Positions 1-64,000 of a DNA stretch of 64,000 nucleotides are shown here, in pieces. The DNA lies in contig OZ287757.1 in the NCBI GenBank assembly GCA_965649765.1, positions 30,504,001 through 30,568,000 of the forward strand, in the 5' to 3' direction. The notes beneath the pieces are model-generated. The model was given only the letters and a program-made list of their open reading frames with translations. It was not told the DNA's origin and did not search any database. How positions within the stretch are numbered: position 1 is the stretch's first letter; each line of letters starts with the position of its first letter. Origin of the DNA: Bispira polyomma (lineage: Eukaryota). The position numbers and the translations under genes were made by a program.

Positions 1-3000
1 TTTCTTTCTGACGTTCCTGGTCTTTTGGGTGACCTTGCTATGGCTCCAGTAGTTTTATTCCTGTTAATAGGTTTTTGGCCTGGCTGACGTGTTTTCTGCA
101 CCTGTGCTGACCTGGGCATATTGCGTGGGGCAGCGAATGTACCTGCCTAAGTGGTATCACTTATTCGTAGCGACACTCGCTGGGCTAAAAGCTTGTTGTC
201 ATATAGTTAGACACTACAGGACATGATGCTTGTTGTACCTCAGTAGCTGGGTTGATTAGGAATATACTTGTTATATTGCTCAAGCATCTCTCCATCAACA
301 AGGGCTAGTCAAAGGGCTCCATCCTGTTATGGGTCATAAAGACTCGCTCATAGATGTCTTGGTTATCTGTAATAACTCTATGGGACAATCCAAGTCTTGA
401 TATAAATCCACTGATCATACATTTTTCTACATCCTCTGCATTCTGATGTGGCAATGGAAAACACTCTACTGCTTGGTATAAATGGTCTTAGTATGTCTAT
501 ATGCACTCTTTCAAGTAGTTAACCCAGATAATATTGTTCCAGTGGCGCTTGGGGTTTCACTGTGGCTTTCTTGTTCTTATTGCAAACACTGCAAGATCTT
601 TCAAAAAGCTCCACATCTTTAGATAATCCATAACATATATAGGACATATTTATTCGTGCTATTGTCTTTGTAATCCCCATGTGTCCTATTAGAAGAAGAT
701 CATGATTCAACGACATCACATCCTTCTTTAGACTTTCTGGCACCACAAACAACAGCTTATCACCCAAATCACCACTCCATTGATAGTATAGCAGCTCATC
801 CTGATACACCAGCTGACTTCTATGCAAATACAGATATTTTACAGTTTGACTACACAGTGCAAGAACTTTCTGTTCTGGATCAATTTCAAAAGTTATCCAA
901 TTTATAATTTTCTTTGGACACTCGTCTGCATGCTGTGCTTCATGTAACTGTTTCTTGGTATATCCCTCAACCCAGATAGAGTTGAAATACAAAGAGTTTG
1001 ATTTGACCGCTGATTTTACTGCTAGCGGAACAACGTCATCTACATCTTCATCAAACCTCGACCATTGGTTATGTGCTTTTGTACAGTATTTTCAACCTCT
1101 GCAAGGCAATGTAGTCAGCTTCGATCCGGCCTTATAACAATCCCAAAATTCAGTGTCATCAGGGATTCTTGACATTCCGTCTGCATTACCATGCTTCGCT
1201 ATAGGTCAATGCACAACTGTCCCATCAAACTGACTCAGTTCCTCTCGCCACCTTACTAATTGTTGTTCAATGTACTTGAATCTGAGAAGCCAAGTCAGGC
1301 TGTCATGATCCGTTCAGTGTAAAAACTTGCATTCTTAAAGGTAATGATGGAATTGTCTGGTGAATGCTTCCTGATGCTCGGTATTTCAGAAGAATGTCTT
1401 ACATTGGTAACTGGAGCCTTAGTAGATTTTTTCCTATATGTCCTGTTCACAGCAGGTGGTTGATATGACTTCCTGTCCCCTCTAACATATTGTGAATTAA
1501 TTCTTTTGTTAAACACCTTTTTATAACTGCGTCAATTACGGGTGTAGATGACAGATTACCTGGAAAACTGAGCTGTGATTGAGGTTTACTGACCGGCTTT
1601 ACTTGAGTCATCGATACTGGTAGCTCATACCCAGTCTATTCCAGGTCCTTTTGCCATGCTGATGGTAATGTAGAGTCCATCCTATTTTTTCTGTTTCAGT
1701 TCTGTAACACCAGCTGTCACCTGATTGCAAACCACTTTAGCCTCTTCGCAAAGGATATCCTCCTCGAGTGCCTGCTTCTGATCAACAAGCTGTCCAGCTC
1801 TTGCAATTATATTACCTTTAACTCCTTCATTTGCTGCACACTTTTGATTTGGGCTTCCTTCTCCAGTATATAGCATTCCACGACAGAATCACGCTCTGTT
1901 TTCAGATCAGATAATTTCTGAGATTTATTGAGATCCTCCTGAAGGGAATTACGCTCAGGATTCTGCATTGCTACATCATCCGTTAAAGATGTGTATATTT
2001 GGGATTTAAGGTTATCCACATCCTGTTTCAAAACACCCACATTTTGCATCAAGTTTGAAAAATCTAGATCCATTGTAAACTTCTGGCTTCCTAGTTTGCT
2101 TTCAAGGTCATCGACTATCTGTTCCATGGACAGAATGCACATCGAGATGACACCTATGTCCTTTTGGAGCTCCACAATTTGAGTGTTACTCTGCATATCA
2201 TATTGAACATCATTCAATAAATTCAGTTGTACTCTTTAAAGGCTGGCATCCAGCACCTGAACGTCAGACTTGTTTGATGTGACATGCTGATGAAGTTCTA
2301 TCTGATATGGCCTGTCTGCTCTCTAGGAGATTGAACAGACATTTGCATGACACTTACGTCCTTCTGCCTCCCTCGTGGTGGATTTAATGTCTGACGAAAC
2401 GGCACTGATTTCCTGTTTCATAGTAGCTAGCTAATGGGTAGTTTCCTGAACAACCTGTGTAACTTGGACATCCAGTTTTTTCACATTTTACTGTAAACCT
2501 GCTACTTTCACTTCTGCTTTCTGAGTGTGCGATCTGATGCCACTCAAGTCATTTTCTCCAGGAGCCATTTTCTGTTGGATCTAAATAATTTGTCTTTTTG
2601 TGCAGGCCAATTTATTCGAGACATCCTTTTGGTTTTTCTCCACTTTTATGGTCCAATTCGCCTACCACACCTTCCACCACATCACATTTTTTAGTAACAG
2701 GTTTAATGGCTACACCAAGCCATCCAATGTGTCAGTCTTCTTGCTTACCACATCTAATAACTTAAGTAACTGCCAGTTTGCTTGCCATGGTGTCCAACCA
2801 TGACTCGACACCCATTGACTTGCCCACATTCTGTTGTCCATCACCTGATGTGACGACTTGCTCCTGGGTGACACTCTAGGCAAAGTTCCTTCAACTAGAC
2901 CACCACCTGATGCGACAAATCCCTGTGCCACTACAAATACTGTACTGAATATAGGGCTAACCGAAAATGTCACCATTCCTGAGGTTAACATTGCTTCCTT

Positions 3001-3170
3001 CAGTTTGTCTTGAACATCAATTTTAGAAAATTGCTGTCTGGTTAACTTTCAACCAAATCTTGTGCGGGCTGTCACAATTTTCTCAGCCCTTTTATTGCCA
3101 ATTTTGTGAAATGTTTTCAAATTTCTAGCAACTCAAACTGAAACTGATTTTTTTTTTCAGCCATTTTTTC
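1..3170 (-). mobile_element. Decayed Ty3/Gypsy LTR retrotransposon remnant (gag-like coiled coil, RNase H C-terminus, integrase zinc-binding domain); no RT recognisable
   Basis: ORF 519-992 has an integrase H2C2 motif (NHDLLLIGHMGITKT...CSVC). About 1170-1320 reads like the RNase H end (TDHDSLTWLL...HGNAD). ORFs 1682-2217 are coiled-coil gag-like. Many stops; boundaries approximate. Confidence 0.75.
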
Positions 3171-3279
3171 ATTGATAAAATCAGCAACATTCGTGACGGT
3201 TTTTCAATGATGTATCATTTCTGTCCTCCAACCCCAAGGTATAAGATTTCTAACTGGTTCCATTTCTGCACACTTTCTG

Positions 3280-4690
3280 AGCTGGATGAAATCCTCTCCT
3301 ATTAAATCTTGATCTTGTGAACTAGATCCTATCCCACCGGTTATTCTAAATCAATGCCTTTGACATTCTAGTCACCCCATAACCAACATTTTATCAAATT
3401 TTTCTCTTAAGGATGGTGTTTTTCCCACTTGTTTCAAGACTGCAAATATAACTTCCTTGACAAAAAAACAAGGCTTCAGAACCAGCTCAAAACTACAGAC
3501 CAGTGTCAAACCGCAGATTTGCCTCTAAAGTTATCGAGAAAGCTGTAGCACAAGAAATTTCTGACTACCTCAACATCGAAAATCGTCACCAATCTGCTTA
3601 CAGAAAGTTTCACTCTACAGAAAGTGCCCTTTTTCCTATCAGCAATGATATCAATTTTGCACTGGACCGCAACAAAACAGTGGCCCTCACCATTTTAGAT
3701 CTTTCAGCAGCATTCGACACTATTGATCGTGGTCTGATCTGCACCACTCTCAAGCAGTGGTTTGGAATAAATGGCATTTCTTTGAATGGATCAGATCCTA
3801 CCTTACTCTTAAAGTAGAAAGGATAAAATTAGAGGATCACGTATTATCTTCCATGAACCTACCATACCTACCTACCGTCCTTGAGCCTCCACACATCCTG
3901 TCAGCACGGTCATCAATATTCATAATATAAACACCACGTTTGCCGATGACACTTAAGTCTATCTCTCTCAACCCTCAATATGCAAATAAAAATATTTATC
4001 TACTCCCTGACTCTCTGTACGCTGTCCAAGCGTGGATGAACTCCTGCAAATTAAAATTAGACCCAGACAAAACTGAATTCATTCTCACTGGAAACAAGAA
4101 AAACAGTAAATTCTTAAAAATTTTGCTCCCCATTTCCCTTCTGAAAATGCCAAAAATCTAGGTGTCACTTTTGATTTAGCCTTTTTGTTTGACACTCACA
4201 TTGCCAACATCTGTCGCTACTGCTATTACCACATACGTGACATTAAAATAATTCGAAACCACCTGTCAATGGACACTGCAATAACTGTGGCTAACGCCCT
4301 TGTGAGCAGCCGCCTCGACCACTGCTTCTTGGAGTAAACAAGGCACAGATTAAAAATCTCCTGTCCATTCAAAACAACTTATGCAGGGTGTTCGCACAGA
4401 CCTCACTCCTTACCACAAAAAAGTTTGTTCAAAAACCACGTCACCACTTTTAAGGCTGTAGTCACTCAACAGCCCTTGTTCCTTACTTCCCTTTTGTCTT
4501 TCAGTAACCGTAAGAGAGGCAACAGATATTCTGTTTATTCGGTCAGACCCATCAGGAAGGCGGGATCCAGAGCTTTCTCCATTGCAGCTTCCTTGTTATG
4601 GAACAGTCTCCCAGTTGACCTCAGATCAGTTGATACACTCATCAGTTTTAGGAAAAGGCTTAAAACCTATCTTTTTAACCTTGCCTAACC
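3280..4690 (+). mobile_element. 5'-truncated, decayed L2/CR1-clade non-LTR retrotransposon (RT and 3' end)
   Basis: Motifs ELDPIP, NYRPVS, HQSAYRKFHSTESAL, LDLSAAFDTID, FADDT, KLKLDPDKTEFI, RAFSIAASLLWNSLP and FRKRLKTYLF occur across frameshifted ORFs. Confidence 0.9.
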
Positions 4691-4841
4691 ACCCACCTTC
4701 CCTCCTGCACTCCCCCACATCTATCCTTATGACCTTGCCATGCCCATGGACTTTACGAATGGATCAATAATTCTGCTGTTACGCTTTAGAAGATGCCTAG
4801 CATCAATACAGCACGTTAAAAATTCATAATAATAATATTAA

Positions 4842-4847
4842 ACCCGG
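4842..4847 (+). repeat. Left target-site duplication ACCCGG
   Basis: Identical hexamer at 26553-26558; 6-bp TSDs are typical of Polinton integrases. Confidence 0.95.
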
Positions 4848-5102
4848 AGTAGTAGCGTATTGCAGGATTTGAGGTACCCCCCGGAGGAGTCGTGCCACCC
4901 CCATGATCATGATAAGCCCCCCCGAAGATCTTATAAACCACCCCAATGAGTAGAATCGTGATGAGCCCCCCTGAAGATCTTATAAACCACCCCAAAGAGT
5001 AGAATCGCATGCCAACACGCTGTTCACTCTAAAATAAACACCGGTAGAAGTTGAATGAGTACAAACAAGCACTCGAGTGCAGTCACTCTAAAATAAAGAC
5101 CA
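4848..5102 (+). repeat. Left terminal inverted repeat (255 bp)
   Basis: Reverse complement of 26298-26552, with one mismatch seen by eye (GAATCGCATG vs GAATCACATG). Contains two ~45-bp subrepeats with TATAAA. Confidence 0.96.
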
Positions 5103-5199
5103 AACCTGATCTTAGAAAGGATGTACAACAGAATCATCTACCAAATAAACACCAGTAGAAGTTGAATGAGTATAAACAAGCACTCGAGTGCAGTCATTC

Positions 5200-5451
5200 T
5201 AAAATAAAGACCAGACGAGTTATTTATACACAGTTCCCTGTTGTTTTTGTGTTTCAATACTATTTTAAAATCACAAATTGCTGATCCTCTAATTTCTACT
5301 GTCTTCTCTTCATCACTGTCGATTGTGTATTCAGCCATAGTTATTTTCAGTTAAAATCTCGGAGGATCACTTGGAAATAAATACTGAATAAAAGCACAAT
5401 TTCCTTTTGTGTGTCTTTTATGTTCGAAAAAGACGTCTTCAAAAGAATCCC
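5200..5451 (+). repeat. 252-bp direct copy of internal segment 25423-25674 (5' end of the PC4-like gene plus 3' end of the BIR gene)
   Basis: Near-identical sequence in the same orientation; explains ORF 5138-5338, which starts MAEYTIDSDEEK like 25010-25561. Confidence 0.95.
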
Positions 5452-5955
5452 TCAAAGCGGCCTTGTCTGATCTTAGAAAGGATGTACAACAGAATCATCT
5501 ACCAAATAAACTCCTGGTAAGTGGAGTAGCCTTGTCAGCAACTTTAAAAGGTAAAGCACCACCAAGGGTGTATTGGTTGCAATCCTTTTGAATAACCCCT
5601 ACAGGTTGAATTGGTGTTAAGGGGAAAAGATCTCAAAACAAATGGAATATCAAAGATCAGTTAAAATTCCTTTATATTACAAGATTACATGTTAAGATCT
5701 TTTAAAACACTAAAACAACTTATGTTTACGAACACATTTATTTCATGTACTACTACCCTTTAAATCGTTTGGTATTTCTAAGTAAAACTACACTTAGAAA
5801 TCTTAGACGTTCGAAAACACGATTAGATTTTTTCTTGTATAAATACAAACACATTAAACACTTAACACATAATTATACAAATTGTTGTAGAAGCGCACCA
5901 CAGAATAATCATTTCATTTTATTGGCTGGTTCTTAATTCTGAGGGAATTATTTTA

Positions 5956-6006
5956 TTGGTTGGATTTCCAATTGGTGTGTTTGTTAACAAGTTGTAGTTT
6001 ATAAAA
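5956..6006 (+). promoter_or_regulatory. Putative Pol II promoter (CCAAT-type motifs and TATAAAA) of the spliced PC4-like gene
   Basis: ATTGG/CCAAT at ~5956-5975, TATAAAA at 6000-6006, ATG at 6132; matching AATAAA at 8020-8025. Confidence 0.5.
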
Positions 6007-6131
6007 GAACCGGTTAGCTTAAATTATAAGCATCTGAAATAGGAATTTATTACAAATTGTGAGATAGTTTGGATAGATTTAGTGTTTGGATAAATTTTGT
6101 GTTTGGAAAACAACACCTTTTACGAAAAGAA

Positions 6132-7838
6132 ATGGCTTCAATGTAAGTACGACAAAGTTATTTTGTTTAAATTTATTTAATATATAAAATTAGTTATTGT
6201 GATATTATAATTAGAAAATTTAATACTTGAAACTTTATGAAAATGCAACGCAATTATAATATATATTTATATACTACACAACTATAATTTATTCACATCA
6301 ATCAAATTGATAAATACTTAAGTTTTTTTGTTTTTTTTTTGTAATAGAAGTCAAACTTCTTATAGTCGCAAGATTTTATTTATTTTGTCGAGTCACGGAA
6401 AAAACAAAAATGAATAAAAGCTGATTATATTTTTAAAAATTAAACAAGATTTGTATATATATTTATTTAGGAAGAGAAAAGCAGTAACAGAAGAGAAAGA
6501 GTTATTGACTAGGAAGACAAAGAAAACAAACAGGTAAATAACATTATACCCATTTTGTTATTTAGTAGAAATATGTGTAAATATAAGTACTAACAACACT
6601 ATAAAATACAACATATAAATATTTTCACCAAACCTACTAATTAAACTGTGAAAAAATTGTAGTTAAATTTGAGTTTTAGAGCTTCTTGCTGTGAAAACTT
6701 TAGGGAATATATATTATTTAATAATTTTACATAATTTTAAAGAAAAATAACTTTATCACTAAATTAATTTCCTAATTAGAAAACAAATTCTAAACTTTAA
6801 TAGGTATTTTATCATATTTATAATATTCGTATCTTTCTTTTTACAGTTCCTTGTTCAATGACGACATGAGTGATGAAGTTCACAGTGAGCAGGAAGACGG
6901 TAAAGAGGATTCGGACCTAGAGTGGGTGGAACCCTACACACCCCTTTAAACCACCCAAAATCCTAAAAAGTCTAAACAACCCTCAAAACCCCGAAAACCT
7001 AAAATTATTCTTGAATCCGGAGCCTCCAACGTGGTAACCGGCTATCAAGCTTTAGCCACAATGGCTCACGCCATCCAACCTCCAGCATGCAGTGTTGTCA
7101 ATAAACCTCTGCAGAAACAGATGTCTACAACAACAAGAGCAACAAACAACAATACAACCACAAAGTGAGTATATTTAACATCTTAATTATGTGTAATTTT
7201 CTTTAATGATGAAATAAGTAATTCATATTTTTTTGTGAGTATATTCATAATCATGTAGGAAGATAATTGAAAATAATCTTTGTATTTTGGTCTTATTCTA
7301 ATTATAGTTACACCTAATAAAGGAGGAAAGAAGTAAGTATATAAAATTTTGTGTTTTATTAACAACTAATCAATTTAGTTATATATTTTTGTTTTTTTCT
7401 TTTTGCTACAGTTATGCGTTTGTGGAAATCATCAATGATCACTTCACCATGAAAAAAGACACAGACGACGGTGAATACACCATCATGACAGAGTACAGAG
7501 ACAGTGGACTAAGGCTTTACCCCGAACATTGTGAGGGTGTACTCAGGAATTTGGATGTGCTTGTACAATCCGTAAATAGAGTCAAACAAGACCGTCGTGT
7601 GAACCTTAGGGTTGATATAGCAGACGACGGTCTTAAAGCTTGTGTAGATACCAACCACTCCTACATATCGTTTAGGAGGTTTGAGAAGTTGTTCAAAGGA
7701 GGGGATTACCCACTCCCTGGAAAAGGATTTGTAGTACAAAAAGATGAAATAGATGTTTTTGTACAAAACCTCAGAGACTTTTTACAAAATGTAGAAAAAA
7801 CAAAAACAAAACGTACATTTCACAGGAGAAGTGTTTAG
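6132..7838 (+). pseudogene. Four-exon gene (6132-6142, 6471-6533, 6847-7164, 7412-7838; 272 aa) with basic/acidic disordered N-terminus and C-terminal PC4-like ssDNA-binding fold; one in-frame TAA at 6947-6949
   Basis: Three GT-AG introns (donors gtaagt, gtaaat, gtgagt; pyrimidine-rich acceptors), all phase 2. Exons sum to 819 nt. C-terminus YISFRRF...PGKGFVVQKDEIDVF resembles PC4 IDIREY...PGRKGISLNPEQW. Confidence 0.75.
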
Positions 7839-8040
7839 AGACTGTTAGAATCACAATATTGAGAAGAGACTCTTTAGATGGACTTTCTTTAATATAAAAT
7901 TTAGAGTAAAAGAGACTGTTTAAATATTAAGCTAAAAGCGGATTGTTTAAAAGCTTTTAAATATACAAGTTGAGTATCCTTGTTATACTCAGAAATATCA
8001 TTTTATAATGTATTTAACAAATAAATAAATATGAAGATAC

Positions 8041-10154
8041 CTATAAATCAGTTTCATGACTTCCGTAACTCATATTTTCCAAGAAAATTGGTGATGTCTC
8101 CCTCCTATTTCGTTGTCTTTTGTGGTAACATTTGAAGAGACACAAAGTAACTCCAACACTAGTAAGGAATACCATGAAAGACAATCCAGTTGTCAAAGCT
8201 ATAACCCATTTATCTGTCAAAAGAGATATATTGACTGTTACATGTAACATATTATTGCAAGCTCTTACCGTAAAAGTTTGAATCATAAAAAAATTTGAAC
8301 ATTTTCGGTTATCCGAACGTTTTGTTTATTCGAACACTTTAAATATTTCTGGTTAACAGATCCCCAAAATGTTACATCAATCTTCAAATTTCAAAACTAA
8401 TTTGTACATCAAAACATTTTAGGTCAATCAAACATTTTGGTTTAACAACTCTCTAATGCTTGAAGAGACACAAACTTACTCCATCACTATTAAGGAATAC
8501 TACGAAATCCACTTGTTAAAGATCTAACCTATTTATCTGTCAAAACAGAGATGTATATGTCATATGTAAAATATCATTCCAAGGTCACATCATAAAAGTT
8601 AGAATCTTTTGGTTTTCCGAACGTTTTGTTTGACCTAAATTTTTCTCGGAGAACCGATATTCTATTCACAAAACTATGAAAATACATATACTAAAGCTTC
8701 TTTTAGGAACTTCAAAAGGCTTAACCTAATAAAATATTTGGTTAACAGGACAGTTCCAACATTCTATTCGTAAAACTATGAACTAAACAGAATATCTATA
8801 TTGAAGCTGTCTTTAGGAACTTTAACAGGCTTAACCTCATCAAATGTTCGGTTAGCCGAACAGTTTAATATTCTATTTTATAAAACTGCGAACTAAACAG
8901 AATACCTATACTGAGGCTTCTTTTAGGAACTTCATTGGGTGTGGAAGAACTTTTTGTAGAGCCATCCGTTATCAAAGTAAAGACAGAAGTGGTCATCTCA
9001 GTTGTTTTGGACGGTTCTAGAGTGCTTTGGTTTTCTAAAGACAAACACTTATCTTCATAATATTTACCTGCTTTTTATTGAAACACATTTATTGAAACAT
9101 ACATATACCGAACAAGTTCGGATAACCGAATATCCGAACATGTTCGGATAATCCGAAAGTTTGGTTAACCGAATATGTTCGGATAACCGGTTATCCGAAA
9201 TTCGGTTATCCGGAAATTTGATTATCCGAACATGTTCGGATATTCTATTCATAAAACTGCGTACTAAACAGAATACCCATACTGAAGCTTCCTCTAAGAA
9301 CTTAAAAACAAACAGTTATCTTCATAATCTTTATCTGTTTTATTGAAACAAACTCATAACTCAGTGTAATATAAGAAAATTAAGCGAAACTGGTAAAAGT
9401 CTTTCAACAAAAATTATTTCACTTTAAATTTGTTTAGTCACTATTTTTTAAAGATTTACCATGTTCAGTTGAAAGGTTAATGTCAGCAACTGTGGTTGTC
9501 CGAGATGGTTCTACACTTTCTACACTAAGTGATGTAGCAGACAAATCAGTTGTCTTGTCTACCGCACTGGTTGTAGCAGACAAACTGCTTGTCGCAGTCG
9601 ACAAACTAGTTGTTGTGAAAGCAGTCCCAACACTTGATATTTTACTGGTCAAGGCTTCGGTTGAAAGAACTTTTAAAAAGATTAAACAAAACATGCATAC
9701 AATCAATTATTATTCAATATACGTCAAATTTTAACGACAAGACAGAAAGACTTTTATCAATTCAAAACACTTGAATATTTCTATCATATGTACATATTTT
9801 GAAATGGGATTATTAAATGAATAAAAACCAACCTGCGCATCTACTTAATTCCAGTTTAACTTTCATTTGAGATTGTTTTTCATGAACAAGACTACAGTTA
9901 ATATTAACTGTCTGGTCACCCGAGAATAACTCCAAATTCTTGAATTTATCCAGGAAATCCAATTTTGTTACAAAGGAATTAGTAATAAAGAAGTATAACA
10001 ACTTCTCTGGATGAACCACACTAACATCAGGCTCACCAAAAATGTTCAAGCAATTGATTTGCCTTTCAAAACAGAAACATTTGTCATCTTTGAAGCAGTC
10101 ATTACTACAAACTTTTGCAATTAGCAACAACAGAAAAAACACGGAGACATACAT
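8041..10154 (-). CDS. Four-exon type I membrane glycoprotein (10154-9833, 9669-9460, 9034-8906, 8213-8041; 277 aa): signal peptide, LRRNT-like Cys cap, Ser/Thr mucin stalk, TM helix, short tail ending ETDL
   Basis: Three GT-AG introns, all phase 1; the spliced frame is open for 834 nt. It joins ORF-track fragments 9813-10154, 9434-9706 and 8041-8286 plus an unlisted 129-nt exon (ENQSTLEPSKTTEMTTSV...). Confidence 0.8.
9105..9243. repeat. Cluster of short palindromic repeats (TATCCGAACATGTTCGGATA and variants) in intron 2 of the membrane-protein gene
   Basis: Perfect 20-bp palindromes at 9131-9150 and 9223-9242, with degenerate CCGAA/TTCGG units between them. Confidence 0.85.
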
Positions 10155-11476
10155 AGTTGCAAAAATCGTTTTGAATGTGTAATACTTTTAGCTGTTCTGT
10201 TCAACTGAATTTCTAAGGAAGACTGACTCAACTTAGATATTTTTTGTTTTTTCTAGATTTTGGTTAGTAGTGTTTATATTGGCTTGAAGAAAATTTATTA
10301 CACACAATTGCAAAGGAGGGTATGTGTATTTGTGTGTGACTATGCCAACCAAAAAGAGAAAAAACCATTTCCGTGTAAACGATAGACATAAATCAAATAA
10401 ACCAACCTAAAGAAAATAACAAGTTTCGTTACATCTGAAAACCATAAGCACATTTTTTTTTTTTCCTTAGCTTCATACTCTCCTAATGCTACACATAAAT
10501 CAAATAAAGAGAGCTAAAGAAATAACCAGTTTCTTTACATCTGAAAACCATAAAAAAAATTTTCTTGCCTATTAACGTTTATCAAGTCTTTGTTAGATAA
10601 ACGTTAATTATACTAATATAAAGGCTACATCATGAACTATCTGTTATTTCTTTTGGATTTACAAACTATCAAAGTTGATTTATACTGAAAATTAATTCAA
10701 ATGCATAAAGACAGATTTTCTTCACTTCTCCATAAATAGAGTTCATTGAGTTAACTAGGCGTGTATGTTTGTTCTTTAGCTTAAATATTTTAGGGGATAT
10801 TAACCTTGTATCTGATAACAGTTTGAGGTTTATGATACACACTAGTGGATGATTGTATAGCTCTATCCTAGCTCCCCGGGTGCTCTGTGTATGTGTGTGT
10901 ATGGTAAACGTCTGCTTTATTATCTTATAGGTCAAAACCCATATGGGGAGTTGAGATGTGTGTAGGTGTAGTGCAAACATACCACTGCCTGTATACCTTC
11001 AATAAGTAGCTGGCTTCTATACATCATATATATGTGTGTTGTGAGTGAGTGTGTGTGGTATATGTATGTATTTGTTTTGGAGTGGAGATCAGACAATACT
11101 TCTTCACTATTTTCACTTTTTGGTGAAGTATAGAAGACTTTGACTTGTTTAAAGCAAATTATAGTATTACATATATGTGAAAGTGTTTGATTTCTTTTTA
11201 ACCAATTTGTTGATAATGTGAACTGTGTGTGTTTGATATTAGAACACATGGAGATTATACATATGACTGATTCTACTTCTTACATTTCAAAGGATTTGTG
11301 ATTAGTGTCAGTTTGGGAATACATGAAATAAAGGATTACATTCAAAGATAAACTGCAAAAGTAAGTGTATATTTTTGTTATTAAAACTATGTAAAATAAT
11401 CAACTTATTGTTTTGCAAAATAATTTAAAAGACCGCTTGTATCTGAAAAGTCTGTAATAACCAATTTACTTTCCAG

Positions 11477-11626
11477 ATGGCAGAGAATTACGCTAATCTT
11501 ACTACTGTTGAAAGACAAGAACTTAGAGCTCAACCAAATGTAGATATGATACAGCAATGGGCTAAGACAAGATCCATCAACAATCACCCTGAGGTTCTTG
11601 AAAAGATCATTGAAAAATATGAAGAT
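11477..11626 (+). CDS. Putative first coding exon (50 aa, MAENYANL...EKYED) of the PolB polyprotein
   Basis: Preceded by acceptor tttccag directly before the ATG. Ends at a phase-0 donor (GAT|gtaagt) that matches the phase-0 acceptor ttgttccag|TTA at 14302/14303. An upstream non-coding donor gtaagt sits at 11361. Confidence 0.65.
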
Positions 11627-11937
11627 GTAAGTAACTATCTTTGCTTTTATTTCAAATTTAACATTTATGTGTTTTAGTTGTATTGTTTGATTTTAGTGAA
11701 CTCTCTAAATTACTGATTTATTATCTTAAATTGCACAAAGTATTCACATTAAATTTAGGAAAATGATAACTTCTTGAATCAAAACTTCTTGAAATTTAGG
11801 AAAATTCTAAGTACAGAATTAAAAAAATCACAAATTCTTTAATCAAAACTTCTTGAAATTTAAGAAAATTACAAGTACAGAATTAAAAAAATCTTCAAAT
11901 CACCAACTTAAATAAATTTGAATATACACCTTAGTGT

Positions 11938-12590
11938 ATGGAGATTCATACTCAGTCTAATTAGTCTTTACATACTCAGCCTAATTAATCTTTAAAAGAA
12001 AATTGTTAATTACTAGGAAACTGTCCATATCCAAGAAAAATGTAAAAGCTTACATTGAAAACACAAAAAATCTCAAAAATTCTGTTAAATTAAAATTTAC
12101 AGTGGATAAAAAATTCCCCGGTGTAATTCGTTTTTGAAATAAACTTTCAAAGGAATTACACCTCGGAATTTTATCTCGGAAAGAAACATGCTCATCCACT
12201 TGATAATATTTCAGATTAGTGGCTTCTACTATTCAATTTAGTTGTCAGTCTGTTTGACATGGAGATTCATACTCAGTCTAATTAGTCTTTACATACTCAG
12301 TCTAATTAGTCTTTAAAAGAAAATTGTTAATTACTAGGAAAATGTTAGAGAAACTGTCCATATCCAAGAAAAATGTAAAAGCTTACATTGAAAACACAAA
12401 AAATCTCAAAAATTCTGTTAAATTAAAATTTACAGTGGATAAAAAATTCCTCGGTGTAATTCATTTTTGAAATAAACTTTCAAAGGAATTACACCTCGGA
12501 ATTTTATCTCGGAAAGAAACATGCTCATCCACTTGATAATATTTCAGATTAGTGGGCTTTCTACTGTTCAATTTAGTTGTCAGTCTGTTT
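11938..12590. repeat. Tandem duplication of ~320-335 bp
   Basis: ATGGAGATTCATACTCAGTCTAATTAG at 11938 and 12259, each followed by near-identical sequence to GTTGTCAGTCTGTTTGAC. Confidence 0.9.
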
Positions 12591-12954
12591 GACGGCATCG
12601 TAAGGTTATTAGCTTCACTGTCTGTAGTAGTAGTAGTAGTGGTAGTCTTCTTCATCTTTAAACTGAAAATATAAAAAAAGAATAAATAATTACTTTTAAA
12701 ATATCCAAATTTTAGATAAGTTATTTTACAATAACAAACTTCTTTTTCGAGTCTATTATGTTGGAAAATGTTAACTGATAAATATGTAAACTCCTGGAGA
12801 AAGCTAAAGTTGATTATATTTACTTAACACTTACACCCATGCCAAATTGACCAAATATAGGAAGGTGAAGTATCAGTTAAACTTTAAAGTATGAGTTAAA
12901 ATTTAACATTCCTGTTAATAAGTCATATTTAGCATCAGTAATTTATTCATACTT

Positions 12955-14097
12955 TTAAACCACTGACCACTCTTCATGGTTAACGGCGTCTCTTGAAGTT
13001 ATACTTTCAAAGGGTTGTAGTACTTCTCGGTTCTTGGTTGTCGGTTTTGTTATTGGTCTTGAAGTGTTGTACTGAGCTGGTGTTCTTAACTCTGGTACGA
13101 TGGATACTCGGGCAGGTTCATCGGAATTAAACAAAACGGATCTCCTCGCTCGCATTCGAGCTTGGATTCTACCAATCCTGAAATGAAATAATAAAACAAA
13201 TATTTACTGGTGTTCTTAACTCGGGTATGATAGATACTAGGGCAGGTTCATCGGAATCAAACAAAAGAGATCTCCTCGCTCGCATTCAAGCTTGGATTCT
13301 ACCAATCCTGAAATGAAATAATAAAACAAATATTTACTGGTGTTCTTAACTCGGGTACGATAGATACTAGGGCTGGTTCATCGGAATCAAACAAAAGAGA
13401 TCTCCTCGCTCGCATTCAAGCTTGGATTCCACCAATCCAGAAATGAAATAATAAAACAAATATTTACTTAGAATTGTTTACGCAAATTCTATCAATCAGA
13501 ATATAAAATAATGAAACAAGTAACTACTTATGGTTATTGTGTGAAATATTACCTCTCTTCGTCTCGTCCTGTAGTGTAATGCCCCTTCCAACACAGAAGA
13601 TTACGCGTTTTCACATACTTCAGAGTCCTTCGAGTTCCTTCTATGATCAAACCTATGTATGTTAGAACGGCTATAGCAATAATAATCCAATTTGGTATGT
13701 TTATTTCATTAGAAATATCGATATCTGAATTAACCAAACTGTCGTCTTTGTTTTCCGTAGAGTCGTTATTTGTGTTATGTTTGCTGTCAACCGAATCGTC
13801 TTGGCAACCGCCTATCATTTCTATATGGGTATAGTCGGGACAGTTTAATGTAACACTATCCACAAATCTCACACTTTGTAAGTTCGGAAAAGCAAATAAA
13901 ACTTTTTTTACATCCACAATAGAGTCTGTGAACACGGCAGTTAAATATCTGACTGAGATAGAGAAAACCGTTCTTGAGTCTATGTTTTCACATTTTATAC
14001 TCGCTAAATCACACCCACAACCCGTGGGGCAATTCAACACTCCCATCACAACACAGCTTATAAACAACAAAACATAAATATTCCTTTGGAAAACCAT
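12955..14097 (-). CDS. Spliced type I membrane protein (exons 14097-13553 and 13177-12955; 255 aa): signal peptide, LRRNT-like cap, acidic stalk, TM helix, long cytoplasmic tail
   Basis: CPTGCGCDLASIKC cap; TM WIIIAIAVLTYIGLII; phase-2 donor GAG AG|gtaat joins acceptor catttcag|G ATT GGT in frame with ORF 12955-13155. Confidence 0.75.
13076..13468. repeat. Three tandem 130-bp copies of an intron-end/exon-start unit
   Basis: Acceptor positions at 13178, 13308 and 13438 (the last mutated CAG>CTG). The two distal copies carry a CGA>TGA stop. Confidence 0.9.
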
Positions 14098-14302
14098 CGT
14101 TAAACTAGATAAAATCAGTATATTGTTTTTATTTTTCCTCTAAACTTTTCTGCATAAACAGATCAAATTTACCTCCAAAATGTTTCACTCTAAAAGTTTT
14201 CTGCGTTTACTTTAACCGTTTAATAAAACAGTTTTGCGAAAAGTTAGGTGATTATTGAAATTGTTTGTCTGATTTTTGTTGTTTTATTTTTCATTGTTCC
14301 AG

Positions 14303-17300
14303 TTAAGACAGCACAAGAGAACTGAGACAATTCCAGGAAAAGAAAAAGCTATTGATACTTGCAACACGCTAGTTGAGGATCTGAAAGCAAAGAAAGTGTC
14401 AAAACAAGAGTGGTCCTGCAAAAAGTGTGGGATAAAGTTTCAACAACTACAAAAATGGATAAAACATAGAAAGAGTTGTGAAGGATTATTGTGTACTCCT
14501 AAACTGAAAATTCAGTGTGTTAATTGCAAAAAATTCTTTTCTCAAAAGTCGAATCTAAAAAGACATCAGCTAAAATGTGACCTTACAGATGGTAAAGAGC
14601 CTACCTTTAAATGTGTGAAATGTACGAAGGTGTATATATTGAAATCTAATTATTTGAAACATCTAAAGAGTTGTGGGTTTTTAAATTCTCTCACTACAAA
14701 AAAAGTTTGTTGTAGTATTTGCAAGGAAAAATTTTTCAGTAGTAAGGATTTATACTCCCATAGATTAAATCAACACGGTGGTGGAGAGCAAAATATTGAC
14801 GATACTGGTAATTCAGACAGATTTCAGTTAAATTCTCCGCCTTGGTTGAATGAAGCTGGTGAAAATATAAATCCAGAGTTAGAAAAAATTTATAAAACAA
14901 ATGAATCACACATATTCGCTCCTCACCAAACAGATAGTGTTGTGAAAAAATATAATTTTCCTACTGAAAATTTGAAAGGAGGGGTTGAAGAAATTATGAA
15001 ACATATAGAAAAAATATTTCAAAATCAAAACTGAGGATTCAAAATTAATATTAATTTAGATTTTATTCTGAAGAACAAGAAATCAGGTAAATACAGATAT
15101 TACATTCCTTATGCTAGTTCTTATCTATTTCCGAAACCTTACATCATTTCCAGACATACCAATTTGAGAGTTTTGAAAAACAAACTCAAGAAATTAAACC
15201 CCAGTGAATATATTTTGAATAACAGACCCAACAGTCGGTATATTCCAGAATATATAACCAATATAAATTTTGATGTGAGCTTAATGGATTACGTATTAGG
15301 TAATCCTTCAGACTTCCCAGAATTTGTGAAAAACTGTAGAAGCGTTTTTACATTTTTAAAGCCTCCAAAAACAGGAAAAACATACACTGACAATATGTGT
15401 ATTTTTCGTTGTCTTGCATTTCACGAGATAAAAAATAGAAAGAGTTTAGACACTTTAACTAGAAGTAAGTTTTTTGAATGGCTTGATTATAAATCTTACA
15501 AAGAACCAAAACGTTTTAAAGGGGTGACATTAGAAGATATTCCCGATTTAGAAAACTGTTTTCAAATCAATATTTCTGTTTTCCAGCTTTTAGAAAATTC
15601 ATGTGTAATCACACATTATAATTCTAGAGGAACTTTTGACAAATCCATAGATTTAGATATGCAAAATCATCATCTATCATATGTCAATAATTTGAGCTTG
15701 TACGCCAAAAAGTATCAATGTCAAGCATAATGTTTTTCAAGAACTTGAAAAGTATAACATTTTTGTCTCAGTAGAAGACAGATTTTGTCCTTATTTTATC
15801 ACTTTTGACTTTGAGTCAATTCTTCAAAAGAAAAGTCAAGTCAAAACTCAGAAGTAACAAAATTAATGTGGAGAGAAAAACACATTCCAATATCAGTCGG
15901 TGTAGGGTCTAATGTTGAAAATTTTGAGGAAGGAAAATGTTTTGTAGATTTTAATATGGATAAATTATTAGCAAAAATGGTTGAATATATGGAACAGATT
16001 TCAAACAAAGTCAAGACCTTACAAATGTTTAAATACCATTCATGCTTTCAAGAACTAGATAGACTTTTAAATGAGTTACAATCACTTGAAACACAAAAAG
16101 ACATTGAACAAAATAGTGAAAATTTTGGAAGTGAAGAAGATGAAGTTCCTTCTGTTTCGTTTCAAAAAAGATTCAAAAAGCACAACTGTTTCGACAAAGC
16201 TATTGATAATTTAATAAAAACTAATAATCTTCAAGTAGAATACAATAATTATAGTGATGTCAGTGAATCTGAAGACGATATTTTTGAGAATGAAGAACAA
16301 GAGAATTTCCTTGAAAATATCTTTCATGAAAAACCTCAAGCTTGTGAAGAAAACATAGCTCACAAATTGTGCTCTAGAACTCGTTTCTTAAAAACTGTGA
16401 GAAAAAAAATCCAAACTTTGAAAGAGAGACTAGAATCTTATTGTGAATGCACACCAGTCTTAGGCTTTAATTCTTCAAATTATGATCTTAATTTAGTCAA
16501 ATCTAAACTGTGTAAACATTTGAAACTTGATGATACACAGAACAATTCTTTTACAGTGAAAAGAAATAATGCTTATTTAGTTATAGCAACCAATACTTTG
16601 AAATTTTTAGATATCAGTCATTATATAGCCCCTGGATTTTCTTACTCTCAATTTTTAAAAAGTTATAATGTAACAGAGCAAAAAGGATACTTTTGTTATC
16701 AATATCTCTCAAAACCCGAAGTTCTTGAAGAAACAAATTTACCTCCTTATGAAGCCTTTTACAGTGATTTGAAATCTTGTAATGTTTTAGAACGTGACTT
16801 GTTAGATTGGTATAAAACAAACAACATACAGTTAGTACAGCAAGATTTAGAATTCAACTCGTATGATAATCCCTCTAAATATGTGAATTCATCTATTTCT
16901 TATTTAAATTTGACAACTGAAAAATGTTTAAAACTTTGTTGTTTGTGTGAAAAGATCCAATGTGTGTGTAATAGTAGACCTCTTACTGGTTTTGATAATT
17001 ATTTAGATTTATTAAAAATTTGGAAAGTGAATGATATGAAATCAGTTGAAGATTTATTAGTCTGGTATAATTTGAAAGATATCAACCCCTTTACAGAAGC
17101 AGTTGAAAATTTACAAAAGTATTACAAAGAAAATAATATTGATCTTTTTAAAGATACAATTTCAGTGCCTGGAGTAGCTAGACAAATGCTATTTAAATCA
17201 AAAGATGCTAATTTTCAGTTATTTGATCGTCAAAATGCAGACCTTTACAGAAAAATAAAGCAATCCATTTGTGGGGGTCCTTCTATAGTGTTTACAAGAG

Positions 17301-19592
17301 CAATGAAAGAAGGACAGAAATTAAGGGGAGGTCATACAAAATGCGAAACTATCGTCGGCTATGACGCGAATAGTCTTTATCCAACCTCGTTACAAAATAA
17401 TATGCCCTGTGGAACTGTAGTAAGGAGACATGAAAGCACTGGTTATAAACCAGAAGTTCAAACAAAATATTTAGACATGTTTATTTGGATGGATCGGGTA
17501 TCAGAACTGAGACAGATAAAAATTTTACACAGATTAAATAGTGGGAAAGAACATTATGTGATGGGTTTCAGAGTTGATGGTGTATTTGGTAATGAAATAT
17601 TTGAATTTTTAGGAGATTATTTTCATGCTTGTCCTAAATGCACTAACAAATTAAAGTGTAACAAACCAAAATCTTGGTTAGTTAAACAAGAACAAAGATA
17701 CCAGAGAACTATTCTAAGAAAAGAATATTTAGAAAGTTTAGGATATACTGTAAATGAAATTTGGGAGTGTGAATATAAAGAAAAGTTTAAAAATTGTGTT
17801 CAACACATTCAAGAAAGATATTTACCCAAATATTACAGTTCTCATAAAAACGGGTTGTCATTAACAAAAGTATTAAAAGACATTAAAAACGGTGAATTAT
17901 TTGGTTGTGCCAAAGTTGATATTGAGACTCCTTCTAAATGGACTGAAGATTTTGTTCAGTCAATCTCACCTCAGGAATATTACTCTGAATTTAGCCCTAT
18001 ATTTTGCACCACTGACGTACCTATGAGTGTTATTGGTGAACATATGACAAATCACATTCAAAATAATGATTTATCTATGGAGAGTAGGCGATTATTAGTA
18101 GGCGGGTTGAAAGCAAATAAGATTATGCTTGCTACACCTTTACTACAATGGTATTTAAAACACGGAATTTTAATAACTAGAATTTATGAAGTCGTAGAGT
18201 TTTCACCCATACCTTGTTTCGCTCAATTTGTTTCTGACGTCACAGAAAGTCATAGGATCGGAGACAAATCTCCTCATTTAGCTTTAATAGGGCAAACTGC
18301 AAAACTTTTGAATAATTCCGCTTATGGATCATGTCTTATGAATAAGGAAAACTTTATGAACATCAAATATGTGAAAGGTGACTCCAGCGAAAATTGAAAT
18401 AAATAAACCAGAATTTCGAAAAGCTACTTTGTTAGATGAAAGATACTATGAGATAGAAGCAGCCAAACGCAGAATTTGTTTAGATGTACCAATTCAAATA
18501 GGGTTCTTTATTTTAAATTATGCAAAATTACGTATGTTAGAATTTTACTATGATAATTTGTGTGAATACATTCATAGAAATAGATTTGAGTGTATACAAA
18601 TGGACACTGATAGTGTGTATTTTGCAATAGCTGGAAAGTCTCTTGAAGACGTAGTTTACAAGCATAAAAAACATGAATTTCAAAGAAAAATCAAAAATAA
18701 TTGTGGTGATTTTGAATTAAAAGCTGATAAAGACCACTATTTCCCCCGAGATTGCTGTACTAAGCATAAACAATACGATTTAAGAACACCGGGACTTTTC
18801 AAAAAAGAAAGTTCGGGAAAAGAAATGATTGCTTTATGTTCTAAAACATATGTACTAGCTGAAGAAATTGGATTCAAACTCTCCTGTAAAGGTGTTAATA
18901 AGAAATCGGTTAAAGATCCTGTCAAAATATTTCAAGACGTTTTGATAACACAAAATGTCCAAACAGCTTTAAATAAAGGTTTTAGAGCTAAAGACAATTC
19001 GATGTTTACATATTCTCAAGAAAGAATAGGTTTTAATTATTTTTACTGTAAACGCAGAGTTTGTGATGACGGAATACACACAGTACCTTTAGATTTGGTT
19101 TTGTCACCGTGGCCAAATTATGAAAGGCATGTGTTTTTCAGAGATTTTACTAACCCTTTATGTATTTCTTACAAATTTCCTTGTAGATATAATGAGAGAA
19201 CATTTGAATCAATAGAACATTTTATGTATTTTGCTTTTGCTCGTTTTCACAAAGAAAAATCTATTGCACTTTTAATTCAAAAATCATTCCACAAAACCAA
19301 AATTCTACAATTACTGAAGAATATAAAGATAAGTTTTATTTGGTTTGATAAACTGAGAGAGCTTTTACAACTGAGTCTAAAGGAAAAATATGAACATTGC
19401 AATTTGTTTAGACAAGCACTTGATAATATTTTGTTTCAAGAAATTATCTTTGCTGACAAGGATAAGTATTTAGGTTGTGGAATGGAATGTAGAATAGCCG
19501 AACTAACCGATAGTGCAAAATACCCTGGTCAAAATGTACTGGGCGAACTGTTGATAGAGTTAAAAAATACAAAAAACACACACAATGTTTAG
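14303..19592 (+). pseudogene. polB: Protein-primed family B DNA polymerase polyprotein (zinc fingers, terminal-protein region, vOTU-like protease, exonuclease, polymerase with VSR-like insertion, C-terminal NADAR-like domain); disrupted
   Basis: Motifs FDFES (~15800), GFNSSNYD, GGPSIVF, YDANSLYP, KLLNNSAYG, MDTDS, TPGLFK. In-frame TGA at 15032-15034; frame breaks at ~15730, ~15855 and ~18380. Confidence 0.95.
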
Positions 19593-19957
19593 ATATTTCT
19601 TTATTTATTTATTTATTTATATGTACATACAGTGATTTCAATTATTTATTTATACAGTAGACTATTTATTTTGTACATATGTCTATAATGTTTATAACTA
19701 TTTTGTATATAGCTTTACAGTGTTATGTACATACTAGGAATATAATAAAATATATGAATCTAAACTCTGTGTTTATAAAAGAGGTCACTCAGTTGATCTT
19801 TGTAGGGTGTACATTACCCTAATGGGCTTACACAACTATTAAAGATTCACCTATACACTACTAAACTGTGTTGTTTAATCAGCTACTTCTCCTATAAACC
19901 TCTATAAAGGGCTTAAGTTATTTAACTGATTGTAAAGAACGCACTTTCATATGAACC

Positions 19958-20401
19958 TTAACCTGTGTGTTTATAAAAGAGATAAACCAACTGATCATTG
20001 TACAACAAATCTTTTGAAAACATATTTAAAATGTTTGACATGGAAAAACCTCTAACTCTAAAATAACAAAAAAACAAACAATATTGACCACACAAATTTG
20101 AAACATAGCTTTGACACCTCTTGACATTGAATTTGTACTTATGGCTTTGTAAGCTCATATAAGACTTTAAATAGAGATCTGGAAATTTACCAATAGGATC
20201 AAAATATTCAGTGACTTCATCATTGTGATTGTAAAGCACAACCCAATGACTTCCTGCTTTCTCACTTGTGTCTAGATTGACTATGTAAAATCTAGGTTTT
20301 TTTGATTGTAAAGGTAATAAATCCTTTGGTAAGACTCCTCCATAACTTTCTGAAATGTAGGGGTCCTTTAACATATACCGCTCCAATTGAAATGTATTCA
20401 T
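19958..20401 (-). CDS. Adenain-like (C5 family) cysteine maturation protease
   Basis: IVNLD...GSHWV, EYFDPIG and Q...SNLCGQYC give the His/Asp/Gln/Cys catalytic set; adjacent to the MCP. Confidence 0.95.
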   Translation of the reverse strand: MNTFQLERYMLKDPYISESYGGVLPKDLLPLQSKKPRFYIVNLDTSEKAGSHWVVLYNHNDEVTEYFDPIGKFPDLYLKSYMSLQSHKYKFNVKRCQSYVSNLCGQYCLFFCYFRVRGFSMSNILNMFSKDLLYNDQLVYLFYKHTG

Positions 20402-21678
20402 TATTGAATTTTGATATTTCTAGCTTTATCAACCAATACCATTCCTGGAAAAATTGAATAAGCAATCACCATTAAAGATGTACTAGTGGCAGAACCGAAC
20501 TTGAGCTGTAACCTTGTGTGTCCTTTTTTAAGTTTTCCCATTAACTCATTGTCTGTTTCTCCTTGAATGTCAAAAACGAAAAGACCATACCCATTTGAAT
20601 AATCAGCTCTACTAATAAAATTTCCAGCGTGGTGTGGGTATTTATTTGAGAATAAAGTAAGGTATGACGAGACATAATCTCCTGTTGAAAAATTAGGTGT
20701 TAGAGCTTGCTGAGGTACACTTTGTCCATCTACACTTAGTTCTAAGTAATTAACACTCTCATTAACAAAATTGTAAGGGTTTAATAAAAAATCACCAGTG
20801 TATGCGTCTGTTTTTACAATACCTAAGATAAGTTTTGAGGGTACTTCACCATGGAAAATATCATCTGATGAAAAGGTGCTTACACCTTGAGGAATAACAA
20901 AAGTTTTTATGTTGGATTTCCAAATAGGGTAAAGAGCTGGAGCGTATGTTAAAGCTTCATTATGAGCTAAGATTATAGAATCACTGACTTTCACATGACA
21001 AGCTTTAAAAACAGCTTCTGTTATTGTTACTTTGTAAGCTTCTAAATCTCTTGTCATCATTACAAATTTATCAGAAGAAGGGAATAATTTAATTATTATT
21101 TTAACCCCGTTTAAAATTGGTCTTTCTTGCTGAGATATATCCATATGAATAGGTTCTTCTAAAGTGACTTCTTTACCGGAAGCTGTAAAAGATGTCCTAG
21201 CTGTCAAACCAGGGTTATTTCCAGGTGGGGTTGCATCCATAACGCCTGAATCCTTGTAATATAATTCACTTTGAAGTTGAGATTCTTTTACTTCCATTCC
21301 GTATTTTAAAAGCACATCAAAAATTGATTTATAAGGGTAGTTTACTCCTACATCCGGAGAAACAACTTTATCTTGAAGCATGACGTCGACTTGACGAAAA
21401 AGAGAGTGTAAACTTAAATTTACTAAACCCACCGCATTATCTGCTGCAATCGGAGTTCCATCCGATTTAAGAATTTTTGCTTTTATTTTTAATCGGGATT
21501 TATTTAAATCAATATATTCAGCACTGGTGCCTGGTATTCGAAATTCTATAGTAGAACCATGTGAAATAGTAGAAGTGGATTGGAATTCTATATATTGGAT
21601 TTCATCTACAGCCGCTTCTACATAAGGAGCTTGAAAAAGTGCTAATTTAGACGAATAAGACAGTTCCTGATCACTCAT
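20401..21678 (-). CDS. Major capsid protein (double jelly-roll; Polinton PY / 'hexon')
   Basis: Intact 425 aa with Polinton MCP hallmarks (IEFRIPG...EYIDL, LHSLFRQVDV, YPYKS, ESQLQSELYYKD, NPYNF, GYGLFVFD). Confidence 0.93.
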   Translation of the reverse strand: MSDQELSYSSKLALFQAPYVEAAVDEIQYIEFQSTSTISHGSTIEFRIPGTSAEYIDLNKSRLKIKAKILKSDGTPIAADNAVGLVNLSLHSLFRQVDVMLQDKVVSPDVGVNYPYKSIFDVLLKYGMEVKESQLQSELYYKDSGVMDATPPGNNPGLTARTSFTASGKEVTLEEPIHMDISQQERPILNGVKIIIKLFPSSDKFVMMTRDLEAYKVTITEAVFKACHVKVSDSIILAHNEALTYAPALYPIWKSNIKTFVIPQGVSTFSSDDIFHGEVPSKLILGIVKTDAYTGDFLLNPYNFVNESVNYLELSVDGQSVPQQALTPNFSTGDYVSSYLTLFSNKYPHHAGNFISRADYSNGYGLFVFDIQGETDNELMGKLKKGHTRLQLKFGSATSTSLMVIAYSIFPGMVLVDKARNIKIQ

Positions 21679-22021
21679 TTTGTTTGTTTTTTAGAAATTC
21701 TTTTCTTTTTAATTTTAGAAGACTTCTTTTTCGAAGAAGTTTTAGTAACACTCTTTCCTTTCTTTCGTCGTTTATTTGATTTCTTTTCCTTTTTAAGACT
21801 GAGTTAATAATTTGATATTCTTTGGTTTAAATACACCGGCTTCTTTGAGCTTCCTCTTTAAATCAGATTTGGCTTGAGCCACTACAGCCTGTGTGGGCGT
21901 TATCATTTTAATTTCACCGCTTCCTACTTGAGGTTTAAATACATAAATTCTTCGTTGATATGGAATATTTCCATTAGCCATGTCTGTAAAATGTTTGGTC
22001 CAATAATTATTATCAGTCATT
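21675..22021 (-). CDS. Small basic virion core/protamine-like protein candidate with QVGSG protease-site motif; Lys/Arg-rich tail interrupted near 21793
   Basis: MTDNNYWTKHF...PQVGSG...; sequence at 21680-21790 encodes a K/R/S-rich run beyond the called stop; located between penton and MCP. Confidence 0.5.
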
Positions 22022-22022
22022 T

Positions 22023-22424
22023 CTATGGAATTTTTCTTCTTAAACCTAATGTACAAGTAGTTGTCTTAATTGGGTCTGTTGGAAATTTCCCTGTAACAGT
22101 GTCTTTTATGTATATTCTAACACGATCTACAGGAATTACAGTAATAGGTTTAAAATAGAATTTATTAAATTCCAGGTTTTTTGTTGTAAAAACACGTCTC
22201 AATACTGGGGCCATAGAATCTTTAATATAGCTATATTCAACTATATCACAATATATATAAACTTCGTTTTGTAGAGTATTATCCCAAGATATATCTAACA
22301 AACTACATTCCCAAGTTTTGTTGAATTCAAATGCTTTAGGTAAATCAACAATAAAATCATACCAGAGATTTTTAGGGTATTCTTTGAGAGAATCCGATGA
22401 AGATAAATATAGGTATTGCATCAT
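22023..22424 (-). CDS. Minor capsid protein (single jelly-roll penton; Polinton PX), very compact at 133 aa
   Basis: N-terminal YLYLSSSDS..YPKN..YDF.VDLP...WECSLLDI and C-terminal YIYCDIVE...PVLR...RVRIYIKD signature. Confidence 0.88.
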   Translation of the reverse strand: MMQYLYLSSSDSLKEYPKNLWYDFIVDLPKAFEFNKTWECSLLDISWDNTLQNEVYIYCDIVEYSYIKDSMAPVLRRVFTTKNLEFNKFYFKPITVIPVDRVRIYIKDTVTGKFPTDPIKTTTCTLGLRRKIP

Positions 22425-23554
22425 GAAAATTTTTTTATTTCATTTTCATCTATCCAAGTATCAAATTTAGGTCCCCAACCTTTCCAACGAACAAGTAGGC
22501 TTATTTTACCTTTAATTTTTTTTTCTGAACTATCTTTTCTATATCATACTGAGTGTCTTGACTTACATTAACCTTTTGAAGTTCAGAGGTAGAAAACTTA
22601 TCAATTATAGGCTCGTTATGGAAATCTTTTACTTCATATTTCTGAATACCTTGATTTAAGTCTCTTGTGGATATAATGAATAATTCGTCAGTCCATTTTT
22701 GATCTGATTCTTTGTTATAGACACTTTGTAGTTTTCTCAAGCGAACAATATCACCTATTTTGAACTTGTATAAAGGGGTATTTCTTTGTGATTTAGGTAA
22801 AGTGGTTTTTTTTCTTGAATTTGAGTATTTTAGGTAGTTTTTTTTCATACTGGATTTTCCATAAAATAGGGTTTGCAACTTCAAGAGCTTCTTTAGGAGA
22901 CATATTAATTGTACTATGATATGTTTTATTATAACTATCAGTTAAGTTTTGTAAAACATCAATCCATTTCCTAGTTTTGTTATATTCCATATATCTAGCT
23001 ATTTTCATTTTTAAGGTACGAATAACTCGTTCCGCATAATTAGCTTTGGAGTGTTCTGAAGTTACAATGTGTTTCACATTATTTTCTTTGATGAATTTAT
23101 CACCTAATCCTAAGTACTCTGTCCCACGGTCGCTTCTCAGGACTAATGGTTTGTTTTCTTTAAAAACAAGTTTCAACGCATCCACCATTTCTTTTGAAGT
23201 CAATGTTTTAAGTGGTACCGTGTACAAATAATGAGATAAAATATCTATAAACACGGCTATGTATTTGTAACCTTCGTTTTGTGAAGCAAACTTTTCATAA
23301 TGGGCTGTATCTGTGTCTTGCATATAGCCCTTAAAGGGTACTATAACTTTTGGTCTCTTGAATTTTCTGATAACTTTCCTATATAGAGTGTAGCTATTTT
23401 GTTTACTTAACCAATTTTGAATAAATCCTTTAGAAATATCAGACCTTTCCTTTTTAACTAAATTATAAAACTTTTGTAACCCTGCAAACGAACTTGGGTT
23501 TTATGGATTAAAATACATTTTTTGCAGATAATCTTCTTTCTCAGAATCACCCAT
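22421..23554 (-). pseudogene. Retroviral-like (rve) integrase with C-terminal chromodomain; disrupted
   Basis: Starts MGDSEKEDYLQKMYFNP*NPSSFAG (stop at 23501-23503). DDE residues in QDTD, SDRGTE and AERVIRTLK. Frameshifts near A-runs at ~22840 and ~22520. Ends LVRWKGWGPKFDTWIDE. Confidence 0.95.
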
Positions 23555-23560
23555 ATTGCT

Positions 23561-23839
23561 TCAGTAATTAGTCCAACTATTCTTCCAATTGTTTTTGTTT
23601 AAGGGTTTTGTTTCAGTTAAAAGTCTGTTTGTGTTTGGTTTTCCAGGTGGAGGTGGAGATAGCGGTTCAATTGTGGATTTATTTAAATCTTTTGTTTCAG
23701 AATGTTGAGAAATTTCACTGTGTATGTTTTCATTCTGCGTGTCTTCAATTTCAGTTTTCAAGTCTTTGTTTAAACTACCTTCGTTTTTTGATAATAAACG
23801 AGTATATTTATCATGAGGTATAAGAACCATTTTTTTCAT
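23561..23839 (-). CDS. Small Polinton hypothetical protein (KKMVLIP N-terminus, Pro-rich, Trp-containing C-terminus)
   Basis: Intact ORF, ATGA-overlapping the upstream ORF, in the usual slot between ATPase and integrase. Confidence 0.65.
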   Translation of the reverse strand: MKKMVLIPHDKYTRLLSKNEGSLNKDLKTEIEDTQNENIHSEISQHSETKDLNKSTIEPLSPPPPGKPNTNRLLTETKPLNKNNWKNSWTNY

Positions 23840-24159
23840 TTTATTAACGTTAACAGCTGCTTTTTAAACTCAGCCAAAAGTTTCAAAATACTCAGTTTAC
23901 GCAAAGAAATGAATTTCTGTTTTTTAATGGTTTTAATATTTCTGCTGGCTAATTTTTTCAATAACGCCTTCTTCTTGTTAACAATGTTTCTATATTTAGT
24001 TGATAATGGAATATTCAACAAATTATGACTTATTTCACTTATAACATTAACTTGTTCAGGAGAAATTGTATCTAACAAAGCTTTTGTTTGGTTAATAGGT
24101 GAAGTTAACACTAAAATAATATATTCTTTATGTTTTCTAACATAAGAAACCATTGTCAC
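23836..24159 (-). CDS. Small basic Polinton hypothetical protein
   Basis: Intact 107 aa; KALL...ISEISHNLLNIPLS pattern resembles small ORFs commonly found downstream of Polinton ATPases. Confidence 0.7.
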   Translation of the reverse strand: MTMVSYVRKHKEYIILVLTSPINQTKALLDTISPEQVNVISEISHNLLNIPLSTKYRNIVNKKKALLKKLASRNIKTIKKQKFISLRKLSILKLLAEFKKQLLTLIK

Positions 24160-24203
24160 TCATAATCCCCTAAGTCAACACTGAATAAAACTTCAAAACA
24201 CTG

Positions 24204-24800
24204 TCATTGATATACTATTATAGGTAATTCAGTTGGAAAAATATTAGTTCTTAATCTGTAAGCTTCGTTACTTTTAGGGGATAAATCAAGAATCAAATAA
24301 CCGTAGGGATTTGTGAGAGCGTCAATATAAGCTTGTTTCAACAAACTTTTCATACCTATTTGTTGTGATAAAATATTTACTTGTTGAAGATTTCTGGGGT
24401 TCTTTAACAAAACGGTATAAGCTGTATTCAAAGTAAGAGTTCTGGAACATTTACCTTGATAAAACAAATTTTGATTTATGTAAATAACTGTAATATTGTT
24501 GTGGTGACTTATTTGGGTAAATAACTTTTCAGCTTCTTTGCTGTTGGCTACTTCGTGTTGAAGGTCATCTAAGCATATTATATTATGATTTGAGTCAAAT
24601 ATAGTTCTTATTTTTTCCAAATTTGGCAAACCTTCCACAAATTCTATGTTTAAATTTTTTTCTATGTCATCAAATATAGGCTGCCAAACAGAATAACAAT
24701 AAAGAATTTTTGTAGGTGGATTTTCAAACATAATATCTTTTGCTTTTAACAATTTATACAACCAAGTAGTTTTACCACTACCAGTCATTCCTGATATCAT
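24204..24800 (-). CDS. A32/FtsK-like genome packaging ATPase
   Basis: Walker A GMTGSGKT, Walker B ICLDDLQ, SHHNNITVIYINQNLF, PYGYLILDL, RLRTNIFP. The frame extends upstream (EVVKFECPSTW) to an ATA at ~24836 that may be a mutated start. Confidence 0.95.
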   Translation of the reverse strand: MISGMTGSGKTTWLYKLLKAKDIMFENPPTKILYCYSVWQPIFDDIEKNLNIEFVEGLPNLEKIRTIFDSNHNIICLDDLQHEVANSKEAEKLFTQISHHNNITVIYINQNLFYQGKCSRTLTLNTAYTVLLKNPRNLQQVNILSQQIGMKSLLKQAYIDALTNPYGYLILDLSPKSNEAYRLRTNIFPTELPIIVYQ

Positions 24801-25009
24801 CCATGTTGAAGGACACTCAAATTTAACAACTTCTATGTTAACACGTGTAAACCAAAATAATTAATGAAGAGAATTACTTTATTAGGAAATAATATATATA
24901 TAACTATAAACATACAAAACCAAAACTACGATATTCATTTAATCAAGTATTTATACAAACTAAAATCACACAAATCATACCAAGGAAAAGTCTGAGCGTA
25001 TTTTAAAGT

Positions 25010-25561
25010 TTATAAACTATTCACTGTTCTTTGGTGTTCTTTATCCCAGTCTTCTGATTCGTTTTCCTTGACTTCTGAATCTTGTTCTTCTCCATCAGGC
25101 TGAGAACATAGAGGACATGAGAAAAAATCTTCTTGGTTTTGATGTGTATAGAAAATCTGGGGGTGATCTTTTTCGATTTGATTAAAAATATCCAATAACC
25201 TAAACCACTGAACGTATTTCAAAGATATACCATCCAATGTTGCTAGTTGTTGACCTCCAAATTTGAAGAATCTACGAATTTGTATACATTGAAATGGAGA
25301 CTGTAAATAAACAAAAACATCGTTTTCAAGACAAACATAAAAATTTGTTGGTTCTTTTTTATGACATAACCTAATGAGTTTGCTTGATAATTGTTCTTTA
25401 CTTTTTATCAAGTTAAAATATTTAAAATAAAGACCAGACGAGTTATTTATACACAGTTCCCTGTTGTTTTTGTGTTTCAACACTATTTTAAAATCACAAA
25501 TTGCTGATCCTCTAATTTCTACTGTCTTCTCTTCATCACTGTCGATTGTGTAGTCAGCCAT
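25010..25561 (-). CDS. PC4-like ssDNA-binding/transcription cofactor protein with CPLC motif and acidic tail
   Basis: CIQIRRFF...LATLDGISLKYVQWFRL closely parallels the PC4 consensus IDIREY...KGISLNPEQWSQL. Confidence 0.7.
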   Translation of the reverse strand: MADYTIDSDEEKTVEIRGSAICDFKIVLKHKNNRELCINNSSGLYFKYFNLIKSKEQLSSKLIRLCHKKEPTNFYVCLENDVFVYLQSPFQCIQIRRFFKFGGQQLATLDGISLKYVQWFRLLDIFNQIEKDHPQIFYTHQNQEDFFSCPLCSQPDGEEQDSEVKENESEDWDKEHQRTVNSL

Positions 25562-25573
25562 AGTTATTTTCAG

Positions 25574-26017
25574 TTAAAATCTCGGAGGATCACTTGGAAA
25601 TAAATACTGAATAAAAGCACAATTTCCTTTTGTGTGTCTTTTATGTTCGAAAAAGACGTCTTCAAAAGAATCCCATTGATGTAAAATCACCTTACACCAT
25701 GCGCATTTACAGCTGTCTCCTATTCCTGTGTAAAGAAATCCAGCTTTAGCTAATTGTTCAGGACGGACTGGGTGACATTTAGGCCATGTCTTAAAAGTTT
25801 CAATTCTCTTGTCATATTTATAAAAATATTCTTTCCCAAAGGAAAATTCTGGGCATGTATCCCTTTGACCTCCTAAAAATATAGAAGATCCTCTGCTTTC
25901 TTTCTCCCAACAAGATTTAGAAGAAGAAGCTGGTGTACAGAGTGAAAATCCACTGGTAACAGCTTTATTACAAAATAACCCGTCGCTGGTTGAGTCTGAA
26001 ACGTCTGTTCTTTCCAT
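25574..26017 (-). CDS. Single-BIR inhibitor-of-apoptosis-like protein (no RING)
   Basis: RIETFKTWP...LAKAGFLYTGIGDSCKCAWC...W......EHKRH...CAFI is a complete CCHC BIR signature. Confidence 0.95.
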   Translation of the reverse strand: MERTDVSDSTSDGLFCNKAVTSGFSLCTPASSSKSCWEKESRGSSIFLGGQRDTCPEFSFGKEYFYKYDKRIETFKTWPKCHPVRPEQLAKAGFLYTGIGDSCKCAWCKVILHQWDSFEDVFFEHKRHTKGNCAFIQYLFPSDPPRF

Positions 26018-26037
26018 GATTCTGTAAATTTATCAAT

Positions 26038-26075
<38 letters not shown>

Positions 26076-26297
26076 ATTAGAAACAAGCACAAAAAAAAAA
26101 AAATCCTAAGTATATTATTGGTTAGTTTTTAACCAATTAAATTATAGCAATTATAATTATATAATAAAATTTATTATATTCAAAATGTTGATTTTGATGC
26201 GTGATTCATTAAACCTAAATAAAGGAAAATACATATCTCAATAGACTAAAATCCTTGGGTTGCTTGTTTGTACTCATTCAACCTTTACATCTTTGTC

Positions 26298-26552
26298 TGG
26301 TCTTTATTTTAGAGTGACTGCACTCGAGTGCTTGTTTGTACTCATTCAACTTCTACCGGTGTTTATTTTAGAGTGAACAGCGTGTTGGCATGTGATTCTA
26401 CTCTTTGGGGTGGTTTATAAGATCTTCAGGGGGGCTCATCACGATTCTACTCATTGGGGTGGTTTATAAGATCTTCGGGGGGGCTTATCATGATCATGGG
26501 GGTGGCACGACTCCTCCGGGGGGTACCTCAAATCCTGCAATACGCTACTACT
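26298..26552 (-). repeat. Right terminal inverted repeat (255 bp)
   Basis: Reverse complement of 4848-5102; followed by TSD ACCCGG at 26553-26558. Confidence 0.96.
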
Positions 26553-29500
26553 ACCCGGGCTTCTCTCCACAATTTATTTGTGGGATGGTAAAGTGGTTTT
26601 TTGGGAAACAAACAGTTTATATTTAATTGGATGGAGATCTATTTTTAAATTTTAGGGGACGTTTATTATTGTTTATTATTATTATTGGCAACAAATGGTT
26701 AGTTCTTATATATAGTATTAGTTAAACAAGTGATTTAATTAAACAAAAGTCAATATTTCGGTGAATTGGTTATATCTCTTCTTTATGAACTTTCGGGGGA
26801 CTCTTTGTTATGAATTATTGTGTGTAAGAAAAAAATGTAAACTCTTGTGAAGCTGAACTAAGATATGTCAGTGACAAAACTATATCATAAATTTAGATTG
26901 GTTTTGTGTCATAATTTGTGCAAATAAAGTGATCCTAGTTCACTAAAACAATAGGTCACTTAGTAGAACACATAGCTCTGCCAAGGTACCACAGTACAAA
27001 ACAGTGAAAATAAATATTCTCTGGATCTGTCCTTCTACCCGGATCCGCAACCCTAAAAGACATTAAAAGTCAATTGATGTTTGTACTTGAACAGTCTATA
27101 GAAAGGTTTAATTTAGTGCTTTGAATATCAGATGAAGGTAGATTTGTTCCGACTATCTAACTGTAAATACAATAACAAAGTCGATCTGATAATGGGCACA
27201 TTGTATAGTATATTTGTATTATATATTATTGTGACATGCTTTATTGATGTGAGTCATGTAAAGCACAAAAGCTGTATCAATGAACAATCATGTGTCACAC
27301 CTTGTTCTCCAAACATGTGTTCGATCTTACCAATGAACCTAGCATCATTAGTAGGAGTCCAACTGGTGAGCTTGAATTACCAGACACATTCACCCACTGG
27401 GAGTTAAACCAGGGACCCATTCTGAACACCAGACTGACTCCCTTACCACTCGGCCATAGGAGGCCACATGCATCTACTTTCTTACGGATAGTAAGCTTAC
27501 AGAGCTGACTTATATTCTATTTTAGTTACCAGTTAACCTTTCTATATATATGAAAATATTGTTGTATAGAGTGTCAAAAAATATTTGGGGAGAGAGCATG
27601 GATGAAGAGACAACAAAGCTGATTTTAGGTCATTTTTTAGTTGAACCATGTCTGTCTTGTGAAATTTTCAAAAGCAGTTTTTCATAAACTGTAGGTGGGT
27701 TAAAATCTAACATACAAGAGATAGCAAAATGATCACTTATGCAGCCAGAATTTACAATACTATTGATGCCATAAAAGTCTGAAGAGGTTATAAAAAAATC
27801 TAGAATATGACCATGAATATGGGTTGGAAAGGAAACATGCTGTATGATTCAAAAATGGATTTAAATTGAGAACTATAATCATCATCTGTGTCCAAATGGA
27901 TGTTGAAATCACAACATAGTATTAGTTATAGGCAAGGTTGAAAGAAAACCAACCAAGGACATAAACTTTACAAGGAATTCAGATATAGAAGAACCTGTGG
28001 GTCTGTATATAACCACAATATTCACTTGGTGATTTAACCAACAAACAGAAGCAACAAGATGCTCAAATGATACAACTGGTGGGAATTTTTAACACTTGGA
28101 AGGCATCAATTCCCTGATAAAGGAAGGACTGTCCTGGGGTCTGATGTATCTTTCAGTGAGACCAAGTATGTCGCAAGATTGACCGGACAACAAATCGGCA
28201 ATCAAAGTTGAACCTTAACATAGAAACTAAACAAGTTAAAACAATGGAATTGTTTGCTGAAACCACTCAAAGACATCACTGTTAAGCTTAGTGGCCAAAT
28301 CTATTGTATTAGTTCCATTATACCTTCCTCAATTCAAAAGTTCCTAAATGTCCACCTTTCTCACAAAGAGAATTAGTCAAAATGTATGAAGTAACCAAGT
28401 AACCCAACCCACAATATAGGTAAAGCAATAGACAAACTTGGCTACATCTAAATCTACTGAGAACCCTGACCAACCAATATTGTCAGATTTGTCTGGAGAT
28501 TCCTTAAATGCTGTCCCTGTTAAAAGGGAATGGGTTGATTACGCTGACATACCTACTGAACATAAAATAAAAAAGCTCAAAATTGGTGGATACATTGATC
28601 CTGATGATGTAATTGGTTGTGAAGTACAAATGGGGGCAAACAATCTGCCCAAGTGAGTGGACTCAGATTGAAATATACAGATATTTAACTGAACCATTGG
28701 ATATTCAGTTACTAATAACAAATTTTTTGCCAGTACCACAGTGGTGGGGTACACATGGATTGCTTTGTATACCTGCAACTTCAACACCATCAGAGAGGGT
28801 GCTCACCCCAACAGTAACATTGTTACAAAAACCATTTGAAAATTACAGTAATCCAATCATCCTTTGTTGACGTTTGTTCTCACTATGTTATTAAATTCAT
28901 GTAACTGTGTATGTAAAGTGACTACTTTTTTTGTCTGAATTCCAGAGTTTGTTTATATCATTAATTCATACAATGTTTCAAAGTGCTGAATAAATCTTGT
29001 CTTGAATTTGTGTTAAGTACCTTATGGCACATCATCAGTAGCCACTAATGACACAACTCAAAGATGGACTGCAAGAGCCCATAATAATAACAAAGCGGTA
29101 TCTTATACAGAAGTAGAAATTCACTGACTCCCCTACTCTTCCTCCAACAATGAATCCACCGCATTTTAAAAATGGCACTTCTCTTCTAATGTTTAGATTT
29201 TGGCTTGACTTTCTTGTCAAAGTAATACTTAAGACAGCAATCATGTTCATCCAAATGAATAAAAGCTTGCAAATGACACACGCATGCTGTAAAACAGATG
29301 TAGAGCCGCTATTATTCATTGGCCATTACACAAAAAAACACATTAACATAATATACCAGGTTTCCCAAATATGGTTCAGTTGACGGCACAATCTATAACA
29401 TATGTAAGGTTAGGGTAGATTAAAATTGAGAGGTTATTGACGCTGATGTGGTCACATATCTAGAAGTGGATGAATTGAAAGCTTGCTGCTTGGCTAGCAA

Positions 29501-31499
29501 TTATGGTAAATATAACCTTCTAGCAGCCATTATTCTAACATCTTTATCATTGCTCACTAAAAGCTGATTTATTCATAACATAGCACCTTACAAACCTTGC
29601 CTCTTCAGAGATGAAAACTCGTGGCTCTGGCTTCACATCAAACATAATTTAATTTTAGGGTACACTCTTTTCTCATTTTGACAACTTCAATTTAGTTTGG
29701 ATTGCAGTTTCAGCATTATTGTGATATTATTGTTGAGGATTAGTTGATTAGTATTAGGTTGAAAAGACGACCCTGTTTCTGCGATTCTGATTAGCTGACA
29801 ACACACAGCTGTGACATTTTAAAGTATCTTAACAATAACGCATGGGCTGCAAAAGTACAATATTTTGAAGGCAATTGAACTGATTAATATCAATGGCTGC
29901 ACGCATAAGGTTACATTGAGTTAATCTTTATTTATAACACGTTATTACATTTGTATGACAAAATCGGTTCGGCAATCAAATAAAATAAATAAACATTGTA
30001 TGTCATGTTCATTTTCTTTGAACCCATATTGGGCCTGGGGCAGCTCCCTGACTGGCCGATCAAGATATTCTGTCTTTAAAATGGCCTATTTTAATATATG
30101 TAATCATAATTAGAAAAAACAAGTGTTGTAACGTCTAGGTTAAACGGATAATAATGGTGAATGTTTCATTGTTATTGGAAAAGCAAGATTGATTAAATTA
30201 TCCTTACATGATGGAAAATGCGAATGGTTTTATTTGTATACTAAATAGCGACTCAGAAATAATTGCTAAAATACCCAAATATGGCCTGAGGAAGCAGTTT
30301 CTGGAAACATTAAAGAAAAAGATCTCAACCCGGAAATAAAAAAGGAGACTGTGTTGTTGTGTCTGCAGATGTGATTTTTTTACTGATGCCAAATCGTGCT
30401 ATTAATAAATTAATTTTTAGTATTGGTCATTTTTCAGTTATACAATAATATATACAAATTGTTACTGAAATTAATTTTCATGATCCCAACTGATTCGCTG
30501 AAATTAATTCCTAGTGAACATTTCTACTTGTACAGTATTCCCGACTGTCTTTTTTGTCACCCATTGTCTGTAAATAGGCTGCCCAATTTTACAATCCTAT
30601 TTAGATATAGTTTCCCTCTGAATATTTACACAAATCTACACATAACAAAATGATGATTTATACTTGAACCAGTACTGATCAATGTATTTAAGATAGTCAT
30701 TCTTTATGCCACTGTGGTATGGTGTAGACCCACCTTTTTGGTTCAAATGTGACTTCAGTCCTTGACTGCTGCTGGAAGAACATTATTCTTCTCAGTTTTA
30801 ACAATACAACCTATATGTAGGATACAGAGTATTGTTTTCATACTAGTTGAAAGAAGTTGATATTTGACACAATTGTTCTTTATGTGTGCAATGTCATGGT
30901 GTGATTTCATCTAAAGGCTGTAGGTTTTTAGAATATCAGAGACTATTCTATAGCATTGTTTGCATAAGACTGTGGCATTGGAATCTTGTTTTTAAACATC
31001 AAGATATCTGGTAGTACTAGCGTAGTTTTTGGTTTAATAATGATTGTGTGCTAGCGCTGTGCAGTTCAGTATTCAATGGTGAAGTAAAGCAATTTTTTAG
31101 GTCAATTGGTAGAAAGTAACACATTTGTTCATGTTCCAAATTTTTTGCTCTTTTTATTAACTATATATATTATATTATGACACAAAAATATATAAAATCT
31201 GTTTCATTTATGTTGTGGGTGTACAAATCGTTACAAAAAATAACTTTTTATATATTGCGTATTACATTAAGCACTATATCATAACCTATTTTATAGTATA
31301 GTGACTTACATCTAACATATGGAAATTCATGTTCACTAGAATGTTGCATGCTTATTGCTTATGCAATATAAATCTAAGTTTAATATAGTATAATTTTACA
31401 AGAACTGGCAACGATAAAATTAGGCCGTTGAGATTGTTGTATAAAATGCTCAAGGTTCTATTATAGACAAAATATGACACTTACATATTGTTTATATTT

Positions 31500-33258
31500 A
31501 CTTAATCTTCAGGACATGCTTTTTGTATTTCTCAAATAATCTGTATGGAACTAAATAGGTTAGCAGGTACATAATGCATTGCCAATGAGTACTTGTGTCT
31601 GTGCTGATACGTCTCTGTGTACTAGCGTGTACCCTACGAGTGTTAGATTTGATGTTCTGCACGAACCGCAAGGTCATAATAAACAGCATGTTGCTCTAAG
31701 AAATACTTTATTTAACAGTGTGCCAAGACCAACACATGGTGTCAGATGTAAAACTCATATTCAATCACGCAGTAAATTTATGTTTATATGTACTAATATT
31801 GAAACACTGTCCAGTACTACAGCCACACCATATCAGTCAGTGTGAGCGATAATAGATACCTGTAAGTGACTAGAGCTATATAACAAGTACAGGAGGTTCA
31901 GTAATGACATCTGAATTAAAAAATCAATTGAGACTAGCAACACTGGATAGTAGGACCAGAGACAATATTTCAGTGAAGTGGAAAAACTTTAAACAGGCAT
32001 TTCAGTTATACATGACGGCAATCGATTACGATTCTAAACCTGATGTACAAAGAGTAGCAATCCTGCTTGCATGCATTGGCAAAAATGCAAGGGAGGACTT
32101 TTCCACATTTGACTTTGGCACCACTACGGTACATGGGCATGAAGTTGCAGACTCCAAAATTCTAGAGAAGGTACTAGCCAAATTTGAGGCATTTTACGTT
32201 CCAAAATCCAACAGAACTTTGAAACGCTCAAGGTTTATCGGATGTCAGCAAGGACCGGATGAGAATATTGATGCCTTTCTCACAAGACTTAAAGTTAGGG
32301 CTGAGACTTGTGAATTTGGCGCAATAAGGGAATCCATGGCGTGCGATAAATTAGTCTGTGGTGTCAAAGACCTGCAGTTAAGAGAGAAACTGTATTCCAA
32401 GGCAGATTTATCACTTTCAGATGCAGTGAGTTACGCTAAGGCAGCTGAATACGTGGAAGAACACAAATCGGCTATAACAGGCGAACCATCCATAAACCTT
32501 GTGAAAAAAGACAATACGGCACAGAAACCTATGAGCAAATGCAGGTACTGCTGTGACCGCCACATATTCGTCAAAGAAAAGTGCCCTGCTTTCGGTAAGC
32601 AATGCTGTAAATGTGGACAGACAAATCACTTTGCATCTGTATGTAAATCCAAGACACGGCCTCAAAAAGGTAGAAAACACATAAAAATGGTCGAGGTGGA
32701 CAATGAATCTGATTACTCCAGTGATGATAGTAAGTTTCACGGAAGTTTGACTGTAGAGTCGATCGCGAGAACTCAAAGGATTGGGTAGTCTCACTAATTG
32801 TGCACAATACAATATTACCTATGAAACTAGATACAGGGGCACCGGCCAATGTCATCAGCAAATCTGACTTCAATAACAATGACAAAAGGCCAAAATTACA
32901 TCATACCATACAGAAATTGAAAGGATATAATGGGAAAGAGATCAAGGTATATGGCAAAACCGTTCTAGAGGTGAAATGTAAAGGTAAACACCACAAGCGA
33001 CTGTTTTATGTAGTAGATGGTACAGACAAGACACTTTTCTCTAAAGACGCATGTGTAAAATTAGACCTGGTTAGATTACTATACCAAGCAGGTGGAAACT
33101 ACCAATGGGTATATCAGGAATGCAAAGACATGTTTGATGGAAAACTAGGTGAATTACAAGGAGAGTTTGATGGAAAACTAGGTGAATTACAAGGAGAGTA
33201 TAAAATAGAGCTACAAGAAGATGCAGAGCCTGTAGTTCACACCATGTTATTCTCATGA
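31500..33258 (+). mobile_element. Truncated Ty3/Gypsy element: LTR 3' end, PBS, gag, aspartic protease; ends before RT
   Basis: AATAAA at 31678, then ...ACA|TGGTGTCAGA PBS-like sequence at 31738. Gag (31904-32788) has two CCHC-type knuckles; protease LDTGA in 32800-33258. The left LTR boundary is not resolved. Confidence 0.9.
31904..32788 (+). CDS. Gypsy gag
   Basis: WKNFKQAFQLY, QGPDENIDAFLTRLK..AETCEFG, DKLVCGVKD..LREKL, CCKCGQTNHFASVC. Confidence 0.88.
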   Translation: MTSELKNQLRLATLDSRTRDNISVKWKNFKQAFQLYMTAIDYDSKPDVQRVAILLACIGKNAREDFSTFDFGTTTVHGHEVADSKILEKVLAKFEAFYVPKSNRTLKRSRFIGCQQGPDENIDAFLTRLKVRAETCEFGAIRESMACDKLVCGVKDLQLREKLYSKADLSLSDAVSYAKAAEYVEEHKSAITGEPSINLVKKDNTAQKPMSKCRYCCDRHIFVKEKCPAFGKQCCKCGQTNHFASVCKSKTRPQKGRKHIKMVEVDNESDYSSDDSKFHGSLTVESIARTQRIG

Positions 33259-33621
33259 GAGTGTGACATGGGAAGTCATCATTTTAATGACCGTAAAAAT
33301 ACTACAAGAAAAGAATTTGCTTCCACTTTAAATATAAGTGTTACTAGCACTGTAAATTATAGTAAAATACAAACCCAGCAATGGGTATCACATAAGAGCA
33401 TTCATCTAGCTAGTTTTAATAACATAAGTCTAATATCTATGCCATCTAAGGTGAGAGCAATAGAAAGGCACCAGTAATTTTATTGAAATATCACACAACT
33501 TAACCTAACAGCTCACATATCATTCAGAAATCATTATCTTGTCAGTGGGACTAAAGGTGTTTTAAGCATAAACATCACTAAGAAAAATAATTAAGTAACA
33601 TATAATTACCCTGATGCTTAA

Positions 33622-33998
33622 GTGAGTGTTTCCATGCAGGCAATTTTCCGAGGTGACCAGCCGACGGCAATTCTTTCCATGTGAACAATGTCAGGCAATT
33701 TGTTTTGGTACCAGGAGCGGAAAAAAGCCTAGCATCGCCCGTCGCTATGTAAACATTGCCGATTCCTTATTAATGACTCAGGAATTACAGAAGATAAAAC
33801 TTTGGTCAGAAAGCTTATTTTATTGGATTTATTGTGCTTTTTGTTGCTTCAAAATCGGTTGAGAAATCGCTAAAATATTTAAGTTTAACTGTAAGTATCC
33901 ATTTTTGTTAAAAAATTCTATGGACACATAAAAATTACCGATTGCCTGTCAAACGCTGGCTTATCGCAGTCGCTAATTGCCGACATGGAAACGTACAC
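33622..33998. mobile_element. MITE, PIF/Harbinger-like
   Basis: Imperfect 24-bp TIRs (GTGAGTGTTTCCATGCAGGCAATT / AATTGCCGACATGGAAACGTACAC) flanked by TAA on both sides. Confidence 0.65.
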
Positions 33999-35413
33999 TA
34001 ACAGCCATGCATGTGCATAATAGAACAAGATCTAAGCAAAAACATGTCACTCGTAACCTTGAGTTTGGTCACCACATTGTCATTAAGGCAATCATACACA
34101 AATTGGGCAAACCATGTTACATTTGAGACATTACATTTGTTTCCAACATGTCCTCGCCCTTTTCAGAATCAAATCAATATCAGGCTGTGCATATGGTTTA
34201 CAGAGGACATGACATTCAAAACAATATACACAAAATACATTAAAACTTGGTAACAGTTTCATTTATAGTTTTTCAGATTGCTATAGACTTTGTACAAAAG
34301 ATGTGATATTCAAAACAAAAATGTGACATTCCAAACAATATATTCAGGTTACATTAAAATCATTGCTACTTATAATTCACGAAATATAATCTAAACAAGT
34401 TGAAATACTGAAAAGTTCTGCCGGCCTGCCTGGGTAATCTTTGCCAAATCAGACAAAGAAAGTTTGCATAACTACCCCATAAGGTCAACAGTTCTCATAC
34501 ACATAAAATAACTGCCACTTATAGACAAAAAACCTGCCTGGAACATGGAACAACTACCCCACAAAGTCTATAATTGTGGCAACTATGTGGTCGCTGCTTG
34601 TGATAGATACTAACATCCTTTCATTAATAATTATCCCATTCAACTTTCATAACGGAGGATGGCAAACCAACTTACATTATTGTTTTTTGAACATACAAAA
34701 ACTCACACATAGGTTTACCAAAAACTACAAGAATTTGTCTAAAATATAAAGAAATTAGAATGAAATACAAAATACAAAGTTTTACCTTATAACAGAACAA
34801 TTAATTATGTATAATTACCTATCACAATGTCATTACACCACTTATAAAAATAGTTAGATCTCAAGTTTAAGACACACATCGACAAATATTATTGTTACAT
34901 TTTTTTGTCATAATCCCTCGTGAATGTTAATAACTACAGATTAACCGATATATATTTATATATTGCAAAAGTAATTTCAAATTGAAAATAAACATTTAGT
35001 TGTCATATGGCAGACGACAAAGATTTGTGACAAACATTTTTCCAATTGCATGTAATTTCAGTCTTACACTGCAGTACAAGCTTTATGTCAGATAAGACAA
35101 AAATAAGACAAATAAGTCATCAATACCAAGATAAAAGATTAAAACATGTTTATGCCATGGTGCTATGTATCAAGGCAATTTCTCTCAACTCCAAAGTTTT
35201 AGCGGGGTCTGACAACGAAAGTAATACGTTGATATTTATAGTGAGCATGAGTAATTTGGGAAGTTAAATACTTGTGGTCAGCACATCACTAACACATCTC
35301 AAGCACTTCTGTAAGTTATTTAGACTGTTTAACCTCAGAATGTAGTAGATTACAAAATAAGTAGAATAGAACAGTATTTACAGTAATAATGCAAGGCATA
35401 TGTACACCACACA

Positions 35414-35760
35414 TAGCCTACGCTTCCATGTGTCAGATACATATTAGCCAACATCGGCCGATTTATTTTTCATCCAAATACTTCAAGTGTAGCCACTTTT
35501 ATGTGTCAGATAAGATTAGATGTCGGAAAAACCTCTTTTTTTGTTTTTTTTTTCAGTCAGGAGCAAACATATAGACAAATCTGACCCTGGGTGGTTTTTT
35601 TTGTAAAATATGTCTGTTCAAAATGTGATTCCAATAAAATGTGACACAGAGAAACAGATTTTTATCAGCTGTGTGGAAGCATAAATCAGTCGACGTCTGA
35701 CACAAAAACCGATCTATAAATCGGTCGATGTCAGGATCGGTGACACGAAAGTGTAGGTTA
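35414..35760. mobile_element. Probable MITE
   Basis: Imperfect inverted ends (TAGCCTACGCTTCCATGTGTCA / TGACACGAAAGTGTAGGTTA) and internal TGTCAGA/TCTGACA subrepeats. Confidence 0.45.
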
Positions 35761-36555
35761 ACCTACAAGTATGTAAAAAATGTACACAACAAAACTCATG
35801 ATGAAGAATGTCCAAGCAATAGTGGATATAAAATAATACAACATTATAAATCATATTACAAACATCACTGGCATGGGGGAATTTATCCCAATTTTACATA
35901 AAAACAATCAATCTAGCTGATACTCTAGATGTGCCTTTAATGTGAAAATTCAGTCATGCAAATCCATACACTACAAACATTATTTGCAGTAAATACAAAA
36001 ATTCTCTTGGAAATGATTCCTAGTCCAGACCAAGTGATTATTATTATTATTATTTATAGTTTGTTTATATATGCACATACATATGCACATACATATAAAA
36101 ATACTATTTATATTGAAAATAAAAATGCAATTTATATTGAAAGAAACGACAAACAAAAAATTGCATTAAAACAGGAAAGATAGTGTTTAACACAACATTA
36201 TTTGGAATAATTACTATTTGTATTTAAAGCAGAACAATGCTACATATTTACAACATTAAGTACTGCACATTGTACTCAACATTGTTGTTACCTCATTAAA
36301 ATTATAAACACCAACATTTTTATCATCTTTGAACTTTAGAATATCTTTAATAACAATAACGTTTATTGTTTTCTGTCATTTTAACTTAAAATCTCTAATA
36401 TTGACTTGAGGTCTTAAGAACTAAGTTGTTTGCATTGAAACAGTTTTTCTATCATAATGTGGTACAGACGGCCTCACACAGGTTCTAAAATAATTAAAAA
36501 TCATTATAATATTCTGGTATAAATATGCAATGTCATATGATATCTGACCATATGG

Positions 36556-37620
36556 TTAGATTGCTTGTGCTTCATCACAGCAGCAATGCCCAACTCTGAT
36601 GTCTCTGTGACAGCCCCAACGATCTGGTTTGTCAATTCTTATATCACCATAGAGTTGAAGGTCAACATTAAAATGTTTTTTTAAAGATTTAAGACAAGGT
36701 TTAATATACACACCAATGAAACTTGGTCCTTCTCCCAACTTATATGGGGTTTTAGGTGATTTTGCTGACAAAATACCAAGGGCAACCAACTTATCATCTT
36801 TTCCTTTGTAGAAGATTAAGGCACCACTGTCTCCTTGCTTTGCAAATGGTATGTCAGGATCAATACTTTGCACTAAAAATGCATTACCAAATTGACCTTT
36901 CCAGTTCAGCCCAAATGGACGCTTCACTATCCATCCTTCTGTTTGACCCGTCTCGGCACCTATCTTGTATACATTTCGCCCATGTGTAACATTTTCTGCA
37001 ATTAGCTCTGTTTTACAATATTCATGGATTTTGTGCTCATTCTTAAGATTAGGCGCAATCTTCATCATTGCTACATCCAAAAATATGGGCTTCTCCCTAA
37101 TTTTTTCACATAATGTTAAACCTGAACTGCTGGTGGCTAGAAGAATGGTATCTCTGGAAACAGGAGTACCCTCTGTGTGTGTTTGGCATGCCTCTGATGA
37201 AATATATCTTCTTTCCTTAGTCTCCTTTTGTCTATTAGAGTTTAATACATGCTGTGCTGTAATTCCAAAAATTCCTCTTTTTTTACATTTAGCAAAACAT
37301 GCAAGACTTCCGTCAAATGTTTCTGTAAAATTATTTTCAAGAGTATCGCTGTTTTCTTTGAAAACTTTGCATGCTTTATTATGCTGAATAGTTTTAACTT
37401 TAGAACCCCTCTTAATGTCACACTTCTTTTTGTTTAAAAATTCAACAGAGAAATTGTCTTCTTCAATGTCAAAGTATGACTCTTCATCTTTAAAGTGTTC
37501 TTGGATATATTTTTTGGCTTTTTCTGTAAATCCTGATCCAGTTTCGATGCCTATTTGTATCCGCCCTTCATGTTTATAAATGTAGTTAAAACATTTAGGC
37601 CTATCGCTGAAAGTAAACAT
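36556..37620 (-). CDS. Trypsin-fold (clan PA) serine protease domain without the disulfide pattern of secreted trypsins; likely the terminal exon of a larger host gene
   Basis: Intact triad: GITAQHV (His), LDVAMM (Asp), QGDSGAL (Ser). VYKIGAETGQTEG motif resembles alpha-lytic/NAL1/Ssy5-type proteases. Confidence 0.85.
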   Translation of the reverse strand: MFTFSDRPKCFNYIYKHEGRIQIGIETGSGFTEKAKKYIQEHFKDEESYFDIEEDNFSVEFLNKKKCDIKRGSKVKTIQHNKACKVFKENSDTLENNFTETFDGSLACFAKCKKRGIFGITAQHVLNSNRQKETKERRYISSEACQTHTEGTPVSRDTILLATSSSGLTLCEKIREKPIFLDVAMMKIAPNLKNEHKIHEYCKTELIAENVTHGRNVYKIGAETGQTEGWIVKRPFGLNWKGQFGNAFLVQSIDPDIPFAKQGDSGALIFYKGKDDKLVALGILSAKSPKTPYKLGEGPSFIGVYIKPCLKSLKKHFNVDLQLYGDIRIDKPDRWGCHRDIRVGHCCCDEAQAI

Positions 37621-38642
37621 ATATTCATAAACATAACTATCAGAGCAAAATTTGCACGAGAAGCATGAACCTGGATTACAACTTGATTTCTTTTAATCAA
37701 TACTTCTTTAACTTAAACCTCTGATCTATGAAAGGATAAAACAGTGGTGTGTATCCAGCAGGCGAGTATTTTTATAAAATACCTTTTCTTGAGATATTTT
37801 AATAGATTGTTTTTACTGTAAGTAATTATTTTGCTTCTCTTGCCTAATTTTGGCTTGTCAGAATCACTTTTTAAACTGTTTTAATTTTTCTATAATACAC
37901 TATTGCATCTTCTTCTCAGAATCATGGATGGACTGAAACTTTTCTCAATGGACCACTCACAGAAATCCACACTTGTACTTTAAAATAAAATAAATAAACG
38001 TGATGTGTTTTCAGGGAAATTTTAATACATGTATCTGTACCACTGCTCTTCTGGAGTTATTTAGTAAAAGTTACAATGCAAATATCAACTGTTGTTTTAC
38101 TTCAATCTCAAGCTTGACTCTGCAAGATAGTAAGATGAAAATTCAACCAAAACAGTATATTTTCCGATAAAGTGATGCAAAATGCAAGTGGAAATATTTT
38201 ATGTTTATTATGTTTTATATTCCTATTGATTTGTACAAATAAAACAAGCTTGGTTTAACTTATAGTAGGTCATGTATGCTTATGCTGTAGAGATAAAGTT
38301 TTACCAATTATGGTTGGCACCTCTGGTAAAAGGTGCTTGTCTATTGTTCCATCAGGCCTTATATTATTTGCCACAATAAAGTACAAGCCTAATGACTTTA
38401 TTTTAACAATTGCGAAATGTTTAAAGAAAACAATAAACAAGAACGTGGTTTAAACATATCTTCTGTAAAAATGGTATGATCTTGAGATAGTCACAGATCA
38501 AATTAGGTCAATTAAAAATGTTTCTAATGGTATGTTATTGCAACGTCCACTGTGACAGCATTATAATTATAACGAGGGGTAAGCTTATATATATTTTGTG
38601 AAAGGGTTAAATAATGTGTTTGCTTTACAAAAAAGAATTTAC

Positions 38643-41600
38643 CTCTGAGTCATCATCTTCGTCACAATGTCATCTATGTTATTATCTTCTAAATCTAAAA
38701 ATGAGTATTTGTCTAAGTGTACATTATCTATTTGGTGTAGCAACAATTGCCCAGAACAGGTAAGCTGCATTTAGTTACTTAATACCTAGCTCTTATTTAA
38801 AAGAATGGGTGCAATAAATCTATCACCGATTCATCCATGATGGTTAGCCCCACTACTAGGCGCTCAGTTTCATAACATTTCAGAAAAGTGAGGATTAGTA
38901 GCTCTGTCACAAACGTTTCAAACTGTCCATAAATAGCATCACAGACTTGCAATCTGTGGCGGCTTAGGGGGGAATTCTGACTTTATAGGAATAGTAGTTA
39001 CTTCTCTGATACCCATCCTTTCCAGTAACATGAATTTGAACCCTGGTCCAAATAATGGAACTATTGGTCCTCCTTGATGCTAGATGAATTTCAACTGCAC
39101 CAATGGTAGATCGATCTAGAACAAGGGTCCATCCTTCATCGACCTGACAGACACTCCCTTTTTTCATTACAAAAATTAACTTTTCATTACAAAAATTAAC
39201 TTGCAAAAAACCTGTCAACCTATAAGTTACCCCAAAGAAGAAGAAATGTCTATCTGGATGTCTACCTAAAAGTTAAATAAAAAAATATCGTCTGTCAATT
39301 AACCTATAAGTTACCAAAATATTTATCTTGCTCTTTGTCGACCTGCCTACCTATAACTTGCAAAAGAAATTATTGGTCAACCTAAAAGTAAAATAAAAAA
39401 ATATTACTTGTCGACCTGTACCTGGGGGGGGGAGGGGGGGTGTTCCCTTGTTGTCGGCTGTATGTAGTCGATAATAATTTTGAAATATCTCGCAGCAGGT
39501 AAGGGCAAGAGTATGGGGACCACAGCAGACTTCCGGATACGAGCTAAAATTTCCGTTTTTGGCCGTTTTTAATTAATTTTGTAATTGTGGTTTCTGGAAC
39601 TTTATTGTTTCGCAGAACTCACTTTTATTATCCTTATATGGAAGTTTGTATTTTTGGGTATTCTCCACAATCAGTTGATTGTTCAATTGGTGACTGTGTA
39701 CTTGCGGTTTCGATAGAATTCTTATTATATGCTGTAAAAAAAGCAAAAATTTATCAATTGGTTCTATGTGAGGTTATTAATAACTCCAGAATTGATAAAG
39801 TTAAAAATATGATAAAAATTTGTCGAAAAAGATTATTATTTTATTGTGATTGCTATGGTTTTTGTTTCATCAGAATCTGTTGAGAAACGGAGATATTTAA
39901 GTTTAAAAACGGGTACCCATATTCACTTTCTGGTTTGATGACGTATATTGTGATGTTGCTGCAAAACTGACGTCATTATGATGTTGCTGTAGTAAAAGAA
40001 GGGTAAAAGGAAATGGCGGTACCACAGTATATATTTTACATGGCATCGAGTGACTGGGAAAATATTACCGGAATTAGACATAAATACAACACAATTTGAT
40101 ATATTTCCAATCATACCGCAGGTATGACCTACATTTTAAAGATAGAATTTAATAAATAACAGATTGTAGAATAATGGTTGTTCAGTATAAAATTCACAGA
40201 AGTGAAGTGAGATTTGAACTTAAGAAATGGTCAAAATGAATTAATACTAAGCTTAAGGTGGGGAAATAACAGAATATTCGTTTCTAGACCCATATCTGTC
40301 CATTCATACCAAAAACAGCCGCCTAGGACGCCGGCAACTCCTTAAACGCTCTTGCATATTAATAGTGTGAATATTAAAAATAACAAGCAGCAAACATACA
40401 TCAGTCTGCCTACGGAAAACCTCATTCAACTGAAAAGGCACACTTGTACATATGTAATGACATTGAACTGGCTCTTGATGAAAGGTGCAGTTAGGGCTTT
40501 GACACTTCTGGACCTGTCAGCAGCTTTTGATACCATTTACCACACCTTCTTAAAATACATTTGGTTTGGCATTGCAGACCTCCTCTTGGAATGGATTGCA
40601 CCATACCTTGCCAATACAAACCAAATAATAAAAATTGATACACATCTATCTATTCCTTTTAATGTACCTTTTGGAGTTCCCAGGGATCCATTTTGTTAGC
40701 CCTCCTATTTATTCTTTACACCTCTCCTTTTTAACAAACTCAATATGAAAAATCACATTTATACCGATGACACCCAAATTTACATATCATTAATGGCAAA
40801 CACTGAAAAAGATCAGCTCAGCATTGTTGCCAGATATCTCAACTCTATCCAAGATTGGATGAATTTTGCCAAACTCAAACTCAATCCTAACAACTGACTT
40901 TATACTAATTGACATGAACGTGAATCACTGTTTCCTATTAACCAACAAGGCAATGAAGTACTCCCAGTTGATCAAGTAAAGTATTTGGGTGTCACTTTTG
41001 GATAACTTGTTTCCTTCAACGATCATCAATCTGATGTACTTCGGTCTTGCTATCTCTATATTCGCAATCTCAAGAGAAAGAGAAAACATCTATCCCACCA
41101 ACCGCTATAGTAATAGAAAATGCACTTGTAGTCAGTCGATTTGACAATTCTGTGATTTTTTGACTAAAGAAGAAATTGAATTTAAAATGTTCAATTCTAC
41201 CTATATATTTTCAGTTACAACTATGTTTACACCAGTTCAAGCATATTTCACTACTCTGACTAATTTTTAAAATAAGTGTAAACAGCATGAATTTAACCGT
41301 TTTATTTGGTCTAAATTACCTGAATTAATTCTGTCAATAAGAAATGGTTGTGAAGCAAGCTAATGTGGTTCCAGTCGAATGCCATGATTTACTCGTTGGA
41401 TAAAACTTTTTATCACTGCCTAAAATTCAACTCTTCAATGAATAACTCTATGGTCATTGATCCTTGCAATTGACTGGTAGCACCAGATGAGGTTTTCTAA
41501 CTGTATAATGAGTCATTGTGAACTAATGCCTAATCACAGAACAATCCAAGTTTTCACTGTGTCTGTCATTTTCATCTTTGTGTTTATGAAAGTTTGAAGA

Positions 41601-44600
41601 GGTAATATTTTCTTAATTCAAAGAATATTGACTTAAAATTAAGTTGCTTGTGGTACCAAGGAAAGGAAACTATGGTAGCTTTTTACAATGCATTTTACCC
41701 TGATATTTATTCATTAAAAATATTACCTGAAGCCGTGCTTGAGGTATCACTTTCTACACCCAGTTCTGTGGTGTTATCATCTGTTTACAAACAAATAATT
41801 GATGTACCAAGTAATATGAAATGCAACTAGGACAGTAACTGTGTATAAATAAGACAATTCATTCGTTAACCATTAAATACCTAGGTTACTGGCAACATTT
41901 GATATCCTTATAGAAATTTAAATATGTCAATGAAACCATAGTAAAATTGTTAAATAAAATGTTGCAGTAGCAGTACAGCCGTATCCTAATTGCAATATTG
42001 GTGCAAGACCAGAGTGCAACACAGGAAGCAGGATACAATGCATAGCTGAGATGAGAAGAGTGGAATAAAATCTTCTATTCCAGATGTTTTGAAGGAACTT
42101 GTCACAAAATTCAGAGTCCACTTTCAGGTTTCAATGGATGCCATAAATCACTTTGATAAATACTTTTACCAATATGTTACAAATTACACAGTGATTACTT
42201 GTTGACTTACATATATAATATAACCTTGATATTTTCTTGATGGTATTATTAGAAGCAGAACAGTTCTGTCTCCAAAAATATTCTCTAATTATTACATGGT
42301 TGTCTGTGTTCACTACAATGTGCAATATCATAGGAAGTAAAACAACTATACATATAAGTAGAATGGTTTCATGTTACTTCAGAAGTTGCATAGGATAATG
42401 TTTGTCAGTAGCTGTGTATGTCTATATATAGGATGTTTGAAATAGAATTCTTTTGTGCGATTGCATGTGAACTAATGTCTACTCACGCAACAATACGGGG
42501 TCACTGCATCTATCATTTGCACCTTAGTGTTTATGAAATTTTGAAGAGGTAATATTTTCTAATTAAGAGAATATTGCCTTAAAATTAAGTTGCTTGTGGT
42601 AACAAGGAAAGGAAACTAGCTTTTTACAATGCATTTTGCCCTGATATTTATTCATTAAAAATATTACCTGAAGCTGTGCTTGAGGTATCACTTTCTACAC
42701 CCAGATCTGTAGTTTTATTATCTGTTTACAAACAAATAATTGATGTAGTAAATAATATGAGATTTAACAAAAACTGCAACTGTGTATAAATAGGACAATT
42801 CATTCATAAACTATCAAATACCTAGGTTACTGGCAACATTTGAAATCTTTATGCATAATTGCAATATTGGTGCAAGCCCAAAGTGCAACACAGGAAGCAG
42901 GATACAATGCATAGCCGAGGTGAGAAGAGGGGAATAAAATCTAGCATTCCAGACGTTTTGAAGAAACTTGTCTCATAATTCAGAGTCCACTGTCACGTGT
43001 CAATGGATGCCATGAATCACTTTAATACATGTTTTCACCAATATGTCACAAATTACACAATGATTGTGCATTGCCTTACATATATAATATAACCTTGATA
43101 TTTTCTTGTTGGTATTATTAAAAGCAGAACAGTTCTGTCTCCAAAAATATTCCTTGATTGTAACATGGTTGACTGTGTTCACTACAATTTGAAGAATATC
43201 ATAGGAAGTGCAAACAACTATACATATACTTAGAATGGTTTTATGTTAGTTAAGAAGTTGCAGAGGACAATGTTTGTCAGTAGCTGTGTATGTGTATATA
43301 TAGGATGTTTGAATTAAAAAAAATGTGTGCGATTGAATACTTTTGTCAGGGTATACAGAGACTGATACAGCCAGGCTTCAATGTGTTGCTCTAATATAGA
43401 ATAAATTAACAATTTGAAGTACCTGTGACCGGATCTGACTGATCAAAACCTCCATCCTTTTTTATTGGTGTCACTGGAAGAAAAACATCACCTGTTACCA
43501 ATATAATCTTAGTCAGTGTAATGGACTGTAAAATATTATCACTGGAGTTATTAACTGTTAACATATTATTAAACTGGTTTAAAGTGACTTCAGAATACAA
43601 GCAATACATGACATTTAAATCCTTAAATATCTTTGATTGTCGATACTTAAAAATAATCCAGTGCCTAGATATAGGGATAAAATTGGTAATTTAGTTAAGT
43701 TCAATTTTAAAGAATTGAATTTAATTGAATTTAAAATGTTCAATTACACCTATATATTTTCAATTACAACTAAAAGTACATCAGTTCAAAAATATTTAAG
43801 TACGCTCCAATTACAAGTAAATACTCAATTAAAACTTTAATTGAACACAACCCTAGTATGGAAAATAGTGTGTCCGGTGCTGGGCTCAAATTCTTTGCAT
43901 ATTTCACATTCTTTTTTGTTATGAATGACTGTTTATCATTATTCTATTTTCCCTTTCAGGAATCTTGGTGCATATTTTGATGAAAACATGAACATAAATG
44001 ATGTTGTAAAGAGAAAAGCTGCTTCTGTTCAAGGATAATTGAGAAAGTTGTATAGAATCAGAAAGTTTCTTATATTTGATGCATGTAAATCACTAGTTCA
44101 AACTCTTGTAATATCGTGCTTAGTCTCTTGCTTGGTAGTCTACTGCTTGGTAGAAAAAGGCAAATATTCAACATTTAAAAATACTCCAGAATACCTCAGC
44201 ACGACTAATATATCAAGCTAGTTCAAGAACAATGCTCAAAAGTATCTAATCAAGCTACATTGGCTACCTGTAAATGAATGTGTTCTATTTTGTAATTTGA
44301 CATATGTTAAAAATGTTTGAAAAATGATGCTCCATCTTACTTATCAGAACTGTTGCACCTCTATTAACCAAATCAGACTTTAAGATCAAAAACCGATAAC
44401 AACCTACAGAAACATCTATTACGATCAAACACATCTACACAATCATTAAAATTAGCCATACCAAGAGAGTGGAACAAATTACCTGCACATAATGCTAACT
44501 GATCAAAACCTCCATCCTCTTTTATCGGTGCCTCTGAAAGAGAAACATCACATGTTACCAATATAATCTTAGTCAATATATTGGACTGCAAAATGCTAGC

Positions 44601-47600
44601 ACTGGAGTTAATAACCGTGGATATTTTATTACACTGGGGTAAAGTGACTACAGAATGCAAGCAAACTTAACATCCAACTCCTTAAATATATGTGATTGTC
44701 GATCTACTTCACAAATTATCCAGTATCCAGATATAGGGATAAAATTGGTAACTTGCTTAAATTCAATTATAAATAGTTGAGTTCAATTGAATTAAAAATG
44801 TTTAATTACACCTATATATTTCAAGTTACAACTATAGCTACACCAGTTCAAAAATATTTAGGTACGCTCTAATTATAAGTAAATACTCAATTAAAACTGT
44901 AATTGAACACAACCCTGGTATGGAAAATAGTTTGTCCTTATATAATTAGAATTGTTTTGGGTTTGTTCAGAGGACAATGTTTGTCAGTAGCAGTGTATGT
45001 ATATATATAGGATGTTTGAAGAAAAAATGTGTGTGATTGCTAGGCTTCAGTCTGGTGGTCTAATATAGAATAAATTAACAATTTGAAGTACCTGTGACCG
45101 GAAGTGACTGATCAAAACTTCCATCCTTTTTTATTGGTGTCTCTGGAAGAAAAACATCACCTGTTACCAATATAATCTTTGTCAATGTAATGGACTGTGA
45201 AATATTATCACTGGAGTTATTAACTGTAGATATCATTAAAATGGGGTAAAGTGACTACAGAATACAAGCAATACATAACATCCAACTTCTTAACTATCTG
45301 TGATTGTCGATCAACCCGACAAATTATCCAGTGCCTAGATATAGGGATAAAATTGGTAATTTGGTTAAGTTCAAATAATAAATAGTTGAGTTTAATTTAA
45401 TTTAAAATGTTCAATTATACTTATATCTTTTCCGTTACAACTATAATTACACCAGTTCAAGAATATGTAAATACGCTGTAATTACGAATAATTACTCAAT
45501 TAGAACTGTAATTGAACACAACCCTGGCATGGAAAATAGCGTGTCCTGTGCTTGGCTTAAATTCTTTGCATGTTTTATATTCTTGTTTTCTGTGAATGAC
45601 TGTTCATCAATATGTCACATGTAAATACAATTTTCACTTTTGTTAGTTTTATTAAATTAATCTTTTGGTTTTCATGAAACAATCATTACACAAAAGTTAT
45701 TACCACAGAAAGATAGAAGTTGTTGTGTATATTAACAAATGAAAAATTTATATAGCCCTGGCCAATATTTAACACTGTGGCATACTGCATTTTTTATTAG
45801 GCTGTTTGAGTTTATTTAGTTAATTACAGAAACAGAGTACCTAATCTCGATTAGGCTGTATGAAAAGCATGTTGCATTAAACTGGGTCAAATATCTCAGA
45901 TATATACACTCAAAGAAAAGCTAATTATTCGACAAAAAAGTGCCCTTTTCAAGGGACGCTAAATTAAAAATACAGTTTGACTTTGAGAAATTTTTAAAAC
46001 ATGTTGTATTGTTGCATATTTCTATATTGTTTGTGCATAAATAGCTGGCTGCAAACGAAAAACCCCAATTTAGATGATGTTGATTATGGAGTGTTGTTTC
46101 GTCTTTCATGCAAATTTAGATAATTTTATTGTATTTTGGACATAATTGACTTCACCAGGAGTCTGGTCTGTTGCAACGAAAAATCATAACACTACCTAAG
46201 TCAACCCCTTAGTATCCACCATCTAACTAAGTAACCACTCCAAACAATAGGCGGAAGTCCATTTTCTTCATTACAAAATTGTAGTCTCTATCCCCAAGAA
46301 GATGTTGCAAACCGAGGGTCAGGTCATAACCATGTTAGGAATTCATAGGAATTTTACTTACAAAACTTCCAATTACAATGTTCCTACTAATTCCTAACAT
46401 TTGCTGAATACAGCCTTGATAGACTCTGGGGGAATCCTCTTCTCCATCCAACAGATCTATATTTGTACCTGTAGCTTAGAACTTAGGTAGTGTCCCAAGC
46501 TACAGATATCTAACACCATAATTCCTCAAAATATATGTAATGATATTTTAGAAAAGCAGTGTCGTACCATTAAGGGTAATAGAAAGTAATGGTCTTTGGT
46601 TTAAAATCTGCACTGTACAAATATAGAACCATCTGCAAACTTGTAGCAATATGTAGGTGAGACCTATTGCACTTCTAAGGAATCTTGGTGCATATTTGGA
46701 TGAAAACATGAACATAAATTATGTTGTAAAGAGAAAAGCTGTTTCTGTCAAACGATAATTGAGAAATTTGTATAGAATCAGAAAGTTTCTTATATTTGAT
46801 GCCTGTAAATCACTAGTCCAATATTTTGTAATATCGCGCTTAGACTATTGCAGTAGTCTACTGCTTGGTGCAAAAAGGTGAATATTCAACATTTAAAAAG
46901 ACTCAAGAATACCACAGCACGATTAACATATCAAGCTAGTTCAAGGGACAATGCCCAAGAGTATTTAATCAAGCTACACTGGCTACCTGTAAATAAACGT
47001 GTTCTATTTCGTAATTTGACATATGTTAAAAATGTTTCAACAACGAATCTCCATCTTACTTATCAGAACTGTTGCGCCTCTACAACCAAATCAGACTCTA
47101 AGATCAAGAACAGATAACAAGCTTCGGGAACATCTATTTGGATCCAACACATCTACACAATCATTTAAATTAGCCATACCAAGAGAGTAGAACAAATTAC
47201 CTGCACATAATGCTAACTGATCAAAACCTCCATCCCCTTTTATCGGTGCCCCTAGAAGAAAAACATCACATGTTACCAATATAATCTTAGTCAATGTAAT
47301 GGACTGCAAAATATTATCAGGGGAGTTATTAACTGTGGGTATTTTATTACACTGGGGTAAAGTGACTACAGAATGCAAGCAAACATAAAATCCAACTCCT
47401 TAAATATATGTGATTGTTGATCTACTTCACAAATTATCCAGTACCCAGATATAGGGATAAAATTGGTAACTTGCTTAAATTCAATTATAAATAGTTGAGT
47501 TTAATTGAATTAAAAATGTTCTATTACACCGATATATTTTAATTACAACTAAAAGTACACCAGTTCAAAAATATTTAGGTACGCTTTAAGTATAAGTAAA

Positions 47601-50600
47601 TACTCAATTAAAACTTTGATTGAACACAACCCTGGTATGGAAAATAGCGTGTCTGGTGCTGGGCTCAAATTCTTTGCATATTTCACATTCTTTTTTGTTA
47701 TGAATGACTGTTTATCATTATTCTATTCTGCTTCTCAGGAATCTTGGTGCATATTTTGATGAAAACATGAACATAAATGATGTTGTAAAGAGAAAAGCTG
47801 CTTCTGTTCAAGGATAATTGAGAAAGTTGTATAGAATCAGAAAGTTTCTTATATTTGATGCATGTAAATCACTAGTTCAAACTCTTGTAATATCGTGCTT
47901 AGTCTCTTGCTTGGTAGTCTACTGCTTGGTAGAAAAAGGCAAATATTCAACATTTAAAAATACTCCAGAATACCTCAGCACGACTAATATATCAAGCTAG
48001 TTCAAGAACAATGCTCAAAAGTATCTAATCAAGCTACATTGGCTACCTGTAAATGAATGTGTTCTATTTTGTAATTTGACATATGTTAAAAATGTTTGAA
48101 AAATGATGCTCCATCTTACTTATCAGAACTGTTGCACCTCTATTAACCAAATCAGACTTTAAGATCAAAAACCGATAACAACCTACAGAAACATCTATTA
48201 CGATCAAACACATCTACACAATCATTAAAATTAGCCATACCAAGAGAGTGGAACAAATTACCTGCACATAATGCTAACTGATCAAAACCTCCATCCTCTT
48301 TTATCGGTGCCTCTGAAAGAGAAACATCACATGTTACCAATATAATCTTAGTCAATATATTGGACTGCAAAATGCTAGCACTGGAGTTAATAACCGTGGA
48401 TATTTTATTACACTGGGGTAAAGTGACTACAGAATGCAAGCAAACTTAACATCCAACTCCTTAAATATATGTGATTGTCGATCTACTTCACAAATTATCC
48501 AGTATCCAGATATAGGGATAAAATTGGTAACTTGCTTAAATTCAATTATAAATAGTTGAGTTCAATTGAATTAAAAATGTTTAATTACACCTATATATTT
48601 CAAGTTACAACTATAGCTACACCAGTTCAAAAATATTTAGGTACGCTCTAATTATAAGTAAATACTCAATTAAAACTGTAATTGAACACAACCCTGGTAT
48701 GGAAAATAGTTTGTCCTTATATAATTAGAATTGTTTTGGGTTTGTTCAGAGGACAATGTTTGTCAGTAGCAGTGTATGTATATATATAGGATGTTTGAAG
48801 AAAAAATGTGTGGGATTGCTAGGCTTCAGTCTGGTGGTCTAATATAGAATAAATTAACAATTTGAAGTACCTGTGACCGGAAGTGACTGATCAAAACTTC
48901 CATCCTTTTTTATTGGTGTCTCTGGAAGAAAAACATCACCTGTTACCAATATAATCTTTGTCAATGTAATGGACTGTGAAATATTATCACTGGAGTTATT
49001 AACTGTAGATATCATTAAAATGGGGTAAAGTGACTACAAGCAATACATAACATCCAACTTCTTAACTATCTGTGATTGTCGATCAACCCGACAAATTATC
49101 CAGTGCCTAGATATAGGGATAAAATTGGTAATTTGGTTAAGTTCAAATAATAAATAGTTGAGTTTAATTTAATTTAAAATGTTCAATTATACTTATATCT
49201 TTTCCATTACAACTATAATTACACCAGTTCAAGAATATGTAAATACGCTGTAATTACGAATAATTACTCAATTAGAACTGTAATTGAACACAACCCTGGC
49301 ATGGAAAATAGCGTGTCCTGTGCTTGGCTTAAATTCTTTGCATGTTTTATATTCTTGTTTTCTGTGAATGACTGTTCATCAATATGTCACATGTAAATAC
49401 AATTTTCACTTTTGTTAGTTTTATTAAATTAATCTTTTGGTTTTCATGAAACACTCATTACACAAAAGTTATTACCACAGAAAGATAGAAGTTGTTGTGT
49501 ATATTAACAAATGAAAAATTTATATAGCCCTGGCCAATATTTAACACTGTGGCATACTGCATTTTTTATTAGGCTGTTTGAGTTTATTTAGTTAATTACA
49601 GAAACAGAGTACCTAATCTCGATTAGGCTGTATGAAAAGCATGTTGCATTAAACTGGGTCAAATATCTCAGATATATACACTCAAAGAAAAGCTAATTAT
49701 TCGACAAAAAAGTGCCCTTTTCAAGGGACGCTAAATTAAAAATACAGTTTGACTTTGAGAAATTTTTAAAACATGTTGTATTGTTGCATATTTCTATATT
49801 GTTTGTGCATAAATAGCTGGCTGCAAACGAAAAACCCCAATTTAGATGATGTTGATTATGGAGTGTTGTTTCGTCTTTCATGCAAATTTAGATAATTTTA
49901 TTGTATTTTGGACATAATTGACTTCACCAGGAGTCTGGTCTGTTGCAACGAAAAATCATAACACTACCTAAGTCAACCCCTTAGTATCCACCATCTAACT
50001 AAGTAACCACTCCAAACAATAGGCGGAAGTCCATTTTCTTCATTACAAAATTGTAGTCTCTATCCCCAAGAAGATGTTGCAAACCGAGGGTCAGGTCATA
50101 ACCATGTTAGGAATTCATAGGAATTTTACTTACAAAACTTCCAATTACAATGTTCCTACTAATTCCTAACATTTGCTGAATACAGCCTTGATAGACTCTG
50201 GGGGAATCCTCTTCTCCATCCAACAGATCTATATTTGTACCTGTAGCTTAGAACTTAGGTAGTGTCCCAAGCTACAGATATCTAACACCATAATTCCTCA
50301 AAATATATGTAATGATATTTTAGAAAAGCAGTGTCGTACTATTAAGGGTAATAGAAAGTAATGGTCTTTGGTTTAAAATCTGCACTGTACAAATATAGAA
50401 CCATCTGCAAACTTGTAGCAATATGTAGGTGAGACCTATTGCACTTCTAAGGAATCTTGGTGCATATTTGGATGAAAACATGAACATAAATTATGTTGTA
50501 AAGAGAAAAGCTGTTTCTGTCAAACGATAATTGAGAAATTTGTATAGAATCAGAAAGTTTCTTATATTTGATGCCTGTAAATCACTAGTCCAATATTTTG

Positions 50601-53600
50601 TAATATCGCGCTTAGACTATTGCAGTAGTCTACTGCTTGGTGCAAAAAGGGGAATATTCAACATTTAAAAAGACTCAAGAATACCACAGCACGATTAACA
50701 TATCAAGCTAGTTCAAGGGACAATGCCCAAGAGTATTTAATCAAGCTACACTGGCTACCTGTAAATAAACGTGTTCTATTTCGTAATTTGACATATGTTA
50801 AAAATGTTTCAACAACGAATCTCCATCTTACTTATCAGAACTGTTGCGCCTCTACAACCAAATCAGACTCTAAGATCAAGAACAGATAACAAGCTTCGGG
50901 AACATCTATTTGGATCCAACACATCTACACAATCATTTAAATTAGCCATACCAAGAGAGTAGAACAAATTACCTGCACATAATGCTAACTGATCAAAACC
51001 TCCATCCCCTTTTATCGGTGCCCCTAGAAGAAAAACATCACATGTTACCAATATAATCTTAGTCAATGTAATGGACTGCAAAATATTATCAGGGGAGTTA
51101 TTAACTGTGGGTATTTTATTACACTGGGGTAAAGTGACTACAGAATGCAAGCAAACATAAAATCCAACTCCTTAAATATATGTGATTGTTGATCTACTTC
51201 ACAAATTATCCAGTACCCAGATATAGGGATAAAATTGGTAACTTGCTTAAATTCAATTATAAATAGTTGAGTTTAATTGAATTAAAAATGTTCTATTACA
51301 CCGATATATTTTAATTACAACTAAAAGTACACCAGTTCAAAAATATTTAGGTACGCTTTAAGTATAAGTAAATACTCAATTAAAACTTTGATTGAACACA
51401 ACCCTGGTATGGAAAATAGCGTGTCTGGTGCTGGGCTCAAATTCTTTGCATATTTCACATTCTTTTTTGTTATGAATGACTGTTTATCATTATTCTATTC
51501 TGCTTCTCAGGAATCTTGGTGCATATTTTGATGAAAACATGAACATAAATGATGTTGTAAAGAGAAAAGCTGCTTCTGTTCAAGGATAATTGAGAAAGTT
51601 GTATAGAATCAGAAAGTTTCTTATATTTGATGCATGTAAATCACTAGTTCAAACTCTTGTAATATCGTGCTTAGTCTCTTGCTTGGTAGTCTACTGCTTG
51701 GTAGAAAAAGGCAAATATTCAACATTTAAAAATACTCCAGAATACCTCAGCACGACTAATATATCAAGCTAGTTCAAGAACAATGCTCAAAAGTATCTAA
51801 TCAAGCTACATTGGCTACCTGTAAATGAATGTGTTCTATTTTGTAATTTGACATATGTTAAAAATGTTTGAAAAATGATGCTCCATCTTACTTATCAGAA
51901 CTGTTGCACCTCTATTAACCAAATCAGACTTTAAGATCAAAAACCGATAACAACCTACAGAAACATCTATTACGATCAAACACATCTACACAATCATTAA
52001 AATTAGCCATACCAAGAGAGTGGAACAAATTACCTGCACATAATGCTAACTGATCAAAACCTCCATCCTCTTTTATCGGTGCCTCTGAAAGAGAAACATC
52101 ACATGTTACCAATATAATCTTAGTCAATATATTGGACTGCAAAATGCTAGCACTGGAGTTAATAACCGTGGATATTTTATTACACTGGGGTAAAGTGACT
52201 ACAGAATGCAAGCAAACTTAACATCCAACTCCTTAAATATATGTGATTGTCGATCTACTTCACAAATTATCCAGTATCCAGATATAGGGATAAAATTGGT
52301 AACTTGCTTAAATTCAATTATAAATAGTTGAGTTCAATTGAATTAAAAATGTTTAATTACACCTATATATTTCAAGTTACAACTATAGCTACACCAGTTC
52401 AAAAATATTTAGGTACGCTCTAATTATAAGTAAATACTCAATTAAAACTGTAATTGAACACAACCCTGGTATGGAAAATAGTTTGTCCTTATATAATTAG
52501 AATTGTTTTGGGTTTGTTCAGAGGACAATGTTTGTCAGTAGCAGTGTATGTATATATATAGGATGTTTGAAGAAAAAATGTGTGTGATTGCTAGGCTTCA
52601 GTCTGGTGGTCTAATATAGAATAAATTAACAATTTGAAGTACCTGTGACCGGAAGTGACTGATCAAAACTTCCATCCTTTTTTATTGGTGTCTCTGGAAG
52701 AAAAACATCACCTGTTACCAATATAATCTTTGTCAATGTAATGGACTGTGAAATATTATCACTGGAGTTATTAACTGTAGATATCATTAAAATGGGGTAA
52801 AGTGACTACAGAATACAAGCAATACATAACATCCAACTTCTTAACTATCTGTGATTGTCGATCAACCCGACAAATTATCCAGTGCCTAGATATAGGGATA
52901 AAATTGGTAATTTGGTTAAGTTCAAATAATAAATAGTTGAGTTTAATTTAATTTAAAATGTTCAATTATACTTATATCTTTTCCGTTACAACTATAATTA
53001 CACCAGTTCAAGAATATGTAAATACGCTGTAATTACGAATAATTACTCAATTAGAACTGTAATTGAACACAACCCTGGCATGGAAAATAGCGTGTCCTGT
53101 GCTTGGCTTAAATTCTTTGCATGTTTTATATTCTTGTTTTCTGTGAATGACTGTTCATCAATATGTCACATGTAAATACAATTTTCACTTTTGTTAGTTT
53201 TATTAAATTAATCTTTTGGTTTTCATGAAACACTCATTACACAAAAGTTATTACCACAGAAAGATAGAAGTTGTTGTGTATATTAACAAATGAAAAATTT
53301 ATATAGCCCTGGCCAATATTTAACACTGTGGCATACTGCATTTTTTATTAGGCTGTTTGAGTTTATTTAGTTAATTACAGAAACAGAGTACCTAATCTCG
53401 ATTAGGCTGTATGAAAAGCATGTTGTATTAAACTGGGTCAAATATCTCAGATATATACACTCAAAGAAAAGCTAATTATTCGACAAAAAAGTGCCCTTTT
53501 CAAGGGACGCTAAATTAAAAATACAGTTTGACTTTGAGAAATTTTTAAAACATGTTGTATTGTTGCATATTTCTATATTGTTTGTGCATAAATAGCTGGC

Positions 53601-56490
53601 TGCAAACGAAAAACCCCAATTTAGATGATGTTGATTATGGAGTGTTGTTTCGTCTTTCATGCAAATTTAGATAATTTTATTGTATTTTGGACATAATTGA
53701 CTTCACCAGGAGTCTGGTCTGTTGCAACGAAAAATCATAACACTACCTAAGTCAACCCCTTAGTATCCACCATCTAACTAAGTAACCACTCCAAACAATA
53801 GGCGGAAGTCCATTTTCTTCATTACAAAATTGTAGTCTCTATCCCCAAGAAGATGTTGCAAACCGAGGGTCAGGTCATAACCATGTTAGGAATTCATAGG
53901 AATTTTACTTACAAAACTTCCAATTACAATGTTCCTACTAATTCCTAACATTTGCTGAATACAGCCTTGATAGACTCTGGGGGAATCCTCTTCTCCATCC
54001 AACAGATCTATATTTGTACCTGTAGCTTAGAACTTAGGTAGTGTCCCAAGCTACAGATATCTAACACCATAATTCCTCAAAATATATGTAATGATATTTT
54101 AGAAAAGCAGTGTCGTACTATTAAGGGTAATAGAAAGTAATGGTCTTTGGTTTAAAATCTGCACTGTACAAATATAGAACCATCTGCAAACTTGTAGCAA
54201 TATGTAGGTGAGACCTATTGCACTTCTAAGGAATCTTGGTGCATATTTGGATGAAAACATGAACATAAATTATGTTGTAAAGAGAAAAGCTGTTTCTGTC
54301 AAACGATAATTGAGAAATTTGTATAGAATCAGAAAGTTTCTTATATTTGATGCCTGTAAATCACTAGTCCAATATTTTGTAATATCGCGCTTAGACTATT
54401 GCAGTAGTCTACTGCTTGGTGCAAAAAGGGGAATATTCAACATTTAAAAAGACTCAAGAATACCACAGCACGATTAACATATCAAGCTAGTTCAAGGGAC
54501 AATGCCCAAGAGTATTTAATCAAGCTACACTGGCTACCTGTAAATAAACGTGTTCTATTTCGTAATTTGACATATGTTAAAAATGTTTCAACAACGAATC
54601 TCCATCTTACTTATCAGAACTGTTGCGCCTCTACAACCAAATCAGACTCTAAGATCAAGAACAGATAACAAGCTTCGGGAACATCTATTTGGATCCAACA
54701 CATCTACACAATCATTTAAATTAGCCATACCAAGAGAGTAGAACAAATTACCTGCACATAATGCTAACTGATCAAAACCTCCATCCCCTTTTATCGGTGC
54801 CCCTAGAAGAAAAACATCACATGTTACCAATATAATCTTAGTCAATGTAATGGACTGCAAAATATTATCAGGGGAGTTATTAACTGTGGGTATTTTATTA
54901 CACTGGGGTAAAGTGACTACAGAATGCAAGCAAACATAAAATCCAACTCCTTAAATATATGTGATTGTTGATCTACTTCACAAATTATCCAGTACCCAGA
55001 TATAGGGATAAAATTGGTAACTTGCTTAAATTCAATTATAAATAGTTGAGTTTAATTGAATTAAAAATGTTCTATTACACCGATATATTTTAATTACAAC
55101 TAAAAGTACACCAGTTCAAAAATATTTAGGTACGCTTTAAGTATAAGTAAATACTCAATTAAAACTTTGATTGAACACAACCCTGGTATGGAAAATAGCG
55201 TGTCTGGTGCTGGGCTCAAATTCTTTGCATATTTCACATTCTTTTTTGTTATGAATGACTGTTTATCATTATTCTATTCTGCTTCTCAGGAATCTTGGTG
55301 CATATTTTGATGAAAACATGAACATAAATGATGTTGTAAAGAGAAAAGCTGCTTCTGTTCAAGGATAATTGAGAAAGTTGTATAGAATCAGAAAGTTTCT
55401 TATATTTGATGCATGTAAATCACTAGTTCAAACTCTTGTAATATCGTGCTTAGTCTCTTGCTTGGTAGTCTACTGCTTGGTAGAAAAAGGCAAATATTCA
55501 ACATTTAAAAATACTCCAGAATACCTCAGCACGACTAATATATCAAGCTAGTTCAAGAACAATGCTCAAAAGTATCTAATCAAGCTACATTGGCTACCTG
55601 TAAATGAATGTGTTCTATTTTGTAATTTGACATATGTTAAAAATGTTTGAAAAATGATGCTCCATCTTACTTATCAGAACTGTTGCACCTCTATTAACCA
55701 AATCAGACTTTAAGATCAAAAACCGATAACAACCTACAGAAACATCTATTACGATCAAACACATCTACACAATCATTAAAATTAGCCATACCAAGAGAGT
55801 GGAACAAATTACCTGCACATAATGCTAACTGATCAAAACCTCCATCCTCTTTTATCGGTGCCTCTGAAAGAGAAACATCACATGTTACCAATATAATCTT
55901 AGTCAATATATTGGACTGCAAAATGTTAGCATTGGAGTTAATAACCGTGGATATTTTATTACACTGGGGTAAAGTGACTACAGAATGCAAGCAAACTTAA
56001 CATCCAACTCCTTAAATATATGTGATTGTCGATCTACTTCACAAATTATCCAGTATCCAGATATAGGGATAAAATTGGTAACTTGCTTAAATTCAATTAT
56101 AAATAGTTGAGTTCAGTTGAATTAAAAATGTTTAATTACACCTATATATTTCAAGTTACAACTATAGCTACACCAGTTCAAAAATATTTAGGTACGCTCT
56201 AATTATAAGTAAATACTCAATTAAAACTGTAATTGAACACAACCCTGGTATGGAAAATAGTTTGTCCTTATATAATTAGAATTGTTTTGGGTTGGTTCAG
56301 AGGACAATGTTTGTCAGTAGCAGTGTATGTATATATATAGGATGTTTGAAGAAAAAATGTGTGTGATTGCTAGGCTTCAGTCTGGTGGTCTAATATAGAA
56401 TAAATTAACAATTTGAAGTACCTGTGACCGGAAGTGACTGATCAAAACTTCCATCCTTTTTTATTGGTGTCCCTGGAAGAAAAACATCAC
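38643..56490 (-). CDS. Array of small internal exons of the host gene: five 69-nt exons (56490-56422, 52711-52643, 48939-48871, 45160-45092, 43491-43423), two 54-nt exons (42721-42668, 41780-41727) and a 52-nt exon (38694-38643)
   Basis: Each has an AG acceptor and GT donor. The 69- and 54-nt exons are phase 1/1 and stop-free (GDVFLPETPIKKDGSFDQSLPVT; DNKTTDLGVESDTSSTAS). Confidence 0.6.
40460..41150 (+). mobile_element. Decayed L2/CR1 RT fragment
   Basis: LTLLDLSAAFDTI, FGVP, YTDDTQIY, KLKLNP, YLGVT, SRFD motifs with frameshifts. Confidence 0.88.
41510..43330. repeat. Older diverged tandem duplication (~0.9 kb x2) carrying the 54-nt exon
   Basis: 41510-42460 aligns with 42465-43330; paralogous ORFs 42131-42331 and 43000-43182. 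Confidence 0.85.
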
Positions 56491-57513
56491 CTGTTACCAA
56501 TATAATCTTTGTCAATGTAATGGACTGTGAAATATTATCACTGGAGTTATTAACTGTAGATATCATTAAAATGGGGTAAAGTGACTACAGAATACAAGCA
56601 ATACATAACATCCAACTTCTTAACTATCTGTGATTGTCGATCAACCCGACAAATTATCCAGTGCCTAGATATAGGGATAAAATTGGTAATTTGGTTAAGT
56701 TCAAATAATAAATAGTTGAGTTTAATTTAATTTAAAATGTTCAATTATACTTATATCTTTTCCGTTACAACTATAATTACACCAGTTCAAGAATATGTAA
56801 ATACTCTGTAATTACGAATAATTACTCAATTAGAACTGTAATTGAACACAACCCTGGCATGGAAAATAGCATGTCCTGTGCTTGGCTTAAATTCTTTGCA
56901 TGTTTTATATTCTTGTTTTCTGTGAATGACTGTTCATCAATATGTCACATGTAAATACAATTTTCACTTTTGTTAGTTTTATTAAATTAATCTTTTGGTT
57001 TTCATGAAACACTCATTACACAAAAGTTATTACCACAGAAAGATAGAAGTTGTTGTGTATATTAACAAATGAAAAATTTATATAGCCCTGGCCAATATTT
57101 AACACTGTGGCATACTGCATTTTTTATTAGGCTGTTTGAGTTTATTTAGTTAATTACAGAAACAGAGTACCTAATCTCGATTAGGCTGTATGAAAAGCAT
57201 GTTGCATTAAACTGGGTCAAATATCTCAGATATATACACTCAAAGAAAAGCTAATTATTCGACAAAAAAGTGCCCTTTTCAAGGGACGCTAAATTAAAAA
57301 TACAGTTTGACTTTGAGAAATTTTTAAAACATGTTGTATTGTTGCATATTTCTATATTGTTTGTGCATAAATAGCTGGCTGCAAACGAAAAACCCCAATT
57401 TAGATGATGTTGATTATGGAGTGTTGTTTCATCTTTCATGCAAATTTAGATAATTTTATTGTATTTTGGACATAATTGACTTCACCAGGAGTCTGGTCTG
57501 TTGCAACGAAAAA
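43760..57513. repeat. Near-identical tandem repeat, unit ~3,779 bp, ~3.6 copies; each unit contains exon copies and two L2/CR1 3' fragments
   Basis: Identical ORFs recur at 44039, 47818, 51590 and 55369 (spacing 3779, 3772, 3779); a 7-bp deletion near 49038 explains the short unit. The array ends abruptly at ~57513. Confidence 0.97.
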
Positions 57514-58469
57514 CCAATATAATCTTAGTCAATATAATGGACTGCAAAATATTAGCACTAGAGTAAATAACTGTGGATATTGTATTACACATATGTATGC
57601 GTGTTGGGGATCCTGGTGTAACTAGAGATGAATGACTCTCTGTTTAATCAATTCGAGAGTTCCAAACTAACAATATTGTGACATAAACTTAAAATGTAAA
57701 AAAATACCAAAATATTTCAACAAGTACAATGGTATTATCAGTACTATTGCTTTAAATATGACCAACTAGAAAATCAAAAATATACCTTAATTACACAAGG
57801 TCACAGGTAAAAATCTGTTCAGTGCATAATATTGTCTGACCTTGGATTCCTACACAGTCATAATACATTCGGATGCTGTAAAATCAATGATGAATGATAG
57901 AGAAACCAAAAACAGAAAAATGTATCATTTTCAGTTCAGGAGAGCGACCTTGAAATAGATATGTAGAGTTCTGAACCTTGTGGTTATGTGGAGTCCTACA
58001 GAAATGTCCTAGCAACTTAATTGGCATTCATAGTTTGAGATACTGTACAAAATACTGGAAATTGACCTTTGAGACCACAGTTTGACCTTGAACCCAAGGT
58101 CATAGATCAAATTTGACCAGTGCCTCAGATTACCAGATTCTAGTTTCCTGTATGCTCATAATATATTCCGATTTTCTAAACCCAATAGTTAAGGCGATAG
58201 TTGGCATTTCATGAATCCTCCAAAATTTTCAAAAATTAAAAACATTTGTCACTCAAAAACAAAATACCTGACCAGAAAAAAAAACAGAAAGTTTGTATCA
58301 CATGTAAATTTGGAGAAAATATTAAAGTGTATGCAAACTCAGTGCCACGGGAATAAGTCAGCGACCTCGTCAGCTGACTCCAAATATAGAGAAATGTATA
58401 TCACTATTTTCTTACATATTGAATCTACTCTCCTCCTACTATTTTCCGAGCTATGAATTGCTACTATAC

Positions 58470-59753
58470 CTGGTTTTTCATGTGCCCATAAAGATTCATA
58501 TTGTGTTTTCAATTCATTTACTAATAACGTCTGATTAGTATCATTTAAAACAGCAATAAAAATTTTAAAGCTTTCTTCAGCAGGGTTTTTTATCAGCACC
58601 TGTCAGAATATAAAATAATAATAGAAATCACCTGCTATATCTGTGCAATGAGTTTGGCATTTGGTGTCATTTATTTTTATATGATAAAGTTCCATACTGC
58701 AAACAGTGAGCAATGATACATTATTGTAACACTGGGGGGTAATGTTTTAAAACCGTTAAACAGATACATCTATTGCTAATTGGACAGACATCGAGAACAT
58801 GATATTTAAGTATCACACCAAATTTTTAAAACTTATTGTGAACCTGTAAAGTAGTATAGGCTTTTTGTAAAAATTAGTTTATTAAATATTTTTGTGCAAT
58901 ATTGAGTCTTACTTGGGGTCCACAGTGTCCAATATCCGAACAGTGTCTTGCAACACTTAAATATGAATTAAAACATCATGTTGAATTTTAAAAACCCAAC
59001 ATATCCATACTGTTTTAGTGTTTCCAGAGACACAAATACTATTCCATTCATTTTCATATTACTGATTAGATTGAACAAAAGGATACACTCAAAAATACAA
59101 CATTACAGAAAATTTATTCTACCTGATTAGTTGTTTTTTAACTTAAAATTGTTTTCATTACTGCATATAACACACATTATATAATGAAGCAATGCGGACA
59201 CTACAATATGCTTATATGTCTTATATTGAGTGACCAAATGGTACATATAATATTTTATGAAGTTTATTAGACTATTAGGTTTATTTCGTAGGACATACAA
59301 ACTGAGGTCAAGAAAAGGCTTTAACATCTGAAAATGAAAAACTTAGACTTGATATGGAGGTATTTGGTTAATATGCCGTTGAGGCTTGGGCTGTCTGTTG
59401 CAGGTGCTATATTGGAGCACTGCAGGCTTTGTACTTCTGGGAAGGCCATTGACTCATAAAATTTAGATGACTTTGTCAGCTAATTTACATATGATTGATC
59501 ATAAGAAAAAAAATATACCTCTGCAATGAGTTTTGCACTGGCTTCACTAGGCGATTCGGGACTTCTATCGTTGATTTCTTGAAAGAGCCTCAACCCTGCA
59601 GGATTAGGCCCGTAGAAACCACAATTAAATAGCCTTGAGTTGACCTCATCTATGTGTTTCAGTAATTCAGAGACAAGCTTAAAGATCCTTTCAAAGATGA
59701 TGTAGTGTTTTTTTTTTATGTGGTGTTTTCTCAGTTTCCACACAGTCAGCCAT
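58470..59753 (-). CDS. Two exons (59753-59519, 58599-58470) encoding a CARD-like death-fold domain at the N-terminus of the host gene
   Basis: Phase-0 donor GAG|gtatat matches acceptor ctgacag|GTG. The joined sequence ...EASAKLIAEVLIKNPAEESFKIFIAVLNDTNQTLLVNELK fits CARD helices 4-6. The ATG at 59753 is in frame only if the 10-nt homopolymer at 59708-59717 is 9 nt. Confidence 0.6.
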
Positions 59754-62700
59754 CTCCAGAAAAAGTAACCTGAAATAAGATACACTGTAGATTGATAGGT
59801 ATCAAACAGTCTCAGTGATTTTGAAGAAAGTGGCGATGAAGTGTTAAATTTGTTTAATTAACAATGAAACATATTTATATGTTTAGTTGCCCCAGAGCAA
59901 ATATATGTTTGACTTGATATGAAACATTAAACAAAACTTGAAAAGATTTATATTCTAATATATACAACTATGCTTTTCTATTAAAAATGTGTTTTGCCCA
60001 CTCGGCTATGGTAGTAGACATTATTTTGTAATTTGGTGGTTGTCGGACATCAAACATCCTGCCTCCAGCTTCAGTGTCCACTAAGTTTAAGCAAAGTATT
60101 GTTGCTACTACAACCATTACATCTACAGGTATTTTGGGTCAGTGACTTCACTGGTAATGCATGCTTTAAAAAGACATATAAAATAAAATGTCATTTGTTA
60201 TAGCACACTTATACAACATAGGGTAATTTCAAATACGCTTCCTCATGGGCAGCCACTATGAGCGTCGAGGCTTGTTTGAGGATGGCCATTTATAAAAATC
60301 CACAATGATCTTAATCTGCAACTGGAGATAGCAGTCGTTGACAGAGGACAGCCATTTTAAGTGGTCATACGAGCATATTGGGAAACTTGTGTTCACATCT
60401 TGCCCAAGGATGTTATCCCACAAAAAAAAACTATCAGTCAGTACCAGGAATAGACCCGGGCCGTTCTGATCATCAGATCAAATGGGCCTTTTCACTTTAG
60501 TCGTCATAACCATTCTGGTAGCCTTCCTGGTTATGACAACCATCCGTCTACCAATTTTAAATTTTTTGCTTAATGCTTAGGCTTTTTGCGCCTTAGAATT
60601 TGTTGTACAAAGACTAAAAAAGTACAACTAGATTAGATTAGATCAATGCCCTAACCATTAGGCATTTAAATTAAATCAGAAAATTATGTTCTCTTTCAAA
60701 ATGCAACAATCTGTTTTGCATTGTTTGCTCTGGAAATCTCAAATTTCAACGTTTATCGCTGGCAATTCTGTTTGGGCAGGCACATCCTCACTTCCAAATA
60801 TTGTCATTCGCTAGAAATAACATGATTGTCACTGCAAGTTTTTTACTTGGTAAGAACCACTGTAACTATTATGACTTTGATAGTCTGCTCTTTATAAATA
60901 CATAGAAATATTGAAATATTTGAGTAAACTTCAAGCATGCAAGGTTGTACCAACAAGCTGTGTCAACAAAACTACAAAACTTACAAGGAAATTATAATAA
61001 GCCTACTAAATACAATCACTATAACTTCTAAATAAGTCACAGGTTGCTTTTAAGTACAATATAAGTCTCCATAGTACACTTTCTCCATAGTACACTTTCA
61101 TAAACACTTCTCCTTTAATGTAATTAACAGTAATAATATTATGTTACTTGCAAAAGTAACAACTGTTTGGTTATGTGTAACCAATTTCATTAGGTAAAAT
61201 AGGAACACATTGATGCCCAGAACAAGGCAAGGCAAAAATAGTTTTGGTGGATTTGTACAATGCATTTTTTATAATAAGACTACATTATTTGCACACATTT
61301 ACACACACCTCTCATCTACAAAATAATTGTTTTAATCTTTCTTTACCTTCAGTTTCTACTGCAGGAGAGGATCCCAATGTCCAAAGTATCTTTTTTACAT
61401 ATTGGTGACTCCTTTATCAACAAACCATGTTTCAATCTTAATATGCAAATATATGAATTTATAAATATGTACCTTTTGTTTCCACCCAAAACATTAAATT
61501 ATTTGAACATTAACATTAAATTATTTGAAGATTAACATTAAATTATTTGAGCTGAATATTTAGTTTTAGTGACTTAAAAAAAACTACTCACCCCTGCTAT
61601 GTCAGATTTCTTCACAACACTAATACGGCTGCTGTAAACCACTTCTATATATACTCTGGCTGACGTCATGAGGATTTTTTTGCTATTTTAAAGTGTTATG
61701 TTTCGGTTTGTTCATGGGAGTCTTGGCAAGTCTCATGCTCGGCTATAATATGTAATTGTTTTCATCTTACATTACGATGTTACATATCAATACATAAATA
61801 AAACCTGTTGTGTTTTTCATATCTACACAATACCTCCGTTCTTTTTAGAAGTAATACTAAAAAGTACTAATTTGTAGGCTTTAACTGGTTTAATAATGTT
61901 TTAGTTCAAAGTCACCAAATGTACACTATTTTAAACCTGTACCTAAAATGGTGAAAACATGCTCAGATATAACATTGCTGTATTTTGTGTAGATTAATGA
62001 TTTTAATGGGTTTTTTTTATCACTTACTCGTTTTTGACCCTGAGATTCAACTGTGAAACCTGTGCTGAGTATGCAACAAACTATCCCCACAAAAGCAATT
62101 TAAACTCACATTGGTGAGAGGCCAGTGACTGTGAGGCAGCTGATACCAGTCCATCATGGTACCATCACCAAAGAGTCCCATATTTGTAGAACATGTGGAG
62201 TTTTGTATATTAGATGAATACAAATACTACTACATGTAGTCAATGACCTAATTAATTTAAAGCTGTACTTCTTACGTTATTACTTAAAAGCAGTTCCACG
62301 TAAATGCCATTTGGTTGTGATGTAACTTAATGGTGTAGTGGGAACTCAGTCACCTTCGACTTCTGTAGTTGTGGGTTCAAATCTCAAATTGGATGTGCAA
62401 AAAAATGCAGTACACTATCCAAATGTTCTAGTTGTGCATGATGGCCGGGTTCCATTTCCACGACCTAAACTAGTGGTTTCCGGGCAATCTGTGCAACCTA
62501 TAATTTGCTGTCGGCAACACTGGTTTGTAGCATTTGCCAGCATCCAAGTTGCTTTCTCAACTCAACCCCAGCTCAATTACAACTTTCTCTTTGTCCACCC
62601 ATGTTATGATCATGCTGTGCGCGACCTTTGCAGAAATTAAGTTTATACCAAATTTCAAAAAGGGGGATAGTGAGGTGCAGTGGTCCACCTTTAAAATATA

Positions 62701-63469
62701 TTGAGACAATAAATTTGGGCTTGTTATGTTCAGATTTGCTTATTTGAATATTTAAATTGCATATTAATTACACTTTAAATATCTAGGTTATCAGATTTAA
62801 TTATTTTTTTATGTTTAAGTAATTTGGTGAAAACTTTGGTCGACATAATTCAAAACACTTAGATATAAAATATCAAGGGCCACATATTAATAGCACTTGA
62901 ATTGTCTGGGTGTTTGCATGTATTCTATCTTAAGTGTGGGTAATTTATTCAGCACTTAATTGTGCAAGAATATATACTTCAATATTACAAAAAAAATGCT
63001 TTTTATTTTTTAACGAATATTACATAAAAAGTACCATTGTTTACTGTAAAGTAAAGATCAATGACTTTCTTGAATCTGAATGAGGTAAGCCCATGCCGAA
63101 AACGTAAGCTTTGCAGCATGGTAAATGCTTCTACATTCCTTTTGCAGTGAAAGTAAAGAGGAGAGTGTTAGACTTAAGCTTAAGGCCAGACTAAAAGTGG
63201 TTTGTTCATATAACTCTGCAGACCATTAAATAGAACAGGCTCTTTAGTATCATACAGTGAGAGTGACAAATGAGTTCAGAAAAGTTCAGATACCAGAACT
63301 TTACTGTATATTTTCGCTATTTTATGCACTCTGGCTAAAATATGTGAGAGTAAGAAATCTAAAATTTGCCACTGTATCTGAAATTCGCCACCCTAAAGTT
63401 TTAAAGCCAAAGCTCTCTTCTTTTCACTATGTACACCACTCCCCTTAGTAAAAAATCTATCAGTTTACG

Positions 63470-64000
63470 GTCACTCATTACAGGTATACTGATGACACAC
63501 AAATATACCTAGTGCTAGATGCAAGAAACTTTGACTCTACCCTATCAGAGTTGGCAAAATTCCTCAAAGTTGTGCACACATGGATGAAAAGCATCAAGCT
63601 TAAACTCAAACCCAACAAATCTGAATTTATTACTATATGTAACAATGCTACTTAAGACAGTTTCAAACCATCTTTCCCATCAGTCTCCTAAACAACAATA
63701 TGTCCCCATAAAGTAAAGATAAAAACCTTAGTGTTCTCTTCGACCAAGACAACTCATACAGTAGTCGTGTGGTCAGTGTATGCCGGGCCTTCTACTACCA
63801 TCTATGTAATCTTCGCAGAATATGCAGGTATATCAGTCTCGAAACTGCATTTCAGGTGTCTAACGCAATGGTCAGCAGTCGGCTGGACTATTGCAAATCC
63901 TTGCTGTACAGTATAAATAAGGTTAATATAACAATGCTCCAAATAGTCCAAAATGCCCTCTGTAGTATTGTGTACAAGCTTCAGCCATGTCTCACCTTAC
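63470..64000 (+). mobile_element. Decayed L2/CR1 RT fragment running off the window
   Basis: YTDDTQIY, WMKSIKLKLKPNKSEFI, SSRLDYC, LQIVQNA motifs. Confidence 0.88.

What the first reader, a model, noticed from the sequence alone, without database searches (positions are those of the whole stretch)
6132..14302. An 8-kb intron-rich accessory arm of the virus that the ORF track misses
Seen: three multi-exon genes plus a PolB leader exon, with at least eight phase-consistent GT-AG introns, occupy the left arm, while the right-arm core genes are intronless and tightly overlapping. Known: Polintons are usually annotated as simple ORFs. Inference: the element has an adenovirus-like organisation with a spliced host-interaction region (E3-like in role) that standard annotation would score as junk.
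Basis: partly seen in the sequence, partly recalled or inferred. Interest (0 to 1): 0.85.

Follow-up and report, generated by a model that had tools for sequence, protein, structure and literature searches.

The report
Intron-bearing cargo arm of a Maverick
The flagged 8 kb is the accessory arm of an integrated, slightly decayed Maverick/Polinton virus-like element. It probably holds a few cell-style spliced genes, two of them for membrane glycoproteins, an arrangement already described for Mavericks of nematodes. No transcript or related copy could be checked here.

Summary
The window holds a 21.7-kb Maverick/Polinton (4848-26552). It has 258-nt inverted ends with 2 mismatches, a 6-bp target duplication (ACCCGG) and AGTAGT...ACTACT termini.

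The left 9.2 kb is about 26% candidate coding, against 85% ORF cover on the right. Open frames of 90 codons or more are eight times commoner there than in shuffles.

I could model:
- a four-exon gene (10154-8041, minus strand) for signal peptide, Cys domain, Ser/Thr-rich stalk, membrane anchor and tail;
- a weakly similar single-ORF membrane protein (14097-13549);
- a five- to six-exon orphan gene (6132-7838), carrying one in-frame stop and one phase misfit;
- a 50-codon ATG exon (11477-11626) that may be the PolB N-terminus, spliced to an acceptor at 14302.

GT-AG phase consistency proves little: each junction tested has 42-140 compatible pairs, and splice-like motifs are not enriched. No accessory protein has a detectable homologue. 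The E3 likeness is an analogy only. PolB itself is broken.

Intron-bearing cargo next to a Maverick end is already published for nematodes.

The parts
4842..4847 (.). Left target-site duplication, ACCCGG
   Evidence: Identical hexamer at 26553-26558.
4848..5105 (.). Left terminal inverted repeat, starting AGTAGT
   Evidence: 258 nt with 2 mismatches to 26295-26552. The end motif is the one reported for vertebrate Mavericks (PMC8097293).
5106..5514 (.). Rearranged inner left end
   Evidence: It holds an extra inner-TIR copy at 5143-5216 and a 48-nt direct repeat at 5106-5153 / 5467-5514. Positions 5200-5451 are a 99.2% direct copy of right-arm 25423-25674.
6132..7838 (+). Gene 1, an orphan multi-exon gene
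   Evidence: Model exons are 6132-6142, 6471-6533, block 6847-7164, 7308-7332 and 7412-7838. As it stands, the middle part has one in-frame stop and one phase misfit. Donors are GTAAGT, GTAAAT, GTGAGT and GTAAGT; strong acceptors lie at 6846 and 7411. Exons are 40.9% GC and introns 19.1%. A TATAAA lies at 6000. The last exon (141 aa) has no real homologue among 1.84 billion representatives and no Pfam or PDB hit. Its AF2 model has pLDDT 50.
9833..10154 (-). Gene B exon 1: signal peptide plus a Cys-framed domain of about 65 aa
   Evidence: ATG at 10154; hydrophobic N-terminus; 7 Cys; donor after 9833; exit phase 1. TATAAA on the minus strand at 10278.
9460..9669 (-). Gene B exon 2: Ser/Thr-rich stalk
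   Evidence: 69 whole codons, 48% Ser+Thr, phase 1 in and out, no stop.
8906..9034 (-). Gene B exon 3: second Ser/Thr-rich piece
   Evidence: 43% Ser+Thr, phase 1 in and out. Its 3' end and the start of the next intron recur as 110-bp repeats.
8041..8213 (-). Gene B exon 4: membrane anchor, basic tail and stop
   Evidence: Hydropathy window above 1.6 over residues 2-29, followed by a run of basic residues. A degenerate duplicate of this exon lies at 8460-8552.
8304..9230 (.). Cluster of a palindromic 14-mer (TTCGGWTAWCCGAA) in gene B introns 2-3
   Evidence: 9 matches with up to 2 mismatches, all in this stretch, against 0.32 expected in the whole window.
10672..11279 (-). Two overlapping open frames judged non-coding (CA-rich low complexity)
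   Evidence: Codon scores are -0.25 and -0.06 per codon, and the translations are not protein-like.
11361..11476 (+). Candidate 5'-UTR intron ahead of the leader exon
   Evidence: GTAAGT donor at 11361 (score 3.6). A pyrimidine-rich AG sits directly before the ATG. The acceptor is weak in my scoring.
11477..11626 (+). Candidate PolB leader exon: ATG plus 50 codons, with a phase-0 GTAAGT donor
   Evidence: It is the only sizeable ATG exon with a phase-0 donor on the plus strand of the arm. It resembles residues 35-71 of two 1474-aa PolB relatives (pairwise E 6e-4 and 2e-4), colinear with the PolB body. Its codon score is positive.
11755..12593 (.). Tandem repeats: 64 nt x2 and 333 nt x2
12461..12663 (-). 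Optional 3' exon of gene A, or a separate 64-aa ORF
   Evidence: A polypyrimidine-AG precedes it. It is phase-compatible with the GTAATA that overlaps the gene A stop (read directly). It overlaps the 333-nt repeat. Support is weak.
13077..13466 (.). 130-nt tandem repeat x3, exon-like in its signals but closed in all frames
13549..14097 (-). Gene A: complete 182-aa ORF for a type I membrane protein
   Evidence: Signal-like N-terminus, 8 Cys, membrane span at about 134-156 and a basic tail. It shows weak similarity to gene B exon 1: 29% over 62 aa, pairwise E 0.064 (not significant), with four Cys aligned. No homologue was found.
14303..19592 (+). Body of the zinc-finger / protein-primed PolB / NADAR gene, broken
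   Evidence: Relatives of 1650-1755 aa carry all three parts in one ORF. Here I count at least one premature stop and three frame changes, and there is no ATG in the first 238 codons.
19958..20401 (-). Adenain-like protease ORF
   Evidence: Peptidase_C5 at 18.7 bits, below the 21.3-bit cut-off.
20401..21678 (-). 425-aa ORF, possibly the capsid protein by position only
   Evidence: No Pfam, NCBIfam or PDB hit.
22796..23500 (-). Retrovirus-type integrase core
   Evidence: rve at 34.8-35.4 bits, above the 32.6-bit cut-off.
24207..24860 (-). P-loop ATPase ORF
   Evidence: Weak P-loop family hits only.
25574..26017 (-). BIR (inhibitor-of-apoptosis) domain ORF
   Evidence: PF00653, E 3.9e-18.
26295..26552 (.). 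Right terminal inverted repeat
26553..26558 (.). Right target-site duplication, ACCCGG

Best explanation
An endogenous Maverick/Polinton (adintovirus-like) element integrated as one 21.7-kb unit and has decayed slightly since. Its left 9.2 kb is an accessory (cargo) arm built like cellular DNA: short GC-richer exons, AT-rich introns and tandem repeats.

The arm most likely carries:
(a) a four-exon gene for a mucin-like type I membrane glycoprotein;
(b) a possibly paralogous one-exon membrane protein gene;
(c) a five- to six-exon orphan gene whose product has a basic then acidic N-terminal part and a 141-aa C-terminal domain;
(d) probably the 5' exons of the PolB gene. The second membrane gene would then sit antisense inside a 2.7-kb PolB intron.

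Shown: element bounds, excess of open frames, compositional contrast, membrane-protein architecture, and breaks in PolB. Inferred: every splice junction, expression, and any role at the cell surface.
For: - TIRs, TSD and end motif enclose the arm, so it moved with the element.
- 11 open frames of 90 codons or more, against 1.3 in shuffles; 0 of 300 shuffles reached 11.
- Coding share is 26% in the arm against 85% ORF cover on the right.
- Exon GC is 36-41%, intron GC 19-29% and core ORF GC 31%.
- The four same-strand, ordered open frames of gene B encode signal peptide with Cys domain, two Ser/Thr-rich pieces (48% and 43%), and anchor with basic tail. All three introns are phase 1 and the total is 834 nt without a stop.
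- Gene A has the same architecture in one ORF and aligns weakly with gene B, with the cysteines matched.
- Gene 1 has GTAAGT-class donors and strong acceptors at the ends of its open stretches.
- PolB lacks an ATG for 238 codons, although relatives align from a few codons after the acceptor at 14302.
- The only suitable upstream ATG exon resembles the N-terminus of two longer relatives, in colinear order.
- Published precedent exists: intron-bearing cargo beside a Maverick TIR (10.1101/2022.07.12.499685) and accessory regions flanking the core (PMC8097293).
Against: - There is no transcript evidence, and no related copy was examined.
- None of the accessory proteins has a detectable homologue or family. 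Structure models are unusable, with pLDDT 50 and 35.
- Splice-like motifs are not enriched, and phase-compatible GT/AG pairs abound.
- By a generic matrix, several chosen sites are weak and not top-ranked.
- Codon usage of genes A and B does not match that of the core genes.
- Gene 1 does not read through as it stands.
- The exon/intron GC contrast is partly circular, because open frames in AT-rich DNA are GC-biased.
- The leader similarity is weak once the 176 proteins compared are allowed for. The literature also warns of false N-terminal fragments separated by long 'introns' (PMC8097293).
Confidence: 0.6

Rival explanations
1. The arm is a virus-evolved, adenovirus-E3-like host-interaction region. 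Its membrane glycoproteins are made from alternatively spliced transcripts and act on host defence at the cell surface.
For: - Two predicted type I membrane proteins, one with a mucin-like stalk.
- Several alternative phase-compatible exon chains exist in gene 1.
- A BIR/IAP gene elsewhere in the element shows that it carries host-directed genes. IAP and Bcl2 homologues are reported in adintoviruses (PMC8502044).
Against: - No similarity to any adenovirus E3 family or any other family.
- The position differs: between an inverted end and PolB, and on the strand opposite to PolB.
- Exon GC and codon usage differ from the core genes, which suits captured cellular genes better.
- Function cannot be read from these sequences.
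Confidence: 0.15
2. The arm is non-coding filler: decayed remnants, tandem repeats and low complexity. The exon chains are chance assemblies of open frames with ubiquitous GT and AG.
For: - 29% of the arm is repeats.
- Two of the five long ORFs are plainly low complexity.
- Motif counts equal those of shuffles, and there are 42-140 compatible pairs per junction.
- No homologues anywhere.
Against: - The open-frame excess was never reached in 300 shuffles.
- A 182-aa ORF has signal peptide, cysteines, anchor and basic tail.
- Four ordered frames together give the same architecture.
- Decay at the rate seen in the TIRs (2 of 258 mismatches) cannot turn long ORFs into 74% non-coding DNA.
Confidence: 0.12
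3. On PolB only. There is no leader exon. PolB once started at an internal Met that this decayed copy has lost, and 11477-11626 belongs to another small gene or to none.
For: - ORFs of close relatives begin with Met at places matching the first 50 codons or so of the body.
- This copy has other breaks.
- Core genes of Mavericks are reported as intronless (PMC8097293; 10.1101/2022.07.12.499685).
- The leader similarity is weak.
Against: - The first Met of the relatives falls at different places, as expected if ORF callers simply took the first internal Met.
- A good acceptor sits just where homology begins.
- The leader and body match two relatives in colinear order.
Confidence: 0.4

Closest known systems
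Cargo regions of nematode Mavericks, which carry wosp protease and krma kinase genes (Widen et al., 10.1101/2022.07.12.499685)
   Same: Intronless, compact core genes, plus a region between one TIR and the core that holds genes with introns, differs in GC and lacks conservation.
   Different: - Here the arm is 9 kb rather than 2-5 kb.
- It abuts PolB rather than the integrase.
- Only the exons, not the arm as a whole, are GC-richer.
- The cargo is membrane glycoproteins and an orphan gene, with no host homologue found.
- Horizontal transfer was not examined.
Accessory regions of vertebrate Mavericks (Barreat and Katzourakis, PMC8097293)
   Same: [quoted passage not shown]
   Different: Those accessory genes are described as plain ORFs, and no introns were seen in intact elements. 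Here the arm needs splicing to make sense, and the copy is not intact.
Adintovirus accessory genes upstream of PolB ('Oncoid' genes; IAP and Bcl2 homologues) (Starrett et al., PMC8502044)
   Same: Accessory genes lie upstream of PolB, and an IAP-type gene is present in the element.
   Different: That paper does not mention splicing. I saw no LXCXE-type motif in the gene 1 exons by eye. The membrane proteins have no counterpart named there.
Adenovirus E3 region (compared from my own knowledge, not fetched)
   Same: A dispensable-looking block that encodes small type I membrane glycoproteins and is expressed by splicing.
   Different: No sequence similarity to any family was found, so none to E3. 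The genomic position and strand logic differ. Function and transcript structure are unknown here.

Membership tests
Maverick/Polinton (adintovirus-like) element | Terminal inverted repeats | tested here: met
   258 nt with 2 mismatches.
Maverick/Polinton (adintovirus-like) element | 6-bp target-site duplication and AGT-type end motif | tested here: met
   ACCCGG on both sides; termini AGTAGT...ACTACT (motif per PMC8097293).
Maverick/Polinton (adintovirus-like) element | [quoted passage not shown] | tested here: met
   405 homologues, many carrying PF03175; the best is E 9e-295 at 54% identity. The gene is broken in this copy.
Maverick/Polinton (adintovirus-like) element | Retrovirus-type integrase | tested here: met
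   rve at 35 bits, above the cut-off. Whether the gene is whole was not examined.
Maverick/Polinton (adintovirus-like) element | Adenain-type protease, packaging ATPase and jelly-roll capsid proteins | tested here: inconclusive
   Protease at 18.7 bits, below the cut-off. ATPase gives only weak P-loop hits. The 425-aa ORF has no hit.
Maverick cargo region of the nematode type | Lies between one TIR and the core genes | tested here: met
Maverick cargo region of the nematode type | Genes with introns | tested here: inconclusive
   Coherent sequence-only models exist. There are no transcripts and no conservation data.
Maverick cargo region of the nematode type | Higher GC than the core | tested here: inconclusive
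   Exons are 36-41% GC against 31% for core ORFs. The arm as a whole is 31.1% against 30.4%.
Maverick cargo region of the nematode type | Cargo taken from the host | tested here: inconclusive
   No homologue of any cargo protein was found, in host or elsewhere.
Adenovirus E3 region | Proteins belonging to E3 families | tested here: not met
   No significant Pfam hit of any kind for genes A and B.
Adenovirus E3 region | Type I membrane glycoproteins | tested here: met
   Hydropathy, cysteines, Ser/Thr content and sequons. This is prediction only.
Adenovirus E3 region | Alternative splicing from one promoter, and an immune-modulating role | not testable with these tools
   Needs transcript and functional data.
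LRR-capped (LRRNT-type) cell-surface proteins | N-terminal Cys-cap pattern followed by a leucine-rich repeat | tested here: inconclusive
   The pattern is seen by eye in the A/B alignment. Pfam gave no hit. The best PDB match includes a variable lymphocyte receptor N-terminus at E 0.39, which is not significant.

The most novel reading that the evidence does not exclude
A core replication gene of a Maverick is itself spliced. PolB would start in leader exons 2.7 kb upstream of its body, and an antisense membrane-protein gene would be nested in the intron. That would contradict the published view that Maverick core genes are intronless, and it would recall how adenovirus polymerase messages are built.
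Probability: 0.45. Interest if true: 0.6.

Novelty: new member of a known kind. Interest (0 to 1): 0.4.

Why it matters
If the models hold, ORF-only annotation of animal Mavericks misses up to two fifths of an element and all of its surface-protein cargo. The published 'intronless core plus intron-bearing cargo' layout would then extend beyond nematodes. A spliced PolB would change how start sites and 'intactness' of such elements are scored in genome surveys.

Tried and rejected
- **Alternative genetic code.** With TGA as the only stop, or TAA/TAG as the only stops, no longer coherent genes appear in the arm. The core genes read in the standard code.
- **Family and structure searches.** Pfam, NCBIfam and PDB searches of every large open frame and model exon gave nothing significant.
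- **Large protein searches.** Gene A, the A/B alignment and the last exon of gene 1 gave nothing. Two repeat-protein hits for the last exon were spurious.
- **AF2 models.** Both were too poor to search with.
- **Exact look-up of the window's own ORFs.** None is in the collection.
- **Codon-usage scoring.** Trained on the core genes, it separates core ORFs well but gives near-zero or negative scores for genes A and B.
- **Motif enrichment and bacterial signals.** The splice-motif enrichment test was negative. The bacterial promoter and terminator scan is irrelevant here.
- **RNA genes.** Rfam and tRNA scans found none.
- **The 130-nt repeats as exons.** Rejected, because all frames are closed.
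- **The open frames at 10672-11279.** Rejected as low complexity.
- **An extra weak-site intron in gene 1.** It would step over the in-frame stop and exists among 48 paths. I did not adopt it, because it is picked only by that property.
- **Nested transposon insertion.** No internal TIR or TSD pair was found.

Full report
**What the window holds.** The window is AT-rich (about 30-33% GC) and has no N. Two 258-nt inverted repeats with 2 mismatches lie at 4848-5105 and 26295-26552. They are flanked by the same hexamer, ACCCGG, and the termini read AGTAGT...ACTACT. A 6-bp duplication and this end motif are what is reported for Mavericks (PMC8097293).

Inside the element I found:
- a protein-primed PolB: 405 homologues, the best at 54% identity, many carrying PF03175; the named ones come from bivalves and a sea cucumber;
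- an rve integrase;
- a weak adenain-like ORF;
- a P-loop ATPase;
- a NADAR-domain ORF;
- a BIR/IAP ORF.

So this is an integrated Maverick/Polinton of an invertebrate animal. The flanks are retrotransposon debris. I treated the element as a virus-like element of animals throughout.

**State of the copy.** Close relatives carry zinc fingers, PolB and NADAR as one ORF of 1650-1755 aa. In this copy I count at least one premature stop and three frame changes in that gene, and no ATG in the first 238 codons of its open frame. The copy is therefore mildly decayed, in keeping with about 1% divergence between the inverted ends. I give no places for the breaks.

**Is the arm more than chance?** The arm (5106-14302) has five ORFs of 100 aa or more, two of which are CA-rich low complexity.

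Signals in favour of coding:
- It holds 11 open frames of 90 codons or more, against 1.3 expected; 0 of 300 shuffles reached 11.
- Candidate exons are 36-41% GC and the stretches between them 19-29%. This contrast is partly circular, because open frames in AT-rich DNA are GC-biased.

Signals that carry no weight:
- Strong donor- and acceptor-like motifs are no commoner than in shuffles.
- Between any two neighbouring open frames of gene B there are 110-435 GT/AG pairs, of which 42-140 are phase-compatible.
- 'Phase-consistent GT-AG' is therefore nearly free. The case rests on what the exons encode.

**Gene B (minus strand, 10154-8041).** Four ordered open frames give four parts:
- a signal peptide plus a Cys-framed domain;
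- a 48% Ser/Thr piece;
- a 43% Ser/Thr piece;
- a membrane anchor with a basic tail.

With the outermost plausible sites, all three introns are phase 1. The exons sum to 834 nt with no stop. The introns hold duplicated exon/intron modules, a degenerate copy of the anchor exon, and a cluster of a palindromic 14-mer. This is the best-supported spliced gene.

**Gene A (minus strand, 14097-13549).** This is a complete 182-aa ORF with the same plan: signal peptide, eight cysteines, anchor and basic tail. It aligns weakly with gene B exon 1 (29% over 62 aa, pairwise E 0.064), with four cysteines matched. It needs no intron. A phase-compatible exon at 12663-12461 is optional and weakly supported.

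**Gene 1 (plus strand, 6132-7838).** It has a TATAAA 132 nt upstream, an 11-nt first coding exon and GTAAGT-class donors. Strong acceptors lie at 6846 and 7411. Introns 1 and 2 and the last intron fit. The middle block has one in-frame stop and one phase misfit as it stands. An extra weak-site intron would avoid both, but I did not adopt it, because nothing but that property picks it.

**PolB leader.**
- The acceptor at 14302 lies four codons before homology to a 1474-aa relative begins.
- The only sizeable plus-strand ATG exon with a phase-0 donor is 11477-11626.
- That exon resembles residues 35-71 of two relatives, at pairwise E 6e-4 and 2e-4. This is weak after allowing for 176 proteins compared, but the order is colinear with the body.
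- I rate the leader at about 55-60%.
- The literature reports core genes as intronless and warns of false N-terminal fragments separated by long 'introns' (PMC8097293).

**Searches for relatives of the cargo.** Each exon was searched by reference, one at a time. Split codons were only checked for stops. Nothing significant was found in Pfam, NCBIfam, PDB, the 5.8-billion-protein search or the 1.84-billion-representative search. Both structure models were unusable. The closest PolB relatives are only about 50% identical, so fast-evolving cargo may simply be out of reach.

**Comparison with what is known.**
- Nematode Mavericks are described as intronless core genes plus a 2-5 kb cargo region with intron-bearing genes beside a TIR (10.1101/2022.07.12.499685).
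- Vertebrate Mavericks have accessory regions on both flanks (PMC8097293).
- Adintoviruses carry accessory genes upstream of PolB, as well as IAP homologues (PMC8502044).
- The E3 likeness is an analogy of protein type only.

**Left out.** Conservation of splice sites and frames therefore remains untested.

**Verdict.** This is a real and reasonably well-read feature, a new member of a published kind. The splice junctions are unproven, and the spliced-PolB possibility is open and moderately interesting.

Noticed in passing
43435-57513: A macrosatellite with a 3,779-bp unit repeated about 3.7 times. Copies are 99.7-99.8% identical, and each holds an internal sub-repeat of about 980 bp at 91%. 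No ORF of 120 aa or more.
   Followed up: partly
8304-9230: Nine copies of the palindromic 14-mer TTCGGWTAWCCGAA (up to 2 mismatches), found nowhere else in the window; 0.32 expected. All lie in the introns of gene B. They could be a protein-binding array or a small satellite.
   Followed up: partly
5106-5514 and 25423-25674: The inner left end is rearranged. It holds a 252-nt direct copy (99.2%) of a right-arm stretch that spans the end of the BIR ORF and the start of the next ORF. It also holds a second copy of the innermost 74 nt of the TIR and a 48-nt direct repeat.
   Followed up: partly
14303-19592: In relatives, C2H2 zinc fingers, PolB and a NADAR domain form one ORF of 1650-1755 aa. 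A NADAR domain fused to a protein-primed polymerase is unusual and unexplained.
   Followed up: partly
25574-26017 (minus strand): A 147-aa ORF with a clear BIR (inhibitor-of-apoptosis) domain next to the right TIR, E 3.9e-18.
   Followed up: no
13077-13466: A 130-nt tandem repeat, three copies at 92-94% identity. Each unit looks like a short intron end plus an exon plus a donor, yet all frames are closed. It may be a decayed, amplified exon module.
   Followed up: partly
522-1091, 31874-33255, 36559-37692: The flanks hold retrotransposon pieces (integrase zinc-binding domain, gag, aspartic protease) and a 378-codon open frame with a weak S64/Nal1-type peptidase match.
   Followed up: no
22501-23500 (minus strand): The integrase core ORF overlaps a second 127-aa ORF in another frame by about 90 nt. 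Whether the integrase is whole was not examined.
   Followed up: no

Follow-up and report, generated by a model that had tools for sequence, protein, structure and literature searches.

The E3 region of adenoviruses, a related and non-enveloped virus group, encodes non-structural type I surface glycoproteins that bear tyrosine sorting motifs (the CR1 proteins and RID), whilst class I PDZ-binding motifs occur in both HPV E6 and adenovirus E4-ORF1. Platelet GPIb pairs a single-LRR head with a mucin stalk. In the available portions of PMC11589680 and PMC9818000, SNX17 is described as reading NxxY/F motifs and SNX27 as reading S/T-x-hydrophobic C-termini with acidic residues nearby. Polintons (Mavericks) of the adintovirus type carry accessory genes that include PLA2X, GasderminX, cupiennin-like, Oncoid and IAP/Bcl2 genes (PMC8502044, in part), and there is scarcely any observation of Polinton virions or of their somatic life cycle in animals, according to the part of 10.1101/2023.08.22.554363 available.

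We analysed a 64,000-nucleotide stretch of the Bispira polyomma genome (contig OZ287757.1 of assembly GCA_965649765.1, positions 30,504,001 to 30,568,000 of the forward strand), referred to here as the window, in which an initial annotation had reported a virus-encoded, mucin-like membrane glycoprotein with an LRR-type cap. This gene, here termed the mini-LRR gene, sits in an element of 21.7 kb that is bounded by terminal inverted repeats and flanked by a 6-bp target duplication. The main features of this element are as follows (window coordinates):

4848 to 5105, no strand: left terminal inverted repeat, starting AGTAGTAG; target duplication ACCCGG at 4842-4847
14273 to 19592, plus strand: family B DNA polymerase region with C2H2 fingers and a NADAR-like end, interrupted here (polymerase motifs read from sequence)
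19958 to 20419, minus strand: adenain-like protease (Peptidase_C5, E 0.0014, below cut-off)
20401 to 21690, minus strand: putative major capsid protein (feature search 0.98 to a cluster with a DJR-like domain in 24% of its members)
22501 to 23500, minus strand: retroviral-type integrase, split here between two frames (rve, E 2e-8)
24204 to 24860, minus strand: packaging-type ATPase (P-loop matches; Pox_A32 E 0.02)
25574 to 26029, minus strand: BIR-domain (IAP-like) gene (E 4e-18)
26295 to 26552, no strand: right terminal inverted repeat, with 99% complementarity to the left one; the target duplication recurs at 26553-26558

The ends are those of a Polinton, with 258-nt arms, AG-rich termini and ACCCGG on both sides. 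Because of these inverted ends, the 6-bp duplication and the genes for polymerase, protease, capsid, integrase and ATPase, the element is identified as a Polinton/Maverick. Neither its polymerase nor its integrase is uninterrupted in this copy. The capsid frame of the window had neither a Pfam match nor a PDB sequence match. Adintoviruses are elements of the same kind with the same gene set, the IAP-like gene included (PMC8502044, in part).

Several further observations were made on the element and its surroundings. The polymerase (15815-19592, plus strand) contains an insertion resembling a nuclease (REase_MTES_1575, E 0.003), and its C-terminal part is NADAR-like (E 8e-8); a mollusc pPolB2 has been reported with a VSR insertion (10.1101/2023.08.22.554363, in part). 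A 252-nt direct repeat (99%; 5200-5451 and 25423-25674) places a copy of the start of a PC4-like gene beside the left terminal repeat. A spliced-looking gene without a Pfam match (6950-7838, plus strand) converges on the mini-LRR gene, and its last exon adjoins the latter in many lineages. Elsewhere in the genome, several loci (L100-L108) harboured two inverted copies of the left part of the element face to face; examples of such palindromic deletion derivatives lie at C1 17.12-17.14 Mb and at C11 22.65-22.66 Mb. Inspection by eye of the sequence beyond the element picked out a frame of 378 aa with motifs that look like those of a trypsin-like protease (36556-37692, minus strand), together with Gypsy-like gag/protease and integrase remnants (31874-33258, plus strand, and 519-1091, minus strand). 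A 15-bp repeat that returns at intervals of 3.77 kb between 44121 and 55483 suggests a large tandem duplication.

The mini-LRR gene is predicted to comprise four exons, read from the minus strand in the order given:

9833 to 10154, minus strand: exon 1, predicted signal peptide and mini-LRR ectodomain (N-cap, two LRR-like rungs, Cys87/Cys106 end cap, N86 sequon)
9460 to 9669, minus strand: exon 2, predicted Ser/Thr-rich stalk, phase 1-1
8906 to 9034, minus strand: exon 3, predicted Ser/Thr-rich stalk, phase 1-1
8041 to 8213, minus strand: exon 4, predicted TM helix, juxtamembrane Cys and basic patch, P-I-F/Y..N-x-x-Y motif and C-terminal ETDL

These exons (322 + 210 + 129 + 173 nt) amount to 834 nt, or 277 codons and a stop. 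All four are open and all junctions are in phase 1 with a GT donor and an AG acceptor, which bears out the intact 277-aa spliced frame first proposed, the product being a predicted one. The introns, of 163, 425 and 692 nt, are lower in G+C (0.23-0.30) than the exons (0.33-0.43). Exon 1 begins with a hydrophobic N-terminus (12-residue Kyte-Doolittle mean 2.8), has cysteines at 20, 26, 28 and 35 (C-x5-C-x-C-x6-C) and includes the LDFLDKFKNLELF segment; exons 2 and 3 provide 111 whole codons with a Ser+Thr content of 48% and 43%, respectively; and exon 4 encodes a 19-residue hydrophobic stretch (mean 1.97) before the protein ends in ENMSYGSHETDL. The description in the initial annotation was accurate, and Cys 87, Cys 106 and the sequon at N86 in exon 1 can be added to it. 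Taken together, a signal peptide, a Ser/Thr-rich stalk and one TM helix predict a mucin-like type I membrane layout, the signal peptide, helix and O-glycosylation being called from hydropathy and composition.

The introns themselves contain remnants of coding sequence and repeats, identified by sequence comparison:

8460 to 8582, minus strand: decayed duplicate of the TM exon in intron 3, 79% identical, with in-frame stops
8681 to 8934, no strand: 110-bp tandem repeat with decayed copies of the end of exon 3; a further partial copy lies near 9240-9340

Intron 2 also contains a dense array of short repeats, both inverted and tandem (TTCGGATAA/ATCCGAAC units; 9100-9250).

The exon boundaries are widely retained amongst related copies. 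Of 47 full-length exon-1 rows, 44 have a phase-1 GT after the last cysteine; for the TM exon, a preceding phase-1 AG is present in 72 of 81 rows. Splice sites are retained down to approximately 33% protein identity. Ser/Thr-rich phase 1-1 exon candidates, varying in both sequence and number, were found in 29/29 loci printed, such that the mucin-like stalk originally described was present in every lineage looked at. Relative to the window copy, dN/dS ranged from 0.12 to 0.24 for exon 1 (five of 12 pairs measurable, the other seven saturated) and from 0.06 to 0.32 for exon 4 (9/12 pairs measurable); the mini-LRR gene is under purifying selection. Whole-exon dN/dS gave no sign of the positive selection that might result from an immune arms race. 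In each of three clade comparisons, the cytoplasmic tail was less variable than the head (pN 0.045, 0.173 and 0.125 versus 0.112, 0.210 and 0.294). Because the splice sites and the Ser/Thr-rich phase 1-1 exons are conserved and the gene is under purifying selection, the four-exon model is well supported, splicing and expression being predicted. In three read runs that were checked, introns were covered as well as exons, and none of the three predicted joints was among the 15 junctions listed; the runs behave as DNA, with no bearing on expression.

Searches of the 1.035 Gb genome placed exon 1 at no fewer than 140 sites, i.e. at least 140 genomic places, with 32-100% identity (150 of 229 candidates listed, 10 second-piece rows being merged), and exon 4 in at least 150 genomic rows. 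Taking either an exon-1 place or any of 11 exon-4 places chosen by hand to mark a mini-LRR gene, we found such a gene within 35 kb of 91 of the 99 capsid places listed (from 873 capsid candidates), versus 0.7% by chance; likewise, 83 of the 140 exon-1 places lay near a capsid among the matches listed, again versus 0.7% by chance. The identities of exon 1 and capsid were closely correlated (Spearman 0.91 over 77 pairs; 82 places entered). An exon-1 tree had weak deep support with long-branch warnings and was set aside. When 29 stretches around low-identity copies were inspected, a Polinton core gene was present in 21 and other element genes in one more, whilst five of the remaining stretches had >83% DNA identity to element-bearing loci. 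Far homologues, found by way of two outside homologues, adjoined polymerase, capsid, ATPase or integrase genes in all 20 places fetched, and the capsids of these far lineages were 45-50% identical. The mini-LRR gene is therefore a standing accessory gene of the Polinton, which belongs to the element and has been kept across many lineages. That it is element-encoded, as initially supposed, agrees with the inverted ends and target duplication as well as with this linkage, and the homologues inspected were Polinton-linked, only two loci (L082 and L083) being unlinked.

Both of these unlinked loci look decayed, L082 being without a Polinton gene in 80 kb and L083 without one in 40 kb. L082 (G000:C4 near 57.649 Mb), taken together with L114-L115, is a lone head exon with a next best relative at 47%; its stalk is repeated and contains stops, and downstream lie two TM-like exons that resemble each other. 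An old relic, a domesticated copy or a donor are candidate readings of this locus.

Beyond this genome, a representative search returned 17 matches, 15 of which were short, first-exon-like proteins from other assemblies, mostly ending near C-P-G; the two long matches (P0004 and P0011) were set aside as chance. ENA was the source given for the 10 matches looked up. Protein database searches with exon 1, the exon-1 alignment and the tail alignment retrieved no longer homologues, and are weak negatives. No relatives of exon 1 or of the capsid were found in viral contigs, nor were tail relatives found in metagenome contigs, and phage records likewise yielded no relatives.

An alignment of 34 head sequences demonstrated that C26 and C35 are invariant and that C20 and C28 are present in at least 90%. 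With this alignment as input, the head was modelled with a pLDDT of 92 and a pTM of 0.80, as a short parallel sheet with two helices. A wide structural search was led by LRR proteins, namely LRIM1 (VIA Z 7.4, rmsd 2.5, 80 aligned), TrkC (Z 6.8) and TLR3 (Z 6.6), with the GPIb chains at 5.3-5.4 (3rfe Z 5.3; 8wfs_c Z 5.4), all of these Z values being middling and under 8. Searched against the PDB (E<=10), the head profile matched LRR proteins in 40 of 40 cases (best E 0.003), its positions 24-80 weakly matching the N-termini of VLR and FLRT2. An atlas feature search returned LRR clusters at 0.89-0.90, which is a lead only. In Pfam there was no LRR match for the window protein, and one of the 34 members matched LRR_4 (E 0.042), the consensus being degenerate. 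The LRR-like head with an N-cap proposed at the outset accordingly draws support from profile, model and structural search together, each of which is weak singly; of the structural checks suggested for the ectodomain, the model and the LRR-led list were in favour, whereas Foldseek against the PDB and viral models returned nothing at E<=0.001. On these models, the head is likely to be a degenerate and very short extracellular LRR of approximately two rungs, in which the N-cap has four Cys and the end cap two.

The tail contains, in addition to its C-terminal motif, an NxxY motif that was absent from the initial annotation. Of 81 exon-4 rows, 76 reach the tail; NxxY was present in 74 of these and a class I end (S/T-x-[LVIF]) in 67, compared with 5.9% of background frames, though as the tail copies are kin neither 67/76 nor 74/76 is a set of independent counts. 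The 67 class I ends comprised ETDL (40), ETDF (10), DSEL (9), SSEL (4), DSEV (2) and two singles. More telling than the counts, amongst these nearer-lineage tails the codons differ at the end motif and a 2-residue indel falls between NxxY and the end. In the tail alignment Tyr49 and Asn46 are invariant. The 19 far-lineage tails, by comparison, ended in DSDW (10), EEEF (4), DSEF (2) and DEVM (1), with two that look cut short; strict class I ends (S/T-x-[LVIF]) were thus limited to two of the 19, and the tyrosine motif is rearranged there, with P-I-Y-A/V-N in the tail. The class I PDZ-type end at first emphasised is hence kept in the nearer lineages despite indels and codon changes, but is lost from most far tails. 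As read from these alignments, an acidic stretch with a hydrophobic last residue and a tyrosine motif are general in the family, and a strict class I end is not. Adaptors such as SNX17 and SNX27 are named here by motif only, from mammalian work, and short motifs of this type fit many adaptors. Mimicry of the SNX17 tail, with direct Retriever binding, was also considered, in that NxxY lies at -11 to -8 as in SNX17; it was rejected because the tail departs from the RICT consensus [ILV]-x-[DEQN]-x-x-L, position -6 being Ser here and the Thr at -3 being tolerated yet insufficient (PMC11589680, in part).

A second gene of this type, absent from the initial annotation, lies 3.4 kb upstream of the mini-LRR gene:

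13549 to 14094, minus strand: first coding stretch of a paralogue predicted to encode a mini-LRR type I membrane protein, with likely onward splicing from a GT near 13551

The head of this paralogue matched the mini-LRR head profile (E 3e-6, probability 88%) and a TM helix is present; its model reached a pLDDT of 77, with a best VIA Z of 5.8 to LRIM1. The paralogue was represented by at least 150 genomic rows, and a likely later exon falls within 12461-12823, the frame of which resembles unspliced tails in L073, L074 and L081. In six of 20 far loci (L158, L160, L163, L165, L166 and L167), a paralogue-type frame had M-x-L-R-S-G-K/R near its C-terminus. MxLRSG is a chromatin-binding motif named for LANA and IL-33 (PMC4958301, in part); it was not seen in the window element, and a chromatin-binding-like motif is odd on the tail of a membrane protein. 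It is doubtful, albeit conceivable, that the two genes constitute an ancient mini-LRR receptor module equivalent to an invertebrate counterpart of adenovirus E3, in which one protein would hijack endosomal recycling (through NxxY and the PDZ-type end) to control a host receptor and the far-lineage paralogue would signal from membrane to nucleus. If true, this would be direct evidence that the elements live as cell-infecting viruses managing host immunity.

For the mini-LRR protein itself, we tentatively favour, with less than even confidence, a non-structural surface glycoprotein of which the LRR head binds a host partner and the NxxY/PDZ-type tail is routed by endosomal sorting adaptors. An O-glycosylated stalk would lift the head above the glycocalyx; NxxY may be bound by a PTB/FERM adaptor (SNX17, for example) and the acidic S/T-x-hydrophobic end by a PDZ protein (for example SNX27), which could keep the protein and its bound partner in circulation between the endosome and the cell surface. 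As a net result, a host receptor (immune or entry) would be removed, masked or held where the element is active, an effect that may be likened to that of adenovirus E3 glycoproteins. The earlier interpretation, of an immune decoy, glycan shield or superinfection-exclusion factor, is partly retained here: its element-encoded origin, LRR-like head, mucin-like stalk and, for the nearer lineages, PDZ-type end have stood, whereas a strict class I end fails in most far tails and a pure glycan shield leaves the conserved head and tail unexplained.

Other functions were weighed against the same evidence. An adhesion or cell-contact protein, aiding passage between cells (e.g. from blood cells to the germ line) with the PDZ-type tail setting its position at a junction or pole, would accord with the resemblance of a single-LRR head and mucin stalk to parts of platelet GPIb-IX amongst the structural neighbours (3rfe and 8wfs_c), with the many germ-line entries in this genome and with two paralogous surface proteins that travel together. 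This is nevertheless unlikely, as the Z-scores are middling, a shared fold shows no function, and one far lineage has, in the stretches examined, a single such gene beside the ATPase. A signalling mimic, the phosphotyrosine tail of which would recruit PTB/SH2/PDZ adaptors and keep the host cell alive or dividing alongside the IAP of the element, could account for the invariant Tyr49 and Asn46, the P-I-Y-A/V-N of far lineages and the presence of a BIR gene in the same element; we consider it quite unlikely for a tail of only ~30 residues with no catalytic or TIR-like domain, in which the Pro of NPxY is missing in most lineages and the same motifs are explained by sorting.

A role in the virion had been set aside at first on the premise that Polinton virions are non-enveloped. 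This premise is open to doubt, given that a fusogen is encoded by nematode Mavericks, the particles of which may have an envelope (10.1101/2022.07.12.499685 and 10.1101/2023.08.22.554363, both in part), although no fusogen-sized frame was seen among the open frames of the element in the window. Should particles acquire host membrane, the type I topology would suit a virion membrane protein for attachment, yet this is improbable: the protein has no large class I-III fusion ectodomain, its head being 90 residues that model as LRR-like, and the intron-bearing gene falls outside the capsid module and is most conserved in a tail of host-adaptor motifs. Passive host cargo or chance frames with no role for the element can be considered largely refuted and very improbable indeed. 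Intron-bearing cargo genes are known in nematode Mavericks (10.1101/2022.07.12.499685, in part) and the lone copy L082, without a Polinton gene in 80 kb or a close relative, might be read in this way; selection, splice-site conservation, co-divergence with the capsid and presence in lineages with capsids only 45-50% identical all argue against it, and the L082 stalk is decayed with stops, no tail motif having been found with this copy.

A non-structural surface glycoprotein thus remains our tentative preference, and the mini-LRR genes constitute a real and conserved Polinton accessory gene family, apparently undescribed so far and akin to the type I surface modulators of viruses. Polintons were not found to be described with an LRR membrane protein in the literature searched, which included the available parts of 10.1101/2024.03.25.586562, 10.1101/2022.07.12.499685, 10.1101/2025.04.19.649669, PMC10294476, 10.1101/2023.10.06.561300 and 10.1101/2023.08.22.554363. 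As ORF-based annotation misses spliced accessory genes, the family may be overlooked elsewhere. The conserved surface gene likely lets the Polinton alter the surface of the host cell, and whatever the head binds would indicate which cell type, receptor or immune pathway is concerned. A selected surface protein is without obvious use to a purely intracellular transposon, and therefore argues for cell-to-cell or host-to-host biology.

Amongst described elements, the adintoviruses differ in that their accessory list, in the part of PMC8502044 available, is without an LRR or type I membrane glycoprotein; the words 'leucine' and 'splice' are absent from its main text, and its unnamed Adintoc families could include the mini-LRR first exon. 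The nematode MFUS-1 likewise combines a signal peptide and one TM helix in a Maverick, and nematode Maverick cargo includes intron-bearing genes near the terminal repeat; however, MFUS-1 is an 866-aa class III fusogen, in contrast to a 277-aa protein with an LRR-like head, and the nematode cargo is variable, whereas the mini-LRR gene is kept across lineages (10.1101/2022.07.12.499685, in part). GPIb-IX, VLR, FLRT2, LRIM1 and Trk, the structural and profile neighbours, have a Cys-capped extracellular LRR such as is predicted for the mini-LRR head, which differs in its approximately two rungs, reduced two-Cys end cap and degenerate consensus, at 8-20% identity. Viral PDZ ligands and the cargo tails of SNX17 and SNX27 share the S/T-x-hydrophobic C-terminus, acidic neighbours and upstream NxxY; unlike in HPV E6 and E4-ORF1, the motif here is on the tail of a membrane protein and is not universal in the family, and this protein therefore looks like cargo, not a soluble competitor. 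The adenovirus E3 glycoproteins, from which the mini-LRR head differs in ectodomain fold, would seem to offer the best functional analogy.

What the first reader, a model, noticed from the sequence alone, without database searches (positions are those of the whole stretch)
11477..14303. PolB start codon supplied by a remote leader exon, with an antisense gene nested in the 2.7-kb intron
Seen: the zinc-finger/PolB frame has no ATG near its beginning, only a polypyrimidine tract and CAG at 14300-14302. A 150-nt ATG-initiated exon ends at a phase-0 gtaagt donor at 11627, and the 2,676-bp intron contains the whole minus-strand membrane-protein gene. Known: adenovirus pol and pTP also take their N-termini from a small distant exon spliced over opposite-strand genes. 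Inference: a parallel or ancestral expression strategy, possibly with mutually exclusive sense/antisense transcription.
Basis: partly seen in the sequence, partly recalled or inferred. Interest (0 to 1): 0.75.

Follow-up and report, generated by a model that had tools for sequence, protein, structure and literature searches.

The report
Split polymerase gene with nested gene
A virus-like Polinton/Maverick element in an animal genome likely starts its DNA polymerase protein in a small, conserved exon 2.7 kb upstream and splices over a whole gene on the opposite strand, a layout like adenovirus in elements usually described as intron-free.

Summary
All coordinates check out. The finding lies in a broken 21.7-kb Polinton/Maverick copy. 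No RNA run was available, so splicing is inferred, but the comparative support is strong. The 150-nt exon has 150 scored matches in this genome (down to 46% protein identity) and is under purifying selection (dN/dS 0.09-0.23). It ends at a phase-0 GT donor at +150 in 28 of 40 diverged loci. A phase-0 acceptor sits 3-39 codons before the first zinc finger, with no Met in between in 8 of 13 representative copies. In 16 of 16 full-length homologues from other assemblies the likeness ends at a Val, as read-through of a GT donor would give. The antisense membrane-protein gene (three exons) lies wholly in the intron in the window and is present in 39 of 40 diverged loci. Its likely poly(A) signal sits 9-42 nt inside the donor in 13 of 13. 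The layout is clade-restricted, so convergent with adenovirus rather than ancestral. Mutually exclusive transcription is untested. This scan noted spliced polB leaders before in other genomes (tiny introns, Alpha type); none with a nested gene was found.

The parts
4848..26552 (.). Polinton/Maverick element, 21.7 kb, broken copy
   Evidence: 258-nt terminal inverted repeats 99% complementary; 6-bp target duplication at 4842-4847 and 26553-26558, AGT-repeat ends; integrase, adenovirus-type protease, P-loop ATPase, BIR, zinc fingers, NADAR
11361..11476 (+). Predicted 116-nt 5'UTR intron ending directly at the start codon
   Evidence: GTAAGT donor and CAG acceptor; an AAA|gtaagt donor upstream in 6 of 14 representative copies; both signals decayed together in two subfamilies
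11477..11626 (+). Leader exon: start codon plus a 50-aa predicted three-helix domain of no known family
   Evidence: dN/dS 0.09-0.23; 150 scored matches in the genome; homologues in other assemblies; model pLDDT 80; no Pfam, PDB or viral fold match
11627..14302 (+). Predicted 2,676-nt phase-0 GT-AG intron (1.4-3.1 kb in 13 representative copies)
11646..11651 (-). Conserved AATAAA on the minus strand, 20 nt inside the donor: likely poly(A) signal of the nested gene
   Evidence: present within 60 nt of the donor in 13 of 13 representative copies against 0-12% of other 60-nt intron windows
12461..12662 (-). Nested gene, exon 3 (cytoplasmic tail with a conserved Tyr/Ser motif) and stop; its 3' part is duplicated in the window as about 330-nt repeats
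12968..13177 (-). Nested gene, exon 2; its acceptor region is triplicated in the window (130-nt repeats 13077-13466)
13553..14097 (-). Nested gene, exon 1: signal peptide, Cys-rich ectodomain, one membrane span (read from the sequence; no Pfam match)
   Evidence: present in 37 of 37 near and 39 of 40 distant loci
14303..19592 (+). Main polB exon: C2H2 zinc fingers, inferred terminal-protein and OTU-like domains, polymerase with a weak nuclease-like insertion, NADAR; broken in this copy
   Evidence: Pfam zf-C2H2, NADAR, weak MTES_1575; 22 polB relatives; terminal-protein/OTU labels inferred from position and recalled motifs, following PMC11071308
6470..7838 (+). Upstream multi-exon gene on the same strand; last exon predicted to fold like PUR/PC4 single-stranded nucleic-acid binders
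   Evidence: splice-like signals; model pLDDT 89; best Foldseek hits PURA E 0.012-0.04, TM 0.5-0.6, none at E<=0.001; PC4 Pfam in 1 of 15 members
9813..10187 (-). Second membrane-protein gene resembling the nested one, upstream of the leader

Best explanation
This Polinton clade likely makes its replication polyprotein from a spliced mRNA: a conserved 150-nt exon supplies the start codon and a 50-aa helical domain and would be joined in phase 0, over a 1.4-3.1-kb intron, to the zinc-finger/terminal-protein/polymerase exon. The intron holds a complete three-exon membrane-protein gene on the other strand, whose transcript is predicted to end right at the leader donor. Shown: the signals, phases, gene order, coding constraint and their conservation across diverged families. 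Inferred: that this donor uses this acceptor in RNA, that a promoter upstream of about 11300 drives the transcript after a short 5'UTR intron, and that the antisense AATAAA is the poly(A) signal. The most likely purpose is genome compaction plus an extra N-terminal interaction domain, with the host spliceosome doing the joining. Transcriptional interference between the two strands is possible but untested.
For: Near copies (36 loci plus the window; 1 of 37 fetched loci could not be mapped because of an insertion in the exon): exon 150 nt in 33 of 37, ATG in 35, GT donor in 35, AG acceptor in 37 (located as the nearest AG within 8 nt of the aligned site), in-frame ATG upstream of the acceptor in 0 of 37. 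dN/dS 0.09-0.23 in the ATG frame for 10 pairs among 5 copies, against 0.57-2.8 with stops in the two other plus frames. The only strong donor conserved in all 5 aligned copies is 11627. Distant loci (40 chosen for diversity from 150 matches): donor at exactly +150 in 28 of 40, antisense membrane gene in 39 of 40. Of 34 with a zinc-finger match, 26 gave an acceptor candidate and the best one was phase 0 in 22. In 13 representatives the acceptor is 3-39 codons before the first CxxC, with no in-frame Met in 8; in one family the in-frame stop is the acceptor itself. Read-through past the donor is not conserved in length or sequence. 120 of 137 polB matches at >=54% identity have the leader upstream on the same strand; leader and polB divergence covary (Spearman 0.59, 27 of 5000 permutations). 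Profile search of 1.84 billion proteins: 19 hits; 16 reach the end of the domain and all 16 continue with Val and then an unrelated tail. Gene calls of polB relatives from other assemblies begin with intron-like Phe/Cys-rich text ending in Gln just before the first zinc finger (P0048, P0050). A deletion-derived family that lost most of polB also lost the donor (a single event).
Against: No transcript and no fused protein was seen: fused-form searches found none (weak searches), and none of the 19 hits is fused to zinc fingers. An in-frame Met after the acceptor exists in 16 of 31 near copies and 5 of 13 representatives, so leaderless initiation is possible there. 12 of 40 distant loci lack a donor at +150 (4 shifted, 8 none found); 4 of 26 best acceptors are phase 1 (three in visibly broken copies, L200 unexplained) and 8 of 34 gave no candidate. 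The five-way DNA alignment did not itself align the polB acceptor in one column. 17 of 137 related polB matches have no leader match nearby. A more distant family (L226, L228, L229) has the same gene order and an acceptor without Met, yet no leader could be found. The copies are related, so counts are not independent.
Confidence: 0.88

Rival explanations
1. polB starts at an internal Met shortly after the acceptor, from a promoter shared with the divergent membrane gene; the acceptor belongs to a non-coding leader, and the 50-aa exon is a separate small gene.
For: In-frame Met before the first CxxC in 16 of 31 near copies and 5 of 13 representatives; two families begin the exon with ATG. The linker between acceptor and first zinc finger is poorly conserved. 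Only about 200 nt separate the membrane gene's ATG from the acceptor in the window.
Against: 8 of 13 representatives, including families with only 3-5 codons between acceptor and first CxxC, have no Met. The 50-aa exon has no conserved stop and always ends at a donor. The acceptor phase matches it.
Confidence: 0.06
2. The 50-aa exon splices to a different, nearer terminal exon or is polyadenylated in the intron, giving a small stand-alone protein; polB uses another first exon (further upstream, or an ATG-only micro-exon).
For: Plus-strand AATAAA and weaker acceptors occur in the intron. All outside homologues are known only as stand-alone calls. An outgroup family appears to use an ATG-only exon about 280 nt upstream (L218, L222). 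In L226/L228/L229 the first exon is unknown.
Against: No plus-strand acceptor inside the intron recurs across families. The stand-alone calls are what a gene caller blind to splicing would give, and their tails are unconserved. No other conserved plus-strand donor lies between leader and polB.
Confidence: 0.05
3. The signals are chance matches in AT-rich DNA of a decayed element.
For: The window copy is broken and the DNA is about 30% GC.
Against: Coding constraint, fixed exon length and donor at 46-100% protein identity, and the Val signature in 16 of 16 outside homologues.
Confidence: 0.01

Closest known systems
Polinton/Maverick elements; Beta-type adintoviruses (PMC8502044) and mollusc-type pPolB2 with a VSR insertion (10.1101/2023.08.22.554363)
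   Same: Terminal inverted repeats, 6-bp target duplication, integrase, ATPase, adenovirus-type protease, polB polyprotein. No PF03175 match and a weak nuclease-like insertion in polB, which fits the Beta/pPolB2 side (inferred, no tree built).
   Different: Core genes are described as intronless (PMC8097293; 10.1101/2022.07.12.499685, where only cargo genes have introns). Here the core polB gene is predicted to be split, with an extra N-terminal domain and a nested antisense gene.
Adenovirus E2B pTP and DNA polymerase mRNAs
   Same: Start codon in a small distant exon, intron of about 3 kb spanning opposite-strand genes (HAdV-37 table, PMC2397415); shared 5' exons (PMC11304566). A predicted single-strand-binding gene lies on the same strand upstream, loosely like E2A DBP.
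   Different: Adenovirus exon is 9 nt and serves two acceptors (pTP and Pol are separate proteins); here it is 150 nt, encodes a folded domain and has one conserved acceptor. No sequence or fold likeness found. The nested gene is an accessory membrane protein, not a virion gene. The upstream protein is PUR/PC4-like, not the adenovirus DBP fold (recalled).
Introner-containing Polinton-like elements of dinoflagellates (10.1101/2025.03.18.643946)
   Same: Spliceosomal introns inside Polinton-like elements.
   Different: Those introns are mostly young insertions acquired after integration; this one is old, fixed in position and phase, and carries a gene.
Spliced polB leaders noted earlier by this scan (e1-7469974, e1-7879963, e1-9820412, e1-7879957)
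   Same: polB of an animal Polinton predicted to begin in upstream exons.
   Different: Those notes describe chains of about 60-nt introns, three of four on Alpha-type polB; none lists a kb intron or nested gene. Unchecked AI notes.

Membership tests
Polinton/Maverick | Terminal inverted repeats with AG...CT ends and 6-bp target site duplication | tested here: met
Polinton/Maverick | [quoted passage not shown] | tested here: met
   22 relatives at E<=1e-10, four with precomputed PF03175; 51% identity to P0030 over 854 aa; broken in the window
Polinton/Maverick | Retroviral-type integrase, packaging ATPase, adenovirus-type protease | tested here: met
   rve E 2e-8; P-loop families E 8e-5; Peptidase_C5 E 0.0016, below its cut-off
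Polinton/Maverick | [quoted passage not shown] | tested here: inconclusive
   429-aa and 138-aa frames in the expected place gave no Pfam match; labels are recalled, not tested by structure
Polinton/Maverick | Core genes without introns (descriptive trait in PMC8097293 and 10.1101/2022.07.12.499685) | tested here: not met
   conserved donor, acceptor and phase around polB; inferred from DNA only
Beta adintovirus / pPolB2 | OTU-bearing polB outside pfam03175, VSR-like insertion in the mollusc subgroup | tested here: inconclusive
   no PF03175 match; MTES_1575 E 0.003 only; OTU label inferred; no tree with named references
Adenovirus E2B expression scheme | Start codon in a small upstream exon, intron crossing opposite-strand genes | tested here: met
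   layout in DNA; splice itself inferred
Adenovirus E2B expression scheme | One three-codon exon shared by separate pTP and Pol mRNAs through alternative acceptors | tested here: not met
   50-codon exon, one conserved acceptor, single long frame in relatives
Adenovirus E2B expression scheme | Transcript evidence for the splice | not testable with these tools
   no RNA holder listed

The most novel reading that the evidence does not exclude
This Polinton clade has independently evolved an adenovirus-E2-like replication unit: a single-strand-binding gene and a remote coding leader on one strand, spliced over accessory membrane-protein genes on the other. The nested gene's transcript ends exactly at the leader donor and works as a switch, so that the element makes either its host-modulating membrane protein or its polymerase. 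The 50-aa domain would be a new regulatory module of the terminal-protein/polymerase precursor.
Probability: 0.25. Interest if true: 0.8.

Novelty: new variant of a known kind. Interest (0 to 1): 0.62.

Why it matters
Polintons are routinely annotated, and judged intact or dead, as sets of intronless ORFs. If core genes are spliced, polB N-termini in this clade are mis-called, an unrecognised conserved domain is missed, and active elements may be overlooked. A spliced core gene fixes a nuclear, host-spliceosome-dependent expression cycle, and the exon junction is a marker that tells true transcription from DNA contamination. That makes the open question of when animal Polintons are expressed testable with one RT-PCR. 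The layout also shows that an adenovirus-like overlapping, spliced organisation can arise within Polintons.

Tried and rejected
RNA evidence: no RNA holder listed. The three runs of unknown kind, laid on one near copy, covered all 30 bins like DNA and gave no GT-AG joint; uninformative on expression. Apparent likeness of the leader to the N-terminus of P0008: not significant, dropped. A BIR-coding first exon in an outgroup family: rejected, the BIR frame has its own stop. An intronless leader-polB copy in the genome: none among 150 scored matches, longest open frame 141 aa. Fused leader proteins: none (weak). Viral contigs: no relative. Leader family or fold: no convincing Pfam, PDB, Foldseek PDB or viral match; the wider structural search had not finished at submission; the Atlas gave no answer. 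Own-genome notes and sequence look-ups in earlier findings were empty. Papers checked by passages without a relevant statement: PMC12220804, PMC6431247, PMC8363768, 10.1101/2024.03.25.586562 (25).
Full report
Setting. The finding lies in a 21.7-kb element at 4848-26552 with 258-nt terminal inverted repeats, a 6-bp target duplication and AGT-repeat ends. It encodes an integrase, a P-loop ATPase, an adenovirus-type protease, a BIR protein and a zinc-finger/polB/NADAR frame: a Polinton/Maverick in a 1.04-Gb animal genome. This copy is broken, with stops at 15032-15034 and 15728-15730 and a frame change near 18375-18397. The terminal-protein and OTU labels for 15035-15727 are inferred from position and recalled motifs, following the architecture in PMC11071308 (passages); no call tested them.

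Observation. The ATG (11477), 150-nt exon, GTAAGT donor (11627), CAG acceptor (14300-14302), 2,676-nt intron and phase 0 at both ends are as described. The first in-frame Met of the window's zinc-finger frame is 232 codons after the acceptor. The antisense gene has three coding exons (14097-13553, 13177-12968, 12662-12461) with matching phases and its stop inside the intron. An AAA|gtaagt donor occurs upstream in 6 of 14 representatives, and both signals decayed together in two subfamilies that kept the main intron's signals.

Near copies. A DNA search gave 44 matches (40 of 91 candidates scored); 37 loci were fetched and all keep the order leader, antisense membrane gene, polB. Of 37 mappable sequences (36 loci and the window; one locus has an insertion in the exon), the exon is 150 nt in 33, ATG is kept in 35, GT in 35 and AG in 37, the AG being taken as the nearest within 8 nt of the aligned site. 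None of 37 has an in-frame ATG upstream of the acceptor. The exon is coding: dN/dS is 0.09-0.23 in the ATG frame for 10 pairs among 5 copies, against 0.57-2.8 with stops in the other plus frames. It is the best-conserved part of the region and 11627 is the only strong donor shared by all five aligned copies; that alignment did not place the polB acceptor in one column. Read-through past the donor varies in length and sequence. Against the simple story, 16 of 31 copies with a frame open to the first CxxC carry an in-frame Met there.

Distant families. The 50-aa peptide has 150 scored matches in the genome (of 161 candidates), down to 46% identity, none in an open frame longer than 141 aa. In 40 loci chosen for diversity a donor lies at exactly +150 in 28, is shifted in 4 and was not found in 8; five of those 8 are one deletion-derived family that lost the donor and most of polB. 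The antisense membrane gene follows in 39 of 40. Of 34 loci with a zinc-finger match, 26 gave an acceptor candidate; the best was phase 0 in 22 and phase 1 in 4 (three in broken copies, L200 unexplained), and 8 gave none. In 13 representatives the acceptor lies 3-39 codons before the first CxxC, the intron is 1,426-3,076 nt, and no Met intervenes in 8. Of 137 polB matches at 54% identity or more, 120 have the leader 0.5-12 kb upstream on the same strand and 17 do not; 0 of 13 more distant matches have it. Leader and polB divergence covary (Spearman 0.59, 27 of 5000 permutations). These copies share ancestry, so the counts show conservation, not independent trials.

Other genomes. A profile of 12 leaders found 19 proteins among 1.84 billion. 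One is a spurious repeat protein and two break off early. The other 16 are short calls whose likeness ends at the domain's last residue, and all 16 continue with Val and an unrelated tail, which is what a gene caller reading through a phase-0 GT donor produces. PolB calls from other assemblies (51-55% identical) include N-termini that look like a translated polypyrimidine tract ending in Gln just before the first zinc finger (P0048, P0050). No fused protein was found (weak searches). Among 80 metagenome loci no leader match appeared; of 28 examined, 20 have their own Met before the first CxxC, 2 lack it and 6 are cut or broken. In this genome one outgroup family shows an ATG directly followed by a donor about 280 nt before the acceptor (L218, L222), and another (L226, L228, L229) has the same gene order and a Met-less acceptor but no leader that I could find. 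The remote 50-aa leader is therefore a trait of one clade.

How it likely works. A promoter upstream of about 11300 gives a transcript with a short 5'UTR intron, the 150-nt coding exon, and a splice to the zinc-finger exon; the product would be leader domain, zinc fingers, terminal protein, OTU-like protease, polymerase and NADAR. The leader is predicted to fold as three helices (pLDDT 80) with no known match; an interaction or localisation role is a guess. The nested gene is a predicted single-pass membrane protein with a Cys-rich ectodomain. A minus-strand AATAAA lies 9-42 nt inside the donor in 13 of 13 representatives, against 0-12% of other intron windows. The antisense RNA would thus span the intron and end at the donor. 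This may protect the leader from read-through or couple the two genes; the motif could also be a U-rich splicing element, since it persists in L210, which lacks the nested gene. Upstream on the polB strand is a multi-exon gene whose last exon is predicted to have a PUR/PC4-like fold (pLDDT 89; best Foldseek E 0.012), a possible single-strand-binding partner.

What is known. PMC8097293 (passages) reports no introns in intact vertebrate Mavericks; 10.1101/2022.07.12.499685 (passages) calls the core genes intronless, with introns only in cargo. PMC8502044 (passages), 10.1101/2023.08.22.554363 (passages) and PMC11071308 (passages) describe polB classes and domains with no mention of exons. 10.1101/2025.03.18.643946 (passages) describes young introner insertions. 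For adenovirus, PMC2397415 (table passage) gives a 9-nt pTP exon 3.3 kb upstream across opposite-strand genes, though it lists the polymerase unspliced; PMC11304566 (passages) says pTP and Pol mRNAs share their 5' exons. Searches showed no paper describing a spliced Polinton polB or a nested gene; subscription papers, Repbase and supplements were not seen. Four earlier notes of this scan describe spliced polB leaders with tiny introns in other genomes (unchecked).

Verdict. The feature is real and old, and the splice is very likely (0.88) but unproven without RNA. It is a new variant of a known element: it works like adenovirus E2B in layout, fails the test for being that scheme, and is best read as convergent. 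The regulatory switch remains a hypothesis (0.25). Interest 0.62.

Noticed in passing
window 24204-25010 (-): The ATPase frame also has no Met before its first motif and is preceded by acceptor- and donor-like sites, so a second core gene may be spliced; its first exon was not found.
   Followed up: partly
window 6470-7838 (+): Four-exon gene whose last exon is predicted to have a PUR/PC4-like fold; 140 matches in the genome.
   Followed up: partly
window 5200-5451 and 25423-25674: 252-nt stretch, 99% identical, present near both ends of the element in the same orientation; it copies the end of the BIR gene and the start of the next one.
   Followed up: no
L211-L214, L216; also L062: Defective derivatives with internal inversions; the L211 group lost the leader donor and most of polB yet occurs in many copies, like a non-autonomous family.
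   Followed up: partly
L218:6470-6745 and L222:6480-6748 (oriented to polB): Outgroup family with a BIR gene directly upstream of polB, then an ATG followed at once by a donor: a possible start-codon-only exon, closer in size to the adenovirus exon.
   Followed up: partly
L226, L228, L229: Distant family with the same gene order and a polB acceptor with no Met after it, but no leader found within 7.5 kb upstream.
   Followed up: partly
protein P0104: A 96-aa call holding two tandem copies of the leader domain, again ending in Val.
   Followed up: no
L220:1923-2798 (oriented to polB): An intronless frame resembling an actin capping protein subunit (recalled likeness, untested) about 4 kb upstream of polB; may be flank or cargo.
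   Followed up: no
window 14185-14194, 5024-5033, 5083-5092: A 10-nt motif found twice in each terminal repeat recurs once inside the element, between the nested gene's start and the polB acceptor; possible promoter element.
   Followed up: no
window 41174-57590: Outside the element: about four near-identical 3.78-kb tandem units with short exon-like repeats, probably a host multi-exon gene with duplicated exons.
   Followed up: no

Follow-up and report, generated by a model that had tools for sequence, protein, structure and literature searches.

In the YbiA family of hydrolases, two residues of the Phytophthora enzyme, K50 and W133, hold the pyrophosphate and the adenine in structure 8BAU, and the equivalents of this Lys and of E125 are essential in the E. 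coli C7 NADAR (PMC11543638). The Lys and the catalytic Glu are likewise essential in SCO5665, where, according to the available text of PMC12945103, even conservative changes of the Glu abolish activity, and the available text of PMC11257639 describes the Lys as essential in AdfN. Among NADAR subfamilies the catalytic position varies between Glu, Asp, and His. NADARs are widespread in animals and in animal viruses, and the available portions of PMC11125620 and PMC12945103 give their eukaryotic substrates as not known. For eukaryotic RNA viruses, it has been argued that NADARs counter host ADP-ribosylation, with soluble ADP-ribose derivatives also proposed as substrates (PMC9503650, available text). 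A NADAR in LINE ORF1 has also been published, in the Tx1 LINEs of oyster (PMC12477816, available text).

Here we report that, in the window (i.e., the whole stretch of 64,000 nucleotides of Bispira polyomma contig OZ287757.1 that was analysed), the pPolB polymerase of a Polinton ends in a NADAR domain. We found no description of a pPolB-NADAR fusion in the openly accessible literature on NADAR/DUF1768 with Polinton, Maverick, or adintovirus, and the words "polinton" and "adintovirus" are absent from the text of PMC9503650. The fusion is real and conserved and, as far as searched, apparently undescribed.

Results

The fusion is held by a 21.7-kb Polinton/Maverick (Table 1), which has terminal inverted repeats (TIRs) with AG-rich ends (AGTAGT), a 6-bp target-site duplication (ACCCGG on both flanks), and genes for a pPolB, an rve integrase, an ATPase-like protein, and a protease-like protein. 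The 429-aa ORF had no Pfam match; by its position and size it is probably the major capsid protein. A Pfam scan of 17 ORFs of the element found no ADP-ribosyltransferase (ART). The polymerase gene of the window copy is broken by in-frame stops near 15034 and 15730-15815 and by a frame change near 18381-18385, a point absent from the preliminary description of this DNA; therefore, it has no single frame that could encode the complete fusion protein.

Table 1. Coordinates of the Polinton and its genes, in positions of the window
Feature	Position	Strand	Evidence
Left TIR, 258 bp, starts AGTAGT, preceded by ACCCGG at 4842-4847	4848..5105	.	Repeat search
pPolB gene, in pieces, NADAR at end	14306..19592 (about)	+	ORFs, Pfam, homologues as single frames
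Junction LDLVLSPW, short, conserved, from polymerase end to NADAR	19089..19124	+	Copy alignment, model
NADAR-fold domain at C-terminus of pPolB, catalytic site degenerate	19125..19568	+	Pfam, fold match, residue map
Adenain-like cysteine protease	19958..20419	-	Pfam Peptidase_C5, E 0.0016, below cut-off
429-aa ORF, probable major capsid protein	20401..21690	-	Position and size
Retrovirus-like integrase core	22793..23500	-	Pfam rve, E 2e-8
Packaging ATPase-like P-loop protein	24204..24860	-	Weak P-loop families including Pox_A32, E 0.02
Right TIR, 258 bp, followed by ACCCGG at 26553-26558	26295..26552	.	Repeat search

Several other features were observed. Close to the right terminus of the element lie a BIR (IAP) domain gene (25574-26029, -) and a weakly PC4-like gene (25010-25573, -), a fragment of which occurs again at 5138-5350 (-). 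Two small cysteine-rich ORFs (13549-14139, - and 9813-10187, -) have signal-peptide-like starts and no Pfam match, and tandem arrays of 333 bp (2 copies) and 130 bp (3 copies) occupy 11938-13468. The palm region of the polymerase contains a weak restriction-endonuclease-like (MTES_1575) insert at 17687-17815 (+), of a kind reported for Polinton pPolBs. Outside the element, an ORF at 31874-32788 (+) encodes a zinc knuckle; from this motif we presume it to be Gag-like and probably part of an LTR retrotransposon.

From the MDTDS palm motif (18600-18614), the frame at 18375-19592 (+) continues without a stop through KRRVCDDG (19050-19073) and into a C-terminal domain of 150 aa, with the stop codon at 19590-19592. 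On Pfam NADAR (PF08719; curated cut-off 35.1 bits), the sole family matched, the isolated domain scored 36.0 bits (E 1e-8; match 19170-19568), and the domain of homologue L035 scored 55.1 bits. An AlphaFold2 model obtained from 18 natural copies of the domain (pLDDT 82, pTM 0.80) had 8BAU and 2B3W as its top rows in a Foldseek search of the PDB (E ~1e-2, probability 1.00, TM 0.63-0.65), and VIA-align gave this predicted model Z scores of 12.9 and 12.6 for YbiA/8BAU, the following row scoring 2.9. In a fold search against a viral library, almost every named row at the top was a NADAR protein, and the predicted models have the helical core and two small sheets of the YbiA fold. In a PDB sequence search neither the domain nor its alignment found a match, NADAR structures being reached by fold search only, and the ESM Atlas gave NADAR clusters at 0.94, with a recognition value below the Atlas threshold. 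The last ~150 residues of the window's Polinton pPolB are a NADAR domain, fused in frame. This was the central claim of the preliminary description, and it was borne out in family and in fold by the profile and AlphaFold/Foldseek comparisons suggested there; the domain motifs it quoted are all present (SIEHF, 19209-19223; IIFADKD, 19443-19463; PGQNVLG, 19524-19544).

Three junction residues (L1, P7, and W8) are invariant in the 18 copies, and block pLDDT across the junction was 81-95 in the model of a natural homologue. When a natural 792-aa stretch of polymerase plus NADAR was modelled with AlphaFold2 (pLDDT 91, pTM 0.87), fold searches with the homologue model retrieved phi29 polymerase and, separately, YbiA/8BAU. 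Since the NADAR makes up one fifth of the modelled chain and pTM exceeds ~0.8, the domain is predicted to pack on the polymerase in a fixed position.

The fusion is not unique to the window copy. A search of the host assembly (1.04 Gb, 75 contigs) gave 973 candidates; 150 were scored and all 150 matched, with identities from 99% to ~40%. In five genomic copies the NADAR stands at the end of an open frame of 1799-1823 aa, and all 20 more distant polymerase loci sampled, hand-picked from a longer genome search, carry a NADAR-like tail (19 at E < 0.01). For 11 copies from different subfamilies (55 pairs, unsaturated in 46 for the domain and 40 for the polymerase part), median dN/dS was 0.25 in the NADAR domain vs. 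0.16 in the adjoining polymerase part; mean identity among copies was 49% and 64%, respectively. No stop or large deletion was found in the domain across subfamilies 40-99% alike, and dN/dS was 0.1-0.5 at saturating synonymous distances. The fusion is conserved under purifying selection. A one-copy accident or read-through is ruled out by this recurrence, by the open frames of ~1,800 aa, by selection, and by the public relatives described below. In the same genome, LINE ORF1 proteins (L051-L080, on many contigs) end in a canonical NADAR with its catalytic residues intact; 150 of 2147 such candidates were scored, and 150/150 were above the cut-off.

Beyond the host, molluscs, lancelets, and echinoderms are the sources of the named proteins in this polymerase family. 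Among the best 120 of 632 long public pPolBs, 13 have a recognisable NADAR tail, 11 a shrunken remnant (judged homologous by its junction and closing motif; of the three tested, Pfam called none), one a DUF4326, and 95 no tail domain. A full HMMER search returned 190 representatives; 149 new ones were listed, 33 of them with the polymerase C-terminus just upstream and five more with the junction motif only. Pfam flags NADAR on several deposited pPolBs, and the fusion is therefore detectable. Some searches were negative, i.e., a word-index search of longer proteins with the domain alone (0/905 candidates) and a scan of viral contigs with the domain (0/14 stretches); since other searches found fusions, these results reflect limited sensitivity. 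In annotated phages, only stand-alone NADAR matches were found, none covering the fusion.

In a tree of 66 polymerase ends (68 rows less two that were too short), 49 of 50 carriers fell, together with five non-carriers, on one branch supported at 99/94, the bootstrap being not settled. The remaining carrier, P0041, has two tandem N-terminal halves of NADAR on its pPolB and lies outside this main clade; grouping all carriers as one clade was not rejected by the AU test (p 0.107). Support of 99 for one Polinton NADAR clade vanished once the junction columns were removed, and the tree of the NADAR core only was without resolution. We read the pattern of carriers as a single capture followed by later losses, which the AU test permits without proving it. 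Since non-carriers occur inside the carrier clade and most related pPolBs are without the domain, it is dispensable over evolutionary time. The C-terminal slot used by NADAR elsewhere is occupied by DUF4326 (PF14216) in P0019, a separate capture of another ADP-ribose-linked domain.

To describe the active site we use the residue numbers of the Phytophthora enzyme (Pnp; PMC11543638), transferred via a LINE NADAR aligned to 8BAU and a profile alignment; the register was fixed by copies with full-length loops (L101, L102) and by intact fusions, aligned directly to 8BAU. All 18 copies of the window's clade keep the ribose-binding Glu (E43) and W89, together with a basic residue at the R79 site and D/E at the D130 site. 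In the same 18 copies, the phosphate-binding Lys (K50) is replaced by L, F, or M, the catalytic Glu (E125, in the last strand) by F or Y, and the pocket Trp (W133) by L. The clade also shares an extra invariant Glu (18/18), placed three residues ahead of the catalytic site, which is not conserved in other families. At the E125 site, an acid or His is absent from every family sampled in the host genome, and other families lose other residues too.

A wider comparison set 48 non-redundant fused domains (44 with polymerase upstream and four with the junction motif only, rows < 135 aa and the shrunken class being excluded) against 115 other NADARs, a few of which are probably Polinton fragments. 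E, D, or H occupied the E125 site in 3 of 45 filled rows of the fused domains vs. 90 of 113 of the others, and the combination of E43, K50, and an E125-type residue was found in 3/48 vs. 64/115; as the fused sample was seeded by a decayed query, intact forms may be under-counted in these figures. The core is mostly kept among fused domains (W89 site, 45/48; closing G-x-N-x-x-G element, 40-42 of 44), and most of the 48 rows retain four to five of eight pocket residues, the catalytic site alone being almost always lost. The adenosine-binding stretch G78/Y84/D86 is not conserved. Net charge (median +1.5 in the fused clade vs. +1 in other eukaryotic-type rows) is not raised and thus gives no support for a DNA-binding role.

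The three intact fusions are P0211 and P0254 (both with Glu at the E125 site) and P0286 (His). They score 64-101 bits on Pfam NADAR and have pPolB sequence upstream; all are fragments on contigs of 1.3-4.2 kb, with only the flanking sequence on those contigs visible. P0254 could be aligned residue by residue with the 8BAU site. When P0254 itself served as the query, 83 new proteins were obtained, of which six more have a NADAR-like tail; on inspection, none of these carries the catalytic set. In the host genome, 20 further loci picked with an intact query also had no intact site.

Judged by these residues, the domain of the window's clade is a pseudo-enzyme, without the catalytic Glu, the phosphate-binding Lys, and the pocket Trp. 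The caveat of the preliminary description, that the Glu of the EH motif and the Asp are kept and the Lys, catalytic Glu, and Trp substituted, proved correct. Its proposal that the domain erases ADP-ribose from DNA is not supported for the window's element, in which the K50 and E125 equivalents, essential by mutagenesis in the NADARs tested, are replaced throughout the clade. A survey of PolB-NADAR fusions, as it recommended, shows them to be recurrent and conserved in Polinton pPolBs, with the catalytic set almost always missing; the eraser and counter-defence reading would fit only the rare intact relatives (P0211, P0254, possibly P0286) and probably the ancestor. Relatives of the P0211/P0254 type, with the full canonical set, would still be active erasers.

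Discussion

Our preferred reading, which we hold to be likely with a fair margin of doubt, is that the tail is a NADAR fold without catalytic residues, serving as a non-enzymatic structural or docking appendage, predicted to be held fixed on the polymerase. An ancestral pPolB would have captured an active NADAR in place of the short acidic tail seen in sister polymerases, the original benefit being probably protection against base ADP-ribosylation. Catalysis would then have disappeared from most lines, the ribose pocket being taken up by an aromatic residue; the domain may have persisted since then by packing on the polymerase end and stabilising it, or by providing a surface for docking. The relatives form a series from intact site to decayed site, shrunken remnant, and no domain.

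The pocket residues that are invariant or nearly so in the window's clade (E43, W89, and the R79 and D130 sites) also fit residual ligand binding. The domain might then act as a reader or decoy that no longer cuts and still binds ADP-ribose, ADP-ribosylated DNA or RNA, or a host transferase, in order to sense or shield the fork. The selective loss of the catalytic site from a pocket otherwise half retained across the fused domains, the purifying selection, and the DUF4326 of P0019 in the same slot, a domain linked to ADP-ribose processing in the available text of PMC9503650, are all consistent with such a role. However, the clade has lost both residues that contact the pyrophosphate and adenine in 8BAU, the adenosine-binding stretch is not conserved, pocket losses differ between families, and 11 relatives retain a shrunken remnant only; we consider a reader or decoy possible and on balance unlikely.

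Graded decay and repeated loss among the relatives, and the faster evolution of the domain relative to the polymerase, could instead mark a functionless relic, heading for deletion and kept only because the polymerase would suffer from frameshifts or misfolding at its C-terminus. We regard this as improbable, given the low dN/dS at saturating distances, the absence of stops and large deletions across diverged subfamilies, and the presence of the domain at every distant polymerase locus sampled, although clean truncation is possible, as the existence of non-carriers indicates. An active eraser with a rewired site, in which other acidic residues strip ADP-ribose from the bases of replicating viral DNA, could draw on the variable catalytic position of NADAR subfamilies, on the invariance of E43 and the extra Glu in the clade, and on the canonical set of its close relatives P0211 and P0254, but is very improbable, since the Lys and the catalytic Glu were essential in SCO5665 (PMC12945103, available text), the extra Glu is not conserved outside the window's clade and, given strand alternation, would point away from the pocket, and the host search, itself without a control signal, identified no writer enzyme.

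Among the sequences nearest to the intact Polinton domains (43-45% identity) are the NADARs of picorna-like RNA viruses (L121-L126, e.g., L123:238-6750), which have an intact site and stand directly after the RdRp. Because of these viruses, the DUF4326 of P0019, and the argument made in PMC9503650, the original benefit of the capture was plausibly counter-defence, and picorna-like RNA viruses are a possible donor. An origin from the host LINE ORF1 NADARs is not favoured, the LINE rows not being nearest to the Polinton domain. In the available text of 10.64898/2026.03.31.715305, NADAR did not reverse the guanine-N1 mark of PARP15, and the usual animal PARP mark is thus no obvious substrate. A Scabin-like family search of the genome found no pierisin/Scabin-like transferase, but gave no signal in any control either. 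As a tentative scenario, more doubtful than not, marine invertebrates might ADP-ribosylate the bases of Polintons and RNA viruses, and a Polinton clade might have added a polymerase-tethered NADAR eraser that cleans the template at the fork; the P0211/P0254 type would still be active and the window's clade its reader or structural descendant. If true, it would be the first case of a DNA virus with a de-ADP-ribosylase tethered to its polymerase.

The attachment of a NADAR to a replicative DNA polymerase suggests that its original substrate was modified viral DNA, and the intact fusions (P0211, P0254) and the decayed ones form a ready test pair. Among these Polintons all stages occur naturally, from enzyme through pseudo-enzyme and remnant to loss. 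For the window itself the significance is more modest, i.e., a pseudo-enzyme in a broken proviral copy.

Among known systems, the element resembles described Polintons/Mavericks in its TIRs, AGTAGT ends, 6-bp duplication, integrase, ATPase, protease, and phi29-like polymerase; the available text of PMC11161782 gives the pPolB architecture as TP-vOTU-Exo-Palm with no C-terminal NADAR, and the word NADAR occurs 0 times in that of PMC8502044 on adintoviruses; the fusion adds a domain to Polinton polymerase architecture. With the YbiA-family hydrolases (E. coli YbiA, 2B3W; Phytophthora NADAR, 8BAU; PMC11543638 and the available text of PMC11125620) the domain shares fold, Pfam family, E43, W89, D130, and G-x-N-x-x-G, whereas its catalytic Glu, K50, and W133 are replaced and it is fused to a DNA polymerase, the YbiA-type proteins being free-standing. 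The phage anti-DarT NADAR AdfN/gp30.3 is likewise virus-encoded and is the model for counter-defence against DNA ADP-ribosylation; in contrast to the fused and degenerate Polinton domain, AdfN stands alone, is active, and faces the writer DarT1 (PMC11257639, available text). Tx1 LINE ORF1 and the Ectocarpus Gypsy Pol (PMC12477816, available text) are further cases of a NADAR recruited by a eukaryotic mobile element; LINE rows differ in keeping E43, K50, and E125 (8/8 aligned), and other sequences lie nearer to the Polinton domain. The layout is shared with RNA-virus replicases (PMC9503650; L121-L126), in which the NADAR also stands straight after the polymerase domain, and these keep the intact catalytic set that the Polinton form of the window has lost.

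What the first reader, a model, noticed from the sequence alone, without database searches (positions are those of the whole stretch)
36556..59753. Host gene with CARD-like domain, repeat linker and trypsin-like serine protease: a caspase-like layout with a different catalytic fold
Seen: co-oriented minus-strand exons with compatible phases run from a CARD-like N-terminus (59753-58470) through phase-1 micro-exons to 38643, followed by a protease ORF with an intact His/Asp/Ser triad; no signal peptide is evident. Known: death-fold prodomains drive proximity activation of caspases, and CARD-like domains fused to trypsin-like proteases activate bacterial gasdermins. Inference: an intracellular animal immune or cell-death protease with this architecture. 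Caveats: the join across 37980-37620 has stops or frameshifts in my reading and the start needs a 1-nt homopolymer correction, so this copy may be a pseudogene or misassembled.
Basis: partly seen in the sequence, partly recalled or inferred. Interest (0 to 1): 0.8.

Follow-up and report, generated by a model that had tools for sequence, protein, structure and literature searches.

The report
CARD-headed NAL1-like worm serine protease
This animal gene joins an immune docking domain (CARD) to a cytoplasmic serine protease most like the plant enzyme NAL1, a caspase-like layout with a different blade; this copy has a real frameshift near its start, and no transcript has been seen.

Summary
Eighteen minus-strand exons run: two-exon CARD, 14 frame-neutral linker microexons, a 52-nt exon, then a 349-codon protease exon with an intact His/Asp/Ser triad. 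The 'broken' stretch 37980-37620 is intron; the phase-2 acceptor at 37606 recurs in 11 of 12 loci. The other caveat is worse than stated: the frameshift after the ATG stands unchanged in contigs of three DNA runs, so it is not an assembly slip (an intact second allele is not excluded). The N-terminus is a CARD by indirect evidence: 10 of 14 other genome matches to its second exon lie in or just behind Pfam CARD matches. The protease is NAL1/Ssy5-like, not a secreted trypsin. It belongs to a fast-evolving family (57 profile matches here) that carries RING, LRR or HEPN heads in other animals. No other CARD-headed member was found, nor any paper describing one. Best reading: an exon-shuffled, clustering-activated immune protease, with this allele recently knocked out. 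One mRNA is inferred, not shown; no RNA run exists. The scan noted a similar protease gene before (s1-621305), without a CARD.

The parts
59519..59769 (-). Exon 1: acceptor at 59770, ATG at 59753, N-terminal two thirds of the CARD; ends in phase 0
   Evidence: 44% aa identity to an intact paralog exon at G000:C10:21725157; four helices in a low-confidence model of the paralog exon
59708..59750 (-). Region of the net frameshift (includes an A10 run, 59717-59708); the ATG frame stops after 20 codons
   Evidence: unchanged in contigs of three DNA runs
58470..58599 (-). Exon 2: C-terminal third of the CARD (helices 5-6); phase 0 to phase 1
57647..58284 (.). Dispersed repeat between CARD-derived DNA and linker-module DNA; candidate seam of the fusion
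   Evidence: dozens of 70-77% matches genome-wide; CARD-paralog likeness ends at 58399; linker-intron remnant begins near 57580
43423..56472 (-). Twelve 51-nt phase-1/phase-1 microexons (17 aa each), starting at 56472, 55863, 54802, 52693, 52084, 51023, 48921, 48312, 47251, 45142, 44533, 43473
   Evidence: all have AG/GT ends and no stop; one homolog in paralog L002
43900..57516 (.). Tandem array of a 3.78-kb unit (three full copies and a partial fourth, 99.5-99.8% identical) that multiplied the microexons
42668..42721 (-). 54-nt Ser/Thr/Asp-rich linker exon, phase 1/1
   Evidence: homologs in L002 and L003
41727..41780 (-). Second 54-nt linker exon, duplicate of the former
38643..38694 (-). 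Penultimate exon, 52 nt, phase 1 to phase 2
   Evidence: kept in L002-L005; similar phase 1-to-2 exon before P0001 in another assembly
37607..38642 (-).
36556..37606 (-). Terminal exon: about 60-aa alpha/beta segment, NAL1/Ssy5-like trypsin-fold serine protease (H119, D177, S260), Cys/His-rich tail, stop

Best explanation
A host gene assembled by exon shuffling. A two-exon CARD ending in phase 1 became joined, across a dispersed repeat, to the phase-1 linker exons of a NAL1-like serine protease gene. Shown: exon layout, triad, fold, family, paralogs, frameshift. Inferred: the exons form one mRNA of about 728 codons. Inferred mechanism: the protein is cytosolic; its CARD docks on a CARD-bearing sensor or filament; the long flexible linker (about 240 aa) lets protease domains meet; clustering orders the active site, as oligomerisation does in NAL1 and FAM111A; it then cuts itself in the linker and cuts host or pathogen proteins in an immune or cell-death response. 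It lacks trypsin's Asp189 (Phe at that place by motif count), so non-basic P1 residues are likely. The allele in this assembly is most likely a recent loss-of-function version of a gene that was working until lately.
For: All 17 joins are phase-compatible and every internal exon has AG/GT ends. Linker, penultimate and protease exons recur together in paralogs. The protease exon starts in phase 2 and needs an upstream start; no in-frame ATG lies in the linker exons. Only a repeat and about 200 bp separate CARD-derived from linker-derived DNA. CARD identity: 2 of 14 non-self exon-2 matches lie inside Pfam CARD hits of E 1.6e-12, and 8 lie 1-8 kb behind CARD_2 N-half exons on the same strand (nominal chance 1e-25, overstated because three pairs are recent duplicates). 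Weak direct hits: CARD_2 E 0.045 and caspase-9 CARD E 1.6. Protease: NAL1 is the best PDB match by profile (E 1e-8) and by Foldseek (E 2e-10); Z 17.5 over 211-215 residues. Long-term selection: five close paralogs keep open frames with net in-frame gaps at 21-33% DNA divergence, while intron gaps break frame; the window's branch is the shortest of the clade. dN/dS 0.6-1.1 fits fast immune-type evolution. NAL1 activity needs the hexamer (PMC12012508); FAM111A needs dimerisation (PMC10920703).
Against: No RNA run holds the locus. The frameshift is in the reads' contigs. No CARD was found upstream of the four closest paralogs within the 28-38 kb fetched. None of 20 long homologs scanned has a Pfam death fold, so the fusion is seen once. 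The only close CARD paralog has no protease within 40 kb. Exon 1 alone matches no CARD profile, structure or Atlas cluster. dN/dS near 1 also fits relaxed selection.
Confidence: 0.55

Rival explanations
1. The gene is alive despite the assembly's frameshift: the other haplotype or other individuals carry an open allele, an upstream ATG exon ending in phase 1 enters the CARD frame, or polymerase slippage on the A10 run yields some in-frame mRNA.
For: Exon 59769-59519 is open throughout in phase 1. Four ATG-to-phase-1-donor candidates lie at 63119-61473. All other exons and splice sites are intact. Logan contigs drop variants (notes). Slippage on long A runs is known from my own knowledge, not tested here.
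Against: The paralog starts at the homologous ATG, in frame. The upstream candidates have no support from homology. Contigs of two samples show only this allele.
Confidence: 0.2
2. Two neighbours: a CARD-only gene whose second exon reads on to a stop, and a separate protease gene with its own, unseen first exon.
For: Exon 2 reads through the donor for about 43 codons to a stop, and AATAAA-like signals follow. The CARD paralog has no recognisable downstream exons in 40 kb. No paralog shows the fusion.
Against: No candidate first exon for the protease was found. The first linker-intron remnant begins right behind the repeat. The exon-2 donor is canonical, in phase 1 and kept in the paralog. Most other family members have short open frames around this exon, as internal exons do.
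Confidence: 0.13
3. Duplication debris: a CARD copy landed by chance before a protease module and the chimera never worked; the 3.78-kb array and the frameshift are decay.
For: Frameshift; dN/dS 0.94 in CARD exon 1; very recent array growth; repeat at the seam.
Against: At 31% DNA divergence from its paralog the CARD has no stop, both splice pairs are intact and exon 2 has dN/dS 0.52. There is one lesion in about 730 codons and 34 splice sites. The protease branch is short.
Confidence: 0.12

Closest known systems
Initiator and inflammatory caspases (CARD prodomain + C14 protease)
   Same: CARD, linker, protease order; no leader; clustering is the likely switch
   Different: Ser-His-Asp trypsin fold instead of the Cys-His caspase fold; no QACRG; Asp specificity not expected; a very long microexon linker
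Bacterial CARD-like/bDLD + trypsin-like proteases (PMC10312443; PMC8195603)
   Same: Death-fold head on a trypsin-fold protease, in a defence setting
   Different: Intron-split animal gene built from the animal's own CARD family; no linked gasdermin or NTPase; no homology to those proteins tested or shown, so it is read as convergent
Rice NAL1 (PF25819) and yeast Ssy5 (PF08192, S64)
   Same: Closest profiles and structures; intracellular; triad; N-terminal alpha/beta segment before the protease
   Different: About 19% identity; S64 matched over 73 of 692 positions only and Nal1_C below cut-off; CARD head; hexamer contacts and autoprocessing untested
FAM111A (PMC10920703, PMC9798293)
   Same: Intracellular animal trypsin-fold protease, dimer-activated, antiviral
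   Different: UBL/PIP head, not CARD; not among the top sequence or fold matches here
Uncharacterised lophotrochozoan NAL1-like proteases (Lingula XP_013395621.1, Pinctada KAK3101235.1, Saccostrea XP_061197608.1)
   Same: Same protease family
   Different: Heads are LRR, HEPN_DZIP3 (weak) or unrecognised, and RING in unnamed ENA proteins; none scanned has a CARD

Membership tests
CARD (death-fold superfamily) | Score over the Pfam CARD or CARD_2 cut-off | tested here: inconclusive
   Single exons do not reach it (best E 0.045); the joined domain was not searched, by the operators' rule
CARD (death-fold superfamily) | Homology to recognised CARDs | tested here: met
   Indirect: 10 of 14 non-self exon-2 matches lie in or behind Pfam CARD/CARD_2 matches
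CARD (death-fold superfamily) | Six-helix Greek-key bundle | tested here: inconclusive
   Half-domain model has four helices, pLDDT 61; fold searches give nothing meaningful
CARD (death-fold superfamily) | Homotypic binding or filament formation | not testable with these tools
   needs experiment
Trypsin-fold (clan PA) serine protease | His/Asp/Ser triad in order, GDSG motif, two-barrel fold | tested here: met
Secreted S1A trypsin | Signal peptide, IVGG start, conserved disulfides, Asp189 | tested here: not met
   None seen in the sequence or alignment; no Pfam Trypsin hit for the window protein
NAL1 / Ssy5 (S64) group | Best profile and structure match | tested here: met
   S64 24.6 bits against cut-off 23.6 on a short stretch; Nal1_C 19.5 against 26.1; NAL1 top, tied with Streptomyces proteases
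NAL1 / Ssy5 (S64) group | Oligomer-dependent or prodomain-controlled activity | not testable with these tools
   needs experiment
Caspase | C14 domain with His-Cys dyad | tested here: not met
   No PF00656 match in the window's range
Bacterial CARD-protease-gasdermin system | Linked gasdermin cleaved by the protease | tested here: not met
   The one gasdermin match is on another chromosome; cleavage itself is untestable here

The most novel reading that the evidence does not exclude
NAL1-like proteases are a swappable effector module of lophotrochozoan immunity, and this CARD-headed version is an expressed serine-protease counterpart of initiator caspases, activated on CARD assemblies and cutting gasdermin or other death effectors; a sister locus may even fuse the same module behind an intact caspase.
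Probability: 0.2. Interest if true: 0.85.

Novelty: new variant of a known kind. Interest (0 to 1): 0.56.

Why it matters
Death-fold-recruited proteolysis in animals is credited to caspases and paracaspases; CARD-trypsin fusions are described from bacteria. A worm that built the same layout from its own CARD and an overlooked NAL1-like protease would show convergence and give a testable non-caspase route to cell death. The locus also points to a large, fast-evolving, unstudied family of cytosolic animal proteases with interchangeable heads. The weight is limited because the fusion is seen once, the allele is frameshifted and expression is unknown.

Tried and rejected
Coding reading of 37980-37620: rejected, it is intron. 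Homopolymer assembly error: not supported. RIG-I-like origin of the CARD: RLR C-terminal domains lie on another chromosome, not by the CARD cluster at C10:21.7-22.3 Mb. Direct identification of exon 1 failed in Pfam, PDB sequence, fold search, Atlas and word search. The word-based protein search found only two relatives, so the large search was used once. CARD exons upstream of paralogs L002-L005 and of four loci from another assembly: none in the DNA fetched. Only about 9 kb was available above the first linker exon of L002, and 10 kb for the foreign loci. Paper searches found no animal CARD-trypsin protein; the library is incomplete. The tree is the quick method only.

Full report
Setting. 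The window is G000:C10:30504001-30568000 of a 1.035-Gb animal assembly and has no N. Earlier scan notes call the animal a fan worm; I did not test this. The best structural neighbours of the protease are molluscan proteins.

Gene model. On the minus strand: exon 1 (59769-59519, ATG at 59753, phase 0 end), exon 2 (58599-58470, phase 0 to 1), twelve 51-nt and two 54-nt phase-1/1 microexons, a 52-nt exon (38694-38643, phase 1 to 2), and a terminal exon from 37606 to the stop at 36556. All internal exons have AG/GT ends. Most microexons come from a 3.78-kb tandem unit whose copies are 99.5-99.8% identical.

First caveat resolved. The protease exon opens at a pyrimidine-rich acceptor at 37607, in phase 2, matching the phase-2 end at 38643. 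The same acceptor and phase are seen in 11 of 12 loci and in loci of another assembly. Four paralogs keep the penultimate exon. The DNA between aligns to paralog intron with mostly frame-breaking gaps, whereas gaps in the protease exon are net in frame. So 37980-37620 is intron.

Second caveat stands. The ATG frame ends after 20 codons, and the model is 3n+1 long. The single close paralog of the two head exons (C10:21725157) is open from the homologous ATG, and the window has a 10-nt insertion against it. Contigs of three DNA runs cover this place with no difference, so an assembly slip is unlikely. Such contigs drop variants, so an intact second allele is not excluded. No RNA run holds the locus.

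Is the head a CARD? Direct tests on single exons are weak: CARD_2 E 0.045 for the paralog's exon 2, caspase-9 CARD E 1.6, nothing for exon 1, and a low-confidence four-helix model with no useful fold match. The indirect test is strong. A profile of exon 2 has 14 non-self matches in the genome. Two lie inside Pfam CARD hits, and eight lie 1-8 kb behind same-strand CARD_2 matches that cover only model positions about 10-61, the same two-exon split as here. Some of these are recent duplicates of each other, but chance is still negligible. The joined domain and the joined protein were not searched or folded.

The protease. His119, Asp177 and Ser260 are invariant across 14 relatives. Pfam gives Peptidase_S64 and Nal1_C. 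NAL1 is the best solved relative by profile and Foldseek, and ties with Streptomyces proteases at Z about 17.5. It has no signal peptide, no IVGG start, no Cys after the catalytic His and no Asp189. A profile finds 57 matches in this genome and 3587 clusters at E up to 0.001 elsewhere. Long homologs carry RING, LRR or, weakly, HEPN heads; named ones come from Lingula, Pinctada, Saccostrea and Pecten. None of the 20 scanned has a death fold. The window's protease forms a clade with four paralogs (support 99, quick tree) and has the shortest branch. Pairwise dN/dS is 0.6-1.1 with all frames open.

One gene or two? The protease exon cannot start translation itself, and no first exon for it was found. 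Likeness to the CARD paralog ends at 58399, a dispersed repeat fills 58284-57647, and a remnant of linker-exon intron starts near 57580. This leaves little room for a separate promoter and looks like a shuffling seam.

Mechanism. Inferred: CARD docking clusters the protein, the long linker lets protease domains meet, and clustering orders the active site. NAL1 is active only as a hexamer (PMC12012508) and FAM111A needs dimerisation (PMC10920703). CARD-like and death-like domains on trypsin-like proteases are known from bacterial defence (PMC10312443, PMC8195603). One gasdermin gene exists on another chromosome; nothing links it to this protease. An immune role is inferred from the CARD, the kinds of head in the family, the family's size and its rate of change.

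A related lead. In paralog L003 (C14:25.05-25.08 Mb) the same linker-penultimate-protease module lies 0.8 kb behind the last exon of a caspase with intact SHG and QACRG motifs, itself downstream of ankyrin exons. A phase-1 splice would fuse them in frame, but the donor would be an unusual GTT and the caspase exon can also read on to a stop. This is untested.

Verdict. The architecture is real in the DNA and appears undescribed in animals in the papers I could search. It is a new variant of a known kind, seen once, in an allele that is probably knocked out, with no expression data. Interest 0.56.

Noticed in passing
L030:4185-5753, L029:1869-9033 and L028 (G000:C14:25.053-25.079 Mb, +): Ankyrin exons, a 305-aa ORF that looks COR-like by eye (no Pfam hit), then a caspase with intact SHG and QACRG exons, 0.8 kb before the linker exon of an intact NAL1-like protease: a possible caspase plus serine protease fusion. 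A sister caspase copy at C14:27.67 Mb has no protease match nearby.
   Followed up: partly
G000:C10:21.72-22.28 Mb: Cluster of two-exon CARD genes (at least six exon pairs or halves), including the closest paralog of this gene's head; downstream domains unknown.
   Followed up: partly
window 4894-26506: Maverick/Polinton-like element with terminal repeats and PolB-, capsid-, protease-, ATPase-, integrase- and BIR-like ORFs (recognised by eye). PolB and integrase are split over several ORFs. Described only.
   Followed up: no
window 57497-57486 and copies near 53718, 49939, 46167 (minus): Possible further 12-nt phase-1/1 microexon at the start of each tandem unit; frame-neutral; coordinates approximate.
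   Followed up: no
window 36620-36559 (minus): Cys/His-rich C-terminal tail shared with L002-L004 and P0001/P0002; poorly modelled; possible metal-binding motif.
   Followed up: no
P0021, P0028, P0047 (ENA contigs of 1.8-2.4 kb): RING finger, acidic linker and NAL1-like protease in one ORF; a starred clade in the quick tree; source organisms unknown.
   Followed up: partly
G000:C14:9745685-9746065: Single gasdermin match in the genome.
   Followed up: no
window 31904-33258 (+): Broken gag/protease remnant of an LTR retrotransposon downstream of the gene (by eye).
   Followed up: no
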